A stretch of 64,000 nt of DNA, from positions 142,936 to 206,935 of the forward strand of contig JAZRBM010000008.1 of NCBI GenBank assembly GCA_045635085.1, written 5' to 3'. Position 1 is the stretch's first letter. Each line of letters starts with the position of its first letter. Positions 1-64,000 of the stretch are shown here, piece by piece. The notes under the pieces were generated by a model. The model made no database searches. It was not told the DNA's origin and was given only the letters and a program-made list of their open reading frames with translations. A program made the translations under genes and the position numbers. This DNA comes from Congzhengia sp. GTDB lineage: Bacteria; Bacillota; Clostridia; UBA1381; UBA9506.

Positions 1-79
1 GCAGAATTGAGGGTATATTAAGTTTTTTTATTGCCAAAGCTTCAAGCTCTTGCATTTTTTCTTTTGTTACTGCTATCAT
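1..79 (-). CDS. NAD(P)H-hydrate repair enzyme (Nnr/YjeF N-terminal domain), 5' end only; runs off the window
   Basis: Not in ORF track. Minus-strand ATG at 79-77 follows AAGAGG. Translation MIAVTKEKMQELEALAIKKLNIPSIL resembles YjeF_N N-termini. Confidence 0.4.
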   Translation of the reverse strand, partial: MIAVTKEKMQELEALAIKKLNIPSIL

Positions 80-164
80 ATTATACCTCTTAAACAATTA
101 TTACTCTATATTTTATAATAAATACTGCATATTTACAAGGCTTTTTACAAAAATAATTTTTGTG

Positions 165-193
165 TTGCATCGGGTTATTTTTTGTGCTAAAAT
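165..193 (+). promoter_or_regulatory. sigma-A type promoter (TTGCAT-17-TAAAAT, TGn extended -10)
   Basis: -35 at 165-170, 17-nt spacer, -10 at 188-193; about 50 nt upstream of the 246 CDS. Confidence 0.5.
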
Positions 194-245
194 AGCACGT
201 GTAGGCGTTATAGCAACACTATAATATTTTTAAAAGGAGAGAAAA

Positions 246-725
246 ATGGGCTTATTAGAAGGTAGTTATGCAGGAAAAATGTTGCTGACATTTATTATGT
301 CCATGGTTCCTGTTGTAGAATTGCGAGGCGCTATCCCAATCGGTGTAGGATATGGCCTTAATATATGGTTGGCAGTTTTTCTTTCAATTGTTGGTAATAT
401 GCTTCCTGTTCCGTTTATTATGTTGTTTATAAGAAAGATATTTGCATGGATGAGAAAAACAAACAAAAAATTTGCAGGACTAGTTGACCGTATGGAGGCA
501 AAGGCTAAAAAGCACACAGACAAGGTTACAAAATATGGATTTTGGGGACTTTTGATAATTGTTGCAATTCCCTTGCCGGGAACAGGTGCCTGGACAGGGG
601 CGTTGGTTGCTGCGATGATGGAATTAAGATTTAAAACAGCGCTTCCGGCAATATTTTTTGGAGTTGTGACAGCTGCCATAATAGTTACTTTTATTACCTA
701 TGGAGTTTCAGTACTTGCTTTTTAA
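246..725 (+). CDS. small multidrug-export family membrane protein (COG2426-like)
   Basis: 159 aa with 4 hydrophobic segments and motif VPVVELRGAIPIG. RBS AAGGAGAG lies upstream. Confidence 0.65.
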   Translation: MGLLEGSYAGKMLLTFIMSMVPVVELRGAIPIGVGYGLNIWLAVFLSIVGNMLPVPFIMLFIRKIFAWMRKTNKKFAGLVDRMEAKAKKHTDKVTKYGFWGLLIIVAIPLPGTGAWTGALVAAMMELRFKTALPAIFFGVVTAAIIVTFITYGVSVLAF

Positions 726-728
726 ATT

Positions 729-1250
729 ATGATGAATTTTGATTTTTTGATTTTGGATTTTATAAATGAATATATAAAAAATCCGTTTTTTGATTTTTTG
801 ATGCCGAAGATTACAGCGCTTGGAAACGGCGGATTTATCTGGATTTTGTGCTCCGCTATCCTTTTGGCAATTCCAAAATATAGAAAAAGCGGAGTTGCAC
901 TGCTTTTTGGCCTTGCGCTCGGGCTACTTTTCGGCAATATGATACTAAAGCCGCTAATAGCAAGAGCAAGACCGTTTGAGTTAGTAGACGGAATTGAGCT
1001 TTTAATAGCTGCGCCGCTCGATTTTTCGTTTCCGTCGGGGCATACATTATCGTCTGCAACCGCGGCTATTGTGCTTACGATGACAAACAGAAGATTCGGG
1101 TATGTTGCTATTCCTTTAGCGCTTTTGATTTCTTTTTCAAGGCTTTATTTATATGTTCATTTTCCAACAGATATTTTGGGTGCTTTTGTTTTATCGGCAA
1201 TTATTTCAGCTATTATATATCTTATGTTTATTAGAAAAAAAGCTCTGTAG
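729..1250 (+). CDS. PAP2-family phosphatase (undecaprenyl-diphosphatase-like)
   Basis: PAP2 motifs KPLIARARP, PSGH and SRLYLYVHFPTD in a multi-TM protein. Confidence 0.8.
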   Translation: MMNFDFLILDFINEYIKNPFFDFLMPKITALGNGGFIWILCSAILLAIPKYRKSGVALLFGLALGLLFGNMILKPLIARARPFELVDGIELLIAAPLDFSFPSGHTLSSATAAIVLTMTNRRFGYVAIPLALLISFSRLYLYVHFPTDILGAFVLSAIISAIIYLMFIRKKAL

Positions 1251-1254
1251 ATTA

Positions 1255-2145
1255 CTACAGGGCTTTTATAATGTTTTTATTATCGTCAAAAATTTTTTTA
1301 AATTGTGTGATTGGAAGCGGATTTTTTCCTTTTCCGACTTCAATAGTAAAGGCTGGGATATTGAATTTTTCGATAACCCAATCTTTATATCCTGTGCAGT
1401 CTGTAAGACCATCGGCTAAAACTAACTGATATTTCGTAGTATCAGATATTTTTTTTGCTAGTTCATAAGCATCGGGGGCACACATTCCCTGATATTTATA
1501 AAAAATCTCTTCTCCCTGAGAATGATAAGCAATCACTATATCAGGAAGAATTTTTTTTGTAAAGTTAACAACTGCTTTAGTTTCCGGCTCGCTTTCCGGG
1601 TATTCTCCTGAGTATTTAGTGTAAGATGGCGCAAGTATTCCTTCGCGAAGCTGAATTTCCTTTCCTTTTTGAAAAGATGCGTCGTAGTTGTGATTTAGGT
1701 CAATCCCGCGGATATTTGATTGCCAGACATCTTTAAAATTGCCGCTACTCAAAATATCATAAAGCCTGTTTTTAATAAAAACGGGTAACTCAGGAGTTAT
1801 TCCGTTAATGGAAAGATTTACTCCGTCAGGGTTTACCATTGGTATAAAGTAGACGGTTTTTTCTTGCCAGACGGCAGTATCTCCTGATACATAGGATATA
1901 CACAAATCTTCTAAAAGTGCCGTTAAAAGCATTGATGTAATCCATTCACAACCGTGATGAGCGGCTGTTAGTATAATTTTCTTTTTGCCTTCTCCGAATT
2001 TTATAGAGTGAATTTCCTTCCCTAAAACAGAAAAACCGATAGTTTCGCTAAAAAGAAATGAATAGTTTTTAAAAATCATTTCTAAATCGTCAGAATACAC
2101 TTCGTATGTATATTTTCTGTCAGTTGTAATATGCGTGTTTTTCAT
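1255..2145 (-). CDS. M14-family zinc peptidase (gamma-D-glutamyl-diamino acid endopeptidase-like)
   Basis: HxxE zinc motif in AAHHGCEWITS, IPMVNPDG and DLNHNY are typical of M14 carboxypeptidases. Confidence 0.75.
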   Translation of the reverse strand: MKNTHITTDRKYTYEVYSDDLEMIFKNYSFLFSETIGFSVLGKEIHSIKFGEGKKKIILTAAHHGCEWITSMLLTALLEDLCISYVSGDTAVWQEKTVYFIPMVNPDGVNLSINGITPELPVFIKNRLYDILSSGNFKDVWQSNIRGIDLNHNYDASFQKGKEIQLREGILAPSYTKYSGEYPESEPETKAVVNFTKKILPDIVIAYHSQGEEIFYKYQGMCAPDAYELAKKISDTTKYQLVLADGLTDCTGYKDWVIEKFNIPAFTIEVGKGKNPLPITQFKKIFDDNKNIIKAL

Positions 2146-2221
2146 ATTCTCACCTCAGTTTAATTTATGAATATTTACAAGAAAAATTACACATAATACA
2201 GCTTGAAAGGGGAGAATTATT

Positions 2222-2950
2222 TTGAAAAAAGTGTATGTTAAGGCAAGACCAAAAAATGTAAAAAAATCACCTGCAAATGCATACATAATAGCGGTGTCAC
2301 TAAGCGCTATTTTATGTGCTGCGGTATTTTCTTTAATATTAAAGCCTGGTGATGAGCTGACAAAGGATATAAAAATAGAAATAGAAGACGCCAGTCCTGA
2401 AGAAATTGCACAGGTTTCAGAGCCGCTGGAAATAGAAGTCCCCATAACCAAGGAAATAGAGGAGATGCCAAAAGTAGAGGTAGTAGAGCCACAAACAGAA
2501 AGCGAAAAAACACAAAGTGTGCAAACAGGAGGTTTTACTGCAGAAGAGGTTAAGTTTATGATGCCTGTAACGGGCGAAATAATTAATGATTATTCTTCTT
2601 CACGCCCTGTAAAGTCAAAAACAACAGGCGAGTGGCGAACTCATAACGGAATAGATATAAAAGCACCGTCAGGAGAAAATGTAAAGGCTCCCTCTGACGG
2701 AAAGGTAATAATTTCTGAAAATAACAAGTTAACGGGAAATACCATATCAATTGAACATAAAGACGGATTTGTTTCAACGCTTTATAATTTAGGGAGCATA
2801 AGCGTGTCAGCAGGCAGTAAGGTGTCGGCAGGAGACGTGGTCGGAACAGTAGGAAACAGCGCGATTTTAGAAAATTCGGATGAGGCGCACGTTCATTTTG
2901 AGCTGGAAAAAGACAAAAAGATTGTAAACCCAAAAGAATATATAAAATAA
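2222..2950 (+). CDS. membrane-anchored M23 (LytM) metallopeptidase, SpoIIQ-like architecture
   Basis: TTG start after GGGGAG. N-terminal TM segment and acidic linker, with intact LytM motifs HNGIDI (HxxxD) and HVHFE (HxH). Confidence 0.8.
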   Translation: MKKVYVKARPKNVKKSPANAYIIAVSLSAILCAAVFSLILKPGDELTKDIKIEIEDASPEEIAQVSEPLEIEVPITKEIEEMPKVEVVEPQTESEKTQSVQTGGFTAEEVKFMMPVTGEIINDYSSSRPVKSKTTGEWRTHNGIDIKAPSGENVKAPSDGKVIISENNKLTGNTISIEHKDGFVSTLYNLGSISVSAGSKVSAGDVVGTVGNSAILENSDEAHVHFELEKDKKIVNPKEYIK

Positions 2951-2995
2951 AGAGTAAACAAGCGCTGAAGATGCCGAAGTTTTTGTAAAATTATC

Positions 2996-3024
2996 TTGAC
3001 TTTTGAAAGATAATGTGCTAAAAT
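2996..3024 (+). promoter_or_regulatory. sigma-A type promoter of the T-box operon (TTGACT-17-TAAAAT)
   Basis: -35 at 2996-3001, 17-nt spacer with TGc, -10 at 3019-3024. Confidence 0.6.
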
Positions 3025-3038
3025 AATTTTAATTTCAT

Positions 3039-3302
3039 AAAGGCGATGACCAGAAACAAGTAGGTATGTCTGGAGTTTTGAGAGAGTTGCCGGTTGGTGC
3101 GAGGCAATAACGAATGCATACTGAATACATTTTGTGAGCTGCGCACTGAACTTTTAGTAGGCTGCGACGGGCGTTCCCGTTATAGAACTAGGGTATGTTA
3201 GTACCCAACAAGGCTCAAGTCGTGAGATTTGAGTGAACCGAGGTGGTACCACGAGATTATGTCTCGTCCTCTGGATTAAATCTTGAGGGCGGGATTTTTT
3301 TT
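3039..3302 (+). promoter_or_regulatory. T-box riboswitch leader, specifier codon UAC (tRNA-Tyr)
   Basis: Stem I elements are GCGATGA K-turn, AGTA, AGAGAG and GGTGCGAG. The specifier loop reads GAA-TAC-A (3123-3129). F-box CCGTTA is present. The T-box sequence AACCGAGGTGGTACCACGAG (3236-3255) competes with the terminator. Confidence 0.9.
3263..3302 (+). terminator. intrinsic terminator of the T-box leader
   Basis: 9-bp stem CTCGTCCTC/GAGGGCGGG (2 G-U pairs) followed by T8. Its 5' arm is shared with the antiterminator helix. Confidence 0.85.
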
Positions 3303-3339
3303 GTATTCTGCCCAAAATTCAGAAAGGGTGGAAATTTTT

Positions 3340-4884
3340 ATGTTAATCAAAATCAGTTTATTGGTAGTCTTTTTTGCAGTTACGATAGGTATTGGTATCT
3401 ACTGCAGAAAACATTCAACCGATGTTAGCGGGTTTGTTCTGGGCGGACGCTCAGTAGGTCCCTGGCTTACGGCTTTTGCATACGGCACATCGTATTTTTC
3501 TGCCGTTATCTTTGTAGGCTATGCAGGTCAGTTTGGCTGGAAGTTCGGTATTGCTTCTACCTGGATTGGCGTAGGTAACGCTGTTTTAGGGTCGCTTCTT
3601 GCATGGATTGTATTAGGAAGAAGAACGCGACTTATGACAAATCATTTACATAGTTCAACAATGCCCGATTTTTTTGGAAAAAGATATTTAAGTCCTGCAC
3701 TTAAAATTGCAGCGTCGGTTATAGTGTTTATATTTTTAATTCCCTACACAGCATCGCTTTACAATGGTTTATCAAGACTGTTTTCTATGGCGTTTCCCGG
3801 TGTTGAATACTCAACATGCGTTGTAGTAATGGCTATTTTAACCGGTATTTACGTTGTAGCAGGGGGATACATGGCGACAGCTGTCAACGACTTTATTCAG
3901 GGAATTATAATGCTTGTCGGTATTTGCGCTGTAATCGCTGCAGTATTGTCGCAAAATGGCGGGTTTATGCAGTCGCTTTCGGGTCTTGCTGCAGTTGAGT
4001 TAGAAGGTGCTTCGCCCGGCGTGTTCAATTCTTTCTTCGGGCCTGACCCGATGGGCCTTTTATCCGTTGTGGTTCTTACGTCGCTCGGCACATGGGGACT
4101 TCCTCAGATGGTACAGAAATTTTATGCTATAAAAAGCGAAAAGGATATTTCAAAAGGCACAATAATTTCAACAATTTTTGCAGTTGTTGTTGCAGGCGGT
4201 TGCTACTTTTTAGGCGGATTCGGAAGGCTGTTTTCAGATAAACTCACTTTTTTGGCAGATGGCTCAATTGAGGGTGGATTTGATACAATTATTCCTGCGA
4301 TGTTATCAGGACTTCCTGATATTTTAATCGCAATTGTTATAATTTTGGTGTTGTCTGCATCGATGTCTACTTTATCATCGTTGGTTCTGACTTCAAGCTC
4401 AACGCTGACGCTTGACCTCATTAAAGACCACCTCGTTAAAAATATGAGCGAGAAAAAGCAAATCCTTATTATGAGGGCACTTGTTGCGGTGTTTATAGTT
4501 ATTTCAGCAGTTATTGCGTTAAATAAAGATAAACTGTCCGCAATTGCAGATATGATGGGTATTTCCTGGGGAGCACTTGCCGGGGCGTTCTTGGCACCGT
4601 TTTTATACGGGTTATATTTTAAGCGTGCGACAAAAGCATCTGTTTGGGCAAGTTTTATTACAGGATGCGGAATTATGGTTTTAAATATGCTTTTCCGCCC
4701 GCTGTTTCCGGCGTTTATGCAATCTCCGATTCAGTGCGGAGTTGTGGTGATGCTTTCAGGACTTGTGATTGTACCCGTTGTAAGCTTGATTACACCTAAG
4801 ATTGCACCTGATAAAACAGAAGAAATGTTTAGTTGTTACCACCAGAAAGTAACAGTTAATAAACTGGATTCATTGGGCGAATAA
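3340..4884 (+). CDS. sodium:solute symporter (SSS) family transporter
   Basis: About 13 TM segments with SSS-like GGRSVGPW and TWGLPQMVQKFYA. I place the start at ATG 3340 (RBS AAGGGTGGA), because the track start 3283 lies inside the terminator hairpin. Confidence 0.85.
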   Translation: MLIKISLLVVFFAVTIGIGIYCRKHSTDVSGFVLGGRSVGPWLTAFAYGTSYFSAVIFVGYAGQFGWKFGIASTWIGVGNAVLGSLLAWIVLGRRTRLMTNHLHSSTMPDFFGKRYLSPALKIAASVIVFIFLIPYTASLYNGLSRLFSMAFPGVEYSTCVVVMAILTGIYVVAGGYMATAVNDFIQGIIMLVGICAVIAAVLSQNGGFMQSLSGLAAVELEGASPGVFNSFFGPDPMGLLSVVVLTSLGTWGLPQMVQKFYAIKSEKDISKGTIISTIFAVVVAGGCYFLGGFGRLFSDKLTFLADGSIEGGFDTIIPAMLSGLPDILIAIVIILVLSASMSTLSSLVLTSSSTLTLDLIKDHLVKNMSEKKQILIMRALVAVFIVISAVIALNKDKLSAIADMMGISWGALAGAFLAPFLYGLYFKRATKASVWASFITGCGIMVLNMLFRPLFPAFMQSPIQCGVVVMLSGLVIVPVVSLITPKIAPDKTEEMFSCYHQKVTVNKLDSLGE

Positions 4885-4906
4885 GAGAAGTTGAGAGGAA
4901 AAGATA

Positions 4907-6544
4907 ATGCCAATTACAGAAATTCTACAAAAAAACGCAGATTTTTATCCAAATGATGTCAGCTTGGTAGAAATTAACCCCAAGCACGAATCACAAACCC
5001 TTACAACATGGCGCGAATACTCTTTGATTGAGAGCAATTCACGTGAAGTTTACAGAAAGGAAATTACATGGAGTGAGTTTAATAAGCGTGCAAACCGTTT
5101 TGCAAACTTTTTGCTCTCCAGAGGGGTTAAAAAGGGTGACAAAGTAGCAATTCTTTTGATGAACTGCTTAGAGTGGCTGCCCATATACTTTGGTATACTA
5201 AAGGCAGGAGCGCTGGCTGTTCCATTAAATTATCGCTACACATCTGAAGAAATAAAGTATTGTCTTGATTTGTCAGATTCTGACATAATTATATTTGGTC
5301 CTGAATTTACAGGTCGTATTGAGGATATATGCACGCGCGTGAAGCATGTTAAAATGTGGCTTTATTTGGGAGAAGATTGTCCGACATTTGCAGAGAGCTA
5401 TGATGAACTTACGCTTTATTGCTCATCGAAAGCGCCTGCCATTAAATTGACAGATGATGACGATGCCGCGATATATTTTTCATCAGGCACAACGGGATTC
5501 CCAAAAGCTATACTTCACAATCATCAAAGCTTAGTTCATGCAGCGATGACTGAACAGGCACATCATGGACAAACAAAGGATGATGTGTTCTTGTGCATTC
5601 CCCCGCTTTATCATACAGGAGCAAAGATGCACTGGTTCGGAAGCTTCTTAGTCGGTGGCAAGGCGGTCTTATTAAAGGGAATAAAGCCAGAATGGATATT
5701 AAAAACAGCGTCTGAAGAAAAGTGCTCTATCGTGTGGTTATTAGTTCCGTGGGCACAGGACATTTTAGATGCTATTGAGCGTGGAGAAATTAATCTTGAC
5801 AATTACGAGCTTTCTCAATGGAGATTGATGCATATTGGTGCTCAACCGGTGCCGCCAAGCCTGATTAAGCGCTGGAAATCGATTTTCCCGAATCACGCAT
5901 ATGATACAAACTACGGTCTTTCTGAATCAATCGGACCGGGCTGCGTTCATTTGGGTGTTGATAACGAACACAAGGTTGGCGCTATAGGAAAAGCAGGTTT
6001 TGGTTGGGAGACAAAGATTGTCGATGAAAACAAAAATGAAGTTGCACGTGGCGAGGTTGGCGAACTCTTAGTTAAAGGTCCGGGTGTTATGACCTGCTAC
6101 TATAAAGATGAAGCGGCAACGAATGATGTTTTATCTGATGGCTGGCTCTATACCGGCGATATGGCGCAGGAGGACGAGGATGGATTTATTTTCCTGGTTG
6201 ACAGAAAGAAGGACGTTATAATCTCAGGCGGTGAAAATCTATACCCTGTGCAGATTGAAGATTTCTTAAGGAAAAACACAGCAATCTCTGATGTGGCAGT
6301 AATTGGTCTGCCGGATAGTCGTCTTGGCGAAATTGCAGCGGCAATCATTCAGGTAAAAGAGGGTATGACACTTACAGAAGAGGATGTAGTTGATTTTTGT
6401 CTGGATATGCCAAGGTACAAGCGCCCTCACAGAATAATTTTTGCAGATGTTCCAAGAAATCCCACAGGAAAAATAGAAAAGCCCAAGCTTCGCCAGATTT
6501 ACTGCGGAGAAAGCGTTGTTGCACAGCAGAACGAAATAAATTAA
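4907..6544 (+). CDS. AMP-forming acyl/aryl-CoA ligase (ANL superfamily)
   Basis: Motifs YFSSGTTGFPKA, YGLSE, GWLYTGDMA and KDVIISGGENLYP, with C-terminal PRNPTGKIEK. Confidence 0.85.
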   Translation: MPITEILQKNADFYPNDVSLVEINPKHESQTLTTWREYSLIESNSREVYRKEITWSEFNKRANRFANFLLSRGVKKGDKVAILLMNCLEWLPIYFGILKAGALAVPLNYRYTSEEIKYCLDLSDSDIIIFGPEFTGRIEDICTRVKHVKMWLYLGEDCPTFAESYDELTLYCSSKAPAIKLTDDDDAAIYFSSGTTGFPKAILHNHQSLVHAAMTEQAHHGQTKDDVFLCIPPLYHTGAKMHWFGSFLVGGKAVLLKGIKPEWILKTASEEKCSIVWLLVPWAQDILDAIERGEINLDNYELSQWRLMHIGAQPVPPSLIKRWKSIFPNHAYDTNYGLSESIGPGCVHLGVDNEHKVGAIGKAGFGWETKIVDENKNEVARGEVGELLVKGPGVMTCYYKDEAATNDVLSDGWLYTGDMAQEDEDGFIFLVDRKKDVIISGGENLYPVQIEDFLRKNTAISDVAVIGLPDSRLGEIAAAIIQVKEGMTLTEEDVVDFCLDMPRYKRPHRIIFADVPRNPTGKIEKPKLRQIYCGESVVAQQNEIN

Positions 6545-6630
6545 TTGGCAAAAAATTATAATACTTGATTATTGGTATATTTAATGTCATAATATAAAGA
6601 TAGATATACATACAGGAAGGAAAAATGGTA

Positions 6631-8367
6631 ATGAAGAAATTATTACTCGGCAATGCTGCAGTAGCTCGCGGTGCTTATGAAGCAGGTGTTGGTGTTGTTG
6701 CATCGTATCCTGGTACACCGAGTACCGAGATTACTGAAGAAATTGTAAAATTTGAAGAAATATACGCAGAATGGTCCCCTAATGAAAAGGTGGCGGCAGA
6801 AGTTGCAATAGGTGCATCTATTGCAGGTTCAAGAGCTATGAGTTGTATGAAGCACGTTGGATTAAATGTTATGGCAGACCCTGTTTTTACTGTTAGTTAT
6901 ACAGGCGTAAATGGTGGTTTGGTTTTCTGTGTGGCAGATGACCCTGGTATGCACTCGTCTCAAAACGAACAGGATTCAAGACACTATGCCCGCGCTTCTA
7001 AAATTATGATGCTCGAGCCTGCTGATTCATCAGAATGTAAAGAGTTTACAAAGATGGCATTTTCTTTATCGGAAAAGTTTGACACACCTGTATTTATAAG
7101 ACTTTCAACGCGTGTATCACACTCACAGAGCCTGGTTGAGCTTGGAGAGCGTGAAGAAATAGCGCTAAAGCCTTATGAAAAGAATATCGGCAAATTCGTT
7201 ATGATGCCTGCAAACGCGATTAAACGTCACGTTGCAGTTGAAGAAAGAATAAAGGCTCAGGAAGAATTTGCAGAAAATACCGAGCTTAATGCAATAGAAG
7301 AAAATGGGGCAAAAATCGGCGTAGTTTCAGCAGGTATTGCTTATATGTATGCTAAGGAAGCACTAGGTAATGAAGCTGATTATCTAAAACTCGGTATGGT
7401 TTACCCACTGCCTACAAAAAAGATTATAGACTTTGCTAAAAAGTACGACAAGGTTTATGTTATAGAAGAATTAGACCCGATTATTGAGACTCATTTAAGA
7501 GCGCTTGGTATTGATTGTATAGGAAAAGAGGCGTTCACACTACTTGGTGAATATACTCCTAATATGATAAGGGAGGCTGTTTTAGGAAAGGCAGCACCAA
7601 AGAGTGCTACAATCGATGAAGCAATCCCTGTCCGCCCGCCGGTTATGTGTGCAGGTTGTCCTCACAGAGGAACTTTTTATGTTCTTAAAAAACTGGGCCT
7701 TGTAGTTTCAGGAGATATAGGCTGCTATACCTTAGGGGCAGTTGCGCCTCTTCAGTCAGTTGATACTACAATCTGTATGGGAGCATCAGTCAGTGCAGCT
7801 CACGGTATGGCGAAGGCAAGAGGGGCTGAATTTAACAAAAAGCTTGTTTCTGTTATAGGTGATTCAACCTTTATGCATTCAGGCATTACAGGACTCGTTG
7901 ATATTGTTTACAATAAGGGAAACAATACGGTAATCATTCTGGATAATTCTATAACCGGTATGACCGGTCATCAGGAAAACCCGACAACAGGAAAAACAAT
8001 CCGTGGCGAGGCGACAAAGCAGGTTGATTTAATAAAGCTTTGTAATGCCATAGGTATTGATCACGTTGTTGTGGCTGACCCGTTTGATGTAAAAGGCTTT
8101 GAAAAGGTTGTAAAAGAGGAAGTAGAAAGAGAAGAACCATCAGTTATTATTGCGCAGCGTCCTTGTGCACTTTTAAAAGGCGTAAAATATGTTGGACATT
8201 GCAAGATTACAGATAAATGTAAGAACTGTAAAATGTGTATGAAGCTGGGTTGCCCTGCTATTTCAATAAAAGAAAATAAGGTCGTAATAGATGTAACACA
8301 ATGTAACGGTTGTGGACTTTGTGTAAATGTTTGCCCGTTTGAAGCAATAAAGAAGGAGGATGAGTAA
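6631..8367 (+). CDS. iorA: indolepyruvate:ferredoxin oxidoreductase alpha subunit
   Basis: MKKLLLGNAAVARGAYEAG N-terminus, TPP-binding GDSTFMHSG, and C-terminal 2x[4Fe-4S] CxxCxxCxxxCP motifs. ATG 6625 is an alternative start. Confidence 0.9.
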   Translation: MKKLLLGNAAVARGAYEAGVGVVASYPGTPSTEITEEIVKFEEIYAEWSPNEKVAAEVAIGASIAGSRAMSCMKHVGLNVMADPVFTVSYTGVNGGLVFCVADDPGMHSSQNEQDSRHYARASKIMMLEPADSSECKEFTKMAFSLSEKFDTPVFIRLSTRVSHSQSLVELGEREEIALKPYEKNIGKFVMMPANAIKRHVAVEERIKAQEEFAENTELNAIEENGAKIGVVSAGIAYMYAKEALGNEADYLKLGMVYPLPTKKIIDFAKKYDKVYVIEELDPIIETHLRALGIDCIGKEAFTLLGEYTPNMIREAVLGKAAPKSATIDEAIPVRPPVMCAGCPHRGTFYVLKKLGLVVSGDIGCYTLGAVAPLQSVDTTICMGASVSAAHGMAKARGAEFNKKLVSVIGDSTFMHSGITGLVDIVYNKGNNTVIILDNSITGMTGHQENPTTGKTIRGEATKQVDLIKLCNAIGIDHVVVADPFDVKGFEKVVKEEVEREEPSVIIAQRPCALLKGVKYVGHCKITDKCKNCKMCMKLGCPAISIKENKVVIDVTQCNGCGLCVNVCPFEAIKKEDE

Positions 8368-8369
8368 CC

Positions 8370-8945
8370 ATGACTAAAAATATAATGATAGTTGGTGTTG
8401 GCGGTCAGGGTACACTCCTTGCCAGCAGAATTCTGGGAAACACAGTTATAAATGAAGGCTTTGACGTTAAGGTGTCAGAGGTTCACGGTATGAGCCAGCG
8501 CGGTGGTAGCGTTGTAACCTATGTAAAATATGGCGAAAAGGTATTTTCTCCTATTATCGATAAGGGTGAAGCAGATATTATTTTAGCTTTTGAGATGCTT
8601 GAGGCATATCGTGCACTTCCTTTTCTTAAAAGCGGCGGAAAGATAATCGTAAACGGACAAAAAATGAATCCGATGCCTGTAATTACAGGAGCTTGTGAAT
8701 ACCCTGAAAACATTGCAGAAAAAATTGCTCAAAAAGCGCATGTCACCGTAATTGATGCACTGTCACTTGCAAAGGAAGCAGGAAACATAAAAGCAGTTAA
8801 CGTTGTTTTGATAGGCCTTATGGCAAAGTCTACCGACATCGCATACGATAAATGGGTACAGACAATTAAGACAACTGTTCCTGAAAAGTTTCTGGATGTG
8901 AATTTAAAGGCTTTTGATTTAGGGTATGGAATTGAAAGTAAATGA
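8370..8945 (+). CDS. iorB: indolepyruvate:ferredoxin oxidoreductase beta subunit
   Basis: IVGVGGQGTLLASRILG and SQRGGSV motifs. Starts 2 nt after iorA. Confidence 0.9.
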   Translation: MTKNIMIVGVGGQGTLLASRILGNTVINEGFDVKVSEVHGMSQRGGSVVTYVKYGEKVFSPIIDKGEADIILAFEMLEAYRALPFLKSGGKIIVNGQKMNPMPVITGACEYPENIAEKIAQKAHVTVIDALSLAKEAGNIKAVNVVLIGLMAKSTDIAYDKWVQTIKTTVPEKFLDVNLKAFDLGYGIESK

Positions 8946-8950
8946 TAAAA

Positions 8951-8980
8951 AGAGACTGTAGTTTACTACAGTCTCTTTTT
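8951..8980 (+). terminator. intrinsic terminator after iorB
   Basis: 11-bp perfect stem AGAGACTGTAG/CTACAGTCTCT, TTTA loop, then a T-run. Confidence 0.85.
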
Positions 8981-9041
8981 ATATGGGCAAAAATCTGTTG
9001 TATTTTGTATTCTTGTGTGATAAAATTGTATCGGTGATCAA

Positions 9042-10409
9042 ATGAATAAAAACGATATTCTTGAATTAAATATAGAAAAAACCTCATCAGATGGCAGGGG
9101 CATAGGATATATAGATGGGAAAATCTGCTTCGTGCTCGGAACGCTTGCAAAAGAAAAGGTAAAAGCAAAGATATATACCGTTCACAGCTCTTATATTACA
9201 GCAGGGGCAGTAGAGATAATTACCCCATCGCCCTTTCGCCAATACGGATATTGTGACGTGAGCAAAAGCTGTGGAGGTTGTCCTCTTGCGCACATTGTTT
9301 ACCCTCATCAGCTTTTGATAAAACGTGAACATATAGTAGACACTCTGGAAAGAATTGGTCAGGTTAAAAATGCTGATAGTTTGGTGTCTGATACTCTCGG
9401 TATGGAGATTCCAAAGTGCTACCGCAACAAGATGGTCTTTCCCGTAGGTCAAAAAAACGGCAGGATACAAGGCGGGTTCTACGCTGCCAAAAGTCACGAT
9501 GTAATAGCTCTTTCATCATGTGCGGTGGGGGAAGATTGTGCAACAAAGGTGCTTTCTTGTGTTGTTGACTTTTGTAATAAGTCTGGCATTTCGGCTTATG
9601 ATGAAAAAACACACAAAGGCGCCATAAGGCGCGTGTTTGTCCGTACAGGATTTGTGTCGCGTGAGCTTATGGTCGTACTCTCTTCTGCCTGTGAGAAAAT
9701 AAAAAACATTGAAAAACTAATAGAAGAATTAAAAGATTTAGACCTTTGTGGATATTCTTTAAAAAGCATCATATTAAACATCAATAAAAACAAAAACAAT
9801 CTCGTTTTGGGCGATGAAAATATCACACTCTGGGGAGGCGATACAATCTCTGACAGTATTTTAGGACTTGATTTTACTATTTCGCCGCATAGCTTTTTTC
9901 AGGTTAATCCGCTCCAGACCGAAGTGCTTTATAAAAAAGCCCTTGAGTATGCAGACCTTGATTGCGGAAAAACCGTTTTGGATGTTTACTGTGGTATAGG
10001 CACAATATCGCTTTGCGCTGCAAAAAGTGCAAAAGAGGTAATAGGCGTTGAAATAGTTAGCTCAGCAATAGAAGATGCTAAAGAAAACGCCAAGAAAAAC
10101 AAACTTTATAATACAGAATTTATCTGTGGTGCAGCAGAAAATGTTGTCCCCGGGCTTATAGCATCAGGTAAAAGACCTGACGTAGTAATTATTGACCCGC
10201 CGAGAAAAGGCAGTGACGAAAAGACGCTCGCAGCGATTGTCCTTGCCAATCCTGAGCGCGTGGTATACGTTTCGTGTAATCCTGCTACACTTGCCCGTGA
10301 TGTAAAATATCTGGTACAAAACGGATATAAGCTTGTGCGTGCAACGCCCGTTGATATGTTCCCTAATACTGAACATGTGGAGTGCGTGGCGCTTTTGTGT
10401 CGCAAATAA
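9042..10409 (+). CDS. rlmD: 23S rRNA (uracil-5)-methyltransferase, RumA/RlmD family
   Basis: N-terminal TRAM domain, Fe-S cysteines CDVSKSCGGCP, SAM motif VLDVYCGIGT, and DPPRKG. Confidence 0.85.
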   Translation: MNKNDILELNIEKTSSDGRGIGYIDGKICFVLGTLAKEKVKAKIYTVHSSYITAGAVEIITPSPFRQYGYCDVSKSCGGCPLAHIVYPHQLLIKREHIVDTLERIGQVKNADSLVSDTLGMEIPKCYRNKMVFPVGQKNGRIQGGFYAAKSHDVIALSSCAVGEDCATKVLSCVVDFCNKSGISAYDEKTHKGAIRRVFVRTGFVSRELMVVLSSACEKIKNIEKLIEELKDLDLCGYSLKSIILNINKNKNNLVLGDENITLWGGDTISDSILGLDFTISPHSFFQVNPLQTEVLYKKALEYADLDCGKTVLDVYCGIGTISLCAAKSAKEVIGVEIVSSAIEDAKENAKKNKLYNTEFICGAAENVVPGLIASGKRPDVVIIDPPRKGSDEKTLAAIVLANPERVVYVSCNPATLARDVKYLVQNGYKLVRATPVDMFPNTEHVECVALLCRK

Positions 10410-10424
10410 TTTAATATACATAAA

Positions 10425-10454
10425 AAGGAGCAGAGGTCAAGGCCACTGCTCCTT
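10425..10454. terminator. hairpin between convergent rlmD and typA (bidirectional terminator)
   Basis: 9-bp stem AAGGAGCAG/CTGCTCCTT flanked by an A-run upstream and T-rich sequence downstream. Confidence 0.6.
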
Positions 10455-10471
10455 CTAAATTTTAAAATCAA

Positions 10472-12298
10472 TTAATTTTGTTTTTTCATGCGACCTGCCA
10501 ATTTATCGCGGTCTTGTTTTGATAAGATTTTTTTTCTGAGCCTTATGCTTTCAGGTGTGATTTCAACAAGCTCATCATCTGAAATAAATTCTAAACACTG
10601 CTCTAAACTCATAATGATTGGCGGTGTTAATTTAACTGTATCATCAGAACCTGCTGCACGCATATTTGTAACGTGCTTTTTCTTGCAAACGTTAACAGTC
10701 AAATCTTCGTTTTTGGCATTTTCGCCAACGACCATCCCCTCGTAAACCTCAACTCCGGGTCCTAAGAAGAGCGCTCCGCGAAGCTCTGCATTTAAAAGTC
10801 CGTAGGCAACTGTTGTGCCTGTTTCCCAGGCTATCATAGAGCCGCGGTTGCGCGACTGAATTTCGCCTTTAAATTCTTCAAAGCCCTCTAAAATAGAGTT
10901 CATAACGCCATTGCCCTTGGTGTCTGTTAAAAATTCGCTGCGATATCCAATTAGGCCACGGGATGGGATTGTAAATTCAAGTCTCATATATCCATCGTTG
11001 TTAGGATACATATTTTCCATCTGGGCTTTTCTTGAACCGAGTTTTTCAATTACATTACCTGAAAATTCTTCAGGTACATCGACAACTAAGCGCTCCATAG
11101 GCTCTAAAACTTTTCCGTCTTTTTCCTTAAAAATAACCTGAGGACGGGACACCTGAAATTCGTATCCTTCACGACGCATAGTTTCAATCAATATGGATAA
11201 GTGCAGCTCGCCGCGTCCTGAAACTTTGAAACTGTCGGCACTGTCTGTTTCTTCGACCTTTAAGCTTACGTTTGTTTCCAGTTCTCGGAAAAGTCTGTCG
11301 CGTAAATGTCTTGATGTAACAAACTGGCCCTCTCTTCCTGCAAAGGGGCTGTTGTTTACTATAAAGTTCATAGAAATTGTGGGCTCATCCACCTCGATAA
11401 CAGGAAGCGGGTCAATGCAGTCGGTTGCGCAGATTGTTTCGCCGATATTAAAGTCGCCCAGACCTGAGATAGAAATAATATCACCTGCCAAAACGGATTG
11501 TGTTTCGGTTCTTGTTAGGCCTTCAAATGTGTAAATTCTGCCGATTTTAACGTTTGATACAGTTCCGTCTGCACGGCAAAGCGAAACGTTTTCGCCGTAT
11601 TTTACTGTACCGCGGGAAACCTTGCCTACTGCAATTTTTCCTATATATTCATCGTAATCGATGTTAGAGATTCTAAGTTGCAGGGGGTCAGTTGGCGAGC
11701 CGACAGGTGATGGTACACTCTCTAAAATAACATCAAAGAGCGGTGTCATATCGTTTTTTAAATCGTCTAAGGACAAACCGCAGATGCCTTGCTTGGCTGA
11801 CGCATAAACAACAGGAAAGTCTGCCTGGTCGTCGTTTGCACCGAGGTCAATGAAAAGGTCTAAAATTTCGTCGATAACCTCTTCACAACGCGCCTGAGGG
11901 CGGTCAATCTTATTGATAACCACGATAGGTTTAAGGTTTAATTCAAGCGCTTTTTTTAAAACAAATCTAGTCTGGGGCATAGCACCTTCAAAGGCATCTA
12001 CAACCAAAAGCACGCCCTCGACCATACCTAAAACACGCTCAACCTCTCCGCCGAAATCTGCGTGTCCCGGGGTATCTACGATGTTGATTTTTGTACCGTT
12101 ATGAATAACGGATGTGTTTTTTGAAAGGATTGTGATACCGCGTTCACGCTCTAAATCATTTGAGTCCATTACACGTTCGTGAACCTGCTCGTTGTCGCGA
12201 AATATTCCGCTATTTTTAAACATCGCATCGACCAGTGTTGTTTTACCGTGGTCAACATGAGCGATGATTGCAATATTTCTTATGTTATTCTTTTCCAA
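10472..12298 (-). CDS. typA: translational GTPase TypA/BipA
   Basis: [15 protein letters not shown] and [15 protein letters not shown] place the start at TTG (plus 12298-12296), 5 nt after GGAGGA, giving 608 aa. The track extension to 12445 is not credible. Confidence 0.9.
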
Positions 12299-12367
12299 AA
12301 GAATTCCTCCAATTAAAAATTTCACAAATAATATTTTAACACAAAAACATAAAAAGTCAAATAAAAA

Positions 12368-12396
12368 TTGACATGTTGTCATACTTTTGGTAAAAT
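12368..12396 (+). promoter_or_regulatory. sigma-A type promoter of lysA (TTGACA-17-TAAAAT)
   Basis: Consensus -35 and a good -10. The palindrome TGACA-TGT-TGTCA (12369-12381) overlaps the -35. Confidence 0.55.
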
Positions 12397-12430
12397 AGAT
12401 AAATAGTCGCAAAAAAAAGGAGAAAAGATA

Positions 12431-13723
12431 GTGATTTCGGAGCATTTGGGAATAAATAATGGTAATCTTACAATAGGCAAGGCAGATGCTGTTTCTTTAG
12501 CAAAAGAGTATGGCACGCCTCTTTATGTGCTGGACGAAAACAGAATAAGGAAAAACTGCTCGTCTTACGTTACATCTATGAAGAAATATTATGGCGGTAA
12601 CGGGAGGATTTTGTTTGCATGTAAAGCTATGTGCATCAAAGAGCTTTGCCGGATTGTAGCTTCAGAAGAGCTTGGATTAGACGTTGTTTCAGGCGGAGAA
12701 ATGTATACGGCATATAAATCGGGTTTTCCTATGGACAAGGTGTATTTTCACGGCAACAACAAGACAATTGACGAAATAAAAATGGCACTCGATTTAGGTG
12801 TGGGCAGATTTGTAGTTGATAATGAATACGAGCTTGAAACAATAAGCAAGCTATCAAAAGAAAGAAATATCACAGCAAATGTTCTTTTCAGAATTAAGCC
12901 CGGTATTGACGCGCATACTCACGAATTCATAAGAACAGGACAGATAGATTCAAAGTTTGGTGTTGCTCTTGAAACGGGCGAAGCAATAAGCATAATTAAA
13001 AAGGCGATTTTATGCGAAAATATAAGATACTGCGGCATACATTGCCACATAGCATCTCAGGTTTTTGAAGCCTCGTCATTTTGTGAAGCGGCTGAAGTTA
13101 TGATGAATTTCATCAAAGAAATAAAAGATACCTGCGGCGCAGATACCGATGAATTAAATCTGGGCGGCGGATTTGGTGTTGCATATACAGAAAAAGACAC
13201 GCCCATTGCGTATGATGAATACATGAAAGCAGTAAGTGATATTATTCATAAAAAGGCAGACGAGCTTGGCATAAAGCTTCCGTTCATACTGATGGAGCCG
13301 GGCAGAAGCATAGTTGCGGATGCAGGTATCACGCTTTATACAATAGGAAACATCAAAGAAATTCCAAATATAAGAACCTACGTTTCGGTTGACGGTGGTA
13401 TGGCAGACAACCCAAGGTATATATTATATCAGGCAGAATATACATTTTTAGTTGCAAACAAAGCAAATGAGCCAAAAACAGAAACAGTAACAATAGCAGG
13501 GAAATGTTGTGAATCCGGAGATTTGTTGGGTGAGCACGTAAAACTTCAAAAGGCACAAATCGGCGACATACTTGCGGTGCTCACAACGGGAGCGTATAAT
13601 TATTCGATGTCAAGTCACTACAACAGAATACCAAATCCCGCGGTGGTTATGGTAAATGACGGAGAGGCAAAATTAGTGGTTAAGCGTGAAACTTATGAAG
13701 ATATAATTAAAAATGACTTATAG
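12431..13723 (+). CDS. lysA: diaminopimelate decarboxylase
   Basis: GTG start after AAGGAGAA. Motifs YGTPLYVLDE, FACKAM (PLP lysine), GGGFGV and CESGD. Confidence 0.9.
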   Translation: MISEHLGINNGNLTIGKADAVSLAKEYGTPLYVLDENRIRKNCSSYVTSMKKYYGGNGRILFACKAMCIKELCRIVASEELGLDVVSGGEMYTAYKSGFPMDKVYFHGNNKTIDEIKMALDLGVGRFVVDNEYELETISKLSKERNITANVLFRIKPGIDAHTHEFIRTGQIDSKFGVALETGEAISIIKKAILCENIRYCGIHCHIASQVFEASSFCEAAEVMMNFIKEIKDTCGADTDELNLGGGFGVAYTEKDTPIAYDEYMKAVSDIIHKKADELGIKLPFILMEPGRSIVADAGITLYTIGNIKEIPNIRTYVSVDGGMADNPRYILYQAEYTFLVANKANEPKTETVTIAGKCCESGDLLGEHVKLQKAQIGDILAVLTTGAYNYSMSSHYNRIPNPAVVMVNDGEAKLVVKRETYEDIIKNDL

Positions 13724-13753
13724 AAAACTGCGCATTAGCGCAGTTTTCTATTT
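13723..13753 (+). terminator. intrinsic terminator after lysA
   Basis: 11-bp stem GAAAACTGCGC/GCGCAGTTTTC followed by T-rich sequence. Confidence 0.75.
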
Positions 13754-13856
13754 ATATAAAGAAAATCACAAAAGACGATAGAATGTCCTATTAAAAGTGT
13801 CTGATTTTTGGGGGAGTATTTCATATGAAAATGGGCTTTATAAGTTTAAAAAAACC

Positions 13857-13885
13857 TTGCTATTATCATATGATTGTGATAAAAT
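13857..13885 (+). promoter_or_regulatory. sigma-A type promoter (TTGCTA-17-TAAAAT, TGa)
   Basis: Hexamers at 13857-13862 and 13880-13885, upstream of mnmG. Confidence 0.5.
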
Positions 13886-13928
13886 ATACTAAAATGGTAT
13901 AGTTATGACAATTTTTGAGGAGATTAGG

Positions 13929-15845
13929 ATGGAAGATACGAAAGAAACTGTTATTTTGCCTGATGCTGCGGCATACCTGGCAGAGAGCTACGACGTTGTT
14001 GTTATAGGCGGAGGGCATGCAGGTGTAGAAGCGGCACTAGCATCTGCAAGACTTGGGGCAAAGACTGCAGTTTTTGCTTTAAATCTTGATACAGTTGCAA
14101 ATATGCCGTGTAACCCATCTATAGGTGGCACTGCAAAAGGTCATCTCGTGCGTGAAATTGATGCACTTGGTGGCGAAATGGGAAAAACTGCGGATAAGAC
14201 TTTTTTGCAGTCGCGAATGCTTAATCGCGGCAAAGGACCGGCAGTTCATTCTCTGCGCGCGCAATCTGACCGAAGAGCTTATCAGGCAGTTATGAAGCAC
14301 GTTATAGAAAAATGTGAAAATCTTGACTTAAAACAGGCAGAAATCGTTCATATAGAGATTAAAGATGGCAAGGTGCAAGGCGTAGTTACAGCAGTTGGTG
14401 CGTACTACCCTGCGCAGTGTGTTGTTGTTGCGAGCGGTACATATCTTAAGGGAAAGATAATCATCGGCGACCACTCATACGGCGGAGGTCCTGACGGTTG
14501 TCAGCCGGCAAATGAATTGTCACAGTCGCTATCAGACAGCGGTGTTACTATTATGAGATTTAAAACAGGTACGCCTGCAAGAGTTAACCGCTCAACCATT
14601 GACTTTTCAAAAATGGAAGTTCAGGAGGGCGACGAGCAAATCGTTCCATTTTCGTTTGAAACTAAAGATGTAGGCAAAAATACACATGTATGCCACTTGA
14701 CATATACAAATGCCAAAACGCACAAAATAATAATGGATAACCTTCATCGTTCTCCGCTTTATAGCGGAAAAATAGAGGGTGTCGGACCGAGATATTGCCC
14801 ATCTATAGAGGATAAAATAGTAAGATTTAAAGATAAAGAGCGCCATCAGTTGTTTATTGAGCCTATGGGAGCGAATACAGAAGAAATGTATGTTCAAGGT
14901 ATGTCATCGAGCTTGCCTGAAGATGTGCAGCTTGCTATGTTGCGCTCTATTGAGGGGCTTGAAAATGTAAAGATGATGCGCACAGCTTATGCCATAGAAT
15001 ACGATTGTGCTGACCCTACACAGATGGATGCAAGTCTGGAGTTTAAAGAGATATCAGGACTTTTTGGGGCAGGTCAGTTTAACGGAAGTTCAGGTTATGA
15101 AGAGGCAGCGGCACAAGGACTGATTGCAGGAATTAATGCAAGCAGAAAAGTGCAGGGAAAAGCTGCTATTGTACTTGACAGAGCATCAAGCTATATAGGA
15201 ACACTAATTGATGATTTAGTAACCAAGGGAACACACGAGCCTTACAGAATGATGACGTCGAGATCTGAGTACAGACTGATTCTGCGTCAGGACAATGCTG
15301 ATTTTCGCCTGACTCCGCTGGGATATGAAATTGGTTTAATAAGCGAAGAAAGATACGAAAGATTTAAACAAAAGTGGAAAGCAATAGAAAACGAGGTTGA
15401 AAGAATAGAAAAAATAGTACTGCCACCATCTGAAAAGGTTTTAGACTATTTAAATAAACACAATTCAACGCCTATTTCATCAGGTGCTAAATTCTGCGAT
15501 TTACTCAAAAGACCTGAGCTTGATTATCTGAGCCTGATGGAACTTACCGAAGATAAAGTGACGCTTGATGCACAATCAGCCGAAGAGGTTGAGATTTTAG
15601 TAAAATACAGTGGGTATATACAAAGACAGAACAAACAGATTGAGCAGTTTAAAAAACTGGAGGCAAAGAAGCTTCCCAAAAACATCAACTACGATGAAAT
15701 TTCGGGATTAAGACTTGAAGCAAGACAAAAGCTAAACAAATTAAAGCCGCTCTCAATCGGTCAGGCAAGTAGAATTTCGGGCGTAAGCCCTGCTGATATT
15801 TCGGTGCTCTTGGTATATTTGGAGCAATCAGTAAGAAAGGAATAA
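13929..15845 (+). CDS. mnmG: tRNA uridine-5-carboxymethylaminomethyl synthesis enzyme MnmG (GidA)
   Basis: FAD motif [14 protein letters not shown] and [14 protein letters not shown] 13929 has RBS GAGGAG, whereas track start 13905 lacks one. Confidence 0.9.
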
Positions 15846-15849
15846 TATT

Positions 15850-16728
15850 ATGATAAAAAGCATGACGGGCTACGGAAGATACGAGCATATTGACGAGAAT
15901 AGAAAAATTGTAATTGATTTGCGTTCTGTTAATCACAGGTATTGTGACATTACAGTAAAAGTTCCAAGGGCGTACGGCTATTTGGAAGACAAAATCAAAG
16001 AATATGTTGCATCTAACATTTCACGTGGCAAGGTTGAGGTGTTTTTGTATATTGAAAATTATACCTCGAATGATAAGCTAGTGACAATTGACCATGTTTT
16101 GGCTGAGAATTATTACAATGTACTTAAAGAATTAAAGGAAAAATACGATTTAAGAAATGATGTGGGTATTTCAGATTTAGCAAGATTTTCTGACATTTTT
16201 GTAACGCGTCAGCAGGATGAGGACAAGGATAAGGCGTGGGAAATGGTATTGTCGTGCCTTAAGCCTGCGGTTAACGATTTTGTTGCGATGCGTCTTCGCG
16301 AGGGAGAAAGATTAAAGGAAAATCTCTTAGAGCGTGCTGCTGCAATCAAGGAATTGGTTTGTCAAATAAAAGAGCGCTCCCCTGAAATGATAAAAGAGTA
16401 CGAGCAGAGATTGCGCGCAAGAATAGACGAGCTTTTGGGTGATTTTAAGGCAGACGAAGGCAGAATTTTAACAGAAGTAGGCGTGATGGCCGACAAGGTT
16501 TGCATTGATGAGGAGCTTGTAAGGCTTGATTCTCATTTTACAGAGCTTGAGAAAATTTTGGCGTTATCCGAACCTGTTGGAAGAAAGCTTGACTTTTTAG
16601 TTCAGGAAATAAACCGTGAAACAAACACAATCGGCTCTAAAGCTAACGACTTTGGTTTGGCTAAATGTGTGGTTTTAATAAAATCAGAAATAGAAAAACT
16701 AAGAGAACAAATTCAAAACATAGAGTAA
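15850..16728 (+). CDS. yicC: YicC-family stress-induced protein
   Basis: MTGYGR N-terminus, NHRY, and C-terminal REQIQNIE, all typical of the YicC family. Confidence 0.8.
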   Translation: MIKSMTGYGRYEHIDENRKIVIDLRSVNHRYCDITVKVPRAYGYLEDKIKEYVASNISRGKVEVFLYIENYTSNDKLVTIDHVLAENYYNVLKELKEKYDLRNDVGISDLARFSDIFVTRQQDEDKDKAWEMVLSCLKPAVNDFVAMRLREGERLKENLLERAAAIKELVCQIKERSPEMIKEYEQRLRARIDELLGDFKADEGRILTEVGVMADKVCIDEELVRLDSHFTELEKILALSEPVGRKLDFLVQEINRETNTIGSKANDFGLAKCVVLIKSEIEKLREQIQNIE

Positions 16729-16740
16729 GGAGGAAACGTT

Positions 16741-17022
16741 ATGAAGCTAATAAATATCGGTTTTGGAAATGTTATTTCAGCAAAGAGATTAGTAGCAATC
16801 GTTTCACCTGATTCTGCACCTATAAAAAGAATGGTACAGGATGCCCGTGACCGCGGAATTTTAATAGATGCCTCTTACGGAAGACGTACACGTGCTGTAA
16901 TTATTATGGACAGTGACCACATTATTTTATCGGCAGTTCAGCCGTCGACCGTTGCTCACAGACTTGACGAAAATGCAGCCACAGAGGATATAGGCGACTT
17001 AGGAGGAGAAGAAGATGAATAA
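16741..17022 (+). CDS. remA: RemA/DUF370 family regulator
   Basis: LINIGFGN...[17 protein letters not shown]...GRRTRAVI is the RemA (YlzA) signature, and the gene sits in the conserved position before gmk. Confidence 0.85.
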
Positions 17023-17620
17023 GTCGCGTGGAATTTTAGTTGTATTTTCAGGACCGTCAGGCTCAGGAAAAGGCACAGTGCTCAAAGAGGCACTTAAGAA
17101 AAATGATGATTTGAAACTTTCTGTTTCTGTTACGACGCGTATGCCGCGAGTGGGAGAAATTAACGGAGTTGACTATATTTTTAAATCAAAAGAAGAGTTT
17201 TTAGACCTTGTTTCAAACGATGGTTTTTTAGAATGGGCGTGTTTTTGTGAAAATTATTACGGCACACCTAAAGCTGAGATTGAAAAACTGCTGGATGATG
17301 GAAAAAATGTAGTTTTGGAAATCGAGGTTCAGGGCGCGATGAAGATAAGAGAAAACTGCCCTGAAGCAGTGCTTATATTTAATTTGCCACCGTCTATTAA
17401 AGAACTAAAAAACCGTCTGGTCGGCAGAAACACCGATGCACCGGATGTGATTAAAAAACGTCTTGATACGGCTGTTTGGGAAATTGCCCAGGCAGAAAAG
17501 TATGACTATGTTTTAGTAAATGATAAGGTAGACAAGGCAGCAGATACCTTGCTTTCGATTATCGAAGGTGAAAGATGCAGTGCAAAAAGAAATAAAAATC
17601 TGTTAGATTTATATAAATAA
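17015..17620 (+). CDS. gmk: guanylate kinase
   Basis: P-loop GPSGSGKGT and VSVTTR; overlaps the end of remA. Confidence 0.9.
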
Positions 17621-17642
17621 TTTTTGAAAGGAATGATATATT

Positions 17643-17957
17643 ATGATGCTTTATCCGTCATTTGTAAATCTTCTTGAAAAGGCGGGAAGTAAGTATAGTT
17701 TAGTTGTTGCAGCTTCAAAGCGCGCAAGAGCTCTGTGTGAAGAAGCCTCTGATGCAGGTGAATCTATAGACGGTGCACGTGCCATTACAGCTGCAGCCGA
17801 AGAAATCGCAAGAGGAGACATTTCTGTTGAAAGTTACGAGGGCACAGACGAAATCATCGAAAAGATTGCTTATGTAAACTCAGAAGAGTATCTTGCAAAT
17901 CAACAAGCTCAAAACGAAGCAAGAGCACGTTTTGAAATCAAAGAAGATGAAGAATAA
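17643..17957 (+). CDS. rpoZ: DNA-directed RNA polymerase subunit omega
   Basis: SKYSLVVAASKRARAL matches the RpoZ core, in the conserved gmk-rpoZ order. Confidence 0.85.
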   Translation: MMLYPSFVNLLEKAGSKYSLVVAASKRARALCEEASDAGESIDGARAITAAAEEIARGDISVESYEGTDEIIEKIAYVNSEEYLANQQAQNEARARFEIKEDEE

Positions 17958-19305
17958 GACAAAAATAGGCGTGGTTTCTCTGGGTTGCCCGAAAAACAGA
18001 GTTGATACAGAGGTAATGCTCGGCATTTTGGGGAGCGAGGGCTACGAAATTGTAGTAGATCCGAAAGATGCTAACATAATTATTGTCAACACGTGCGCGT
18101 TTATAGATTCGGCAAAGGAAGAATCTATAAATACAGTTTTAGAAATGGCAGAGTATAAAGACAATAATTGTAAATATCTTATTATGACAGGGTGTATGGC
18201 AGAGCGATACCATGACGAGATTTTAAATGAGCTTCCCGAGGTAGATGCAGTCGTGGGAACCGGAGATTATCACAAAATTGCCGAAGTCATAAAAGACTTA
18301 GAAAGTGGGGAAACCCCCGTTATATACGGTCACATTGATGATGATATTCCAGAAGGATACCCACGTATGATTTCAACCGGCAAAGCCACAGCGTATTTAA
18401 AAATTGCTGACGGATGCGACAATAAATGTACCTATTGTATCATACCAAAGCTTCGCGGAAAATACAGAAGCCGGCCTATGTCAGACATTTTAGCAGAAGC
18501 TGAAGAATTAGCTAAAAGTGGCGTTCGTGAGATTATACTAATCGCACAGGATACCACACGTTATGGCTATGATTTAGAGGGCAGGGAGTTACTCTCGGAG
18601 CTTTTGAAAAGCCTTGCAAAAATTGACGCCCTTCATTGGATTCGCGTGCATTATATGTACCCTGAATCAATTACAGACAGTATGATTGAGGTTTTTGCCA
18701 AAGAACCTAAAGTGGTAAAATATATGGACATTCCTATTCAGCATATAAATAATCGTGTGCTAAAGAGAATGGGAAGGCTAAACACAAAGGAAGAAACCGA
18801 AAACCTGATTAAAAAACTAAGGAGCACGATTCCTGAACTTACAATAAGAACAACGGTAATTACCGGTTTTCCGGGTGAAACCGAAGAAGAGTATGAAGAG
18901 CTTTTGGATTTTGTAAAAAAAGCCAAATTTGAAAAGCTTGGTGCTTTTGCATATTCTGTTGAAGAGGGAACAGCAGCGGCACTTCTTTCTGAACAGCTGG
19001 ATGAAGAGACAAAAGCTAATCGCCAGGAAAAAATAATGCAGGCTCAAAAAGAGATTTCAAAAGAAGTGCAAAAAAAACGTCTGCAAAAGGTAGTCGAAGT
19101 TATTTGCGAGGGCTACGATGAAGAAAATCTTATGTACTTTGGTCGCTCGCAATCCGACTCGTTAGATGTTGACGGAACGGTTTATTTTGCAGCTTTAGAT
19201 GAAGTAAAAATCGGCGAATTTGTTTATGTGCGTATTTTAGATACTGACAATTACGACTGCACCGGCGTGCAGATAGAGGAGGATTATGATGAACACTCCA
19301 AATAA
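17947..19305 (+). CDS. rimO: ribosomal protein S12 methylthiotransferase RimO
   Basis: VSLGCPKNRVD, radical SAM motif CDNKCTYC, and a TRAM C-terminus. ATG 17947 overlaps the rpoZ stop; the upstream track extension is rejected. Confidence 0.85.
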   Translation: MKNKTKIGVVSLGCPKNRVDTEVMLGILGSEGYEIVVDPKDANIIIVNTCAFIDSAKEESINTVLEMAEYKDNNCKYLIMTGCMAERYHDEILNELPEVDAVVGTGDYHKIAEVIKDLESGETPVIYGHIDDDIPEGYPRMISTGKATAYLKIADGCDNKCTYCIIPKLRGKYRSRPMSDILAEAEELAKSGVREIILIAQDTTRYGYDLEGRELLSELLKSLAKIDALHWIRVHYMYPESITDSMIEVFAKEPKVVKYMDIPIQHINNRVLKRMGRLNTKEETENLIKKLRSTIPELTIRTTVITGFPGETEEEYEELLDFVKKAKFEKLGAFAYSVEEGTAAALLSEQLDEETKANRQEKIMQAQKEISKEVQKKRLQKVVEVICEGYDEENLMYFGRSQSDSLDVDGTVYFAALDEVKIGEFVYVRILDTDNYDCTGVQIEEDYDEHSK

Positions 19306-19807
19306 GCTTACGCTATTAAGAATTATAATGATACCTGTTTTTATGGTAGCTTATATGTATTTAAAAAATAATATTTTATCTGCACTAATCTTTGTTTTGG
19401 CGTTCTTTACGGATTTGCTTGATGGATATCTGGCAAGAAAGAACAATCAGGTGTCAGACTTTGGCAAAATTATGGACCCTTTAGCAGACAAAGTGTTAGT
19501 TTCTGCAGCTATGGTGCTCCTGGCTCAGACAAACGTCATAAGTGCGTGGGTTACAGTTTTGGTTTTGGCACGTGAATTCATAGTTTCAGGTGTCAGGATG
19601 GCGGCTGCTGCGGATGGAAATGTTGTTGCGGCAAGTATCTGGGGAAAAGCAAAAACGATGTGGCAGTTTATAGCCTTGTCAATTGCGCTTTTAATTAACA
19701 AACCAAATCTGGTTGTTGATTTACTTATGTGGGTAAATCTTGGGCTGACGGTGCTTTCTGGAGCGGATTATATTATTAAAAACAAAAGCTACTTATCCTA
19801 CAAATAA
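19286..19807 (+). CDS. pgsA: CDP-diacylglycerol-glycerol-3-phosphate 3-phosphatidyltransferase
   Basis: CDP-alcohol motif DLLDGYLARKNNQVSDFGKIMDPLADK. Confidence 0.9.
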   Translation: MMNTPNKLTLLRIIMIPVFMVAYMYLKNNILSALIFVLAFFTDLLDGYLARKNNQVSDFGKIMDPLADKVLVSAAMVLLAQTNVISAWVTVLVLAREFIVSGVRMAAAADGNVVAASIWGKAKTMWQFIALSIALLINKPNLVVDLLMWVNLGLTVLSGADYIIKNKSYLSYK

Positions 19808-19810
19808 TAA

Positions 19811-19848
19811 AAAGGCAATCATTTCATTTTTGAAGTGATTGCCTTTTT
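19811..19848 (+). terminator. intrinsic terminator after pgsA
   Basis: 11-bp stem AAAGGCAATCA/TGATTGCCTTT followed by a T-run. Confidence 0.8.
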
Positions 19849-19866
19849 AAATTTCATTAGTGCCTA

Positions 19867-19895
19867 TTGACACATTTGTGCATCCGTAGTATAAT
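19867..19895 (+). promoter_or_regulatory. sigma-A type promoter (TTGACA-17-TATAAT)
   Basis: Consensus hexamers at 19867-19872 and 19890-19895, upstream of the aconitase gene. Confidence 0.65.
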
Positions 19896-19929
19896 TACAA
19901 TGATGAAAACAAGAAGGGAAGCGGATGTT

Positions 19930-21867
19930 ATGGGTTTAACTCTTGCGGAAAAAATTTTAAAAAGCCATATTATAGATGGCAAATTTGAAAAAAATACTGA
20001 AATTGGAATCAAAATTGACCAAACACTAACACAAGACGCAACAGGAACAATGGCATATCTTGAGTTTGAGGCTATTGGTATTCCAAGAGTAAAGACAGAA
20101 AGGTCTGTTGCATATATAGACCATAACACACTGCAGTCAGGCTTTGAAAATGCAGATGATCATCGTTTTATCGGTTCGGTTGCAAAAAAACACGGGATTT
20201 ATTTTTCACGTCCCGGCAACGGTATCTGCCACCAGGTACATCTGGAAAGATTTGGTGCTCCCGGTAAAACTTTGATTGGCTCTGACAGCCATACACCAAC
20301 AGGCGGCGGTATTGGTATGATTGCGATTGGTGCAGGCGGATTAGACGTTGCAGTTGCAATGGGCGGCGGAGCATATTATATCACATACCCCAATATTGTT
20401 AAGGTAAACTTAATAGGAAAGCTCGAGCCTTGGGCTGCTGCTAAAGACGTAATATTAGAAGTATTAAAAAGACTTACGGTTAAAGGTGGAGTTGGCAAGG
20501 TTATAGAATACTGCGGCGAAGGTGTAAAAACACTTTCTGTTCCGGAACGTGCAACTATTACTAATATGGGTGCAGAGCTTGGTGCTACTACCTCGATTTT
20601 TCCGTCAGATGATGTGACGCTTGAATTTTTAAAAGCACAGGGAAGAGCTGATGTTTGGAAAGAGTTGTCGGCAGATGATGATGCAGTTTATGATGAAGAG
20701 ATAACAATCGATTTATCAAAAATCGAGCCTGCGGCAGCTTGTCCTCATTCTCCTGACAATATAAAATCAATTAAAGAAATAGGAGCTATGAAAATCGACC
20801 AGGTATGCATTGGTTCTTGCACAAACAGCTCATACCAGGACATGATGAAAGTGGCACATATCTTAAAGGGCAAGACCATACATCCTGATGTATCATTATC
20901 TATTGCTCCGGGGTCAAAGCAGGTTTTAGGTATGCTTGCTGAAAACGGAGCGCTGTATGATATGATAGATGCGGGCGCAAGAATTTTAGAGAGTGCCTGT
21001 GGCCCTTGTATCGGTATGGGACAGTCTCCTAATTCAGGTGGTATATCACTTCGTACATTTAACAGAAACTTTGAGGGTCGTTCAGGTACAAAGGACGGTC
21101 AGGTTTATCTTGTTTCCCCTGAAACAGCGGCTATTTCAGCAATTACAGGCGTTTTAACAGACCCCAGAACAATAGGCGAAATGCCTGAAATTTTAATGCC
21201 TGAGCAGTTTAAAATTAATGATAATATGATAGAGCCTCCTGTTGATGAAAATGACATGGACAGTGTTGAAATTTTGCGTGGCCCTAACATTAAACCTTAT
21301 CCTAAAACCGAACCGTTATCCGATAAAATCGAATGTCAGTGTTCATTAAAAGTGGGAGATAATATAACAACAGACCATATTATGCCTGCAGGAGCAAAAA
21401 TCCTGCCACTTCGCTCAAATATACCGAAAATTTCAGAGCATTGCTTTGCAGTATGCGATGAAGAATTTCCAAAAAGAGCCCTGTCTTTAGGCTCGAGCAT
21501 TATTGTGGGTGGTTCAAACTACGGTCAGGGCTCATCAAGAGAGCATGCTGCCCTAGCACCACTTTATCTGGGCGTTAAGATTGTAATAACAAAGTCATTT
21601 GCAAGAATACATCGCTCAAACTTAATTAATGCAGGAATTCTGCCATTTACATTCTTAAACGAAGACGACTATGAAAAAATTTCTCAGGGCGATGAGCTTG
21701 TCTGTGATGGTTTGCTCGAATCGATTAAAAATGGCAAAAATATCATAGTTACAAATAAAACAACGAAAGAAAAAATAGAGTGCGTATGTGATTTATCAGA
21801 ACGTGCTAAAGACATTATAATCGCGGGCGGACTTTTGGACTATACAAGAGTCAAGCTTTCAAAATAG
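19930..21867 (+). CDS. aconitate hydratase
   Basis: Fe-S ligand motifs GSDSHT, IGSCTNSS and CGPCIG. ATG 19930 is chosen because the track start lies on the promoter. Confidence 0.9.
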   Translation: MGLTLAEKILKSHIIDGKFEKNTEIGIKIDQTLTQDATGTMAYLEFEAIGIPRVKTERSVAYIDHNTLQSGFENADDHRFIGSVAKKHGIYFSRPGNGICHQVHLERFGAPGKTLIGSDSHTPTGGGIGMIAIGAGGLDVAVAMGGGAYYITYPNIVKVNLIGKLEPWAAAKDVILEVLKRLTVKGGVGKVIEYCGEGVKTLSVPERATITNMGAELGATTSIFPSDDVTLEFLKAQGRADVWKELSADDDAVYDEEITIDLSKIEPAAACPHSPDNIKSIKEIGAMKIDQVCIGSCTNSSYQDMMKVAHILKGKTIHPDVSLSIAPGSKQVLGMLAENGALYDMIDAGARILESACGPCIGMGQSPNSGGISLRTFNRNFEGRSGTKDGQVYLVSPETAAISAITGVLTDPRTIGEMPEILMPEQFKINDNMIEPPVDENDMDSVEILRGPNIKPYPKTEPLSDKIECQCSLKVGDNITTDHIMPAGAKILPLRSNIPKISEHCFAVCDEEFPKRALSLGSSIIVGGSNYGQGSSREHAALAPLYLGVKIVITKSFARIHRSNLINAGILPFTFLNEDDYEKISQGDELVCDGLLESIKNGKNIIVTNKTTKEKIECVCDLSERAKDIIIAGGLLDYTRVKLSK

Positions 21868-21876
21868 GAGGACATT

Positions 21877-23088
21877 ATGGCAAAAATACAAATGAAAACA
21901 CCCCTGGTTGAGATGGATGGGGACGAGATGACCAGAATCATCTGGAAAATGATTAAGGATATATTGCTTATTCCTTATATTGATTTAAAAACAGAGTACT
22001 ACGATTTAGGTCTTGAATACAGAAACAAAACGAATGACAAAGTAACCATAGATTCTGCTGAAGCTACTAAAAAATATGGTGTTGCAGTTAAATGTGCTAC
22101 AATAACACCTAATGCTGCAAGAATGCCTGAATACAACTTAAAGGAAATGTGGAAATCTCCTAATGGCACGATAAGAGCAATTTTAGACGGTACAGTTTTC
22201 AGAACACCGATTATTGTAAAAGGAATAACACCCTACATTCCTACATGGACAAAGCCAATTACTATTGCCCGTCATGCGTACGGTGATGTGTATAAAAACA
22301 CAGAAATGCGCATAGATAAAGGCTCAAAGTGCGAACTGGTCGCAACGGATAAAGACGGCAATGAAACAAGACAGGAAATTTTTGATTTTAGTAATACCTC
22401 TGGTGTTATTCAGGGTATGCACAACACAGATAAGTCAATAGAGAGCTTTGCAAGAAGCTGTTTTAATTATGCACTTGATATGAAGCAGGATATCTGGTTT
22501 GCAACAAAGGATACAATATCTAAAAAATATGACCACAGATTTAAAGATATCTTTGCTGAAATTTTTGAGGCAGAATATAAGAAAAAGTTTGATGATGCAG
22601 GTATTGAATATTTCTATACATTAATAGACGATGCTGTAGCAAGAGTTATTCGTTCTGAGGGCGGATACATCTGGGCTTGTAAAAATTATGATGGCGATGT
22701 TATGAGCGATATGGTAGCAACGGCTTATGGCAGTCTTGCTATGATGACATCAGTTTTAGTTTCTCCCGATGGGGTTTATGAGTACGAGGCTGCTCACGGA
22801 ACAGTACAGCGTCACTACTACAAGCATTTAGCGGGCGAGGAAACATCTACAAATAGTGTGGCAACATTATTTGCATGGACAGGGGCACTTAGAAAACGCG
22901 GTGAGTTAGATGGTACTCCCAAGCTTTGTGACTTTGCCGAAAAGCTTGAAAAAGCCACAATCAAAACAATTGAAGACGGCGTTATGACGGGCGATTTGTA
23001 CTTGTTGTCAAAGCTTGTGGATAAGCGAAAGGTAAACACAGAAGAGTTTTTACTCGAGGTAAATGAAAGATTAAAGTCAATGCTATAA
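21877..23088 (+). CDS. icd: NADP-dependent isocitrate dehydrogenase (eukaryote-like subfamily)
   Basis: [20 protein letters not shown] and NYDGDVMSD motifs. Confidence 0.9.
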
Positions 23089-23095
23089 AGTAGCC

Positions 23096-23140
23096 AAAAA
23101 CAGTTTGTTGCATATAATGCAATGAACTGTTTTTGTTTTG
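23096..23140 (+). terminator. intrinsic terminator after icd
   Basis: Long hairpin AAAAACAGTT...AACTGTTTTT with inner stem TTGCAT/ATGCAA, followed by TTTTGTTTT. Confidence 0.7.
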
Positions 23141-23150
23141 GGGTGTTTAT

Positions 23151-23855
23151 ATGCGGCTGGGTACAAAAAGGATAATACTAGCGCCAAAAAAAGCAAAAAA
23201 GCGCGCGAAGCTCTGTTTGGTTTTTGGGCTCTTTATCATAGTGATGAGTTTTTGCACCTATTACATATTTTGCATTTTGCGACCGTCTGTTGTGAGTATG
23301 GCAAAAGCCAAAGCAAAAGAGATTGGTGTTATGACAATAAACAGAGTAGTGGCAGAAAAACTTGGTGAAGAAAAGGTAGATATTGAAAAGCTTTTAGATT
23401 ATACGTATGACGGAGATGGAAAAATTGCATCCTTGAGCAGTAATGTATCGTTTGCAAGTAAGCTAAAGTCAGAGCTTGCACTGGATGTGACAAATGCAAT
23501 CAGCAGCATATCAAAAAGTGAAATTGGCATCACTATGGGAACGCTTTCAGGCATCGATATTTTATACGGGACAGGTCCGCTTATACCTGTTGAAATAAAG
23601 CCTTATGGATATGCTGATGCCGATATCAAAACGAAATTTCACGAAGAGGGAATAAACCAGACAGCTTTTGAAATTGTAGCAGAAGTTAGTGCAGACGTCT
23701 TCGTTTTAATGCCAAGCATCAGAAAAAGTCAAAAAATTACAACAACAGTGCCTATAATTTCTGCTGTTATCGTGGGTGATGTTCCGCAAAGCTATACAAA
23801 TGTCGACAGAGATGGTTACGAGTATGAAGATGATGTATTGCAGCTGGCAGAATAA
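23151..23855 (+). CDS. yunB: sporulation protein YunB
   Basis: N-terminal TM segment with YunB-like GTGPLIPVEIKP, EGINQT and VPIISAVIVGDVP. The start is set at ATG 23151. Confidence 0.7.
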   Translation: MRLGTKRIILAPKKAKKRAKLCLVFGLFIIVMSFCTYYIFCILRPSVVSMAKAKAKEIGVMTINRVVAEKLGEEKVDIEKLLDYTYDGDGKIASLSSNVSFASKLKSELALDVTNAISSISKSEIGITMGTLSGIDILYGTGPLIPVEIKPYGYADADIKTKFHEEGINQTAFEIVAEVSADVFVLMPSIRKSQKITTTVPIISAVIVGDVPQSYTNVDRDGYEYEDDVLQLAE

Positions 23856-23869
23856 AATAAAAAAACATA

Positions 23870-23898
23870 TTGACAAACGATAATTATTATGTTAAAAT
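23870..23898 (+). promoter_or_regulatory. sigma-A type promoter of the feo operon (TTGACA-17-TAAAAT, TGt)
   Basis: Hexamers at 23870-23875 and 23893-23898. Confidence 0.6.
23878..23892 (+). promoter_or_regulatory. Fur-box-like 7-1-7 inverted repeat inside the feo promoter spacer
   Basis: cGATAAT-T-ATTATgt versus consensus TGATAAT-N-ATTATCA (11 of 14 positions match). Confidence 0.4.
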
Positions 23899-23907
23899 TA
23901 ACCACAG

Positions 23908-23954
23908 TTAGTCAAGACTAATTTTTTTATTGATAAAGAGTTAGTCTTGTCTAA
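23908..23954 (+). promoter_or_regulatory. two TTAGTC-N2-GACTAA-type palindromes in the feo 5' leader (candidate operator)
   Basis: TTAGTCAAGACTAA (23908-23921, perfect palindrome) and TTAGTCTTGTCTAA (23941-23954). Confidence 0.4.
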
Positions 23955-23988
23955 TTAGATAAAATAAAGTCAGAATAAGGTGATATAT

Positions 23989-24204
23989 ATGAATTTAAGT
24001 GAAGCAGAAATAGGAAAAGAATATATTGTTCGCCGAATTGAAACTGACGACAGTGAGTTAGATGCGTTTTTGTTTTCGCTGGGCTGCTATACTGGTGAGC
24101 CGATTACAGTTGTTTTGCGGCAGAGAAGCGGTTGCGTAGTTTCCATCAAAGACGGCAGATATAATATTGACAATCAGCTTGCAGAAGCTATAATTATCTG
24201 CTAA
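23989..24204 (+). CDS. feoA: FeoA-family protein
   Basis: 71 aa with FeoA/SH3-like GKEYIVRRI...LGCYTGEPITVV. ATG 23989 follows AAGGTGA. Confidence 0.85.
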   Translation: MNLSEAEIGKEYIVRRIETDDSELDAFLFSLGCYTGEPITVVLRQRSGCVVSIKDGRYNIDNQLAEAIIIC

Positions 24205-24246
24205 AAAAAGCAAAAGCGGAAATAACTTTTACTTTTTGCCACTTAG

Positions 24247-24260
24247 TTAGTCTAAACTAA
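24247..24260 (+). promoter_or_regulatory. third TTAG..CTAA palindrome, in the feoA-feoB spacer
   Basis: TTAGTCTAAACTAA sits inside the larger AGTTAG-N6-CTAACT symmetry. Confidence 0.35.
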
Positions 24261-24303
24261 CTGCGACAATAAATAAATTTACATAAACATTGGAGGAACT
24301 AAA

Positions 24304-26322
24304 ATGAGAATTGCACTTGCGGGAAATCCCAACAGCGGCAAAACGACGATGTACAATGCTCTGACCGGAAAAAATGAAAAAGTCGGTAACTGGGCGGGTG
24401 TAACTGTTGAGAAAAAAGAACACCCGATTAAAAAAAGCCTCTGCAGCAATGATGAAAACCTGATAGCTGTAGACCTGCCGGGCGCATATTCAATGTCGCC
24501 TTTTACATCGGAAGAAAGCATTACAAGCTCGTATGTCAAAAATGAAAGCCTCGATGTGATAATCAACATAGTTGATGCTACAAATTTAAGCAGAAGCCTA
24601 TTTTTTACAACACAGCTTTTAGAGCTTGGAATTCCGGTTGTTGTTGCTTTAAATAAAACTGATATTAATGAAAAAAAGGAAACAAAAATTGATACAGAAA
24701 AGTTATCTGAAAAATTAGGCTGCCCCGTTGTTATGACAATTTCTACAACTGCAGACGGCGTAAAAGAGGTTGTTGATGCGGCGGTTTCTTTAAAGGGAAA
24801 GACACAAAGTGCTCCTTATCTTCAGGGTGATGTCGATTTAACTGATAAAAAGGCTATAGAAGCTGCAGACAGAAAGCGTTTTACATTTGTAAATGGTGTT
24901 GTTTCTTTGGTAGAAACACGAAAAGTTTTTACAAAGGACAAAAATTATCAGGATAAAATTGATGCTGTTCTTACGAATAAATGGCTCGGAATTCCGATAT
25001 TTGCAGTGGTAATGTATGCAGTGTTCTGGATTTCACAGGCAGGTCCCGGCGTGTGGATTGCGGACTGGCTGGTAGCTATTTTAGAAATCGGCCAGGAGTT
25101 TATTGGCGGATTGTTCACGGAAGCAAACCCTCTGCTTAGTGCATTGCTCGTTGATGGTGTTATTGGCGGTGTTATCGCAGTTATTGGCTTTTTGCCTTTA
25201 GTAATGGTAATGTACTTCCTTATAGCGTTGCTTGAAGACTGCGGATATATGGCACGTGTTTCTGTTGTTTTAGACCCGATATTTAAAAAAGTTGGTCTTT
25301 CAGGTAAATCGGTTATTCCGTTTGTAATTGGTACAGGTTGTGCCATTCCCGGTGTTATGGCGTGTCGTACCATAAGGAATGAACGCGAAAGGCGTGCAAC
25401 AGCTATGCTTGCGCCATTTATGCCGTGTGGTGCAAAGCTCCCTGTTATTGCGCTTTTTGCAGGTGTGTTCTTTAAGGATGCTTCCTGGGTAGGTACATTT
25501 ATGTATTTTGCAGGTATTGTTATCATATTCTTCGGTGCGTTGCTTGTTAATAAAATCACAGGACATAAATCAAGAAAATCTTTCTTTATCATTGAACTTC
25601 CTGAATATAAGCTTCCGAGCCTGTGGCGTGCGTTTGGTGCTATGTGTTCAAGAGGTAAGGCATACATAGTAAAGGCGGCAACAATTATTCTTCTTTGTAA
25701 CACAGCGGTACAGATTATGCAGACCTTTGACTGGAATTTTAAGGTGATAGAAGAAGGTATGGAAAGCACATCTATTCTAGCCTCAATTGCAAATCCCTTT
25801 GCGTATGTTCTGATACCTGTTATTGGTTATTTTAGCTGGCAGTTGGCTGCAGCTGCTGTCACAGGTTTTATTGCAAAGGAAAATGTTGTCGGTACACTCG
25901 CGGTTTGCTTTGGTATTTCTAATTTGATTAATCCTGAGGAGCTTGTGATTGTCGAGGGTGCAGCAACATCTGATATTGCCCTTGCTTTCGGTGGTGGAAG
26001 CATTGCGATGCCTGCAGTAGCGGCACTTGCGTACTTGATATTTAACTTATTTACACCGCCGTGCTTTGCGGCAATCGGTGCTATGAACTCAGAAATGAAA
26101 AGTGCAAAATGGCTCTGGGGTGGTATAGCACTACAGCTTTCAGTAGGCTTTACAGCAGGGTATTTGGTATACCAGATAGGCACACTTATTACAACAGGCA
26201 AAGTTGGTACAGGATTTGTTGCTGGACTTGTTGTGATAATTTTAATTGCCTTGGTCTTAACATATTTATGCGTAAGAGCAGACAAAAAAGAGTACATTAT
26301 TGGTAAATCGATAAACAGATAA
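24304..26322 (+). CDS. feoB: ferrous iron transporter FeoB
   Basis: G-domain GNPNSGKTT and DLPG, followed by a polytopic membrane domain. Confidence 0.95.
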   Translation: MRIALAGNPNSGKTTMYNALTGKNEKVGNWAGVTVEKKEHPIKKSLCSNDENLIAVDLPGAYSMSPFTSEESITSSYVKNESLDVIINIVDATNLSRSLFFTTQLLELGIPVVVALNKTDINEKKETKIDTEKLSEKLGCPVVMTISTTADGVKEVVDAAVSLKGKTQSAPYLQGDVDLTDKKAIEAADRKRFTFVNGVVSLVETRKVFTKDKNYQDKIDAVLTNKWLGIPIFAVVMYAVFWISQAGPGVWIADWLVAILEIGQEFIGGLFTEANPLLSALLVDGVIGGVIAVIGFLPLVMVMYFLIALLEDCGYMARVSVVLDPIFKKVGLSGKSVIPFVIGTGCAIPGVMACRTIRNERERRATAMLAPFMPCGAKLPVIALFAGVFFKDASWVGTFMYFAGIVIIFFGALLVNKITGHKSRKSFFIIELPEYKLPSLWRAFGAMCSRGKAYIVKAATIILLCNTAVQIMQTFDWNFKVIEEGMESTSILASIANPFAYVLIPVIGYFSWQLAAAAVTGFIAKENVVGTLAVCFGISNLINPEELVIVEGAATSDIALAFGGGSIAMPAVAALAYLIFNLFTPPCFAAIGAMNSEMKSAKWLWGGIALQLSVGFTAGYLVYQIGTLITTGKVGTGFVAGLVVIILIALVLTYLCVRADKKEYIIGKSINR

Positions 26323-26335
26323 GAGGAGTATGATT

Positions 26336-26497
26336 ATGGATAATATTTTAATTGTAGTTTCAATTGTTCTGATTATAGGTCTTGCAGGATTCTATGTGTA
26401 TAAATCAAAGAAAAGTGGCAGCAACTGTATTGGATGTCCTGATGGATGTTCGTGTGGCAGACATGGTGACGGCTGTCATCACGATGAGGATAAATAA
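26336..26497 (+). CDS. FeoB-associated Cys-rich small membrane protein
   Basis: Absent from the ORF track (53 aa). RBS AAGAGGAG lies 7 nt upstream. One TM segment (ILIVVSIVLIIGLAGFYVY) is followed by CIGCPDGCSCGRHGDGCHH. Confidence 0.7.
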   Translation: MDNILIVVSIVLIIGLAGFYVYKSKKSGSNCIGCPDGCSCGRHGDGCHHDEDK

Positions 26498-26595
26498 AGG
26501 GGCTGTAGCAAAATGCACAGATCACACAAGGCAAAAAAGATATAAAAAGTCCTTGAAGATTATCACTAAATCAAAAATGTAATAAAGTTTAATGA

Positions 26596-26630
26596 AGAGA
26601 TTCACCAAAAAGTGAATCTCTTTTATTTTA
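26596..26630 (+). terminator. intrinsic terminator of the feo operon
   Basis: Stem AAGAGATTCAC/GTGAATCTCTT followed by TTTTATTTT. Confidence 0.8.
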
Positions 26631-26633
26631 TTG

Positions 26634-26754
26634 CCTTGTGTTTCGGACAAACTTCGCCACTCAGCGTGCTCCAGCACGCTTTCGGGTAACCGAAATCAAG
26701 GAGCATCTTGCTTTCGCTCAGTTTGTCCAATCTGTGCTATTTTCCGTCCGCCCC
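26634..26754. other. orphan GC-rich structured intergenic element A (function unknown)
   Basis: Outer stem GGACAAACT/AGTTTGTCC (26645-26728) encloses hairpins AGCGTGCT-CC-AGCACGCT and TTTCGG-GTAA-CCGAAA. The element lies between two terminators. Confidence 0.35.
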
Positions 26755-26798
26755 AAAAAGAGGCTGTAGCAAAATGATTTCATTTTGCTACAGCCTCT
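26755..26798 (-). terminator. intrinsic terminator of asnS
   Basis: 19-bp stem AGAGGCTGTAGCAAAATGA/TCATTTTGCTACAGCCTCT, with a T-run on the minus strand (plus-strand AAAAA at 26755-26759). Confidence 0.85.
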
Positions 26799-26824
26799 TA
26801 ATTTTATAATATATTATTTAAATT

Positions 26825-28213
26825 TTAAAAATCTGCATTTCCTACAGTTCTTGGGAAAGGCAATACGTCACGGATATTTGACATACCAGTAAGATACATA
26901 ATAGCTCTTTCAAATCCAAGTCCAAAACCTGCATGGTGCGTACCGCCGTATTTTCTGAGGTCTAAGTACCACCAGTAGTCTTTTTCGTCAAGTCCTAGCT
27001 CTTTCATACGTGCAGCAAGTACATCCATACGCTCTTCTCTCTGGCTGCCGCCGATGATTTCGCCGATGCCAGGAACAAGGCAGTCCATAGCAGCCACGGT
27101 TTTTCCGTCATCATTCAATCTCATATAAAATGCCTTTATTTCCTTGGGATAATCTGTAACGAATACGGGTTTTTTGAATACCTCTTCTGTTAAATAGCGC
27201 TCGTGTTCTGTCTGAAGATCGCTGCCCCATTCAACGGGATAGTCAAAATTATCATTGTTTTTCTTTAAAATTTCAATGGCTTCTGTGTATGTTACCCTGC
27301 CGAAGTCAGAGCTTGCAACAAATTTTAAACGCTCAATTAACCCTTTATCAACAAAATTGTTCAAAAATTCCATTTCTTCAGGAGCGTTTTCTAAAACATA
27401 ATTAATAACGAATTTGAGCATATCTTCAGCAAGCTCCATATCGTCAGAAAGGTCAGCAAATGCAATTTCCGGTTCTATCATCCAGAATTCTGCTGCGTGA
27501 CGTGTTGTATTTGAATTTTCTGCTCTGAAGGTAGGTCCAAAGGTATACACATTTCTAAAAGCCATAGCGTATGTTTCGGCGTTTAACTGTCCGCTTACAG
27601 TAAGGTTTGCGCTCTTGCCGAAAAAGTCCTGAGAAAAATCAATGCTGCCATCCGATACAGGGATGTTTTCAAGGTCTAAAGTTGTGACCTTGAACATTTC
27701 GCCTGCGCCCTCACAGTCGCTTGCTGTGATTAGCGGAGTATGGGTATATACAAAATCTCTTTCGTTAAAGAATTTGTGAATAGCATAAGCTGCCAGGCTT
27801 CTTATCCTGAATACTGCAGAATATGTGTTTGTTCTTGGACGAAGGTGTGCTATTGTTCTTAAAAACTCAAACGAGTGTCTTTTTTTCTGCAAAGGATATT
27901 CGGGTGTTGATGCACCCTCTATATCGATTGACTGTGCTTTGATTTCAAAGGGCTGTTTAGCATCGGGCGTTAAAACAAGTTTGCCTGTGATGTTTAACGC
28001 AGCACCTACGTTTTGCGATGCAATTTCTTTATAATTTTCTAATAGTTCGCTTTCTGCAACAACCTGAATATTTTTAAAGAAGGTACCATCATTGATTTCG
28101 ATAAAACCAAAGGCGTTAGATGCTCTTATGGTTCTTATCCAACCTGAAATTTTTACCTCTTGTTCAGCATAGGTTTTTGTGTCTTTATAAATTTGTCTAA
28201 CTGTTGTCTTCAC
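26825..28213 (-). CDS. asnS: asparagine--tRNA ligase
   Basis: Class IIb motifs [20 protein letters not shown] and [10 protein letters not shown] place the start at GTG (plus 28213-28211), 7 nt after AGGAGG, giving 462 aa. Confidence 0.9.
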
Positions 28214-28242
28214 TAATATTCCTCCTGTTTCTAGAAAGCTAT

Positions 28243-29250
28243 TTATAATATGTTTACGCCGCTTGCCTGGCATACGTTAAGTGTGTATTCATCCCAGATG
28301 CTCGACTGAACCTCGCCAATGTGAGCGCAGCCTAAAATCAGCATACAAAGTCTTGATTGACCGATGCCGCCGCCTATAGTAAGTGGCAATTCATCGTTTA
28401 AAAGCATCTTATGAAATGGGAGATTTCGTCTGTCGTCACACCCTGAAATAGTGAGTTGTTTGTCAAGTGCTGCCCTGTCTACACGGATGCCCATTGATGA
28501 AATTTCAACCGCACAGTCTAAGGTTTCGTGCCAGAAGAAAATATCGCCGTTTAGTGTCCAGTCGTCGTAGTCAGGTGCTCTTCCGTCGTGTGGCTTTCCT
28601 GATTTTAGTTTGCCACCAATTTGCATAATAAATGCAGTTTTGTGTACTTTTACAAAAGCGTTCTCGCGTTCTTTTGCGGTCAGGTCAGGGTACATATTTT
28701 CAAGCTCCTGTGTTGTGATAAATGCAACATCACGACACAGATGTGTTTTGAGCTGTGGAAAGCGTGTGTGCAACAGGTCGCTCGTTTCGCAGATAGCGCC
28801 TACTATTGCATCAACTACTTTTTTCAAATATTCAATATTACGCTTTTCTTTTGTAATGATTTTTTCCCAGTCCCACTGGTCAACATATATTGAATGCAGA
28901 TTATCAAGCTCTTCATCGCGTCTTATTGCGTTCATATCAGTATACAAACCGTTGCCAACTGCAAAATCATACTGTTTAAGAGCAAGTCTTTTCCATTTAG
29001 CCAGTGAGTGAACAATCTGGGCGTTTGCTCCAACTGCGGGAATATCAAATGTTACAGGACGTTCAAAACCATTTAAATTATCGTTAAGGCCTGAATTTTC
29101 AGCAACAAACAAAGGTGCTGTGACTCTTTTTAAATTAAGTGCATCTGCAAACTCTTTCTGAAATGTCGACTTGATATTAGATATAGCTCTTTGCATGTCA
29201 TAAGTGTCAAGAGCAGCCTTATATCCTTCTGGTATAAAGGTTTTGTTCAT
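28243..29250 (-). CDS. asnA: aspartate--ammonia ligase (asparagine synthetase A)
   Basis: Close match to the AsnA signature VHSLAKWKR...YVDQWDWEK...SSMGIRVD...[12 protein letters not shown] 29250 follows AGGAG. Confidence 0.9.
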
Positions 29251-29272
29251 GGTAATCAACTCCTGTTACGAT

Positions 29273-30607
29273 TTATGGGTTTAGTCTGTTAGGTCCACGG
29301 AAGATGAACATTGCATCTTTAATGTGCAGGCCGAGCAGAAGCATTGTAAATCTGTCGATACCGAGACCGAATCCACCGTGTGGAGGGCAACCGTATCTGA
29401 AAAACTCGAGGTAAAATTCAACGTCTTTAGCCAAGCCTTTTTCTTCTGCCTGTTTCTTTAATATATCATAGCGGTGCTCACGCTGAGCGCCTGTTGTAAT
29501 TTCTACGCCGCGCCAGATAAGGTCGTAGCCCAAAGGCATTCCTTTTTCGTCTCTCATGTGGTAGAATGCTCTTTTTTCTGCGTTAAAATCGGTTACAAAT
29601 AAGAACTCGTGGTTAAAATGTTTCTTTACCCACTCAAAGCTTAAGCGCTCTGCATCTGTGGTCAGGTCGCCTTTTTCAGAATCGGGTACCGTGTAGCCGA
29701 AATCTTTTTCAAGAGCATCATATAGCTCTGATAGAGTTACAATCGGGAATGGTTGTTTAGGAACTATAATTTCTGTTCCGAACACCTCTTTGATTTCTTC
29801 ACCGTATTTTTCATTTACCTTATCTAAAGCATATGTCAGAATATTTTCTTCCATCTTCATTACGTCGCAATATGACTCAATGTAGCTAATCTCTAAGTCA
29901 AAGCCCGTAAATTCTGTTGTGTGTTTGCTTGTGTAGGATTTTTCTGCACGAAATACAGGACCTATCTCAAAAATCTTTTCAAAGCCACTTGCCATAGCCA
30001 TTTGCTTGTAAAACTGCGGGCTTTGAGCAAGGTATGCACTTCTGTCAAAGTACTTAACTTCAAAAACATCAGAACCGCTTTCACTTGCTGTGCCGATTAG
30101 CTTTGGCGAGTGGATTTCTATAAAGTTATTATCTATTAAATATTCACGCATTGCGCCGACTAATGCAGTCTGTACTTTAAACATAAGTTGATTTTCGTCT
30201 GTTCTTAAGTCAATCCAGCGAAAATCAATTCTTTGGTCGATGCTTGAGCGTTCAACTGCCTGTTTTTTCTTTGTGGCAGGAATTTCTTTTCTTGTGATTG
30301 GCAGAGCATCGGCAACGCTTTCTACGATTAGTTCATCAGGAAGGATTTCAATACCGCCCATTTTAACATATTCGTTTTCAATAACCTTACCGATAACAGT
30401 GATAACACTGTCGCCTGTCAGTATATCCAGTGAGCTTTCCATTTCGGGGTGTAGCTCTTTTTCAACAGTTATCTGAATTTTGCCTGTTATGTCTTTTAAT
30501 ATGATAAATGCCATGGCTTTTGAGTTTCTGAAGTTTTCGATAAAGCCCTGAACCTTCACTGTTTTGCCGATATTGTCTTTTATATCTTTTACATAAGTTC
30601 TCATCAT
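29273..30607 (-). CDS. aspS: aspartate--tRNA ligase, archaeal/type-2 form
   Basis: 444 aa, the short form lacking the bacterial insertion domain. Class IIb motifs FRAEKSYTSKHTTEF and GGFGLGIDR. ATG 30607 follows GGAGGG. Confidence 0.8.
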   Translation of the reverse strand: MMRTYVKDIKDNIGKTVKVQGFIENFRNSKAMAFIILKDITGKIQITVEKELHPEMESSLDILTGDSVITVIGKVIENEYVKMGGIEILPDELIVESVADALPITRKEIPATKKKQAVERSSIDQRIDFRWIDLRTDENQLMFKVQTALVGAMREYLIDNNFIEIHSPKLIGTASESGSDVFEVKYFDRSAYLAQSPQFYKQMAMASGFEKIFEIGPVFRAEKSYTSKHTTEFTGFDLEISYIESYCDVMKMEENILTYALDKVNEKYGEEIKEVFGTEIIVPKQPFPIVTLSELYDALEKDFGYTVPDSEKGDLTTDAERLSFEWVKKHFNHEFLFVTDFNAEKRAFYHMRDEKGMPLGYDLIWRGVEITTGAQREHRYDILKKQAEEKGLAKDVEFYLEFFRYGCPPHGGFGLGIDRFTMLLLGLHIKDAMFIFRGPNRLNP

Positions 30608-30655
30608 TGAGAATCCCTCCAATGCAAAAATTTTCAATTATAACTATACCCAATT

Positions 30656-30685
30656 ATTATATCACTATTTTCGTGTTTTTGTCAA
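30656..30685 (-). promoter_or_regulatory. sigma-A type promoter of aspS-asnA-asnS (TTGACA-18-TATAAT, TGa)
   Basis: On the minus strand, the -35 is at 30685-30680 and the -10 at 30661-30656. Confidence 0.6.
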
Positions 30686-30720
30686 TGTAAATTTAGTTAA
30701 ATGAAGTTTTATAAAATAAT

Positions 30721-30747
30721 AAGGCTGCAGCACTTTGCTGCAGCCTT
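30721..30747 (-). terminator. intrinsic terminator after rplT
   Basis: Stem AAGGCTGCAGC/GCTGCAGCCTT, T-rich on the minus strand downstream. Confidence 0.8.
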
Positions 30748-30763
30748 TAAGATGTAATTTTTA

Positions 30764-31120
30764 TTATTTTAAAGCAGCCTTTGCCTGTTCAACCAATGCA
30801 GCAAATGCAGCCTTGTCTGAAACTGCGATTTCAGCTAACATTTTGCGGTTCATTTCGATGCCTGCTTTCTTTAAACCGTTCATAAATGTTGAGTAGTTCA
30901 TGCCGTTTACCTTAGCCTGAGCTGAGATTCTGGCAATCCAAAGCTGACGGAAGTTTCTCTTCTTTAACTTACGACCAACGTATGCATAAGATAATGATTT
31001 CATTACAGCTTCTTTAGCTGTTCTGAACTGCTTGCTTTTAGCACCTCTGTAGCCTTTTGCTAATTTTAATATTCTTTTATGTCTTTTGCGCGTGGTGAGA
31101 GCGCCCTTAATTCTTGCCAT
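30764..31120 (-). CDS. rplT: 50S ribosomal protein L20
   Basis: [27 protein letters not shown] is a canonical L20 N-terminus. Confidence 0.97.
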
Positions 31121-31157
31121 TTGTTGTTACCTCCAAAATTTTAATATTTTTTGCGAA

Positions 31158-31355
31158 TTACTTATAAGGAATTAACTTCTTTAATGTTTTTAAATTCGCG
31201 CTGGACGCATATGCACCCTTTCTTAAATTTCTCTTTCTCTTAGTAGATTTCTTTGTGAGAATGTGACTTGTAAAAGCGTGGTTCATTTTGATTTTACCGT
31301 TTTTTGTAACTCTAAATCTCTTTGCACTCGCTCTATGTGTTTTGATTTTAGGCAT
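31158..31355 (-). CDS. rpmI: 50S ribosomal protein L35
   Basis: [14 protein letters not shown], 65 aa. The track N-terminal extension is rejected. Confidence 0.95.
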
Positions 31356-31380
31356 TTTTATAACCCCTTCCAAAAATTTT

Positions 31381-31902
31381 TTATTTAGCTGTGCCCTTTG
31401 GGGACACAAGCATACTCATATTCTTGCCCTCAAGCTTTGCAGGTTTATCAACAACGCCAACCTCTTCGACATAGTCTTTAAACCTGTCTAAAAGCTGCTT
31501 TCCTAAATCGCTGTGATGTACCTCACGGCCACGGAAACGAACTGTGATTTTAACCTTTTCGCCTGCTGATAAGAACTTCTTAACGTGATTTGCTTTAGTC
31601 TCAAAATCGTGGTTATCGATAGACGGAGAAAGTCTGATTTCTTTAACAGAAATAACCTTTTGGTTTTTCTTGTTTTCTTTGTCGCGCTTTGAAAGCTCAA
31701 ACTTATACTTGCCATAGTCCATGATTTTACATACTGGTGGCTCCGCCTTAGGAGCGATCAGGACAAGGTCATAGTTTTTAGCGTACGCCTGTTCTAAAGC
31801 GTCTTTAGCTGATGTGATGCCTATTGGCTCTCCATCAGGACCGACCAGACGAACTTCTTTGCATTTGATTTCTTCGTTAATCAATAATTCTTGCTTACTA
31901 AT
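31381..31902 (-). CDS. infC: translation initiation factor IF-3 (ATT start codon)
   Basis: The IF-3 sequence is conserved from [20 protein letters not shown]. An in-frame ATT (plus 31902-31900) lies 7 nt after GGAGGTG, consistent with the classical non-canonical infC start. Confidence 0.85.
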
Positions 31903-32057
31903 GGAAAAACACCTCCAAAAATTTTAAAAAAACTCGCTTTTAAGACATAAAAATAAGCGGACAGATACCTGTCCGCTAAAATACTCAGTAAAGAAAAAGT
32001 ATCAACCATTTTGGCGATTGCCTGATGGTGAGAAGCGAACAAGCCTCTACTTAATGC
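31903..32057 (-). promoter_or_regulatory. infC-rpmI-rplT leader with internal terminator (L20-leader-type attenuator)
   Basis: A leader of about 155 nt between promoter and infC contains hairpin AGCGGACAG-GTAT-CTGTCCGCT (31956-31977) followed by a T-run on the minus strand. Confidence 0.55.
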
Positions 32058-32063
32058 TTAATT

Positions 32064-32092
32064 ATAATAACACAACAAAAACATTTTGTCAA
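32064..32092 (-). promoter_or_regulatory. sigma-A type promoter of the infC operon (TTGACA-17-TATTAT, TGt)
   Basis: On the minus strand, the -35 is at 32092-32087 and the -10 at 32069-32064. Confidence 0.6.
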
Positions 32093-32165
32093 CAACTTTT
32101 TTAAAAAAAGTGTCACCAATCATTGACAATTATACAATTGATTTGCTAAAAAAGTGAAATTAAAA

Positions 32166-32194
32166 TTGACTATTTTATTGCTATGTGGTATAAT
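32166..32194 (+). promoter_or_regulatory. sigma-A type promoter (TTGACT-17-TATAAT, TGg)
   Basis: Hexamers at 32166-32171 and 32189-32194, upstream of the 32247 CDS. Confidence 0.65.
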
Positions 32195-32246
32195 TCAACT
32201 GCGTGCTGTGGCACGGTCAGTTCGATAAATTGTCAGGAGTAAAGTA

Positions 32247-33962
32247 ATGAATAAATTATTTAAAAACAAGGCTTTTTTAATATCTATATCATCGCTTGTG
32301 ACATTGATAATTATTATAGGATGTCTCTTTGGAATAGGCGAGGTTCGAATAAGGCTTAAAGGTGTGTTAGAGCGTGCATTCCCTGATAAATTCGGGCAAA
32401 GCATTTACTATATCAATAATGTAAAGAGCGACACTGTAAGCCAGATGGACTTTTTGGTAAATGATGTGCGAGAAGTAAAGATAAATAGCCAAAGAAGCTA
32501 TCTCATAAATCATTCGCGTGGCTTTGCACTCGGATTTCCAAATGATGCAGAGTATGATTTTTCTGCCGCTCAAGAATACATAAATGTTAGTTGTGAAAAA
32601 TTTTCTGCGGTAGTTTCTAAAGAGTATACTACATATGCCCCCGGTGTTGAGGAAAGTAAAAGATACGTTTCAGAGTGTATTAATAAATATATCCTAAGCG
32701 AAAAGTATTTAAAAGAAAACACCATTACACTCCACAAAAACGATACAGAAACAGTGGGAGATTATCCGGTTCAGATTATAGCACTCACAAGAACTCCTGA
32801 AGCAGGAAGTAAGTGTGTTGATAACACTTATGTTTATTGCTATATTTACAAAGATGATGTTCTGTTTTATCGTATAATGTTTAAGGCAAGAGAGTATGAT
32901 AGTGAGCTTTTAGAAGAAGTGTATAAAACACTAGAGTCATTTACTGAGGATGTAATGGTAAAGGGCGTATCTGATACTTTTGCAGAGTTTTACCCCGTGA
33001 TAAATGATGACTGGAACGAAAAAACCAAGGCGTTATATGAAGATATTGTAAATTCCAAAGAGTGTAAATGGGGAGTATTTGTACCAAGAGCGGTGCTTCA
33101 GAATAACTACCGCGATGTGTTGTCGTTAGAGGAAAAGGTGGCATCTAAATTTGACGGGGTGCTAGAATATATGTTTTTATGTGATGAAGTGCCAAAAGAG
33201 GGTATGAAGTCTGCGTTTGCTGATGGAAAGATTATAGAGCTTACTTTGCAGACTGCTAACGCCATGCACGCAAATCTAGATGGACACAACCCTATGTTTG
33301 ACATAATAGACGGAAAGTATGATGAAAAAATTTCAAAAATAGCACGGGACATAAAGGAACTTCACAGCCCAGTATTATTCCGTTTAAATAATGAGATGAA
33401 CTCTGATTGGGTAGGATATTCTGCTGCAGCTTGTCTTACTGACCCTGAAATTTATGTTGCGGTATGGAGAAGAATATATGACATTTTTGAAAAGGAAAAT
33501 GTCGATAACGCCATATGGGTATTTAACCCTAACGATGAAACATTTCCGCCCAACGGATACAATGCATCTATGGCATATTATCCCGGCAATGAATATGTGC
33601 ACATATTTGGCATAACGGGGTATAACACGGGCACATATTATGAAAAGGAACATGGAGAGCGCTGGAGAACATTTGACGAAATTTATACAAACATTACAGA
33701 GCATTCTGAAAAAACCTACGGGAATTTTCCGTGGATTATCACTGAATTTGCATCAAGCTCAATTGGTGGTGATAAGGCAGAGTGGATTAATGATATGTTT
33801 GAAAGTTTAAAGGATTATCCGCATATTAAGATGGCGTTTTGGTTTAACGCTGCAGACTATGATGAACGTCCGGAAAAAGAAGGGTGCGTTGCGCGGCCTT
33901 ACTGGCTTGATGAAACAGATAAAACAACACAAGCATTTAAAAATGGACTAAGGAAGAAATAA
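32247..33962 (+). CDS. membrane-anchored protein with C-terminal GH26-like glycoside hydrolase domain
   Basis: N-terminal TM segment. The C-terminal half carries GH26-like RLNNEMNSDW (acid/base Glu), WVFNPN and PWIITEFASS (nucleophile Glu). The N-terminal ~270 aa are unassigned. Confidence 0.5.
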   Translation: MNKLFKNKAFLISISSLVTLIIIIGCLFGIGEVRIRLKGVLERAFPDKFGQSIYYINNVKSDTVSQMDFLVNDVREVKINSQRSYLINHSRGFALGFPNDAEYDFSAAQEYINVSCEKFSAVVSKEYTTYAPGVEESKRYVSECINKYILSEKYLKENTITLHKNDTETVGDYPVQIIALTRTPEAGSKCVDNTYVYCYIYKDDVLFYRIMFKAREYDSELLEEVYKTLESFTEDVMVKGVSDTFAEFYPVINDDWNEKTKALYEDIVNSKECKWGVFVPRAVLQNNYRDVLSLEEKVASKFDGVLEYMFLCDEVPKEGMKSAFADGKIIELTLQTANAMHANLDGHNPMFDIIDGKYDEKISKIARDIKELHSPVLFRLNNEMNSDWVGYSAAACLTDPEIYVAVWRRIYDIFEKENVDNAIWVFNPNDETFPPNGYNASMAYYPGNEYVHIFGITGYNTGTYYEKEHGERWRTFDEIYTNITEHSEKTYGNFPWIITEFASSSIGGDKAEWINDMFESLKDYPHIKMAFWFNAADYDERPEKEGCVARPYWLDETDKTTQAFKNGLRKK

Positions 33963-33976
33963 TCGGAGGATTGACA

Positions 33977-35149
33977 ATGGATATTAAAAAAGAGGCTTTA
34001 AAAAAGCACTACGACTGGAACGGAAAAATTGAGGTAGTTTCAAAAGTGCCTGTTAAGTGTTCAGAGGACTTATCACTTGCCTACACTCCTGGGGTTGCTG
34101 AACCCTGCCTGGTTATAAAAGACGATGTAAGCAAATCGTATGAGCTTACACGCCGCAACAATCTGGTTGCGGTCATAACAGACGGTACAGCAGTGTTAGG
34201 CCTTGGAGATATAGGTCCTGAAGCAGGTATGCCCGTTATGGAGGGAAAGTGCGTGCTGTTTAAGGAATTTGCAGATGTTGATGCGTTTCCTTTATGTGTA
34301 AAAACAAAGGATGTAGACGAGATAGTTTCGACCATATATAATATTTCAGGCAGCTTCGGAGGAATAAATTTAGAGGATATTGCCGCACCGAGGTGCTTTG
34401 AAATTGAAAGAAAATTAAAAGAAATATGTGATATTCCTGTCTTTCACGATGACCAGCACGGCACAGCGATTGTGGTAGCAGCAGCAGCCATCAATGCATT
34501 AAAGGTTGTAAAGAAAGAATTAGATAAGGTAAAGATAGTTATTAATGGTGCAGGTTCTGCGGGGACGGCCATCTGCAGGCATCTTTTGATGGTTGGAGCA
34601 AAAAATATCGTAATGTGTGATAGATTTGGTATAATTTGTGAGGGAAACGAAACGCTTTCTGATGCTCACCGAGAGATCAGCAAAATCACAAACAGAGAGA
34701 AAAAAACAGGTACACTTTCTGATGCTTTGGTTGGTGCTGATATATTTATTGGTGTTTCGGCTCCAAACATTTTAAACGAGGAAATGATAAAATCTATGAA
34801 TGACGATGCAATAGTTTTTCCTATGGCAAACCCGGTTCCGGAAATTATGCCTGATAAGGCACTTTTAGCCGGGGCAAAGGTTGTAGGCACGGGAAGGTCA
34901 GACTTTCCTAATCAAATAAACAATGTGCTGGCATTTCCGGGGATTTTCCGCGGGGCGCTTGATGTAAGAGCAAGTGACATAAATGACGAGATGAAGGTTG
35001 CAGCATCATACGCTATTGCAGGACTTGTGGATGAGGGCGAGCTTTCATTTGATTACATATTGCCTAAGGCTTTTGATAAGCGTGTGGGAAAAGCAGTGGC
35101 AAAAGCGGTGGCAGAAGCTGCTAAAAAAAGCGGAGTTGCCCGTATATAG
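33977..35149 (+). CDS. NAD(P)-dependent malic enzyme (short form)
   Basis: LAYTPGVAEPC, GPEAGMPVMEGKCVLFK, FHDDQHGTA and NGAGSAG. ATG 33977 follows GGAGGA. Confidence 0.9.
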   Translation: MDIKKEALKKHYDWNGKIEVVSKVPVKCSEDLSLAYTPGVAEPCLVIKDDVSKSYELTRRNNLVAVITDGTAVLGLGDIGPEAGMPVMEGKCVLFKEFADVDAFPLCVKTKDVDEIVSTIYNISGSFGGINLEDIAAPRCFEIERKLKEICDIPVFHDDQHGTAIVVAAAAINALKVVKKELDKVKIVINGAGSAGTAICRHLLMVGAKNIVMCDRFGIICEGNETLSDAHREISKITNREKKTGTLSDALVGADIFIGVSAPNILNEEMIKSMNDDAIVFPMANPVPEIMPDKALLAGAKVVGTGRSDFPNQINNVLAFPGIFRGALDVRASDINDEMKVAASYAIAGLVDEGELSFDYILPKAFDKRVGKAVAKAVAEAAKKSGVARI

Positions 35150-35155
35150 TAAAAT

Positions 35156-35190
35156 AAAAAACATCCCTTATCATAAGGGATGTTTTTTAT
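35156..35190. terminator. bidirectional terminator between the malic enzyme gene and the DUF3048 gene
   Basis: Stem AACATCCCTTA/TAAGGGATGTT flanked by A-run and T-run. Confidence 0.8.
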
Positions 35191-35198
35191 TTTTGTCT

Positions 35199-36224
35199 TT
35201 ATTGAGCAGGTGTTATGCTTTCAAATGTTGCTTCTACATATGTAGGAACAATCTGTATAAATGTGTTTCCGGGGTTTAATTTTAGCGGTGTTCCATCTTT
35301 TAGCGTGTACTCTGTCTTTGCTTCGCGGGAAGCCTTTGACCAGTTAATTTCAACTGCTTGTCCATCTGAAAAATAGTATCCTGTGCCTGAACCAATGTTC
35401 TTTAAATCCTGTCTGCCTTTATTTTCACTGTCAGGCAGGTTTACATTTTGCAATGTATACATAATGATATTTTTTGCACTCAGGGGTTCTTTTGTCTGCG
35501 AATCATGTGTTTTTCCGTTTACATAGCGGATAAAACGAGCCGAATCTTCGTCGTATTTATAATCAACTTTATAGAAGTTTGCATAGGGTATAGAGATGGA
35601 AGAAACTGCTGTGCCGCCTGTTGGTGTCTCGTCTGTTTCTCTGTAGTTCGGCATATTGTTTTTTGTGTCGCGGCGGTAGTTTTTCTCATCGGCACGCAAG
35701 GAAAGCTTTTCGGTCGATGTATATAAGTTGTGCCATGTCTTGTCATAAGTATTATCGCGCCAAAATGAAGCGCCGTCTGATGTGACACCGTTTATATTGT
35801 TTATTCCCAGAGCAGAAATGTCTTTTGCTGCTTTAGGGCTCCATCCTGCATGAGAATAGATGGCATCGTGTTCTAATGCATAGTCTAAAAAGTAATGTCT
35901 TGACGAACGGACGGGTCCAACCTTTTCAAGCTCAAAGTCTTTAAATAAAGCCATAAATCTTGTCGCTCTGCCCTCTACGACGATTTCGTAAACCATATAC
36001 GCATCTTCAAGTCCGATTTGCGGACGGGCAGCGTTTGTATCATTATCTATCATAAGTGCGATAGGTCTTACGTTTTCTTTTGATTTCATTTCAGTATAGA
36101 ACGGGTCTGCGTCAGGAACCTCTATGGCGTAGGGTTCATCTGTTGAGGTAGGCACGTTATTTTTACATGATGTAAAAGAAAGTACTGTGGCCATGCAAAG
36201 TAAGAGCGATAAAAACTTTTTCAT
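35199..36224 (-). CDS. DUF3048-family lipoprotein (YerB-like)
   Basis: Lipobox LSFTSC, and ALMIDNDTNAARPQIGLEDAYMVYEIVVEGRATRFMALF is typical of DUF3048. Confidence 0.7.
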   Translation of the reverse strand: MKKFLSLLLCMATVLSFTSCKNNVPTSTDEPYAIEVPDADPFYTEMKSKENVRPIALMIDNDTNAARPQIGLEDAYMVYEIVVEGRATRFMALFKDFELEKVGPVRSSRHYFLDYALEHDAIYSHAGWSPKAAKDISALGINNINGVTSDGASFWRDNTYDKTWHNLYTSTEKLSLRADEKNYRRDTKNNMPNYRETDETPTGGTAVSSISIPYANFYKVDYKYDEDSARFIRYVNGKTHDSQTKEPLSAKNIIMYTLQNVNLPDSENKGRQDLKNIGSGTGYYFSDGQAVEINWSKASREAKTEYTLKDGTPLKLNPGNTFIQIVPTYVEATFESITPAQ

Positions 36225-36823
36225 ATGATAAATTCTCCTTTTATTTTATTTAATAAAGCAACCAGGGCTGCTTTTCTGTGACTGACTTCGTTTTTTTCCT
36301 CCAAAGACATTTCAGAGAATGTTTTTATGTGATTGATTGAGTAAAAATAAGGGTCGTATCCAAAACCGTTCTCGCCGCGCGGTGTTTCGCGCAAAATACC
36401 GGGACAACTAATGCCCTCTGCCTCGATTTTTGTGCCATCAGGAAGAAGCAGGCATACTGCACACGAAAACCTTGCAAATCTTTCATCGGGAGGGACAGCA
36501 CTCAGCTCTTTTGAGAGCTTTTTCACCTTTTCGCTATATGGTGTATCCTCTCCAGCGTATCTTGCAGAGTAAACACCTGGGCGTCCGCCTAATGCCTCTA
36601 TCTCAAGTCCTGAATCATCTGCTAAAACAGCAAGGTCAGTAAGGCGTGAAATCGCACTTGCTTTTATGTAGGCGTTTTCAAGAAATGTTTCTCCGTCTTC
36701 GCAAACGTCAATCTCGATGTTTACATCCTTTAGGGATACTATTTCAAAATCAGACAAAATCTCTTTGATTTCCCTGAGTTTTCCCTGATTTGTTGTTGCG
36801 GCTAAAATTGTCTTAATCATCAT
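36221..36823 (-). CDS. rdgB: dITP/XTP pyrophosphatase (RdgB/HAM1 family)
   Basis: ATTNQGKLREI, DDSGLEIEALGGRPGVYSARY and GFGYDP. The start is ATG 36823 or 36820. The stop overlaps the downstream start (ATGA). Confidence 0.85.
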   Translation of the reverse strand: MMIKTILAATTNQGKLREIKEILSDFEIVSLKDVNIEIDVCEDGETFLENAYIKASAISRLTDLAVLADDSGLEIEALGGRPGVYSARYAGEDTPYSEKVKKLSKELSAVPPDERFARFSCAVCLLLPDGTKIEAEGISCPGILRETPRGENGFGYDPYFYSINHIKTFSEMSLEEKNEVSHRKAALVALLNKIKGEFII

Positions 36824-36957
36824 CTCACCAACTTTTATGTATTGTCTTAAAAACATTTTATCACATTTATGAGCAAAATGCACATTAAAATACTATTACA
36901 ATTATTTTTAAAAAGTGCTTGTCTTTTTTCCGAAATCATAATATAATTAATACATAC

Positions 36958-37100
36958 AGAATTTTATTTCATAAAATTCTTAAGAGCTGATGCTCTTTTG
37001 TGCTCTTTCGAGCACTGTGTCAATTGATGGCGTCGCAAAAATCTCCTTGCGAGCAAAGATTTTTGCTCCTGGTAAAATGATTTCTCGGCATCTAAATTGT
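36958..37100. other. orphan structured intergenic element B (function unknown)
   Basis: Four consecutive hairpins: AGAATTTTAT/ATAAAATTCT (36958-36980), AGAGC/GCTCT, GTGCTC-TTTC-GAGCAC (37000-37015), and GCAAAAATCT/AGATTTTTGC (37035-37066). Confidence 0.3.
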
Positions 37101-37148
37101 GCACGGATTCTATAATAATGTATAAAGAACGAGTGATTGGAGATTTAT

Positions 37149-38366
37149 ATGAAGAATTTAATCGTTGGTCAGTCAGGTGGCCCTACTGCTGCAATAAATT
37201 CAACACTGGCAGGAGTTATAAATAGCGGCATTGAGTCAGAAAAAGTAGGCAAGGTTTATGGTATGGTAAACGGAATTTTAGGGATGCTTGAGGGCAAGGT
37301 TGTCGATCTGGATGATTTGGGAAACGACGACAAAAAAATAAGACAATTAATGACTACTCCTGCATCGTTTCTTGGTACTTGCAGATACAAGCTGCCCAAA
37401 GATGATAAGGCCGTATACGAAAAAGTGTTTAAAGTTTTACAAGAGTATGATATCGGTTATTTTTTCTACATAGGTGGCAATGACTCTATGGATACAGCGG
37501 CAAAATTGTCAAAGTATGCCATTGAGAATAACAAAGATATAAAATTTGTAGGAATAGCCAAGACAATAGACAACGACCTTCCTGAAATGGACCATACCCC
37601 TGGATTTGGCAGTGCTGCAAAATATATAGCAGCGACTGTCCGCGAGATAGCAACGGATGCAGATGCTTATGACATCAGGTCTGTTGAAATTGTTGAAGTA
37701 ATGGGCAGAGACGCAGGATGGCTTGCAGGATCGTCCGTATTGGCATCTTCAGGCGGAAAAGGACCTGACCTCATTTATTTGCCTGAAAGAGAGTTTGAGC
37801 TTGAAAGATTTTATAGCGATGTTTCTAAAAAGTTAGAAGAAAAGAATCACGTCTTAGTAGTAGTTTCAGAAGGAATCAAAACAGCAGACGGAAAATATAT
37901 ATGTGATATGTTAGCAGATGGTGCAAAAGACGCTTTTGGTCATACGAAGCTGGGCGGTACAGGTAGGATTTTAGAGCGTTTGGTTAAAAATAAGTTTGGC
38001 GTAAAGGTAAGGAGCATTGAACTAAGCACCCCTCAGCGCTGTGCAGCACATATCCTGAGCAAAACAGATATTGATGAGGCTTTCAGGCTTGGTTATTCTG
38101 CAGTTTGCGAGGCGGTTTTGGGAAAAACAGGCATAGTTATGGCAATTAAGAGAGTATCTGATACCCCGTACAAGGTAGCCTATGAGGCGGTAGATGTAAA
38201 CAAGGTTGCAAATGAAGCAAAAATTGTGCCCACTGATTACATAAACAAAGACGGAAACTACGTTACAGAAAAATTTATAGACTATATTAAGCCTTTGGTT
38301 TTGGGAGAAATTTATCCTGAATACTTAAACGGCGTTCCAGAATTTTTGATTTTAGAAGAAAAATAA
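37149..38366 (+). CDS. pfp: 6-phosphofructokinase, predicted pyrophosphate-dependent (Pfp type)
   Basis: GQSGGPTAAIN, IGGNDS (Asp where ATP-PFKs have Gly104), AKTIDND (Lys where ATP-PFKs have Gly124), and MGRDAGWLA. Confidence 0.8.
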   Translation: MKNLIVGQSGGPTAAINSTLAGVINSGIESEKVGKVYGMVNGILGMLEGKVVDLDDLGNDDKKIRQLMTTPASFLGTCRYKLPKDDKAVYEKVFKVLQEYDIGYFFYIGGNDSMDTAAKLSKYAIENNKDIKFVGIAKTIDNDLPEMDHTPGFGSAAKYIAATVREIATDADAYDIRSVEIVEVMGRDAGWLAGSSVLASSGGKGPDLIYLPEREFELERFYSDVSKKLEEKNHVLVVVSEGIKTADGKYICDMLADGAKDAFGHTKLGGTGRILERLVKNKFGVKVRSIELSTPQRCAAHILSKTDIDEAFRLGYSAVCEAVLGKTGIVMAIKRVSDTPYKVAYEAVDVNKVANEAKIVPTDYINKDGNYVTEKFIDYIKPLVLGEIYPEYLNGVPEFLILEEK

Positions 38367-38370
38367 TTTT

Positions 38371-38397
38371 AAACTCCCTGTGAAAGGGAGTTTTTTT
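38371..38397 (+). terminator. intrinsic terminator after pfp
   Basis: Stem AAACTCCCT/AGGGAGTTT followed by T7. Confidence 0.85.
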
Positions 38398-38511
38398 ATT
38401 AAAAAAAGTATTTTTTTATGATTTTCGTTGCAAAAAGAACAAAAGTATGTTAAAATTAAGTAAAATAAATATAAATATGTGTATTTTTGGGTTTTACATA
38501 GAGGAAAAGCT

Positions 38512-39738
38512 ATGAAGAATAAATGGATTATACCTGTTGTGTTGTTTATAGTTTTAATTACAGCCTATGCAGTAAGAGGGATTTTTCAATCTCGCATAGA
38601 GCTGGAGGTTTTGCAGGAAGGCAGAATTGAAGAATCAAGCACCACACAGGCAATTTTGATTAAAAATGAAAAAGTAAATACATTGACTCTATCGGGTAGC
38701 ACAGAAATTTACGCTAAAGACGATGAGCGCGTGGCAAGAAACGAAATTTTAGCTATAACCCATGGAGATAGCGAGGATAAGGCACTTTTAGAGGAATTTG
38801 CCGAAATCAATAAAAAAATTGTTGCAATTCGCTCAAGCCATGCAGACAGTTCCATATATATGAGTGATGCTATGCAAATGGAGTCAGAAGTTTCGTCATA
38901 TGTGGATGACATAATTGAGCTTTCTTCTGATAATGATTTTTCAAAACTTGGTGAACTCAAATATAAAATATCTATGATTGCAGCTCAGAAGGCAGTTGCA
39001 AGAGGCGAAAGCGTAACAACTCCTGCCGAAGAGGTTTTGACCCTGCAAACAAGAAAGAACGAAATAGAAGCAATGCTGGGAAAATCAGTACATATTGTTA
39101 CAGCAGATATTGCGGGAATTTTTGTGGAGGGAAGAGACGGGTTTGAAGAAAGTCTGGCTCCCGACAAAATCAATACACTAACTCCTGATATTGTAAATGA
39201 CGTTATAAATAACAGCAAAAACGGTAACCTCATTAACGAAGAAAATAATTATACGTATAAGATTGTAGATAATTTTAAATACTGCGTTGCGGTAAACCTT
39301 GAGGGTGAACTGGCAGACAGTATAAAGGTTGGCGACAGCGTCGATATAAGATTTTTGGACTTTTCCCCAAAAGAGGTAAAAGCGACAGTAAAGCATATTT
39401 CAGAGCCGGATGAGGATGGGTTTAAAACCGTTGTCGCCGAATGCGACAATTATGTAAAAAATCTTATGTCACAAAGGGTTGTACGTGTAGATTTTGTGAA
39501 AAAAAGCATTAGCGGCTACAAGGTAGATATAGAGCATATACACACAGTGGACAATACCATAGGTCTTTTTATTAAGCGTGGGGCAGTTATGAGATTTTTG
39601 CCTGTAAACATCAAATACAGCAATGAAGAAGAGGCTATTGTTACATCTGCCGACCCGGGCATGCCTATAAAATCTTATGATGAGATAGTAATAGCTGCGC
39701 CTGAATTTTCTGATGGAAAAGTAATTGTATCACAGTAA
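38512..39738 (+). CDS. HlyD/membrane-fusion-like protein (N-terminal TM, coiled coil, beta-rich C-terminus)
   Basis: TM segment WIIPVVLFIVLITAYAV and a long coiled region. Sits upstream of yggS-sepF, as in other Clostridia. ATG 38512 follows AGAGGAAAA. Confidence 0.45.
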   Translation: MKNKWIIPVVLFIVLITAYAVRGIFQSRIELEVLQEGRIEESSTTQAILIKNEKVNTLTLSGSTEIYAKDDERVARNEILAITHGDSEDKALLEEFAEINKKIVAIRSSHADSSIYMSDAMQMESEVSSYVDDIIELSSDNDFSKLGELKYKISMIAAQKAVARGESVTTPAEEVLTLQTRKNEIEAMLGKSVHIVTADIAGIFVEGRDGFEESLAPDKINTLTPDIVNDVINNSKNGNLINEENNYTYKIVDNFKYCVAVNLEGELADSIKVGDSVDIRFLDFSPKEVKATVKHISEPDEDGFKTVVAECDNYVKNLMSQRVVRVDFVKKSISGYKVDIEHIHTVDNTIGLFIKRGAVMRFLPVNIKYSNEEEAIVTSADPGMPIKSYDEIVIAAPEFSDGKVIVSQ

Positions 39739-39743
39739 AGGAA

Positions 39744-40427
39744 ATGATAAAAGTGATAAAAGATAATGTAAAAAAAGTACTTGATAATATCGGGGAGGCT
39801 GCCATAAAATCAGGCAGAAAACCTGAAGATATAACTTTGGTTGCTGTAACTAAAACGGTAACTGCTAAAGAAGCAGGTGAAGTTTTGGATGCCGGGGTTT
39901 TAACACTCGGAGAAAACCGAGTGCAGAGTCTGCTTGATAAATACGAAGTTTTAGGAAACAGACCCGAGTGGCATTTAATAGGACATCTGCAGACAAACAA
40001 GGTTAAGTATATAGCTGATAAGGTATCCTTGATTCATTCGGTTGAGAGCTTAAAACTTGCTGAGGAAATAGACAAAAAATTTAAAGAGGCAGACAGAATT
40101 GCAAAAATTTTAATTCAGGTAAATGTCTCCGGTGAAGAGAGCAAATTCGGCATTACGCCTTCTGATGCATTTTCCCTTATAGAAAAGGTTTCACAGCTTA
40201 AAAATGTACATGTAAAAGGGCTTATGACAATGGCACCTTTGATTGCCACATCTGATGAGTGCAGGAAATATTTTTATGAGCTTAAAAAGTTATCAGAAGA
40301 GATAAAGAATAAAAAATATGAAAATGTAGATATGTGCCATCTTTCCATGGGAATGAGCGGCGACTACAAAGAAGCAATACTGGAAGGTGCAACAATTGTT
40401 CGTGTAGGCAGTGCACTATTTAACTAA
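39744..40427 (+). CDS. yggS: YggS-family pyridoxal-phosphate homeostasis protein
   Basis: LVAVTKTV (PLP lysine), HLIGHLQTNK and SMGMSGDY. Confidence 0.9.
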   Translation: MIKVIKDNVKKVLDNIGEAAIKSGRKPEDITLVAVTKTVTAKEAGEVLDAGVLTLGENRVQSLLDKYEVLGNRPEWHLIGHLQTNKVKYIADKVSLIHSVESLKLAEEIDKKFKEADRIAKILIQVNVSGEESKFGITPSDAFSLIEKVSQLKNVHVKGLMTMAPLIATSDECRKYFYELKKLSEEIKNKKYENVDMCHLSMGMSGDYKEAILEGATIVRVGSALFN

Positions 40428-40491
40428 AGCGCATAATATCTTTACATAAAAAATGAATTAAGTTATGGTATAATTGAAAGGATGTAAAAAA

Positions 40492-40923
40492 ATGAGCACA
40501 ATGAACAAAATGCTTAAGTGGATTGGACTGGGAGATGAAGAAGAGGATATCTATGAAGTAGAAACAGATGCAGCAGATGAAATGATTGAACCTGCTACAC
40601 CATTAGGAAGAAGGGCAAAGGTTTCATCTATTTCAGGCGGAACACCTTCTAAGGTTGTTGTTATCCAGTTTTTAAACTTTGATGATGCAAAGGATGCAGC
40701 AGACCATTTAAAGAACAGAAAACCTATCGTTGCAAACTTAGAAAAGCTTGACAATGAAACAACACGCAGAGTTGTTGACTTTTTGTCAGGTGCTGTATAT
40801 GGTGTTGGCGGTAAAATTCAGAATGTTTCAAACAGAATTTTCCTTATTACGCCCAGCAATGTAGAGGTTACAGGCAACTATCGTGAAAGCGCAAAGACAA
40901 GCGGTTTTCCTTTTGTAAATTAA
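40492..40923 (+). CDS. sepF: cell division protein SepF
   Basis: DUF552 core VVVIQFLNFDDAKDAADHLKNRKPIVANL. The start is set at ATG 40492. Confidence 0.85.
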   Translation: MSTMNKMLKWIGLGDEEEDIYEVETDAADEMIEPATPLGRRAKVSSISGGTPSKVVVIQFLNFDDAKDAADHLKNRKPIVANLEKLDNETTRRVVDFLSGAVYGVGGKIQNVSNRIFLITPSNVEVTGNYRESAKTSGFPFVN

Positions 40924-40924
40924 T

Positions 40925-41683
40925 ATGAAATTAAGCGCACATTCACAAGATGATGAATGGCTTTCAAGATGTGAGGATTTCGAGCAGTCTGTACTTAAGT
41001 ATAAGAGTGTTCGTTTTTCTCATTTTGTGAGCCCGCATGATCTTGCAGTTTTTGTATCAAAATATCGACTCTCGCCAGATGTAAGGTATAAATCATTCGG
41101 TGGAAGTCAGGATGCAGAACGGGTAGTTTTGGCTTTTTATCCGGATTTTTTAGAAATTGATAATTCTGATTTTCCTATCACAGCGCTAAAAATTTCAAAT
41201 TTAGGCGCTATGACGCACAGGGATGTTTTAGGCTCTGTTTTAGGGCTTGGGATAAAGCGTGAGATGGTTGGCGACATATATTTTGGTGACAACAACGCGT
41301 ATATTATGTGCGAAAAAACTGCAGCTGACTACATTATGTATAATTTAAAAACAGTAGGCAGACAGAATGTAGAGGTAACTCTTTGTGATGGGGATACAGT
41401 CTTTTCTTTAAAACACAAGTTCGAGGTAGTAAAGATTATAGTTTCGTCACTAAGGCTTGATGCGGTAGTTTCTGCTGTTTGCAAAATGTCGCGCGCAGAT
41501 GCATCAAAAAACATTGTATCAGAAAATGTCAATCTGAACTTTATTACACAGAACAATCCCGATAAGAAAATATCACAAGGAGATCTTGTTTCAGTAAGAC
41601 ATCACGGACGATTTATGGTGGATGCCATTGTTGGTGAAACAAAAAAAGGACGCATTATATTGGAAGTAAAAAAATATATATAA
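40925..41683 (+). CDS. ylmH: YlmH-family S4-domain RNA-binding protein
   Basis: Conserved position between sepF and divIVA, with a C-terminal S4-like LRLDAVVSAVCKMSRADASKNI. Confidence 0.75.
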   Translation: MKLSAHSQDDEWLSRCEDFEQSVLKYKSVRFSHFVSPHDLAVFVSKYRLSPDVRYKSFGGSQDAERVVLAFYPDFLEIDNSDFPITALKISNLGAMTHRDVLGSVLGLGIKREMVGDIYFGDNNAYIMCEKTAADYIMYNLKTVGRQNVEVTLCDGDTVFSLKHKFEVVKIIVSSLRLDAVVSAVCKMSRADASKNIVSENVNLNFITQNNPDKKISQGDLVSVRHHGRFMVDAIVGETKKGRIILEVKKYI

Positions 41684-41708
41684 TTAATATGGAGAGGACG
41701 GAAAAACT

Positions 41709-42257
41709 ATGATTACGCCTGTTGATTTAGAGAACAAGGAGTTTAAAAAAGGTTTTCGCGGATATGATATTGACGAGGTTGAAACGTTTTTAACAGAGCT
41801 TTCAAAGGATTACGCAAGAATTTATCGCGAGAATGCAGGATTAAAGGACAAAAATGCGATTTTGACCGATGCTATTGAAAATTACAAAGAAATGGAAGAA
41901 ACCATGCGTAGCGCTATAATTTCCGCCCAGAGGACAAGCGAGGAAATCCTTAAAAACGCACACGAGCAAGCCGATATAATAGTTAAAGAGGCTAAAATCC
42001 GTGCAAAAGAAACAATGGATGAACTCGACAGAGATATTCAGGAATTAAAACGTGAGAGCGCAGAAATTGAAGGAAGAAATATGTTACTTCGCGCAAAGCT
42101 CAAGACAGTTTTAAATACATACCTTAGTATGCTTGATGAAATTCCGGCTACAGAGGATGAAGTTGTTAAAGAAGTAAAATCCGTTGATACGAGCACACAA
42201 GCTTTAGAAACAGAAACAATTCGTATCGATTTGACAGATAAAGAAGACGAAGAATAA
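41709..42257 (+). CDS. divIVA: DivIVA-domain cell division protein
   Basis: MITPVDLENKEFKKGFRGYDIDEVETFL followed by a coiled coil. Confidence 0.9.
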   Translation: MITPVDLENKEFKKGFRGYDIDEVETFLTELSKDYARIYRENAGLKDKNAILTDAIENYKEMEETMRSAIISAQRTSEEILKNAHEQADIIVKEAKIRAKETMDELDRDIQELKRESAEIEGRNMLLRAKLKTVLNTYLSMLDEIPATEDEVVKEVKSVDTSTQALETETIRIDLTDKEDEE

Positions 42258-42293
42258 TGCTTTAAGCAATAAACAGTTAGGAGAGAAAAACAA

Positions 42294-45089
42294 ATGGCAG
42301 AAGATTACGGTAAGACCCTTAATTTGCCGAGCACTGAGTTTTCAATGAGGGCAAATTTGCCTCAGAGAGAGCCTGAAATACTCAAAAGATGGCAAGATGA
42401 AAACATGTATGAAAAGCTGATGGAAAACAATGAAGGAAAGCCTCTTTTCATACTTCATGACGGACCTCCGTATGCAAACGGAAATATGCATATGGGTCAC
42501 GCCTTAAATAAAACGTTAAAGGATGTTATCACAAGATTTAAAAATATGGATGGCTATAAAGCCCCATATATTCACGGTTGGGACACTCATGGTCTGCCTA
42601 TTGAAAGACAGGCTATTAAACAGCTGGGAGTAAATCGTCACGAGATAAGTATTGTCAAATTTCGTGATATGTGTCGTGATTTTGCACTTTCTCAGGTAGA
42701 AAATCAGAAGTCTCAGATCAAACGTCTGGGCGCGCTGGGCGATTGGGATAACTCATATTTGACATTAGCTCCTGAATTTGAAGCAAAACAGATCGAAATC
42801 TTTGGCGAAATGGCAAAAAAAGGCTATATATATAAAGGGTTAAAGCCTATTTATTGGTGCACAGACTGTGAAACAGCTCTGGCAGAAGCCGAGATTGAAT
42901 ATGAAGAAGACAAGACAAGCTCGATTTATGTTAAATTCAGAGTTTCTGAGGACAACGGTGTTTTCAAAGATACAGGTATAGATAAAAATGAAATATATTT
43001 TGTAATCTGGACAACAACAACCTGGACACTTCCCGGTAACGTTGCGATTGCTTTAAACCCTGAGTTTACTTATAGTTTAGTTAAGGCAAATGGGGAATAC
43101 TATGTTTTGGCACATGAGCTTATTGAAAATGTACTTGCAGCTGCAAAAATTTCCGACTACGAAGTTGTGGCTCAGTATACAGGTAAAGAGTTAGAGCTTA
43201 TCCGCTGCAAACATCCGTTTATTGACAGAGAATCTTTGGTAATCGTTGGTGACCACGTTACATTAGATGCAGGTACAGGCTGTGTTCATACAGCTCCAGG
43301 TCATGGTGCAGAGGACTATGTTGCTTGTAAAAATTATAAAGAAATCCCGATTATCGTTCCTGTTGACGGCAAGGGATACTTAAATGAATTGGCAGGAGAA
43401 TTTGCAGGATTATTCTACGAAGAATCAAATGCTGAGATTATCAAAAAGCTAAAAGAAGTGAATGCACTTTATGCTATAGAAGACATTATCCACCAGTATC
43501 CACACTGCTGGAGATGTCATAAGCCTATTGTATTTCGTGCTACAGAGCAGTGGTTTGCATCTGTTGATGAAATTAAGGACGCAGCAATTGAGGCGATCAA
43601 GGGTGTTCGCTGGATTCCAAAATGGGGCGAAGACAGAATTACTGGTATGGTTGCAGACAGAAGCGACTGGTGTATCTCAAGACAGAGAACATGGGGCGTT
43701 CCTATTCCTATATTCTACTGCAAGGATTGTGGCAAAGAATTAATTACAGAAGATTCTATCAAGGCTGTGTCAAAGCTCTTTGCAGAAAAAGGCTCTACAG
43801 CATGGTATGAAACTGATGCAAGTGAAATTTTGCCATCCGGTACAAAATGTGAATGCGGATGCACAGAATTTACAAAAGAAAAAGACATTATGGACGTTTG
43901 GTTCGACTCCGGTTCATCGCACTCTGGTGTATTGGATGTTAAAGAAGGCCTGCAGTTCCCTGCTGACCTCTATTTAGAAGGTAACGACCAGTACAGAGGC
44001 TGGTTCCAGTCATCACTTTTAACATCAGTTGCAGCTCGTGGACAGGCGCCTTATAAGACAGTTATCACACACGGTATGATTGTGGATGAGACGGGCGAAA
44101 AAATGTCAAAATCAAAGGGCAATGGTATAAGCCCTCAGGATATTATTGAAAAGTATGGTGCAGATTTACTCCGTTTATGGGTAGTATCGGCTGACTATAA
44201 AACAGACATGAGAATTTCTGACGGTATCTTAAAGCAGTTGTCAGAATCATACAGAAAAATAAGAAATACAGCAAGATATATACTTGGAAATATCAGCGAC
44301 TTTAATCCTGAAGCAGATATGGTGGCAACAGAGGAGCTTTTAGATATTGACAAGTGGGCACTCATAAGACTTTCAAAGCTTACAGAAAAGGTTTTAGACG
44401 CTTACAGAAATTACGAATTCCATATCGTTCAACACGCAATTCACAATTTCTGTATAGTTGATATGAGTAATTTCTATCTTGATGTTATAAAAGACAGACT
44501 CTACACAGAAAAGGCAGACAGCAAGGCACGTCGTGCGGCACAGACTGTAATGTATAAGGTTTTAGATTCTTTAGTTAGAATGTTAGCACCTGTTTTAGCC
44601 TTTACAAGCGAAGAAATCTGGGCAAGTATGCCTCATACAGCTTCTGATAAGACAGAATATGTTATCTTAAATGATATGCCAAAACCTACACCTGAGCTTT
44701 ATGACGAGGTGTTTGAGTCCAAGTGGGCAAGACTTATGTTGGCTAAAGCCGATGTTTCAAAGGCGCTTGAGACGGCTCGTGGTGCTAAGGTTATAGGTAA
44801 ATCATTAGGAGCTAAGGTAGAGATTTTTGCAGATGGTTCATACTATGATTTATTAAAGGAAATGGAAAGTGACCTGTTTACTTACTTTATCACATCAGGT
44901 GCAGAAGTTAAGCCTTTAGCTGATGCAACTGACGATGCTATACTTGGCGAAACAGGTATTAAGGTATTAGTATCTGTAGCAAGTGGAGATGAGTGTGAAC
45001 GTTGTTGGATTCATTCTGAAACTGTAGGCAAAGACACAGTACATCCTACATTGTGTGCAAGATGTGCAAGTGTTCTTAAGGAGGACTAA
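42294..45089 (+). CDS. ileS: isoleucine--tRNA ligase
   Basis: HMGHALNK (HIGH), KMSKSKGN, a CP1 editing domain, and a C-terminal zinc finger CERCW...CARC. Confidence 0.97.
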   Translation: MAEDYGKTLNLPSTEFSMRANLPQREPEILKRWQDENMYEKLMENNEGKPLFILHDGPPYANGNMHMGHALNKTLKDVITRFKNMDGYKAPYIHGWDTHGLPIERQAIKQLGVNRHEISIVKFRDMCRDFALSQVENQKSQIKRLGALGDWDNSYLTLAPEFEAKQIEIFGEMAKKGYIYKGLKPIYWCTDCETALAEAEIEYEEDKTSSIYVKFRVSEDNGVFKDTGIDKNEIYFVIWTTTTWTLPGNVAIALNPEFTYSLVKANGEYYVLAHELIENVLAAAKISDYEVVAQYTGKELELIRCKHPFIDRESLVIVGDHVTLDAGTGCVHTAPGHGAEDYVACKNYKEIPIIVPVDGKGYLNELAGEFAGLFYEESNAEIIKKLKEVNALYAIEDIIHQYPHCWRCHKPIVFRATEQWFASVDEIKDAAIEAIKGVRWIPKWGEDRITGMVADRSDWCISRQRTWGVPIPIFYCKDCGKELITEDSIKAVSKLFAEKGSTAWYETDASEILPSGTKCECGCTEFTKEKDIMDVWFDSGSSHSGVLDVKEGLQFPADLYLEGNDQYRGWFQSSLLTSVAARGQAPYKTVITHGMIVDETGEKMSKSKGNGISPQDIIEKYGADLLRLWVVSADYKTDMRISDGILKQLSESYRKIRNTARYILGNISDFNPEADMVATEELLDIDKWALIRLSKLTEKVLDAYRNYEFHIVQHAIHNFCIVDMSNFYLDVIKDRLYTEKADSKARRAAQTVMYKVLDSLVRMLAPVLAFTSEEIWASMPHTASDKTEYVILNDMPKPTPELYDEVFESKWARLMLAKADVSKALETARGAKVIGKSLGAKVEIFADGSYYDLLKEMESDLFTYFITSGAEVKPLADATDDAILGETGIKVLVSVASGDECERCWIHSETVGKDTVHPTLCARCASVLKED

Positions 45090-45094
45090 TAAAA

Positions 45095-45553
45095 TTGCTC
45101 ATACCATTTTTTGCAGGTATATTTATAATTGCGATTTTAGATCAGGCGGCAAAAGTTTTTGCCGCCGGTCTTTTGCCGAGTCTTAAAAGCGTTCCGATTA
45201 TAAAAGATGTTTTTCACCTGACGTATGTAGAAAATACAGGTGCTGGGTTTGGTGTTTTTTCCGGTCATACATGGATATTGACTGTGCTTACTTTGGCGGT
45301 TATTTTGGCTGTAGTTATCTATATGACAGCCAAAAGACCAAAAAGCAAAACGCTTACTCTGGCCATGACATTTATTATGGGCGGAGCTTTAGGAAATGTA
45401 ATTGATAGAATAAGGCTTGGTTATGTTATTGATTTTTTTGATTTTACATTGATTGATTTTCCGGTGTTTAATGTGGCAGATTGCTTTATCACAATAGGTG
45501 CTGTGATTTTTGCAGTCTATGTGATTTTTTTGAGCGACAAGAAGGAGCGGTAG
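45095..45553 (+). CDS. lspA: lipoprotein signal peptidase II
   Basis: TTG start 9 nt after AAGGAGGA. Motifs NTGAGFG and FNVAD. Confidence 0.9.
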   Translation: MLIPFFAGIFIIAILDQAAKVFAAGLLPSLKSVPIIKDVFHLTYVENTGAGFGVFSGHTWILTVLTLAVILAVVIYMTAKRPKSKTLTLAMTFIMGGALGNVIDRIRLGYVIDFFDFTLIDFPVFNVADCFITIGAVIFAVYVIFLSDKKER

Positions 45554-45554
45554 T

Positions 45555-46472
45555 ATGTTATATGTAGCAGAAGAGAAAGATATCGGCAAAAGACTCGATG
45601 TTTTTTTGTCAGAATGTGCTGATATTACGCGTTCTAATGCTCAGAAACTCCTTTCGGACAACTGCGTTTTTGTAAATGGAGTAAAAGGAAATAAAAAGTA
45701 TAAATTAAAGCAAAATGACGAGGTTCGGGCAATTTTTCCCGAGCCTCGTGTTGTAGAGGTTGTTCCGCAGGATATACCTTTGGATATAGTATATGAAGAT
45801 GATGACATTGTCGTTGTAAATAAAGCGCAGGGTATGGTTGTGCATCCTGCAGCAGGAAATCCGGACGGCACACTGGTAAATGCGCTGATGTTTCACACAA
45901 AAGGAAACTTGTCTGCTATAAACGGAGTCATTCGACCAGGAATAGTTCACAGAATAGATAAAGATACGAGTGGAATTTTAGTGGTTGCCAAAAACGATAA
46001 AGCTCATTTGTCGCTATCTGAACAAATCAAAGAGCACAGTATGACCAGAGAATATTTTTGTCTGGTTGTTGGTGGGGTAAGAGAAGATAAATTTACGGTG
46101 GAAAAGCCAATAGGACGAGACCCCAAAGACAGAAAGAAAATGTTAGCTGGTGCCCAAGACGGAAGAGAGGCTGTGACGCATTTTTATGTTGAGAAAAGGT
46201 ATGTTGGCTACACGCTTTTGCGGTGCGTTTTGGAAACAGGCAGAACACATCAGATTCGCGTTCATTTAAAAAGCGTAGGAAAAGCAATAGTGGGTGATAC
46301 TGTCTACGGGCTGAAAAAAGATGTGCTGGCTCAAAAACACGGTATAAAGGGTCAGCTTTTACACGCGAAAAAGTTGGGTTTCGTGCATCCGACACAAGGT
46401 CAATATGTTGAGTACAACAGTGAATTACCACGTGATTTTTTGTGCATATTAGACGAATTAAGCGCTATTTAA
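45555..46472 (+). CDS. rluD: RluA-family 23S rRNA pseudouridine synthase
   Basis: N-terminal S4 domain, catalytic HRIDKDTSG, and TGRTHQIRVH. Confidence 0.9.
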   Translation: MLYVAEEKDIGKRLDVFLSECADITRSNAQKLLSDNCVFVNGVKGNKKYKLKQNDEVRAIFPEPRVVEVVPQDIPLDIVYEDDDIVVVNKAQGMVVHPAAGNPDGTLVNALMFHTKGNLSAINGVIRPGIVHRIDKDTSGILVVAKNDKAHLSLSEQIKEHSMTREYFCLVVGGVREDKFTVEKPIGRDPKDRKKMLAGAQDGREAVTHFYVEKRYVGYTLLRCVLETGRTHQIRVHLKSVGKAIVGDTVYGLKKDVLAQKHGIKGQLLHAKKLGFVHPTQGQYVEYNSELPRDFLCILDELSAI

Positions 46473-46514
46473 TAGTCAAATTTGACAAAAATATACAATT
46501 GGAACGGTTTTTCG

Positions 46515-46543
46515 TTGACTATTAATATTCGTTAGAATATAAT
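46515..46543 (+). promoter_or_regulatory. sigma-A type promoter of sigH (TTGACT-17-TATAAT)
   Basis: Hexamers at 46515-46520 and 46538-46543. Confidence 0.6.
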
Positions 46544-46580
46544 ATATTATGTGCATGGTGTTTTATGTGCATAAAAAGGA

Positions 46581-47195
46581 ATGAGAAGTAATTTGGAAAA
46601 TATAATAAATTACGAGCAATTGACGGATGAAGATGTTGTGGCGCTTGCGCAAAAGGGAGACGGCCGCGCGACAGACTTTATTGTCAATAAATATAAGGGA
46701 TTTGTAGAGATACGCTCAATGCCGTATTTTATGGCAGGTGCTGATCGAGATGATCTTGTTCAGGAAGGATTGATTGGGCTTTATAAGGCGATAAAGTCTT
46801 ACAGCCAGACACGAAAAGCAAACTTTAAAACATTTGCAGAGGTGTGTGTAGTAAGACAAATGATATCTGCAGTAAAAAGTTCAACCCGTAAGAAAAACTC
46901 ACCCCTTAATCACTATATATCTATTCATGGCCAGGAGGATGAGGGTGATAATATATCAGCAAAGCTTGTTGATATTAAAAATGACGATCCTGAAAGTATG
47001 CTGATAGAAAAAGAGGCTGCCGACGGTATGCAAAACAAAATCTTTGGTGTTTTAAGTGATTTTGAATCTGAAGTTTTGAATTACTATTTGTCAGGAATTT
47101 CTTATAAGGAAATTGCAAAGTTCATCGGCAAACCTGCAAAAGCTGTAGATAATGCGCTTTGCAGAATTAAAAAAAAGATAGAACATTATATTTAA
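46581..47195 (+). CDS. sigH: RNA polymerase sporulation sigma factor SigH
   Basis: GADRDDLVQEGLIGLYKAIKSY...FKTFAEVCVVRQMISAVKSSTRKKNSPLN parallels B. subtilis SigH. The exact start is uncertain because the RBS abuts the ATG. Confidence 0.85.
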   Translation: MRSNLENIINYEQLTDEDVVALAQKGDGRATDFIVNKYKGFVEIRSMPYFMAGADRDDLVQEGLIGLYKAIKSYSQTRKANFKTFAEVCVVRQMISAVKSSTRKKNSPLNHYISIHGQEDEGDNISAKLVDIKNDDPESMLIEKEAADGMQNKIFGVLSDFESEVLNYYLSGISYKEIAKFIGKPAKAVDNALCRIKKKIEHYI

Positions 47196-47257
47196 TTTGG
47201 TTGTAAGCGCTAAGCGCTTTCAATAGATTTTTAAATTATCAAAGTGAGGGATTTTTA

Positions 47258-47533
47258 ATGTACGAAGACAAGACACTCGTGTGCAAAGACTGCGGAGCAG
47301 AATTTGTGTTCACAGCTGGTGAACAGGAATTTTACGCTGAAAAAGGTTTCGAAAATGAACCCAGCCGTTGCAAAGAATGCAGAATCGCAAGAAAGAACAG
47401 CATCAGGCAGAACAGAGTAATGCACACAGCAATTTGCGCAGAATGCGGACAGGAAGCTCAAGTTCCTTTTGAGCCAAAAGAAGACCGCGCTGTATACTGC
47501 AGTGAATGTTTCGCTAAGCATAAAGGCGAATAA
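47258..47533 (+). CDS. CxxC-x17-CxxC zinc-ribbon protein
   Basis: Two repeats are present: CKDCGAEFVFTAGEQEFYAEKGFENEPSRCKEC and CAECGQEAQVPFEPKEDRAVYCSEC. Confidence 0.8.
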   Translation: MYEDKTLVCKDCGAEFVFTAGEQEFYAEKGFENEPSRCKECRIARKNSIRQNRVMHTAICAECGQEAQVPFEPKEDRAVYCSECFAKHKGE

Positions 47534-47631
47534 TTCAGTGCAAACTGCAATGTTTTAGTAGTACTGATTTATACATAAAAGTTTCACCTGTAAAAAAGTT
47601 TTGCAAGTTGAAAAAAGTTGTTAAAAAGTAC

Positions 47632-47660
47632 TTGCATTTTAGTGTTGTATTTGGTATAAT
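47632..47660 (+). promoter_or_regulatory. sigma-A type promoter of the rimP-nusA-infB operon (TTGCAT-17-TATAAT, TGg)
   Basis: Hexamers at 47632-47637 and 47655-47660. Confidence 0.6.
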
Positions 47661-47683
47661 ATTAATAGTGGATATTGTGGTTA

Positions 47684-47712
47684 GAAAGAGTGGGAGCTGT
47701 TCCCACTCTTTC
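47684..47712 (+). terminator. strong leader hairpin without a clean U-tract (candidate factor-dependent attenuator)
   Basis: 12-bp perfect stem GAAAGAGTGGGA/TCCCACTCTTTC with a 5-nt loop, followed by GCATTATATTT. Confidence 0.45.
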
Positions 47713-47748
47713 GCATTATATTTAAAAAATTTAATAAGGGGATATTGT

Positions 47749-48210
47749 ATGGCGTACAGCAGAACAGAACAAGAGGTATTAGTGCTTCTTAATCCTATTA
47801 TAGAGGCAAAAGGCATCTATCTTTGGGATATCGAATTTAAAAAAGAAGGTCCGTCGTATGTCTTGAGAATTTTTATCGATAAAGACGGAGGAGTTGGAAT
47901 TTCCGACTGCGAAGAGGTAAGCAGAGAATTAAGCGATGCTTTAGATGCGCATGACCCGATACCTCAGGAGTATATGTTGGAGGTTTCGTCAGCAGGCTTA
48001 GACCGCGTCATTAAGTACGACGAGCATTTTGATAAATGTCAGGGAAAAAATGTAGATTTAAAGCTCTTTGCCGCAATAGACGGTTTAAAGGAGTTTACAG
48101 CAAGGCTTGTCGGTCATGACGAGGAAAATATAAAACTAGAAATCGACGGAAATGAAAAAGCATTTCCTAAAAATAAAATATCATCAATAAGACTCACTGT
48201 TGAGTTTTAA
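47749..48210 (+). CDS. rimP: ribosome maturation factor RimP
   Basis: ATG 47749 follows AAGGGGA. RimP-like LRIFIDKDGGVGISDCEEVSRELSDALD...LEVSSAGLDR. The track extension back to 47608 spans the promoter. Confidence 0.85.
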   Translation: MAYSRTEQEVLVLLNPIIEAKGIYLWDIEFKKEGPSYVLRIFIDKDGGVGISDCEEVSRELSDALDAHDPIPQEYMLEVSSAGLDRVIKYDEHFDKCQGKNVDLKLFAAIDGLKEFTARLVGHDEENIKLEIDGNEKAFPKNKISSIRLTVEF

Positions 48211-48231
48211 TAGTTTGGAGGAATTAAAAAA

Positions 48232-49260
48232 ATGAATCAGGAATTTATTACCGCATTAGCTGAAATTGCGGAGAATAAGAATATAAGCAAGGAATCGCTT
48301 TTAGAAACAATTGAGTTTGCATTGATTACAGCTTATAAGAAAAATTATGACCATGCGCAAAACGTTTCTGTCAGCATTGATAAAGAAACAGGCGAAATCA
48401 AAGTTTATCAGCAAAAGACAATTGTAGAAGAAGTGGAAAATTCAAATCTTGAAGTAACACTTGATGAAGCAAAAAAAATCAGTGCGTCATACTCTTTAGG
48501 AGATGTTGTAAATTACGAGGTCACACCAAAGAGCTTCGGCAGAATTGCCGCGCAAACAGCAAAGCAGGTTGTAGTTCAGCGCATTAAAGAAGCAGAGCGT
48601 GACAAGGTAATCACAATGTATCGTGACCGTGAAAACTCCATGGTTACAGGTCTTATTACAAAGAATGAAGGAAAGCTCGTATTTGTTCAGGTTGGCAGTG
48701 ATACAGAGGCAATACTTCCAATAAATGAGCAAATCGCAGGAGAAAGTTATACAGCAGGCAAAAGAATGAAATTTTTTGTGGCAGAAGTAAAGCTACTAGG
48801 AAACAATCCGCAGATTATTCTTTCAAGAACGCATCCTCTGCTTGTGAGAAAGTTGTTTGAACAGGAAGTTCCTGAAATTGCAGATGGCGTAATCGAAATA
48901 AAGTCAATTTCAAGAGAAGCAGGCTCGCGTTCTAAGATTTCTGTATTTTCACAGGATGAAAACGTAGATGCTGTAGGTGCGTGTGTCGGTCAGAGAGGTG
49001 CACGTGTTCAGGCTATCTGTGATGAACTTGGCGGAGAAAAAATAGACATAATAAAGTACAGCGAAGACCCTGCTGAGTTTATTTCATCAGCTTTAAGTCC
49101 GTCTGATGTTATAAAGTGCGAGGTTAACGAAGATGAACATTCGGCGTCTGTTGTAGTTCCTGACGGACAGTTGTCACTTGCTATAGGCAAAGAAGGACAA
49201 AACGCAAGACTTGCAGCCAAGCTGACAGGATGGAAAATTGACATTAAGGCGGAGGCGTAA
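48232..49260 (+). CDS. nusA: transcription termination/antitermination factor NusA
   Basis: S1 plus two KH domains, with GACVGQRGARVQAI and LAIGKEGQNARLAAKLTGWKIDI. Confidence 0.95.
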   Translation: MNQEFITALAEIAENKNISKESLLETIEFALITAYKKNYDHAQNVSVSIDKETGEIKVYQQKTIVEEVENSNLEVTLDEAKKISASYSLGDVVNYEVTPKSFGRIAAQTAKQVVVQRIKEAERDKVITMYRDRENSMVTGLITKNEGKLVFVQVGSDTEAILPINEQIAGESYTAGKRMKFFVAEVKLLGNNPQIILSRTHPLLVRKLFEQEVPEIADGVIEIKSISREAGSRSKISVFSQDENVDAVGACVGQRGARVQAICDELGGEKIDIIKYSEDPAEFISSALSPSDVIKCEVNEDEHSASVVVPDGQLSLAIGKEGQNARLAAKLTGWKIDIKAEA

Positions 49261-49279
49261 TATTTTGGGACACATACCG

Positions 49280-49519
49280 ATGAGAGAGTGTATGCTCTGC
49301 CGGAAAAAATTTTACAAATCGGAGCTTTTGCGATTTGTAAAGAGTGAAAACGGAATCGAGATTGATGAAAACCAAAAAAAGAGTGGAAGAGGAGCATATA
49401 TCTGTGCTGATTGCAAAATGTCGGATAACTTATATAAAAAACGTGTGTTAGACCGGGCATTTAAACAAAAAGTAAATGATGAAGTATATAATTTGCTAAA
49501 GGAGAAGGACAATGGATAA
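49280..49519 (+). CDS. ylxR: YlxR/DUF448 RNA-binding protein (RnpM)
   Basis: PMRECMLCRKKFYKSELLRFV...GRGAYIC matches the YlxR motif. The start is set at ATG 49280. Confidence 0.8.
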   Translation: MRECMLCRKKFYKSELLRFVKSENGIEIDENQKKSGRGAYICADCKMSDNLYKKRVLDRAFKQKVNDEVYNLLKEKDNG

Positions 49520-49814
49520 GATTTTAAATCTTATAAGTCTGGCAACGAAAGCCGGCAAGGTTAAGACCGGTGAGTTTTTAACTACTAAAACCCTGCAGGA
49601 GGACCTTGGGTATTTAGTTGTAATTGCTACTGATACATCAGAAAAATCTACAAAAAGGCTTATGGGAATATCCGAAAACTATGATTGCAGGTCCGTTGTC
49701 TATGGAACGAAGGCAGAGCTTGGAAAATTCACGGGCAAAAAAGAAAAAAGCGTCATTGTAATATGTGACAAAGGCTTAGCAGACGCGATAGTAAAAAAAC
49801 TGGACAATATATAA
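49512..49814 (+). CDS. ylxQ: L7Ae-family RNA-binding protein (YlxQ-like)
   Basis: LISLATKAGKVKTGEF, in the conserved position between ylxR and infB. Confidence 0.75.
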   Translation: MDKILNLISLATKAGKVKTGEFLTTKTLQEDLGYLVVIATDTSEKSTKRLMGISENYDCRSVVYGTKAELGKFTGKKEKSVIVICDKGLADAIVKKLDNI

Positions 49815-49877
49815 AAATAGAATCAAAGTGTTATACTATTATCGCTTTGATAAGGTAATATTTCGGAGGTGTAGCAT

Positions 49878-52130
49878 ATGGCAAAAGTAAGAGTGCACGA
49901 GTTAGCCAAAGAACTCGATTCAAACTCTAAGGAAATAATAGGATTAATGTCAGGATTTGGATTTCCTACAAGAAATCATATGAGCTCATTAGAACAAGAG
50001 GAATTGGATGTTTTGTTTGAACGTCTGACTCAAAGCTATGATGGTAAGGTTGAAATCCCTGTTTTTGCAAAGCAAAAAGCAGAAAAGCCTGCTAAAAAGA
50101 AAAAAGAAAAAGAACAGATTAAAGATAGTAATAATAGCGCGGATGAAGTATCAAAAATCGACGAGCCTATCGGAAGAAAGGTTCGCCATGTTGATACACG
50201 CCAGACGGTAGTTGACTTAAATAAGATTGACGATGAGGTTATAGAAGAGCTTATTCCTGAAAATGTTTCTGATGATGTTGTTAAAAAACAGAAATTAAAA
50301 AAGGGTAAGGATAAACTCCGCGATAGCAATCAGGTCAAGAACAAGGCAAAGGTCAACAAGGAGGAAAAGGTTAAAAAAGGTCCTATCACTGTTAAAATTC
50401 CTGACGAAATCGGCGTAGGTGAACTGGCAGAAAGGCTTCAGGTTCCTGCAACAGAAGTAATCAAAAAGCTTATGATGTTAGGTGTTATGGCATCTATCAG
50501 TCAAAGCGTTGACTATGACACAGCATCATTGATTGCAGAAGATTTTGGTGCAAAGGTTGAAAAGGAAATTATTCTATCGCGTGAAGATATTTTATTTAAC
50601 GATTTTGAGGATAGAGAGGAACAACTTGAAACTCGCTCACCTGTTGTTGTCGTAATGGGTCACGTTGACCATGGTAAGACTTCTTTGCTTGATGCTATCA
50701 GAAGTACAAATGTTATAGATACAGAAGCCGGTGGCATTACACAGCATATCGGTGCTTATCGTGTAAGAATCAACGACAGAAAAATTACATTCTTAGACAC
50801 CCCTGGACATGAAGCGTTTACTGCTATGCGTGCACGTGGTGCTCAGGTAACAGATATTGCAATACTGGTTGTAGCAGCAGATGACGGTATTATGCCACAG
50901 ACAATCGAGGCTATTAACCACGCAAAGGCTGCAAACGTAGGAATAATTGTCGCTATTAATAAAATTGATAAAGATGGCGCAAACCCCGACAGAATCAAAC
51001 AGGAGTTAACAGAGCATGGTTTGGTTCCTGAGGACTGGGGCGGCGACACAATCTGTGTTGAAATTTCAGCAAAACACAGACAAAATATTGAAGAATTACT
51101 TGAAATGGTAATTTTGGTTGCTGATATGAGAGAGCTGAAGGCAAATCCGAACAGACAGGCAAAGGGTACCGTTATCGAAGCAAAGCTTGATAAAGGCCGT
51201 GGTCCTGTTGCATCAATTCTGGTTCAGAATGGTACACTAAAGGCAGGGGACACAGTTGTTGTCGGAACATCATTCGGTCATATAAGAGCTATGTTTGACG
51301 ATAAGGGTAAGCCGGTTAAAAAGGCAGGCCCGTCTGTTCCTGTTGAAATTTTAGGATTAGACTCTGTTCCTGAGGGCGGCGAGGTTTTTTACGCTGTTGA
51401 AGATGAAAAAATGGCAAAGCAGGTTATAGAAGCAAGAAAGCAAAAAATTAAAGACGAACGCCTGACTGCGAGCAACGTTGTTACACTTGATGACTTCTTT
51501 AGCAAAGTTCAGGAAGGTCAGATAAAAGACTTAAACATCATTATAAAAGCAGACGTTAATGGTTCTGTTGAAGCCGTTAAGCAGTCTTTGGAAAAGCTTT
51601 CAAATGAAGAAGTAAGAGTAAATGTTATTCACGCCGGTGTTGGCGCAATTCGTGAATCTGACGTAATGCTTGCATACACTTCAAACGCTATCATCGTAGG
51701 CTTTAACGTTCGCCCTGACGCAGGTGCAACTGCTTCAGCTGAAGCACAGGGAGTAGATATCAGACTGTATCGTGTAATTTATACAGCTATTGAAGAAATT
51801 GAAGCAGCTATGAAGGGTATGCTTGACCCGACATACAAAGAAGAGGTTACAGGTCATGCTGAAATCAGACAGACATTTAAGGTTTCAGGTGTTGGTACAA
51901 TCGCGGGCTGTTATGTAACAGACGGTACAATTACACGAAACACACAGGTTCGTATTGTTCGTGATGGTGTTGTTATCCACGAGGGCGAGCTTGCATCTTT
52001 AAAAAGATTCAAAGATGATGTTAAGGAAGTTAATCAGGGATATGAATGTGGTCTTTCTATTGAAAGATTTAACGACATTAAAGAAGGCGACGTAGTAGAA
52101 GGCTTCAAGATGGTTGAAATAGAAAGATAA
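49878..52130 (+). CDS. infB: translation initiation factor IF-2
   Basis: [14 protein letters not shown]-terminus, [20 protein letters not shown] and NKIDK. Confidence 0.97.
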
Positions 52131-52144
52131 CAAAGGAGAAAAAC

Positions 52145-52492
52145 ATGGGAGCAAATAGAATTAACAGAATAAACGAAGAAGTAAGACGTGAACTTTCTGA
52201 CATTATTCGTGAGCTTAAAGATCCAAGAATTCCAGTAATGACAAGTGTTGTGTCGGTAAATGTTACTCAGGATTTACGTTATGCAACAGTTTATGTAAGT
52301 GTTTTTGGTGATGATGACGTTAAGAAAAATGCTCTTTTGGCGCTCAAAAAATCGGCAGGTTTTGTCCGTCGTGAGCTTGGTCACAGACTTAATCTCCGAT
52401 ATACTCCCGAAATGATTTACAAAGCAGATGATTCAATAGAGCATGGTGCAAGAATAAACGAACTCTTGCGCAAGGGGGCAGACAATGCTTAA
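52145..52492 (+). CDS. rbfA: ribosome-binding factor A
   Basis: RINRINEEVRRELSDIIRELKDPR. Confidence 0.93.
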   Translation: MGANRINRINEEVRRELSDIIRELKDPRIPVMTSVVSVNVTQDLRYATVYVSVFGDDDVKKNALLALKKSAGFVRRELGHRLNLRYTPEMIYKADDSIEHGARINELLRKGADNA

Positions 52493-53438
52493 GAAAATTG
52501 CAAAAAGGCTAAAACGTGCAGAGCACATCGCTATATTTTCGCATCAAAATCCTGATGGCGATGCGCTTGGCTCGTCGTTTGCCATGAAATATGTATTAGA
52601 GTCAATAGGAAAGAAAGTCACGCTTTATCTTGAAAAGCCGATGAGTGAAAAGTTTGGCTTTTTAGGTGAAGATTATCAAATTGCAGATGAGAACACCAAG
52701 AGCTTGGCAGACTGTGCTCTTATATTAGATTGCGGCGAATACTCAAGGCTTGGCGCTTGTGAAGGTGCTTGTCGCAGTATTCCTTGTGTTGTGTGTGTAG
52801 ACCATCATAAGACAGGAGGAGACTTTGGTGACTTTTATTATAACGAACCTGATGCTGCGGCAACAGCGCAGATAGTATATAATCTTGCGACTCTTTTGAC
52901 AAAAAGTATTCCGATGCGCGCGTGTGAGGCGATTTATACTGGAATGTCAACCGATACAGGCCATTTTAAATTTTCAAATGTTTCGTCTAAAACCTTTATG
53001 ATTGCAGGAGAGCTTTTGGAAAAAGGAATTGATCACAGAAAAATTACAACCATAATTTACGACACCGTAAAGCGGGAAAAAATGATTTTTTTAGGCTATG
53101 CTGTTGAGCGTGTAAAGTTTTTTAAAGACGGAAGAGTGGCGCTTTTAGAGTGCTATGGCGAGGATTTGGAAAAATTCTCTCTTTCGTATGATGATGTAGA
53201 GGAATTGCCTAATATACCGCTTAATTTAGAGGGTGTAGAGGTTGCAGTTTTAGTAAAGGATTTTGATGATGTTTCCCGTCGAGTAAGTTTTCGAACAAAG
53301 GACGTTATTGATGTGTCAGAGATTGCAAAAGAATTCGGCGGCGGAGGACATAAATCGGCAGCTGCCTGCGTGATTTCTGGCAACATAAATGAAAAAATCA
53401 ACCAAATCATTGATGCTATAATAGAAAAATTATCGTAA
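52485..53438 (+). CDS. nrnA: DHH-family phosphoesterase (NrnA-type nanoRNase/pAp phosphatase)
   Basis: HQNPDGDALGS, DHH-type VDHH, and DHHA1 GGGGHKSAAA. Confidence 0.85.
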   Translation: MLKKIAKRLKRAEHIAIFSHQNPDGDALGSSFAMKYVLESIGKKVTLYLEKPMSEKFGFLGEDYQIADENTKSLADCALILDCGEYSRLGACEGACRSIPCVVCVDHHKTGGDFGDFYYNEPDAAATAQIVYNLATLLTKSIPMRACEAIYTGMSTDTGHFKFSNVSSKTFMIAGELLEKGIDHRKITTIIYDTVKREKMIFLGYAVERVKFFKDGRVALLECYGEDLEKFSLSYDDVEELPNIPLNLEGVEVAVLVKDFDDVSRRVSFRTKDVIDVSEIAKEFGGGGHKSAAACVISGNINEKINQIIDAIIEKLS

Positions 53439-53439
53439 A

Positions 53440-53467
53440 TTGTAAAAAAGTCTTTAGAGTTTATAAT
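53440..53467 (+). promoter_or_regulatory. possible sigma-A promoter before rnhA (TTGTAA-16-TATAAT)
   Basis: Hexamers at 53440-53445 and 53462-53467. Confidence 0.35.
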
Positions 53468-53495
53468 TTTCAATATATCGGAAATGGAGAAAAAG

Positions 53496-53984
53496 ATGTT
53501 TGAAAAAGGTCTTAAAACTGTAGATTTATACACGGATGGAGCTTGTAGTCATAATCCCGGTCCTGGTGGATATGGTTATATCTTAAAGTACAATGGACAC
53601 GAAAAGCAAGGCTCTTGTGGATACCGTCTTACAACAAATAATCGTATGGAGATTTTGGCTGTAATAAGAGGTTTAGAGGCTCTTCGCCAAACTTGTAATG
53701 TAAATTTATACAGCGATTCAAAATATGTGATTGATGCAATTGTGCAAGGCTGGGTGTATAAGTGGGAGGCCAACAACTGGATGCGCACAAAGACGCACAA
53801 GGCAAGTAATCCAGACCTTTGGGAGCAGCTTTTAGTGCTTTTGGATGAGCATAATGTAGAGTTTCACTGGGTTAAGGGCCACGCAGGACACCCTGATAAT
53901 GAGAGGTGCGACAAACTTGCGGTTTCGGCATATCAAGGTGAAAATCTGATTGATGATGAGGGCTACATACCGGAGGAAAATTGA
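53496..53984 (+). CDS. rnhA: ribonuclease HI
   Basis: LYTDGACSHNPGPGGYGYIL...TNNRMEILA...WVKGHAGHPDNERCDKLA parallels E. coli RNase HI. ATG 53496 has RBS GGAGA; ATG 53484 is the alternative. Confidence 0.9.
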   Translation: MFEKGLKTVDLYTDGACSHNPGPGGYGYILKYNGHEKQGSCGYRLTTNNRMEILAVIRGLEALRQTCNVNLYSDSKYVIDAIVQGWVYKWEANNWMRTKTHKASNPDLWEQLLVLLDEHNVEFHWVKGHAGHPDNERCDKLAVSAYQGENLIDDEGYIPEEN

Positions 53985-54745
53985 TGCTTTTTGATACACA
54001 TACACATTTAGATGATAAAAAATTTGACAAAGACAGAAGCGCTGTGATTGACTCTTTAAAAAGTGAGGGAGTATCTCTTTTAGTAAACATCGGAGCAGAT
54101 ATGAAAAGTTCTGAAAACAGCATTGCACTTTCAGAAAAATATGATTTTATATATGCATCAGTCGGAGTTCATCCGTCGGATACGAAGGATTTAACCGATG
54201 AAGATATACAAAAGCTGGAAAAAATGTCACGTCACGAAAAGGTGGTCGCAATAGGTGAAATAGGTCTTGACTATTATTGGGATGAACCGGAGCGTGATAT
54301 ACAAAAAAAATGGTTTATAAAGCAGCTTGCTTTAGCAAAGGACCTTAATATGCCATATATAATACATGACCGCGATGCACATTCTGACACTATAGAGATT
54401 ATAAAAAAGGTCGGCTACACTAATGGTGTAATGCATTGCTTTTCGGGGAGTGCAGAATTTGCTCAGGAGGTCATAAAAATGGGCATGTATGTATCGCTTT
54501 CAGGTACAGTTACATTTAAAAACGCTCAAAAGACAAAGGCAGTTGCAGGGGTAGTTCCGCTTGATAAATTGCTGATTGAAACAGATAGTCCGTATTTAAC
54601 CCCTGAACCATTCAGAGGAAAGAGAAACAACTCCGGATATTTAAAATACACTGCACAAAAAATTGCCGAAATCCGCAATATGGAATTTGAAGAAATAGCA
54701 AAAATTACGATGGAAAACGGCAAAAGATTCTACAATATAAAATAG
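53981..54745 (+). CDS. tatD: TatD-family metal-dependent hydrolase
   Basis: FDTHTHLD, EIGLDYYW, HDRDAH and ETDSPYL. Confidence 0.9.
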   Translation: MMLFDTHTHLDDKKFDKDRSAVIDSLKSEGVSLLVNIGADMKSSENSIALSEKYDFIYASVGVHPSDTKDLTDEDIQKLEKMSRHEKVVAIGEIGLDYYWDEPERDIQKKWFIKQLALAKDLNMPYIIHDRDAHSDTIEIIKKVGYTNGVMHCFSGSAEFAQEVIKMGMYVSLSGTVTFKNAQKTKAVAGVVPLDKLLIETDSPYLTPEPFRGKRNNSGYLKYTAQKIAEIRNMEFEEIAKITMENGKRFYNIK

Positions 54746-54755
54746 GAGAAAAACA

Positions 54756-55352
54756 ATGACAATTTGTTATGTGCTTGAAAATTCATTATACATAAACCTT
54801 ACTAACAGATGCACAAATCAATGTACCTTCTGTGTTCGTGATAAGGACTGTGGTATAGGCGATGTAAATTTGTGGCTTGATCATGAGCCTACGATTGATG
54901 AAGTAATAGAAGATATTAAAAGTCAAGATGTTTCAAAATATAAAGAAGTAGTATTTTGTGGGTATGGCGAACCCACACTAAGATTAGATATAATTTTAGA
55001 TGCTTCGCGCTTTATAAAGGAAAATTATAATTCGCGCATCCGTATAAATACAAACGGTCACGCAAATTTAGTATATAAACGCAACGTAGCAAAAGATCTT
55101 TGCGGTTTGGTTGATGTGGTGTCGATAAGCTTAAATGCAAAAAACGCCGAAGAATATCAAAAAGTTTGCCAGTGTGCTTACGGCGAGGCTGGATTTGATG
55201 CCATGCTTGATTTTGCAAAGTGTGCAAAGGAGCAAGGAATCGAGACTATTTTAAGCATAGTTGACGTATTGCCAAAAGAAGATATAGAGGCTTGCAGAAA
55301 AATTGCAGAAAATTTAGGCGTTACACTTCGTGTACGTGAGCTTATTCAATAA
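54756..55352 (+). CDS. TatD-associated radical SAM protein
   Basis: CTNQCTFC (CxxxCxxC) and FCGYGEPT. Sits immediately downstream of tatD, as in the TatD-associated radical SAM family. Confidence 0.7.
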   Translation: MTICYVLENSLYINLTNRCTNQCTFCVRDKDCGIGDVNLWLDHEPTIDEVIEDIKSQDVSKYKEVVFCGYGEPTLRLDIILDASRFIKENYNSRIRINTNGHANLVYKRNVAKDLCGLVDVVSISLNAKNAEEYQKVCQCAYGEAGFDAMLDFAKCAKEQGIETILSIVDVLPKEDIEACRKIAENLGVTLRVRELIQ

Positions 55353-55368
55353 AGGAAGGGATTAAAAA

Positions 55369-56367
55369 ATGGAACAAGCAAAAAAGAGAATTTTCTCGGG
55401 AGTTCAGCCATCAGGTGATTTAACTCTCGGTAATTATATAGGTGCTATTAAAAACTGGGTATCTCTTCAGGATGACTATGAGTGTCTTTATTGTATCGTT
55501 GATTTGCACGCGATCACAGTTCGCCAGACACCCCAGGAGCTAAGACGCAGAACACTTGAGGTTTTGATGCAGTATTTAGCGGCCGGTATCGCCCCTGAAA
55601 AGTCTTGTGTATTTATCCAGTCACATGCCAGTACACACGCAGAGCTTTCGTGGATTCTAAGCTGTAATACACAGATGGGCGAGCTTTCCCGTATGACACA
55701 ATTTAAAGAAAAATCAAGGACACATGCTGATAATATCAACGCAGGACTCTTTACATATCCCGTTTTGATGGCGGCAGATATTTTAGCATATCAGGCAGAT
55801 TTGGTGCCTGTTGGTCACGACCAGCTTCAGCATATAGAGCTGGCAAGAGATATAGCTCAGAGATTTAACCATTTTTACGGTGATACATTTACAATTCCCG
55901 AGGGCTATATGCCAAAGGTAGGAAAGCGTATTATGAGCCTCCAGACACCTGAAAACAAAATGTCAAAATCAGACCCTAATCCTAATGGGTTTATAAGACT
56001 TTTAGATGATACCGACACGATTATGAGAAAGTTCAAGCGTGCAGTAACGGATTCTGGCAGTGAGATAAAAGCATCTCCTGAAAAGCCCGGCGTTACAAAC
56101 CTTTTATCAATTTATTCTGCTGTTACAGATAAGAGTATAGAAGATGCAGAAAAGGAATTTGAGGGAAAAGGCTATGGTGATTTCAAACTGGCTGTGGGCG
56201 AAGCGGTAGCAAGCGCATTAAAACCGCTGAAAAATGAATTTGAAAAGCTTTCAAAGGATAAAGCATACGTAGAATCTGTTTATAAAAATGGCGCACAAAC
56301 GGCAAACTACTTATCAAATAAAACACTTCGTAAGGTTTATAAAAAAGTTGGATTTGTAGCAAAGTAG
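55369..56367 (+). CDS. trpS: tryptophan--tRNA ligase
   Basis: FSGVQPSGDLTLGNYIGA, GHDQLQHIEL and KMSKS. Confidence 0.95.
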   Translation: MEQAKKRIFSGVQPSGDLTLGNYIGAIKNWVSLQDDYECLYCIVDLHAITVRQTPQELRRRTLEVLMQYLAAGIAPEKSCVFIQSHASTHAELSWILSCNTQMGELSRMTQFKEKSRTHADNINAGLFTYPVLMAADILAYQADLVPVGHDQLQHIELARDIAQRFNHFYGDTFTIPEGYMPKVGKRIMSLQTPENKMSKSDPNPNGFIRLLDDTDTIMRKFKRAVTDSGSEIKASPEKPGVTNLLSIYSAVTDKSIEDAEKEFEGKGYGDFKLAVGEAVASALKPLKNEFEKLSKDKAYVESVYKNGAQTANYLSNKTLRKVYKKVGFVAK

Positions 56368-56375
56368 GTAAAGTT

Positions 56376-56618
56376 ATGAGAATAGATAAATATTTAAAGG
56401 TTTCAAGAATAATAAAGAGGCGCACACTTGCAAATGATGCTTGTGATGCAGGCAGAATTTCTGTTAACGGAAATGTTGTAAAAGCGTCTTATGATGTTAA
56501 GGTTGGTGACGTGATAGAACTTCGATTCGGAGAAAAGTCTTCGCGGTTTGAAGTTTTAAAAGTGGCAGAGCACGTGACAAAAGACGGAGCGGCAGAACTT
56601 TATCGTCCTGTAAATTAG
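56376..56618 (+). CDS. S4-domain RNA-binding protein (Hsp15/RqcP/YabO-like)
   Basis: 80 aa. MRIDKYLKVSRIIKRRTLANDACDAGRISVNGNVVKAS is an S4 fold of the Hsp15/YabO type. Confidence 0.7.
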   Translation: MRIDKYLKVSRIIKRRTLANDACDAGRISVNGNVVKASYDVKVGDVIELRFGEKSSRFEVLKVAEHVTKDGAAELYRPVN

Positions 56619-56631
56619 AAAGGAAAGAAAC

Positions 56632-57555
56632 ATGAACATACTCTTATTTTTAGCAGCAATATATTTAATTTACTCAGCGTATATGTTTAATCCTATCGTA
56701 GGTGCTTTGGCATTTATTGGGCTTTTGCTCTATGGATATTTCAGATGGTTCCCGAATTACTGCGTCATCCACGCAAGAAGAATATACAGAAAAGATTCAG
56801 AAAAGGCATTAAAGTGGTTTGCACGCGCCGAAAAACTTAAAATGAACATAGGGCAAATGGAAATTTATGCCTACTATCTGATGCGCGAGGGCAAGGTGGA
56901 AAAGTCTGAAGAAATCTACAAAAAACTTCTTCGTGCAGCCTTAAAACCGCAACTGAGGTTAAAAATTCGTGCAGAATATGCAGTTTTGCTTTCAAAAACG
57001 GGCAGAATCAATGAGGCTATCGAAGAACTTGAAGATATTACTGTTCACTATACAAACACAACGACATACGGTTCTTTAGGTTATCTTTATCTTTTAGGCG
57101 ACAGCGTGAGAAAAGCCAAAAATTACAACCTTGAGGCGTATGATTACAACAGTGATGACCCTGTTATTTTAGATAATATGACTCAGCTTTATATTAAGCT
57201 TGGCGACTATAAGGCGGCAAAAAAATATGCAGATTTAATGCTTGAAAAAAAGCCTTACTTTGTAGAGGCTTATTATGATTCGGCGTTTGTCTATATGAAA
57301 TTAGGCGATATTAAGCGTGCAAAGGAACTTTTAGAGGATGCACGTTGTTGCAAAATTACATTTATGTCAACAGTAAAAGAAGATGATATAGAGGAATTAG
57401 AGACTGCAATTTCATCAGGCAAGATAAAAGAGATTGCTCATAGACTCGGAAAATTTTCGGGTAAGGAAGAAGAGGTAGAAGAAAAAGTTGAAAATCTGCC
57501 GCAAATAGAGGAAGAAAAAGAAGAAAATAATTATGAAGATGATCCGTTCATCTAA
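56632..57555 (+). CDS. membrane-anchored TPR-repeat protein with acidic C-terminal tail
   Basis: Two N-terminal hydrophobic segments, several 34-aa TPR-like repeats (for example AYYDSAFVYMKLGDIKRAKELLEDA), and an EEE-rich tail. Confidence 0.6.
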   Translation: MNILLFLAAIYLIYSAYMFNPIVGALAFIGLLLYGYFRWFPNYCVIHARRIYRKDSEKALKWFARAEKLKMNIGQMEIYAYYLMREGKVEKSEEIYKKLLRAALKPQLRLKIRAEYAVLLSKTGRINEAIEELEDITVHYTNTTTYGSLGYLYLLGDSVRKAKNYNLEAYDYNSDDPVILDNMTQLYIKLGDYKAAKKYADLMLEKKPYFVEAYYDSAFVYMKLGDIKRAKELLEDARCCKITFMSTVKEDDIEELETAISSGKIKEIAHRLGKFSGKEEEVEEKVENLPQIEEEKEENNYEDDPFI

Positions 57556-57569
57556 AACAAGTGAGAAGT

Positions 57570-59939
57570 ATGAATGATAAAACCTATAAAACTCTTGAAT
57601 TTAATAAAATTTTAGAACAACTGTCTTTATATACACAAAATGACAGTGTAAAAGAAAGAATTACCGCACTAAAGCCAGAAACAGACTTTAATGCGGTTTC
57701 TGCTATGCTAAGAGAAACGACTGAGGCAGTAGGGATTATTACAAGGAGAGGCACAGCCCCCGGCTTTAAAATTACTGACGTAACAAAGTCGATAACACGC
57801 ATAGAACGCGGTGGAGTGCTGACAATGAAAGAACTGTGTCAGTTATCAGCAGGGCTAAACACAGCAAGAAGGCTAAAGGCATATATTGAGGACGATAAAA
57901 TAAGTCAGGGCACATCGGTTTTTGACATAGCATCGACAATTACAAACCTTAAAAATGTAGAAGATGAAATAAATGATAAGATAATAAACGAAGAAGAAAT
58001 AAAAGATTCTGCAAGTCCTGCTCTTTTTGCCATCAGAAAAAAGATAAAATCACAGGCGACACGCATAAGGGACGCACTAAACAGCTTAATTTCGGGGCCG
58101 CTTTCCAAATATTTGCAGGACCCGATTATCACTATGCGCGCAGACAGATACGTAATTCCTGTAAAGGCTGAACACAAGGGGGAAATAAAGGGCATAGTCC
58201 ACGATGCATCAGCATCAGGCTCGACTGTGTTTATTGAACCTGCAAGCATTGTTGAAATGACGAATGAAACAGCCCAGTTAATAGCCAAAGAAAAAGAGGA
58301 AATAGAAAGAATTTTAGCAGAGCTTTCTGCTTTTGTAGTAGAATATAATCACGAAATTTTTGTAAATACAAATGCAGTTTTAAATCTTGATTTTATTTTT
58401 TGTAAGGCAAGACTATCTTTTGCTCAAAAAGGTACAGAGCCTAAAATCAATACAGACGGAATAATTGATATTAAACGTGCAAGGCATCCGCTTTTAGATA
58501 AAGAAAAGGTAGTGCCGATAGATATTTCTATAGGAAAAGATTATGACACGTTGGTTATAACAGGCCCGAATACAGGCGGAAAAACCGTATCTTTAAAGAC
58601 CTTGGGGCTGTTTACTTTAATGGCACAATCAGGACTTCACATTGCAACTGATGAAAATTCAGAAATTGCGATTTTTGAGAATGTTTTTGCAGATATTGGT
58701 GATGAGCAAAGTATTGAACAGAGCTTGTCAACATTTTCGTCGCATATTGTAAATTTAGTCGACATACTAAACAAGGTAACGAGCGATACGTTGGTTTTAG
58801 CCGATGAGCTTGGAGCGGGAACAGACCCCACAGAAGGCGCAGCACTTGCTATTTCTATTATTGAATATATTCGCGGATTTGGGGCTAAAGTTTTAGCTAC
58901 TACCCACTACAGTGAGCTTAAGATGTATGCTCTTACTACTGACGGTGTTGAAAATGCATCGTGTGAATTTGATGTAAATACTCTCTCGCCGACGTATCGC
59001 CTGATGATTGGTGTGCCTGGCAAGAGTAATGCTTTTGCCATATCTAAAAGACTGGGTATTAATGATGTGATTCTTAAAAACGCAAAATCAAGAATTAATA
59101 ACGATAATATAAAGCTTGAAGATGTCATCAAAGGATTAGAGGAAAGCAGAAAAAAGGCAGAAGAAGACGAAAAAATGGCAGAGTCTGCATTTCGTGATGC
59201 TAAAATCTATAAGACCAATATTCGTCGTGAAATGGAAAGCTTAGAGAAGAAAAAGTCAAAGATACTGCAGGATGCAAGGGCTGAGGCTCTGGCAATTATA
59301 GAAAGTGCCAAAAAGCAATCCCAGGAAGTTCTGCGCGAGGTTCGCCAGATTAAGGCGTCTGACAGCTACAATGAGCTCGTTAAAAAAGCAGAAAAGGCAA
59401 AAAATGCTCTAAAAGATGAAAGCGATAAGATTTTATCGGCATCAGGCAATGAACAGATAAAAAGAAAACCCCTCAAAAACGTAAAGCTTGGCGAAATGGT
59501 GCACGTGGTTTCCCTTAATGCTGATGCACAGGTTATAACCCAGCCTGATAAAAAGGGCGTGCTGACAGTTCAGGCCGGAATTATGAGGGTTAAGACGAAT
59601 TTGAGCGACTTAACACGTGCAGATATTAAGGAAGAAAAGAAAAAATCAAAGCCTGTATCAACAGCCTTTAAAATAGATAAAAAGACTACAGCAACTCTTG
59701 AGACAGATGTTCGTGGTATGACTTTAGATGAGGCTATTTTGGTGGTAGATAAATTTATTGACGATGCCTACCTTTCAGGACTTCACGAGGTCACCATAAT
59801 CCATGGCAAAGGAACGGGAGTTTTGCGAAGTGGTATTTCTGACTTTCTAAGAAAGCATCCGACAGTAAAGTCATACAGGGCAGGTCGTTTTGGAGAAGGC
59901 GAGATGGGTGTAACTGTAGTTACACTAAAGGATAAGTAG
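57570..59939 (+). CDS. mutS2: endonuclease MutS2 (Smr domain)
   Basis: Walker A GPNTGGKT, DELGAGTDP, and C-terminal Smr motifs DVRGMTLDEA and IIHGKGTGVLR. Confidence 0.93.
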   Translation: MNDKTYKTLEFNKILEQLSLYTQNDSVKERITALKPETDFNAVSAMLRETTEAVGIITRRGTAPGFKITDVTKSITRIERGGVLTMKELCQLSAGLNTARRLKAYIEDDKISQGTSVFDIASTITNLKNVEDEINDKIINEEEIKDSASPALFAIRKKIKSQATRIRDALNSLISGPLSKYLQDPIITMRADRYVIPVKAEHKGEIKGIVHDASASGSTVFIEPASIVEMTNETAQLIAKEKEEIERILAELSAFVVEYNHEIFVNTNAVLNLDFIFCKARLSFAQKGTEPKINTDGIIDIKRARHPLLDKEKVVPIDISIGKDYDTLVITGPNTGGKTVSLKTLGLFTLMAQSGLHIATDENSEIAIFENVFADIGDEQSIEQSLSTFSSHIVNLVDILNKVTSDTLVLADELGAGTDPTEGAALAISIIEYIRGFGAKVLATTHYSELKMYALTTDGVENASCEFDVNTLSPTYRLMIGVPGKSNAFAISKRLGINDVILKNAKSRINNDNIKLEDVIKGLEESRKKAEEDEKMAESAFRDAKIYKTNIRREMESLEKKKSKILQDARAEALAIIESAKKQSQEVLREVRQIKASDSYNELVKKAEKAKNALKDESDKILSASGNEQIKRKPLKNVKLGEMVHVVSLNADAQVITQPDKKGVLTVQAGIMRVKTNLSDLTRADIKEEKKKSKPVSTAFKIDKKTTATLETDVRGMTLDEAILVVDKFIDDAYLSGLHEVTIIHGKGTGVLRSGISDFLRKHPTVKSYRAGRFGEGEMGVTVVTLKDK

Positions 59940-59981
59940 ATTTAAAGGTTTAGCGATAAATTGTAACGATTATTAACTACA

Positions 59982-60947
59982 ATGGGGAGCATCACTTTTA
60001 TTATGGAAAGTTTAAAACTATCGTTCGAGGCGGTAACACCTATATTTTTGATGACGTTATTGGGGTACATTCTTAACAAAATTAAATTTGTTGATGAAAA
60101 GATATTTGATGAAATAAACAAGTTTGTTTTTAAAGTGTTTCTTCCAATATTATTGTTTTATAACATATATAAAACAAAGTCAGTTGAGGGCTTTGCAGGT
60201 CACCGCGATTTGTTTGCATTCACCATTATAGGGGTGTTGTGCATATTTGCAGCAGGACTTGTTTTTGTATATTTTATAACAAAGGAAAACTCAAAACGAG
60301 GTGTTTTGCTCCAGGCTTTTTTCAGAACAAATTTTGCGATTTTGGGCGTTCCTGTTGTTGACTATATCTGTAGAGGCAATACAGGCGGCTTGTCCGCTCT
60401 TATGGTTGCGCTTGTTGTCCCGCTGTTTAATGTTTTAGCGGTAATAAGCCTTGAAATTTTCAACGGAGGAAAGATTGCTTTTAAAAAAATTATAAAGGGG
60501 ATTTTCACTAATCCTTTAATTATAGGGTGCTTTGTAGGAATTGTTTTCCTGGTTTTAAAAATAGAAATTCCAAAAGCCATAGAAAAAACAGTCTCGGATG
60601 TTTCTAAGGTAGCATCGCCTCTTGCTCTTATTGCTTTAGGGGCAGGGTTTACCTTTACAAATATAAAGGGATATATAAAGGAAAATGTCATCGTGCTTCT
60701 TGCCCGGCTTGTTATCCTTCCGCTGATTATACTTTCTTTAGCTGCCTTTATAGGATTTAGAGGCGAGGCTTTTGCTTGTCTTTTAGTCGCTTTCGGTGGA
60801 CCGGTGGCGGTCTCTTCGTTTTCAATGGCGCAACAGATGGGCGGAGACAAAACTTTAGCAGGACAATTAGTAGTGCTGACATCTGCTTTTTGTATATTGA
60901 CTTTATTTATATGGACTTTTGTCTTTAGTCAGTTTGGTGTGATATAA
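59982..60947 (+). CDS. AEC-family (auxin efflux carrier) transporter
   Basis: About 10 TM segments, with AEC-like N-terminus PIFLMTLLGYILNK and NPLIIGCFVG. The start is uncertain (59982 or 60003). Confidence 0.7.
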   Translation: MGSITFIMESLKLSFEAVTPIFLMTLLGYILNKIKFVDEKIFDEINKFVFKVFLPILLFYNIYKTKSVEGFAGHRDLFAFTIIGVLCIFAAGLVFVYFITKENSKRGVLLQAFFRTNFAILGVPVVDYICRGNTGGLSALMVALVVPLFNVLAVISLEIFNGGKIAFKKIIKGIFTNPLIIGCFVGIVFLVLKIEIPKAIEKTVSDVSKVASPLALIALGAGFTFTNIKGYIKENVIVLLARLVILPLIILSLAAFIGFRGEAFACLLVAFGGPVAVSSFSMAQQMGGDKTLAGQLVVLTSAFCILTLFIWTFVFSQFGVI

Positions 60948-60975
60948 GATGCACAATATAATTAAGTGAAAAAAT

Positions 60976-61009
60976 GGGGCTGTATCCTTAACTACAGCCC
61001 CGTTTTTTT
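60976..61009 (+). terminator. intrinsic terminator after the AEC transporter gene
   Basis: Stem GGGGCTGTA/TACAGCCCC followed by T7. Confidence 0.85.
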
Positions 61010-61107
61010 ACATATCCTTTATTCCGCAACCGCAGACTTTTTTTGCCTTGATATTTTCCTGTACCTTATTTAAACATTCACCGAAACGATTAAATTAAAC
61101 GAATAGC

Positions 61108-61136
61108 CGTAAACCCTTGTAGTATGTGGGTTTACG
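61108..61136 (-). terminator. hairpin downstream of the 87-aa gene (possible terminator)
   Basis: 9-bp stem CGTAAACCC/GGGTTTACG with moderately T-rich minus-strand sequence after it. Confidence 0.4.
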
Positions 61137-61159
61137 TCTAATTCTATTTTTCCTTATTT

Positions 61160-61423
61160 TTATTCATTTTCATCCGGAATTTTTGTCATTTCAAAAATTT
61201 CATTCCATTCTGATGGAAGCAAAACTACCGTTATTCCATCAAATTCATTATGAATAAATATATGATCGTCGCCAATCGCATAAAAGCCTAAAACGGATGT
61301 TCTTTCTTGAAGATTTTTGTCAAATCTTTTGTGGAAACTTGGATGATAGTCGCCCCAAGCACCATTGCTAAATCTTTCTATTGATTTGTTTACTTCTTTT
61401 ATGAGGTGTTTTTCTATAGCCAT
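61160..61423 (-). CDS. hypothetical 87-aa protein, no recognisable family
   Basis: Clean ORF 51 nt downstream of the XRE gene on the same strand. I recognise no motif in it. Confidence 0.5.
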   Translation of the reverse strand: MAIEKHLIKEVNKSIERFSNGAWGDYHPSFHKRFDKNLQERTSVLGFYAIGDDHIFIHNEFDGITVVLLPSEWNEIFEMTKIPDENE

Positions 61424-61474
61424 TTTAGCAAAAACACCAATGGTTTAATTCCATTATATTTTCTTCCTCTGTAT

Positions 61475-61813
61475 TTAATATGTACTAACAAGCTTTTTTG
61501 CTTGATTTTCTTTTAGTCTATTTATCAAGCTTAAAATTACTAATATATCTTTTTCTTCAAGCTCTTTCAACCCATCCACCGCCATCTTAATTAAATCAGT
61601 TTCTTTCAAACTGTTATCAAAAAATTCAGCAGGCGTTAACTCAAAATAATCGCATATTGCAAAAAAGTCACTCATTGGCGGCAAAGACTTACCTGAAGAG
61701 ATATTGTATATGTAGCTACGGCTGTGTCCTAAATCATAACTCATTTTATATTCAGAAATGCCTTTGCGTACTCTAAGTCTGGTTATTCGTTCTCTTACAT
61801 AATTTTCATACAT
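61475..61813 (-). CDS. XRE-family helix-turn-helix transcriptional regulator
   Basis: HTH_3 pattern ITRLRVRKGISEYKMSYDLGHSRSYIYNISSGKSLPPMSDFFAICDYFELTPAEFF. Confidence 0.8.
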   Translation of the reverse strand: MYENYVRERITRLRVRKGISEYKMSYDLGHSRSYIYNISSGKSLPPMSDFFAICDYFELTPAEFFDNSLKETDLIKMAVDGLKELEEKDILVILSLINRLKENQAKKLVSTY

Positions 61814-61819
61814 AAACTA

Positions 61820-61848
61820 TTGCTTTTTGTTAAATTATTTGGTATAAT
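61820..61848 (+). promoter_or_regulatory. sigma-A type promoter, copy 1 (TTGCTT-17-TATAAT, TGg)
   Basis: Lies inside repeat copy 1, divergent from the XRE gene. Confidence 0.5.
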
Positions 61849-61922
61849 AAGTACAAAAAGTTATGAAAGAAGCAATTTATTATGTGTGATACTATTTATA
61901 CCATATTTTCATACATAAACTA

Positions 61923-61951
61923 TTGCTTTTTGTTAAATTATTTGGTATAAT
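61923..61951 (+). promoter_or_regulatory. sigma-A type promoter, copy 2 (identical hexamers)
   Basis: Lies inside repeat copy 2, about 195 nt upstream of the 62146 CDS. Confidence 0.5.
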
Positions 61952-62145
61952 AAGTACAGAAAGTTATGAAAGTAGCAATTTATTATGTGTGATACTATTT
62001 ATACCATAGACGATATAAAAACCGTTCCCTACGATGAAATAGCATAAAGTTTTAGTTGTTACAGAATACTATGACGTCGGAGAACGACGATCAAATAAAA
62101 ATTATATGAAATGGCGGAAGACATCCGCGAGAAAGGAAGTTAAAC

Positions 62146-63201
62146 ATGAGTAACTTAATGAATGGGTATTTGATGCATTTAGACCATAATGCCGGGCACC
62201 GCACGGCAAGGCGCAGCTTTGAGGATAATGCCGGTGAGAGAAATGAGCTGAACCATTTTGACCTGCATTTTTATGAGCCCCTTTGGGCTGATATGAAAAA
62301 GCGCATTGGTGAGGCAGGCGAGAATACACTCTTTATGAATTTGGGTAACGGCGTTCAGTATGCCAGCCACCCGGAGCTTGCGGTTGCAGGTGCATGGACA
62401 AGACAGAGGCTTAAAAGAGAAATAGCCGAGCTGCGGGATAAGGGCGTAATTGCAATGCCCAAGCTTAACTTTTCAATGATGCATGGCGAGTGGCTGGGAG
62501 ACTACCGCCAGATGCCGGGCACGCCTACCTACTACCGTGTTTGCCGCGAGCTTATATCCGAGGTTGCCAAGCTCTTCCGCGGTGCGACGCACTTCCATAT
62601 TGGTATGGATGAAGAAAACGTTAAGTTTATTCATGCGAACGCGCAGCTTGGTATTGTCAGACAAAACGACTTCCTTTACAGCGATTTGCAGTTTTTGTTC
62701 GACTGCGTGCGTGACGAAGGGATGATTCCGGTTATGTGGGGCGGTTTGTCGGTGCAGAGGCTCGAGGAATTCACATCCCGAATTGCTCCCGGAGAGCTTG
62801 TAATCATGTCGCAGAACGCTCACGCAATAGAGAGAGAAAACTGGACGTCAATAGAATCGGAAGAAAGATATAAACAATTTTACACAACGCGCGTGCCCTG
62901 GAAGTACATGAACATACAATATGTGGAGGAAGACCCCACCTGTGTTGCCTTCCGCGAGAATGTACCGAAGCTTTTGGAAATGGGCTATGACGTGATTATC
63001 GGCGTGACAGATTGGTATGGTTACGACCCTATCGCGAGCGAAACATTGGCTCATTTTGTAAAGGAAGAGAAGTATAAGGAGCATATTGTGGGATATACTA
63101 TGACACCTTGGCTTCGTACATATCCCGAATATCATGAGGGTTGGATGCGTTCTATCGACAGAATGCAGGCGGCTCTCCGTGAGTGCAACCTTGATAAGTA
63201 A
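62146..63201 (+). CDS. GC-rich hypothetical TIM-barrel-like hydrolase (GH20-like HxGxDE motif)
   Basis: 351 aa with RBS GAAAGGAAG. THFHIGMDEE resembles the GH20 catalytic H-x-G-x-D-E motif. No signal peptide. G+C and codon choice (GCC, CGC, CTG) visibly differ from neighbours. Confidence 0.35.
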   Translation: MSNLMNGYLMHLDHNAGHRTARRSFEDNAGERNELNHFDLHFYEPLWADMKKRIGEAGENTLFMNLGNGVQYASHPELAVAGAWTRQRLKREIAELRDKGVIAMPKLNFSMMHGEWLGDYRQMPGTPTYYRVCRELISEVAKLFRGATHFHIGMDEENVKFIHANAQLGIVRQNDFLYSDLQFLFDCVRDEGMIPVMWGGLSVQRLEEFTSRIAPGELVIMSQNAHAIERENWTSIESEERYKQFYTTRVPWKYMNIQYVEEDPTCVAFRENVPKLLEMGYDVIIGVTDWYGYDPIASETLAHFVKEEKYKEHIVGYTMTPWLRTYPEYHEGWMRSIDRMQAALRECNLDK

Positions 63202-63260
63202 AAACGGCTGCACGTAAAACAAACGAGGATAGTGTTGATTTTATATCTCTTTACCCTAAA

Positions 63261-63290
63261 GGGCGCGCGAGGCGCTTGCCCCGCGTGCCC
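63261..63290. other. GC-rich hairpin
   Basis: Stem GGGCGCGCG/CGCGTGCCC (9 bp, one G-U) with a 12-nt loop and no adjacent T-run. Confidence 0.5.
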
Positions 63291-63330
63291 AAAATGGGTA
63301 TCACATAAGGGAAAATATTCCCTATATTTT

Positions 63331-63360
63331 ATAACCTGTTATAACTCTTCATAACCCTTT
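63331..63360 (+). repeat. 3 x 10-bp tandem iteron-like repeat (ATAACyyyTT)
   Basis: Units ATAACCTGTT, ATAACTCTTC and ATAACCCTTT at an exact 10-bp period. Confidence 0.8.
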
Positions 63361-63419
63361 ATCTCAAGCAATTCGCAGATGGTGCTTTTTTTGTAAGTCT
63401 ATATAAATCTACATAAGTG

Positions 63420-63450
63420 GTCGTAAAGCAGTCGTAAGTTGGTCGTAAGC
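63420..63450 (+). repeat. 3 x 11-bp direct repeat (GTCGTAAG core)
   Basis: Units GTCGTAAAGCA, GTCGTAAGTTG and GTCGTAAGC at an 11-bp period. Confidence 0.8.
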
Positions 63451-63463
63451 TAATTTCTATTAG

Positions 63464-64000
63464 ATTGAAAGACCTTTTGATTCTTCAGGTACACTTACTA
63501 TTAGTGGTCAAGGAGATATGGACGATGGTTTTTACTCCGCTTAATATTTACTTTAACGGAAGTCAAAGCGAGTGGAATGTAGCATATGGTAGTAAAATTG
63601 AAATGGGTTCGTTTAACTATGGTTCTATTCATCCCTTCTATTATGTTAACATATTGGATTCTTATGATAATGAATTATGTGAAATAATGCAACCGAGTAA
63701 TCAAGCCATAGATACTGATTCTCTTCCAAAAAAGGAGATTATAGTGTTATTCTGTTCACGGATGCAGAATATAAGAACAAATTTGATATTACTCAACAAA
63801 TAACAGAAAATTTATCATTATATTTAAAATATGAATTTCCAATGCTAAATAAAATAAAAATTGATGGAGATACTTCAGCTGAAGTTGGTACTAAAGAAAT
63901 TTCGCAAAAGGTAATATATGCTTCTGAAAATAGTGTTATGTATTGCCTTGTTGAAATAAAATACCCTCAATGCTTATATCTAGACTCAATCATACCAAAA
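63464..64000 (+). pseudogene. 5'-truncated, twice-frameshifted remnant of a cell-surface protein (BspA-type LRR end plus Listeria-Bacteroides/Flg_new-type repeat); continues past the window
   Basis: Three frames join at homopolymers. GTLTISGQGDMDDGF runs to T5 (63529-63533), LNIYFNGSQSEWNVAYG...DTDSLPKK runs to A6 (63728-63733), then GDYSVILFTDAEYKNKFDITQQITENLSLYLKY follows. A stop codon TAG lies just upstream at 63461. Confidence 0.55.

Follow-up and report, generated by a model that had tools for sequence, protein, structure and literature searches.

We found that a four-gene operon in the 64-kb stretch of DNA analysed here (the window) stands behind a transcriptional T-box riboswitch for tRNA-Tyr, which probably gates the recycling of an aryl acid into tyrosine, with substrates and flux direction as we infer them. 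The operon encodes a transporter, an AMP-forming acyl-CoA ligase and both subunits of indolepyruvate:ferredoxin oxidoreductase (IOR). IOR, like related ferredoxin oxidoreductases, is reversible, and which way these enzymes run in gut anaerobes is a matter of debate. T-boxes switch genes on only when the cognate tRNA is uncharged, and the biosynthetic use of a ligase together with IOR thus has independent regulatory evidence in the conserved Tyr T-box of this operon and in the sister Phe T-box of PaaK.

When tRNA-Tyr is charged, the terminator in the leader would halt transcription; uncharged tRNA-Tyr would pair with both specifier (UAC) and bulge (UGGU), allowing the antiterminator to form and transcription to proceed into the operon. 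The symporter would then import 4-hydroxyphenylacetate, or possibly tyrosine itself, and the ligase would activate 4-hydroxyphenylacetate to the CoA thioester with cleavage of ATP to AMP. IorAB, running in reverse, would combine the thioester with reduced ferredoxin and CO2 to give 4-hydroxyphenylpyruvate, from which an aminotransferase, presumably encoded elsewhere in this genome and within the operon in some relatives, would form tyrosine. In relatives, phenylacetate may be turned into phenylalanine in a parallel way, with a PaaK-type ligase controlled by a Phe T-box. The sequences suggest that, when starved of tyrosine, these bacteria recycle a fermentation acid into it. The initial annotation of this DNA had already read the operon as anabolic, and comparative genomics lends support to that reading: the invariant UAC specifier, the linkage of leader and operon in 40 of 75 relatives, the aminotransferase or PaaK–ACT genes that extend the operon, and the Phe T-boxes before PaaK all point towards synthesis.

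The T-box leader and its operon

Upstream of the operon, the Rfam T-box model (RF00230) matched positions 3037–3274 on the forward strand (+) with 127.9 bits (gathering score 93; E 4.9e-28), the alignment in this covariance search spanning the full model (positions 1–219 of 219). It was the sole Rfam match across the 64-kb window. This match bears out the initial annotation, which had described a complete T-box leader with a UAC specifier. The region 3037–3274 contains Stem I (K-turn, specifier loop, AG bulge, distal loop), Stem III and the antiterminator, which bears the T-box sequence. The specifier codon UAC (Tyr) lies at 3126–3128 (+) in the context GAA-UAC-A, as placed by the alignment of leaders and also by the covariance model, in agreement with the codon given in the initial annotation. 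The specifier loop (ACAAGUA / GAA-UAC-A) shows the S-turn elements AGUA/GAA, after which come the codon, a single nucleotide and a helix. The conserved T-box sequence, GGUGGUACCACG, occupies 3241–3252 and holds the UGGN bulge within the antiterminator; here the bulge is UGGU (3244–3247, +), complementary to ACCA at the 3′ end of the tRNA (discriminator A). The motif GGUGGUACCRCG is kept in the leaders of relatives. The top-scoring promoter-like site of the region, of the sigma-70 type (2996–3024, +; TTGACT-17 nt-TAAAAT with an extended -10 TG, 10 of 12 matches), lies 13 nt 5′ of the start of the T-box model.

The leader carries an intrinsic terminator (3261–3302, +) composed of an 11-bp stem (3261–3271 with 3285–3295) and a U-run. 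No sequence among 200 shuffles matched its folding energy of -26.2 kcal/mol (z -3.0). The 5′ arm of this terminator is common to the antiterminator helix, the last helix of the RF00230 model being 3262–3271. The leader is a bona fide T-box, in which terminator and antiterminator are mutually exclusive. Because the leader has this terminator of its own, the hairpin at 8951–8980 is not, contrary to what had been claimed, the only clean intrinsic terminator. We place that operon-end hairpin at 8945–8982, where a 17-bp stem flanked by A- and T-runs forms an intrinsic terminator that is bidirectional and is given no strand. No tRNA gene was found within the 64-kb window.

Pfam and NCBIfam matches confirmed the four co-directional genes that the initial annotation had named, SSS–ANL ligase–iorA–iorB. 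The first (3340–4884, +) encodes a sodium:solute symporter family (SSS) transporter (PF00474, 182.8 bits). The protein is PutP/PanF-like, with scores far under the equivalog cutoffs (TIGR02121, 202.9 versus 515.5; PanF, 156.9 versus 328), and its closest similarity is to the amino acid carrier PutP. The second gene (4907–6544, +) encodes an AMP-forming acyl-CoA ligase of 545 aa, which belongs to the ANL superfamily by its AMP-binding N-terminal and AMP-binding C-terminal domains (PF00501, 256.3 bits; PF13193, 41.1 bits). The alpha and beta subunits of IOR follow, IorA at 6625–8367 (or from 6631; +; TIGR03336, 739.6 bits, cutoff 650.9) and IorB at 8370–8945 (+; NF005325, 289.3 bits, cutoff 230). 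Both exceed the NCBIfam equivalog cutoffs, with domains PF02775, PF01855, PF00037 and PF01558, and IorA has TPP-binding and 4Fe-4S domains.

The genes are separated by 22 nt (SSS–ligase), 80–86 nt (ligase–iorA, depending on the IorA start) and 2 nt (iorA–iorB), in agreement with the 22, about 86 and 2 nt noted before, and no terminator was found in the 22-nt SSS–ligase gap. The ligase–iorA spacer (80 nt) is AT-rich and has weak promoter-like hexamers inside, from which iorAB might also be expressed on its own. Of the ligase, IOR and aminotransferase that make up a pathway of the Methanococcus maripaludis type, the window has the ligase and IOR, without the aminotransferase; a search of the window for PaaK, ACT and operon-type aminotransferase genes found none. 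The rest of the window, as far as it was annotated, holds housekeeping genes; neither aro nor tyrA genes appeared there.

Linkage of leader and ligase in relatives

Our comparison covered 75 relatives at species level whose upstream sequence was usable; according to their record titles these are metagenome-assembled genomes from ruminant and other herbivore guts. The T-box–ligase–iorAB synteny singled out in the initial annotation recurs among them: a homologous T-box lies directly 5′ of the operon in 40 of the 75, and the specifier is UAC in all 40 by profile alignment. The leader precedes the SSS gene in 21 of the 40 and the ligase directly, with no intervening transporter, in the other 19; the ANL ligase is the gene that always comes after the Tyr T-box. 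The leader stays with the ligase even where iorAB is not adjacent (L046 and L051). The operon genes are closely spaced in relatives (median gaps 1–28 nt), the ligase–iorA gap having a median of 15 nt. The same genes occur without a T-box in 35 of the 75 usable relatives (about 47%). The T-box core motif was found in none of the loci lacking a T-box, and a scan of six of these (L021, L024, L033, L034, L048 and L066) for another riboswitch gave no Rfam match at the gathering score.

In relatives the operon often extends past iorB, where genes for a PaaK-type phenylacetate-CoA ligase and for an ACT protein follow, or else a gene for an aminotransferase. The PaaK-family genes after iorB score 542 bits against a cutoff of 646.3 (TIGR02155), and a class-I aminotransferase lies 3′ of iorB in eight loci, three of them with a Tyr T-box. 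PaaK–ACT falls within the Tyr-controlled transcript in most relatives. Where PaaK–ACT has a T-box of its own, the specifier is UUC (Phe) in nine of nine cases (L056 and all eight callable metagenomic contigs), and it is the middle specifier base in which these Phe leaders differ from the Tyr leaders. We lean slightly towards the view that gut and rumen Oscillospirales hold a family of T-box-gated salvage modules, in which the specifier would report the substrate of the adjacent ligase (UAC for the ANL ligase and 4-hydroxyphenylacetate, UUC for PaaK and phenylacetate) and the modules would share IorAB running in reverse. Specifier and ligase do not correspond strictly one to one, because PaaK–ACT is mostly on the Tyr-controlled transcript.

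Homology searches gave no substrate for the ANL ligase: in NCBIfam and PDB its relatives were generic ANL proteins only. The best named NCBIfam match was NF004837 (long-chain fatty-acid-CoA ligase) at 407.9 bits, below its cutoff of 476, which makes the fatty-acid ligase name unsuitable. The ligase reached no NCBIfam cutoff, and the PaaK model TIGR02155 was absent from the best 25 of its 108 NCBIfam matches. The top PDB matches were FadD13, FadD5, feruloyl-CoA synthetase, malonyl-CoA synthetase and 4CL, with 185–248 bits. Since there was no close characterised homologue and no cutoff was reached, we assigned the substrate from context alone, which points to a 4-hydroxyphenylacetate-CoA ligase.

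The best-surviving alternative, which we consider unlikely though worth weighing, is that the operon is anabolic and Tyr-responsive while the ANL ligase activates a different acid, the Tyr T-box then not reporting the ligase substrate. The acid could be phenylacetate or indoleacetate, used broadly, 3-(4-hydroxyphenyl)propionate, 4-coumarate or a non-aromatic acid. This would accommodate the homology searches, in which the best PDB matches are fatty-acyl, feruloyl, malonyl and coumarate ligases and no substrate is assigned; the usual co-transcription of PaaK, a known family of arylacetate ligases that could itself supply 4-hydroxyphenylacetyl-CoA; and the occurrence of the ligase without iorAB in other contexts (L040, L042–45 and L074–76). 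IOR, however, makes arylpyruvate from arylacetyl-CoA only, and the window operon has no second ligase. In addition, the T-box tracks the ANL ligase and not PaaK, and the separately regulated PaaK has a Phe T-box. These points favour 4-hydroxyphenylacetate as the acid activated by the ANL ligase.

The distribution of the leader also bears on an improbable reading, that of a tyrosine-uptake switch: the SSS protein would import Tyr, and the genes behind it, for the ligase and iorAB, would ride along as passengers or be served by a separate promoter. Many amino acid transporters are under T-box control (PMC2494555), the similarity of the SSS protein to PutP fits such a role, and the promoter-like hexamers of the window's ligase–iorA spacer could serve iorAB. 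The same leader, however, lies directly before the ligase in the 19 T-box relatives that have no transporter there, and on this ground we rejected a T-box for the transporter only. The short SSS–ligase gap without a terminator, and the median ligase–iorA gap in relatives, also argue against it.

Direction of the oxidoreductase and frame of the specifier

We regard it as very improbable that the operon works in catabolism, or in redox or energy metabolism through arylpyruvate oxidation, and that its association with a T-box is a regulatory quirk. IOR is catabolic in Pyrococcus, in Clostridioides difficile (PMC7438776) and, according to a report as cited in PMC13285125, in Bacteroides thetaiotaomicron. 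Degradation of Tyr while tRNA-Tyr is uncharged would, however, be counterproductive, and the invariance of UAC across 40 species is hard to reconcile with a quirk. Furthermore, the partner of IorAB is an AMP-forming ligase, and not an ATP-conserving phosphotransacylase with a kinase or an ADP-forming synthetase. The ANL ligase and PaaK are both of AMP-forming types, and this type of ligase favours thioester synthesis, an argument made for the Bacteroides IOR (PMC13285125). Anabolic use of an aryl acid has been described in rumen bacteria, which build Phe from phenylacetate (Allison 1965, as cited in PMC7356843).

Conservation of the specifier alone does not exclude a reading in the +1 frame, because the base after UAC varies across the 40 leaders (A in 30, C in 5, G in 4 and U in 1) and ACN always encodes Thr, whatever that base is. 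The geometry of the loop decides the frame. In 36 of the 40 leaders a base pair closes beside the specifier loop, A-U in 31 and G-C in 5, and this covarying pair fixes the reading frame, across the aligned sequences, as UAC. In six leaders (L015, L020, L026, L029, L063 and L065) the parse of the loop was mis-anchored; the profile alignment shows TAC in all. As controls, the same geometry gave UAC before tyrS in related contigs L137 and L144, and geometry and method alike called CUC before leuA in related contigs. That the specifier has been misread and the leader senses tRNA-Thr is thus hardly credible: the compensation from A-U to G-C gives the canonical order of codon, one nucleotide and helix, the covariance model sets UAC at the specifier positions, and the sister leaders before PaaK differ in the middle base only (UUC). 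We rejected the +1 reading on the geometry of the loop, on the covarying pair beside it and on the tyrS and leuA controls.

Known systems and implications

The leader of Bacillus subtilis tyrS is the founding Tyr T-box, with the specifier UAC. The window leader is like it in matching RF00230, in its UAC specifier and UGGU bulge, and in its transcriptional terminator/antiterminator switch, and the tyrS leaders of related contigs L137 and L144 align with it. It differs in what it controls, an acyl-CoA ligase and a ferredoxin-dependent 2-oxoacid oxidoreductase in place of an aminoacyl-tRNA synthetase, an operon for de novo biosynthesis or a lone transporter. NhaC-family tyrosine transporters (yheL type) are also T-box-regulated (Wels et al. 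2008, PMC2494555). There, too, a Tyr-specific T-box stands before a membrane transporter and the specifier was used to predict the substrate; here, in contrast, the transporter is of the SSS and not the NhaC family and is optional, as the relatives without it show.

M. maripaludis uses aryl acids anabolically via the IOR MMP0713/0714 (Porat 2004, as cited in PMC4162585). The proposed chemistry is alike, from an exogenous aryl acid through aryl-CoA and reductive carboxylation by IOR to arylpyruvate and the amino acid. The present operon differs from it in its ANL-type ligase and in being controlled by tRNA charging through the operon leader. The archaeal system is without a T-box, since archaea, to our knowledge, lack T-boxes.

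In Bacteroides, a biosynthetic role has been put forward for an IOR that adjoins an AMP-forming arylacetate-CoA ligase (PMC13285125), and the B. thetaiotaomicron IOR, which lies beside an AMP-forming ligase, is reported to be catabolic, from Phe to phenylacetate, in work summarized there (Zhu 2023, cited in PMC13285125). The Bacteroides ligase is of the PaaK type, there is no riboswitch and the in vivo direction is disputed; here, in contrast, the T-box-proximal gene encodes an additional ligase, the 545-aa ANL protein. The C. difficile CD2382–iorAB–butK operon has a SigL-dependent promoter and is catabolic, acting in the oxidative branch of Stickland fermentation (PMC7438776). Like the window operon it comes from a Firmicute and carries iorAB orthologues, and it has a link to an aromatic aminotransferase. 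It differs in its butyrate kinase for ATP conservation, the pairing that accounts for its catabolic role, and in having no AMP-forming ligase and no T-box.

The initial annotation had judged the combination to be new, which stands in part. The connection to a T-box and the ANL-type ligase appear undescribed, whereas anabolic IOR with aryl acids is known from M. maripaludis and proposed for Bacteroides. Our literature search, to which earlier T-box surveys, RegPrecise and TBDB were external, found nothing linking a T-box to indolepyruvate, phenylacetate-CoA ligase or hydroxyphenylacetate, and the papers naming a T-box and iorA, or a T-box riboswitch and a ferredoxin oxidoreductase, draw no connection between them.

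Phenylacetate and 4-hydroxyphenylacetate are precursors of the host-relevant compounds phenylacetylglutamine and p-cresol, and the direction of IOR matters because the two acids feed into these products. If the proposed family of salvage modules is real, amino-acid-starved bacteria would consume the precursor acids of p-cresol and phenylacetylglutamine and rebuild protein amino acids from them. It would likewise give a genetic basis to Allison's rumen labelling results of the 1960s, pointing to the genes behind the classical synthesis of aromatic amino acids from aryl acids in the rumen, and would add precursor salvage by reductive carboxylation to the functions under T-box control. The T-box would then be an in vivo indicator of the direction of a reversible oxidoreductase. 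The assignment of 4-hydroxyphenylacetate also provides a testable substrate prediction for the ligase family, which occurs in at least 593 species-representative genomes.

The T-box leader and its operon

At gathering thresholds, the whole 64 kb of the window contains a single Rfam match, a T-box leader (RF00230; 3037-3274, + strand) that covers the full model with 127.9 bits against a gathering score of 93 (E = 4.9e-28); the leader proposed in the initial annotation is thus real. The top-scoring promoter-like site of the region, TTGACT-17-TAAAAT with an extended -10 TG (2996-3024), is located 5' of it, and the 3' end of the leader carries a terminator with an 11-bp stem (3261-3271 paired with 3285-3295) and a U-run. 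The terminator fold is stable (-26.2 kcal/mol, z-score -3.0; 0 of 200 shuffled sequences were equally stable). In the covariance-model alignment, the 5' arm of the terminator stem is also the 3' strand of the antiterminator helix. The two structures are therefore mutually exclusive, as in transcriptional T-boxes.

The four co-directional genes initially annotated after the leader were confirmed. They encode an SSS-family symporter (3340-4884; PF00474), an ANL AMP-forming ligase (4907-6544; PF00501 and PF13193), IorA (6625/6631-8367; TIGR03336, 739.6 bits, cutoff 650.9) and IorB (8370-8945; NF005325, 289.3 bits, cutoff 230), with gaps of 22, 80-86 and 2 nt, and a hairpin of 17 bp with a T-run (8945-8982) closes the unit. 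The neighbours are unrelated housekeeping genes (M23 peptidase, RlmD, TypA and LysA). The AT-rich spacer between the ligase gene and iorA (6545-6624) contains two overlapping promoter-like sites with 9 of 12 matches each, and, because it is unusually long (80 nt, versus a median of 15 nt in relatives), iorAB may have an internal promoter in this genome. The best solved relatives of the ligase are FadD13, FadD5, feruloyl-CoA synthetase, malonyl-CoA synthetase and 4-coumarate ligases, and none of the NCBIfam models matched it at or above cutoff; we infer its substrate from context alone. The symporter is PutP/PanF-like, scores far under the NCBIfam cutoffs, and could carry tyrosine or an aryl acid.

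Aminoacyl-tRNA synthetase genes are also present in the window: asnS and a non-discriminating aspS with asnA between them, ileS and trpS (regions 26825-30637 (-), 42294-45089 (+) and 55369-56367 (+)). The Rfam scan of the 64 kb found no T-box before any of these four, the ligase-IOR operon being the target of the sole T-box.

Conservation and specifier of the leader

The ligase is very widespread and strongly conserved, with more than 120 clusters (90% identity) at 82-92% identity to the window protein. Scanning a single genome of each species gave 593 relatives, and the top 80 (75-93% identity) were retained. Going by the titles of their records, almost all of these 80 are metagenome-assembled genomes from guts of yak, goat, sheep, cattle and deer, with the labels Oscillospiraceae, Acutalibacteraceae, Congzhengia or just Clostridia. 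The order ligase-IorA-IorB is kept in nearly all loci of adequate length, with median within-operon gaps of 28, 15 and 1 nt.

Using a profile built from the leaders, we took a census of the 75 relatives whose upstream sequence reaches 350 nt or more. The arrangement noted initially in the window recurs: 40 of the 75 have a homologous T-box directly 5' of the operon, before the SSS gene in 21 and directly before the ligase gene in 19, and in L046 and L051 it accompanies a ligase gene that has no adjacent iorAB. The T-box core motif is absent from the other 35, and no other Rfam elements were found in the six of these that were scanned. Judged by their upstream sequences, these 35 relatives truly lack the T-box, so that T-box control is frequent in the clade, not universal. 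Two loci without the core motif, L032 (5852-5943) and L038 (5931-5976), show weak matches 5' of the ligase that cover only the 3' portion of the leader profile and may be remnants of a lost T-box. In the locus L027, a second bona fide T-box (1512-1742, - strand; 116.1 bits) lies divergently beside the Tyr T-box, and by loop geometry its specifier looks like AUC (Ile).

The covariance model aligned UAC (3126-3128; context GAA-UAC-A) at the specifier positions of the window leader, in agreement with the initial call of a Tyr specifier, and all 40 leaders of the relatives likewise carry UAC. Reading in the +1 frame would instead give ACN, a Thr specifier. The base 3' of UAC varies (A in 30, C in 5, G in 4 and U in 1 of the 40 leaders), and the frames are undecidable by conservation alone because ACN is always Thr, whatever base follows. 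However, in 36 of the 40 leaders a base pair forms between the nucleotide that follows UAC-N and the one that precedes the 7-nt 5' strand of the loop (NNNAGUA); this specifier-adjacent pair covaries (A-U in 31, G-C in 5) and yields the canonical geometry of codon, one nucleotide, helix. The same calling rule gives UAC before tyrS in the loci L137 and L144 (TIGR00234, 422.6 and 418 bits) and CUC before a leuA-like gene in L086, our positive control for specifier calls, and the tyrS leaders can be aligned with the operon leaders, the specifier being in the identical column. The covarying pair, these controls and the alignment column rule out the Thr reading. By its fold and its specifier, the leader is thus a transcriptional T-box specific for tRNA-Tyr. 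Its UGGU bulge is compatible with a discriminator A, and bacterial tRNA-Tyr carries A73; no tRNA gene was found within the 64-kb window.

Accessory genes and Phe T-boxes in relatives

In 27 relatives, a PaaK-family phenylacetate-CoA ligase gene (TIGR02155, 542.1 bits, under the equivalog cutoff of 646.3) lies directly 3' of iorB, followed in most by a gene for a small ACT-pair protein (PF19571). A class-I aminotransferase gene follows iorB in 8 relatives, 3 of them with the Tyr T-box. No PaaK, ACT-pair or such aminotransferase genes are present in the 64 kb of the window. Between iorB and PaaK, four loci (L052, L066, L068 and L077; for example L066:9972-10643) encode a conserved membrane protein (about 223 aa) that matches no family significantly and may be a small-molecule permease of the pathway.

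One relative, L056, has a second T-box (10075-10319; Rfam 104.7 bits, above threshold) between iorB and the PaaK and ACT genes (10394-12162), with its own promoter-like site and the specifier GAA-UUC-C, corresponding to Phe. Scanning metagenomes with the L056 PaaK revealed a T-box directly before PaaK-ACT in nine further contigs (loci including L081-L087 and L113), and UUC was the specifier in all 8 that could be called. The Phe leaders are closely paralogous to the Tyr leaders, from which they differ at the middle base of the specifier. This fits the ease with which one substitution can switch T-box specificity (Grundy et al., as summarised in PMC2494555). Leader placements and specifiers together make up a pattern, Tyr T-box on the ANL ligase and Phe T-box on PaaK. 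The mapping is not exclusive, because PaaK-ACT is co-transcribed behind the Tyr T-box in most relatives.

The Leu (CUC) T-box (3117-3395) and leuA-like gene (3421-4827) of L086 lie directly 3' of a Phe T-box and PaaK-ACT. In the metagenomic contigs L137 and L144, tyrS with its own Tyr (UAC) T-box is directly 3' of iorA-iorB-PaaK-ACT (T-box and tyrS at 5104-5386 and 5575-6798, and at 4987-5267 and 5455-6681, respectively), so that the genes for tyrosyl-tRNA synthetase and the aryl-acid module adjoin each other. At L079:6193-6469 lies a T-box-like leader that falls short of the Rfam threshold and whose specifier looks like UUC. The ORF 3' of it (6469-8064) is truncated by the contig edge and has HTH_19, Cupin_2 and AMP-binding domains in a single frame; it may represent a regulator and an acyl-CoA synthetase that are fused or were wrongly joined.

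Proposed function

A T-box activates its genes when its cognate tRNA is uncharged; T-box targets are therefore genes that increase the availability of the amino acid in question. IOR reversibly converts arylpyruvate, CoA and oxidised ferredoxin to arylacetyl-CoA, CO2 and reduced ferredoxin, and an AMP-forming ligase drives thioester formation. Taken together, these properties yield a route from aryl acid to tyrosine: 4-hydroxyphenylacetate would be imported, activated to its CoA ester, converted to 4-hydroxyphenylpyruvate by ferredoxin-dependent reductive carboxylation, and transaminated to tyrosine. Such salvage, a reading built on established knowledge and inference, is the most likely mechanism.

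Precedents exist for this direction. Methanococcus maripaludis uses aryl acids via IOR (Porat 2004, as cited in PMC4162585), rumen bacteria make Phe from phenylacetate (Allison 1965, as cited in PMC7356843), and, according to PMC13285125, an anabolic role of IOR was proposed for Methanobacterium and Bacteroides, and the AMP-forming enzyme adjoining IOR in Bacteroides was shown to be an arylacetate-CoA ligase. A weak point is that the IOR of B. thetaiotaomicron is reported to run catabolically although it has a similar ligase neighbour (as cited in PMC13285125). The iorAB operon of C. difficile, described as catabolic, SigL-dependent and paired with butyrate kinase (PMC7438776), is unlike that of the window.

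As an RNA, the leader is an ordinary T-box, and neither the enzymes nor the anabolic idea is new. In the literature searched, we found no description of T-box control of IOR or arylacetate-CoA ligases, and no paper combining the T-box with indolepyruvate, phenylacetate-CoA ligase or hydroxyphenylacetate; papers naming T-box and iorA, or T-box riboswitch and ferredoxin oxidoreductase, draw no connection. IOR is not known to be among the genes in the main T-box surveys, Vitreschak 2008 and Gutierrez-Preciado 2009. The T-box regulon survey of Wels et al. (PMC2494555) contains neither IOR nor arylacetate-CoA ligase genes. The association offers evidence, from regulation, on which way a reversible enzyme runs in Firmicutes of the gut and rumen, and it predicts a specific, testable substrate for a ligase that is very common yet uncharacterised.

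Some Acutalibacteraceae (L040 and L042-L045) have a copy of the ANL ligase (80% identical) without T-box and iorAB. In four of these five loci (L040, L042, L043 and L044; about 4500-7640; the three upstream genes are missing in L045), three genes precede that of the ligase; they encode an ECF-S-like membrane protein, a protein with DUF1893 and a small protein that weakly matches MIF/tautomerase. MIF-family enzymes tautomerise phenylpyruvate and 4-hydroxyphenylpyruvate.
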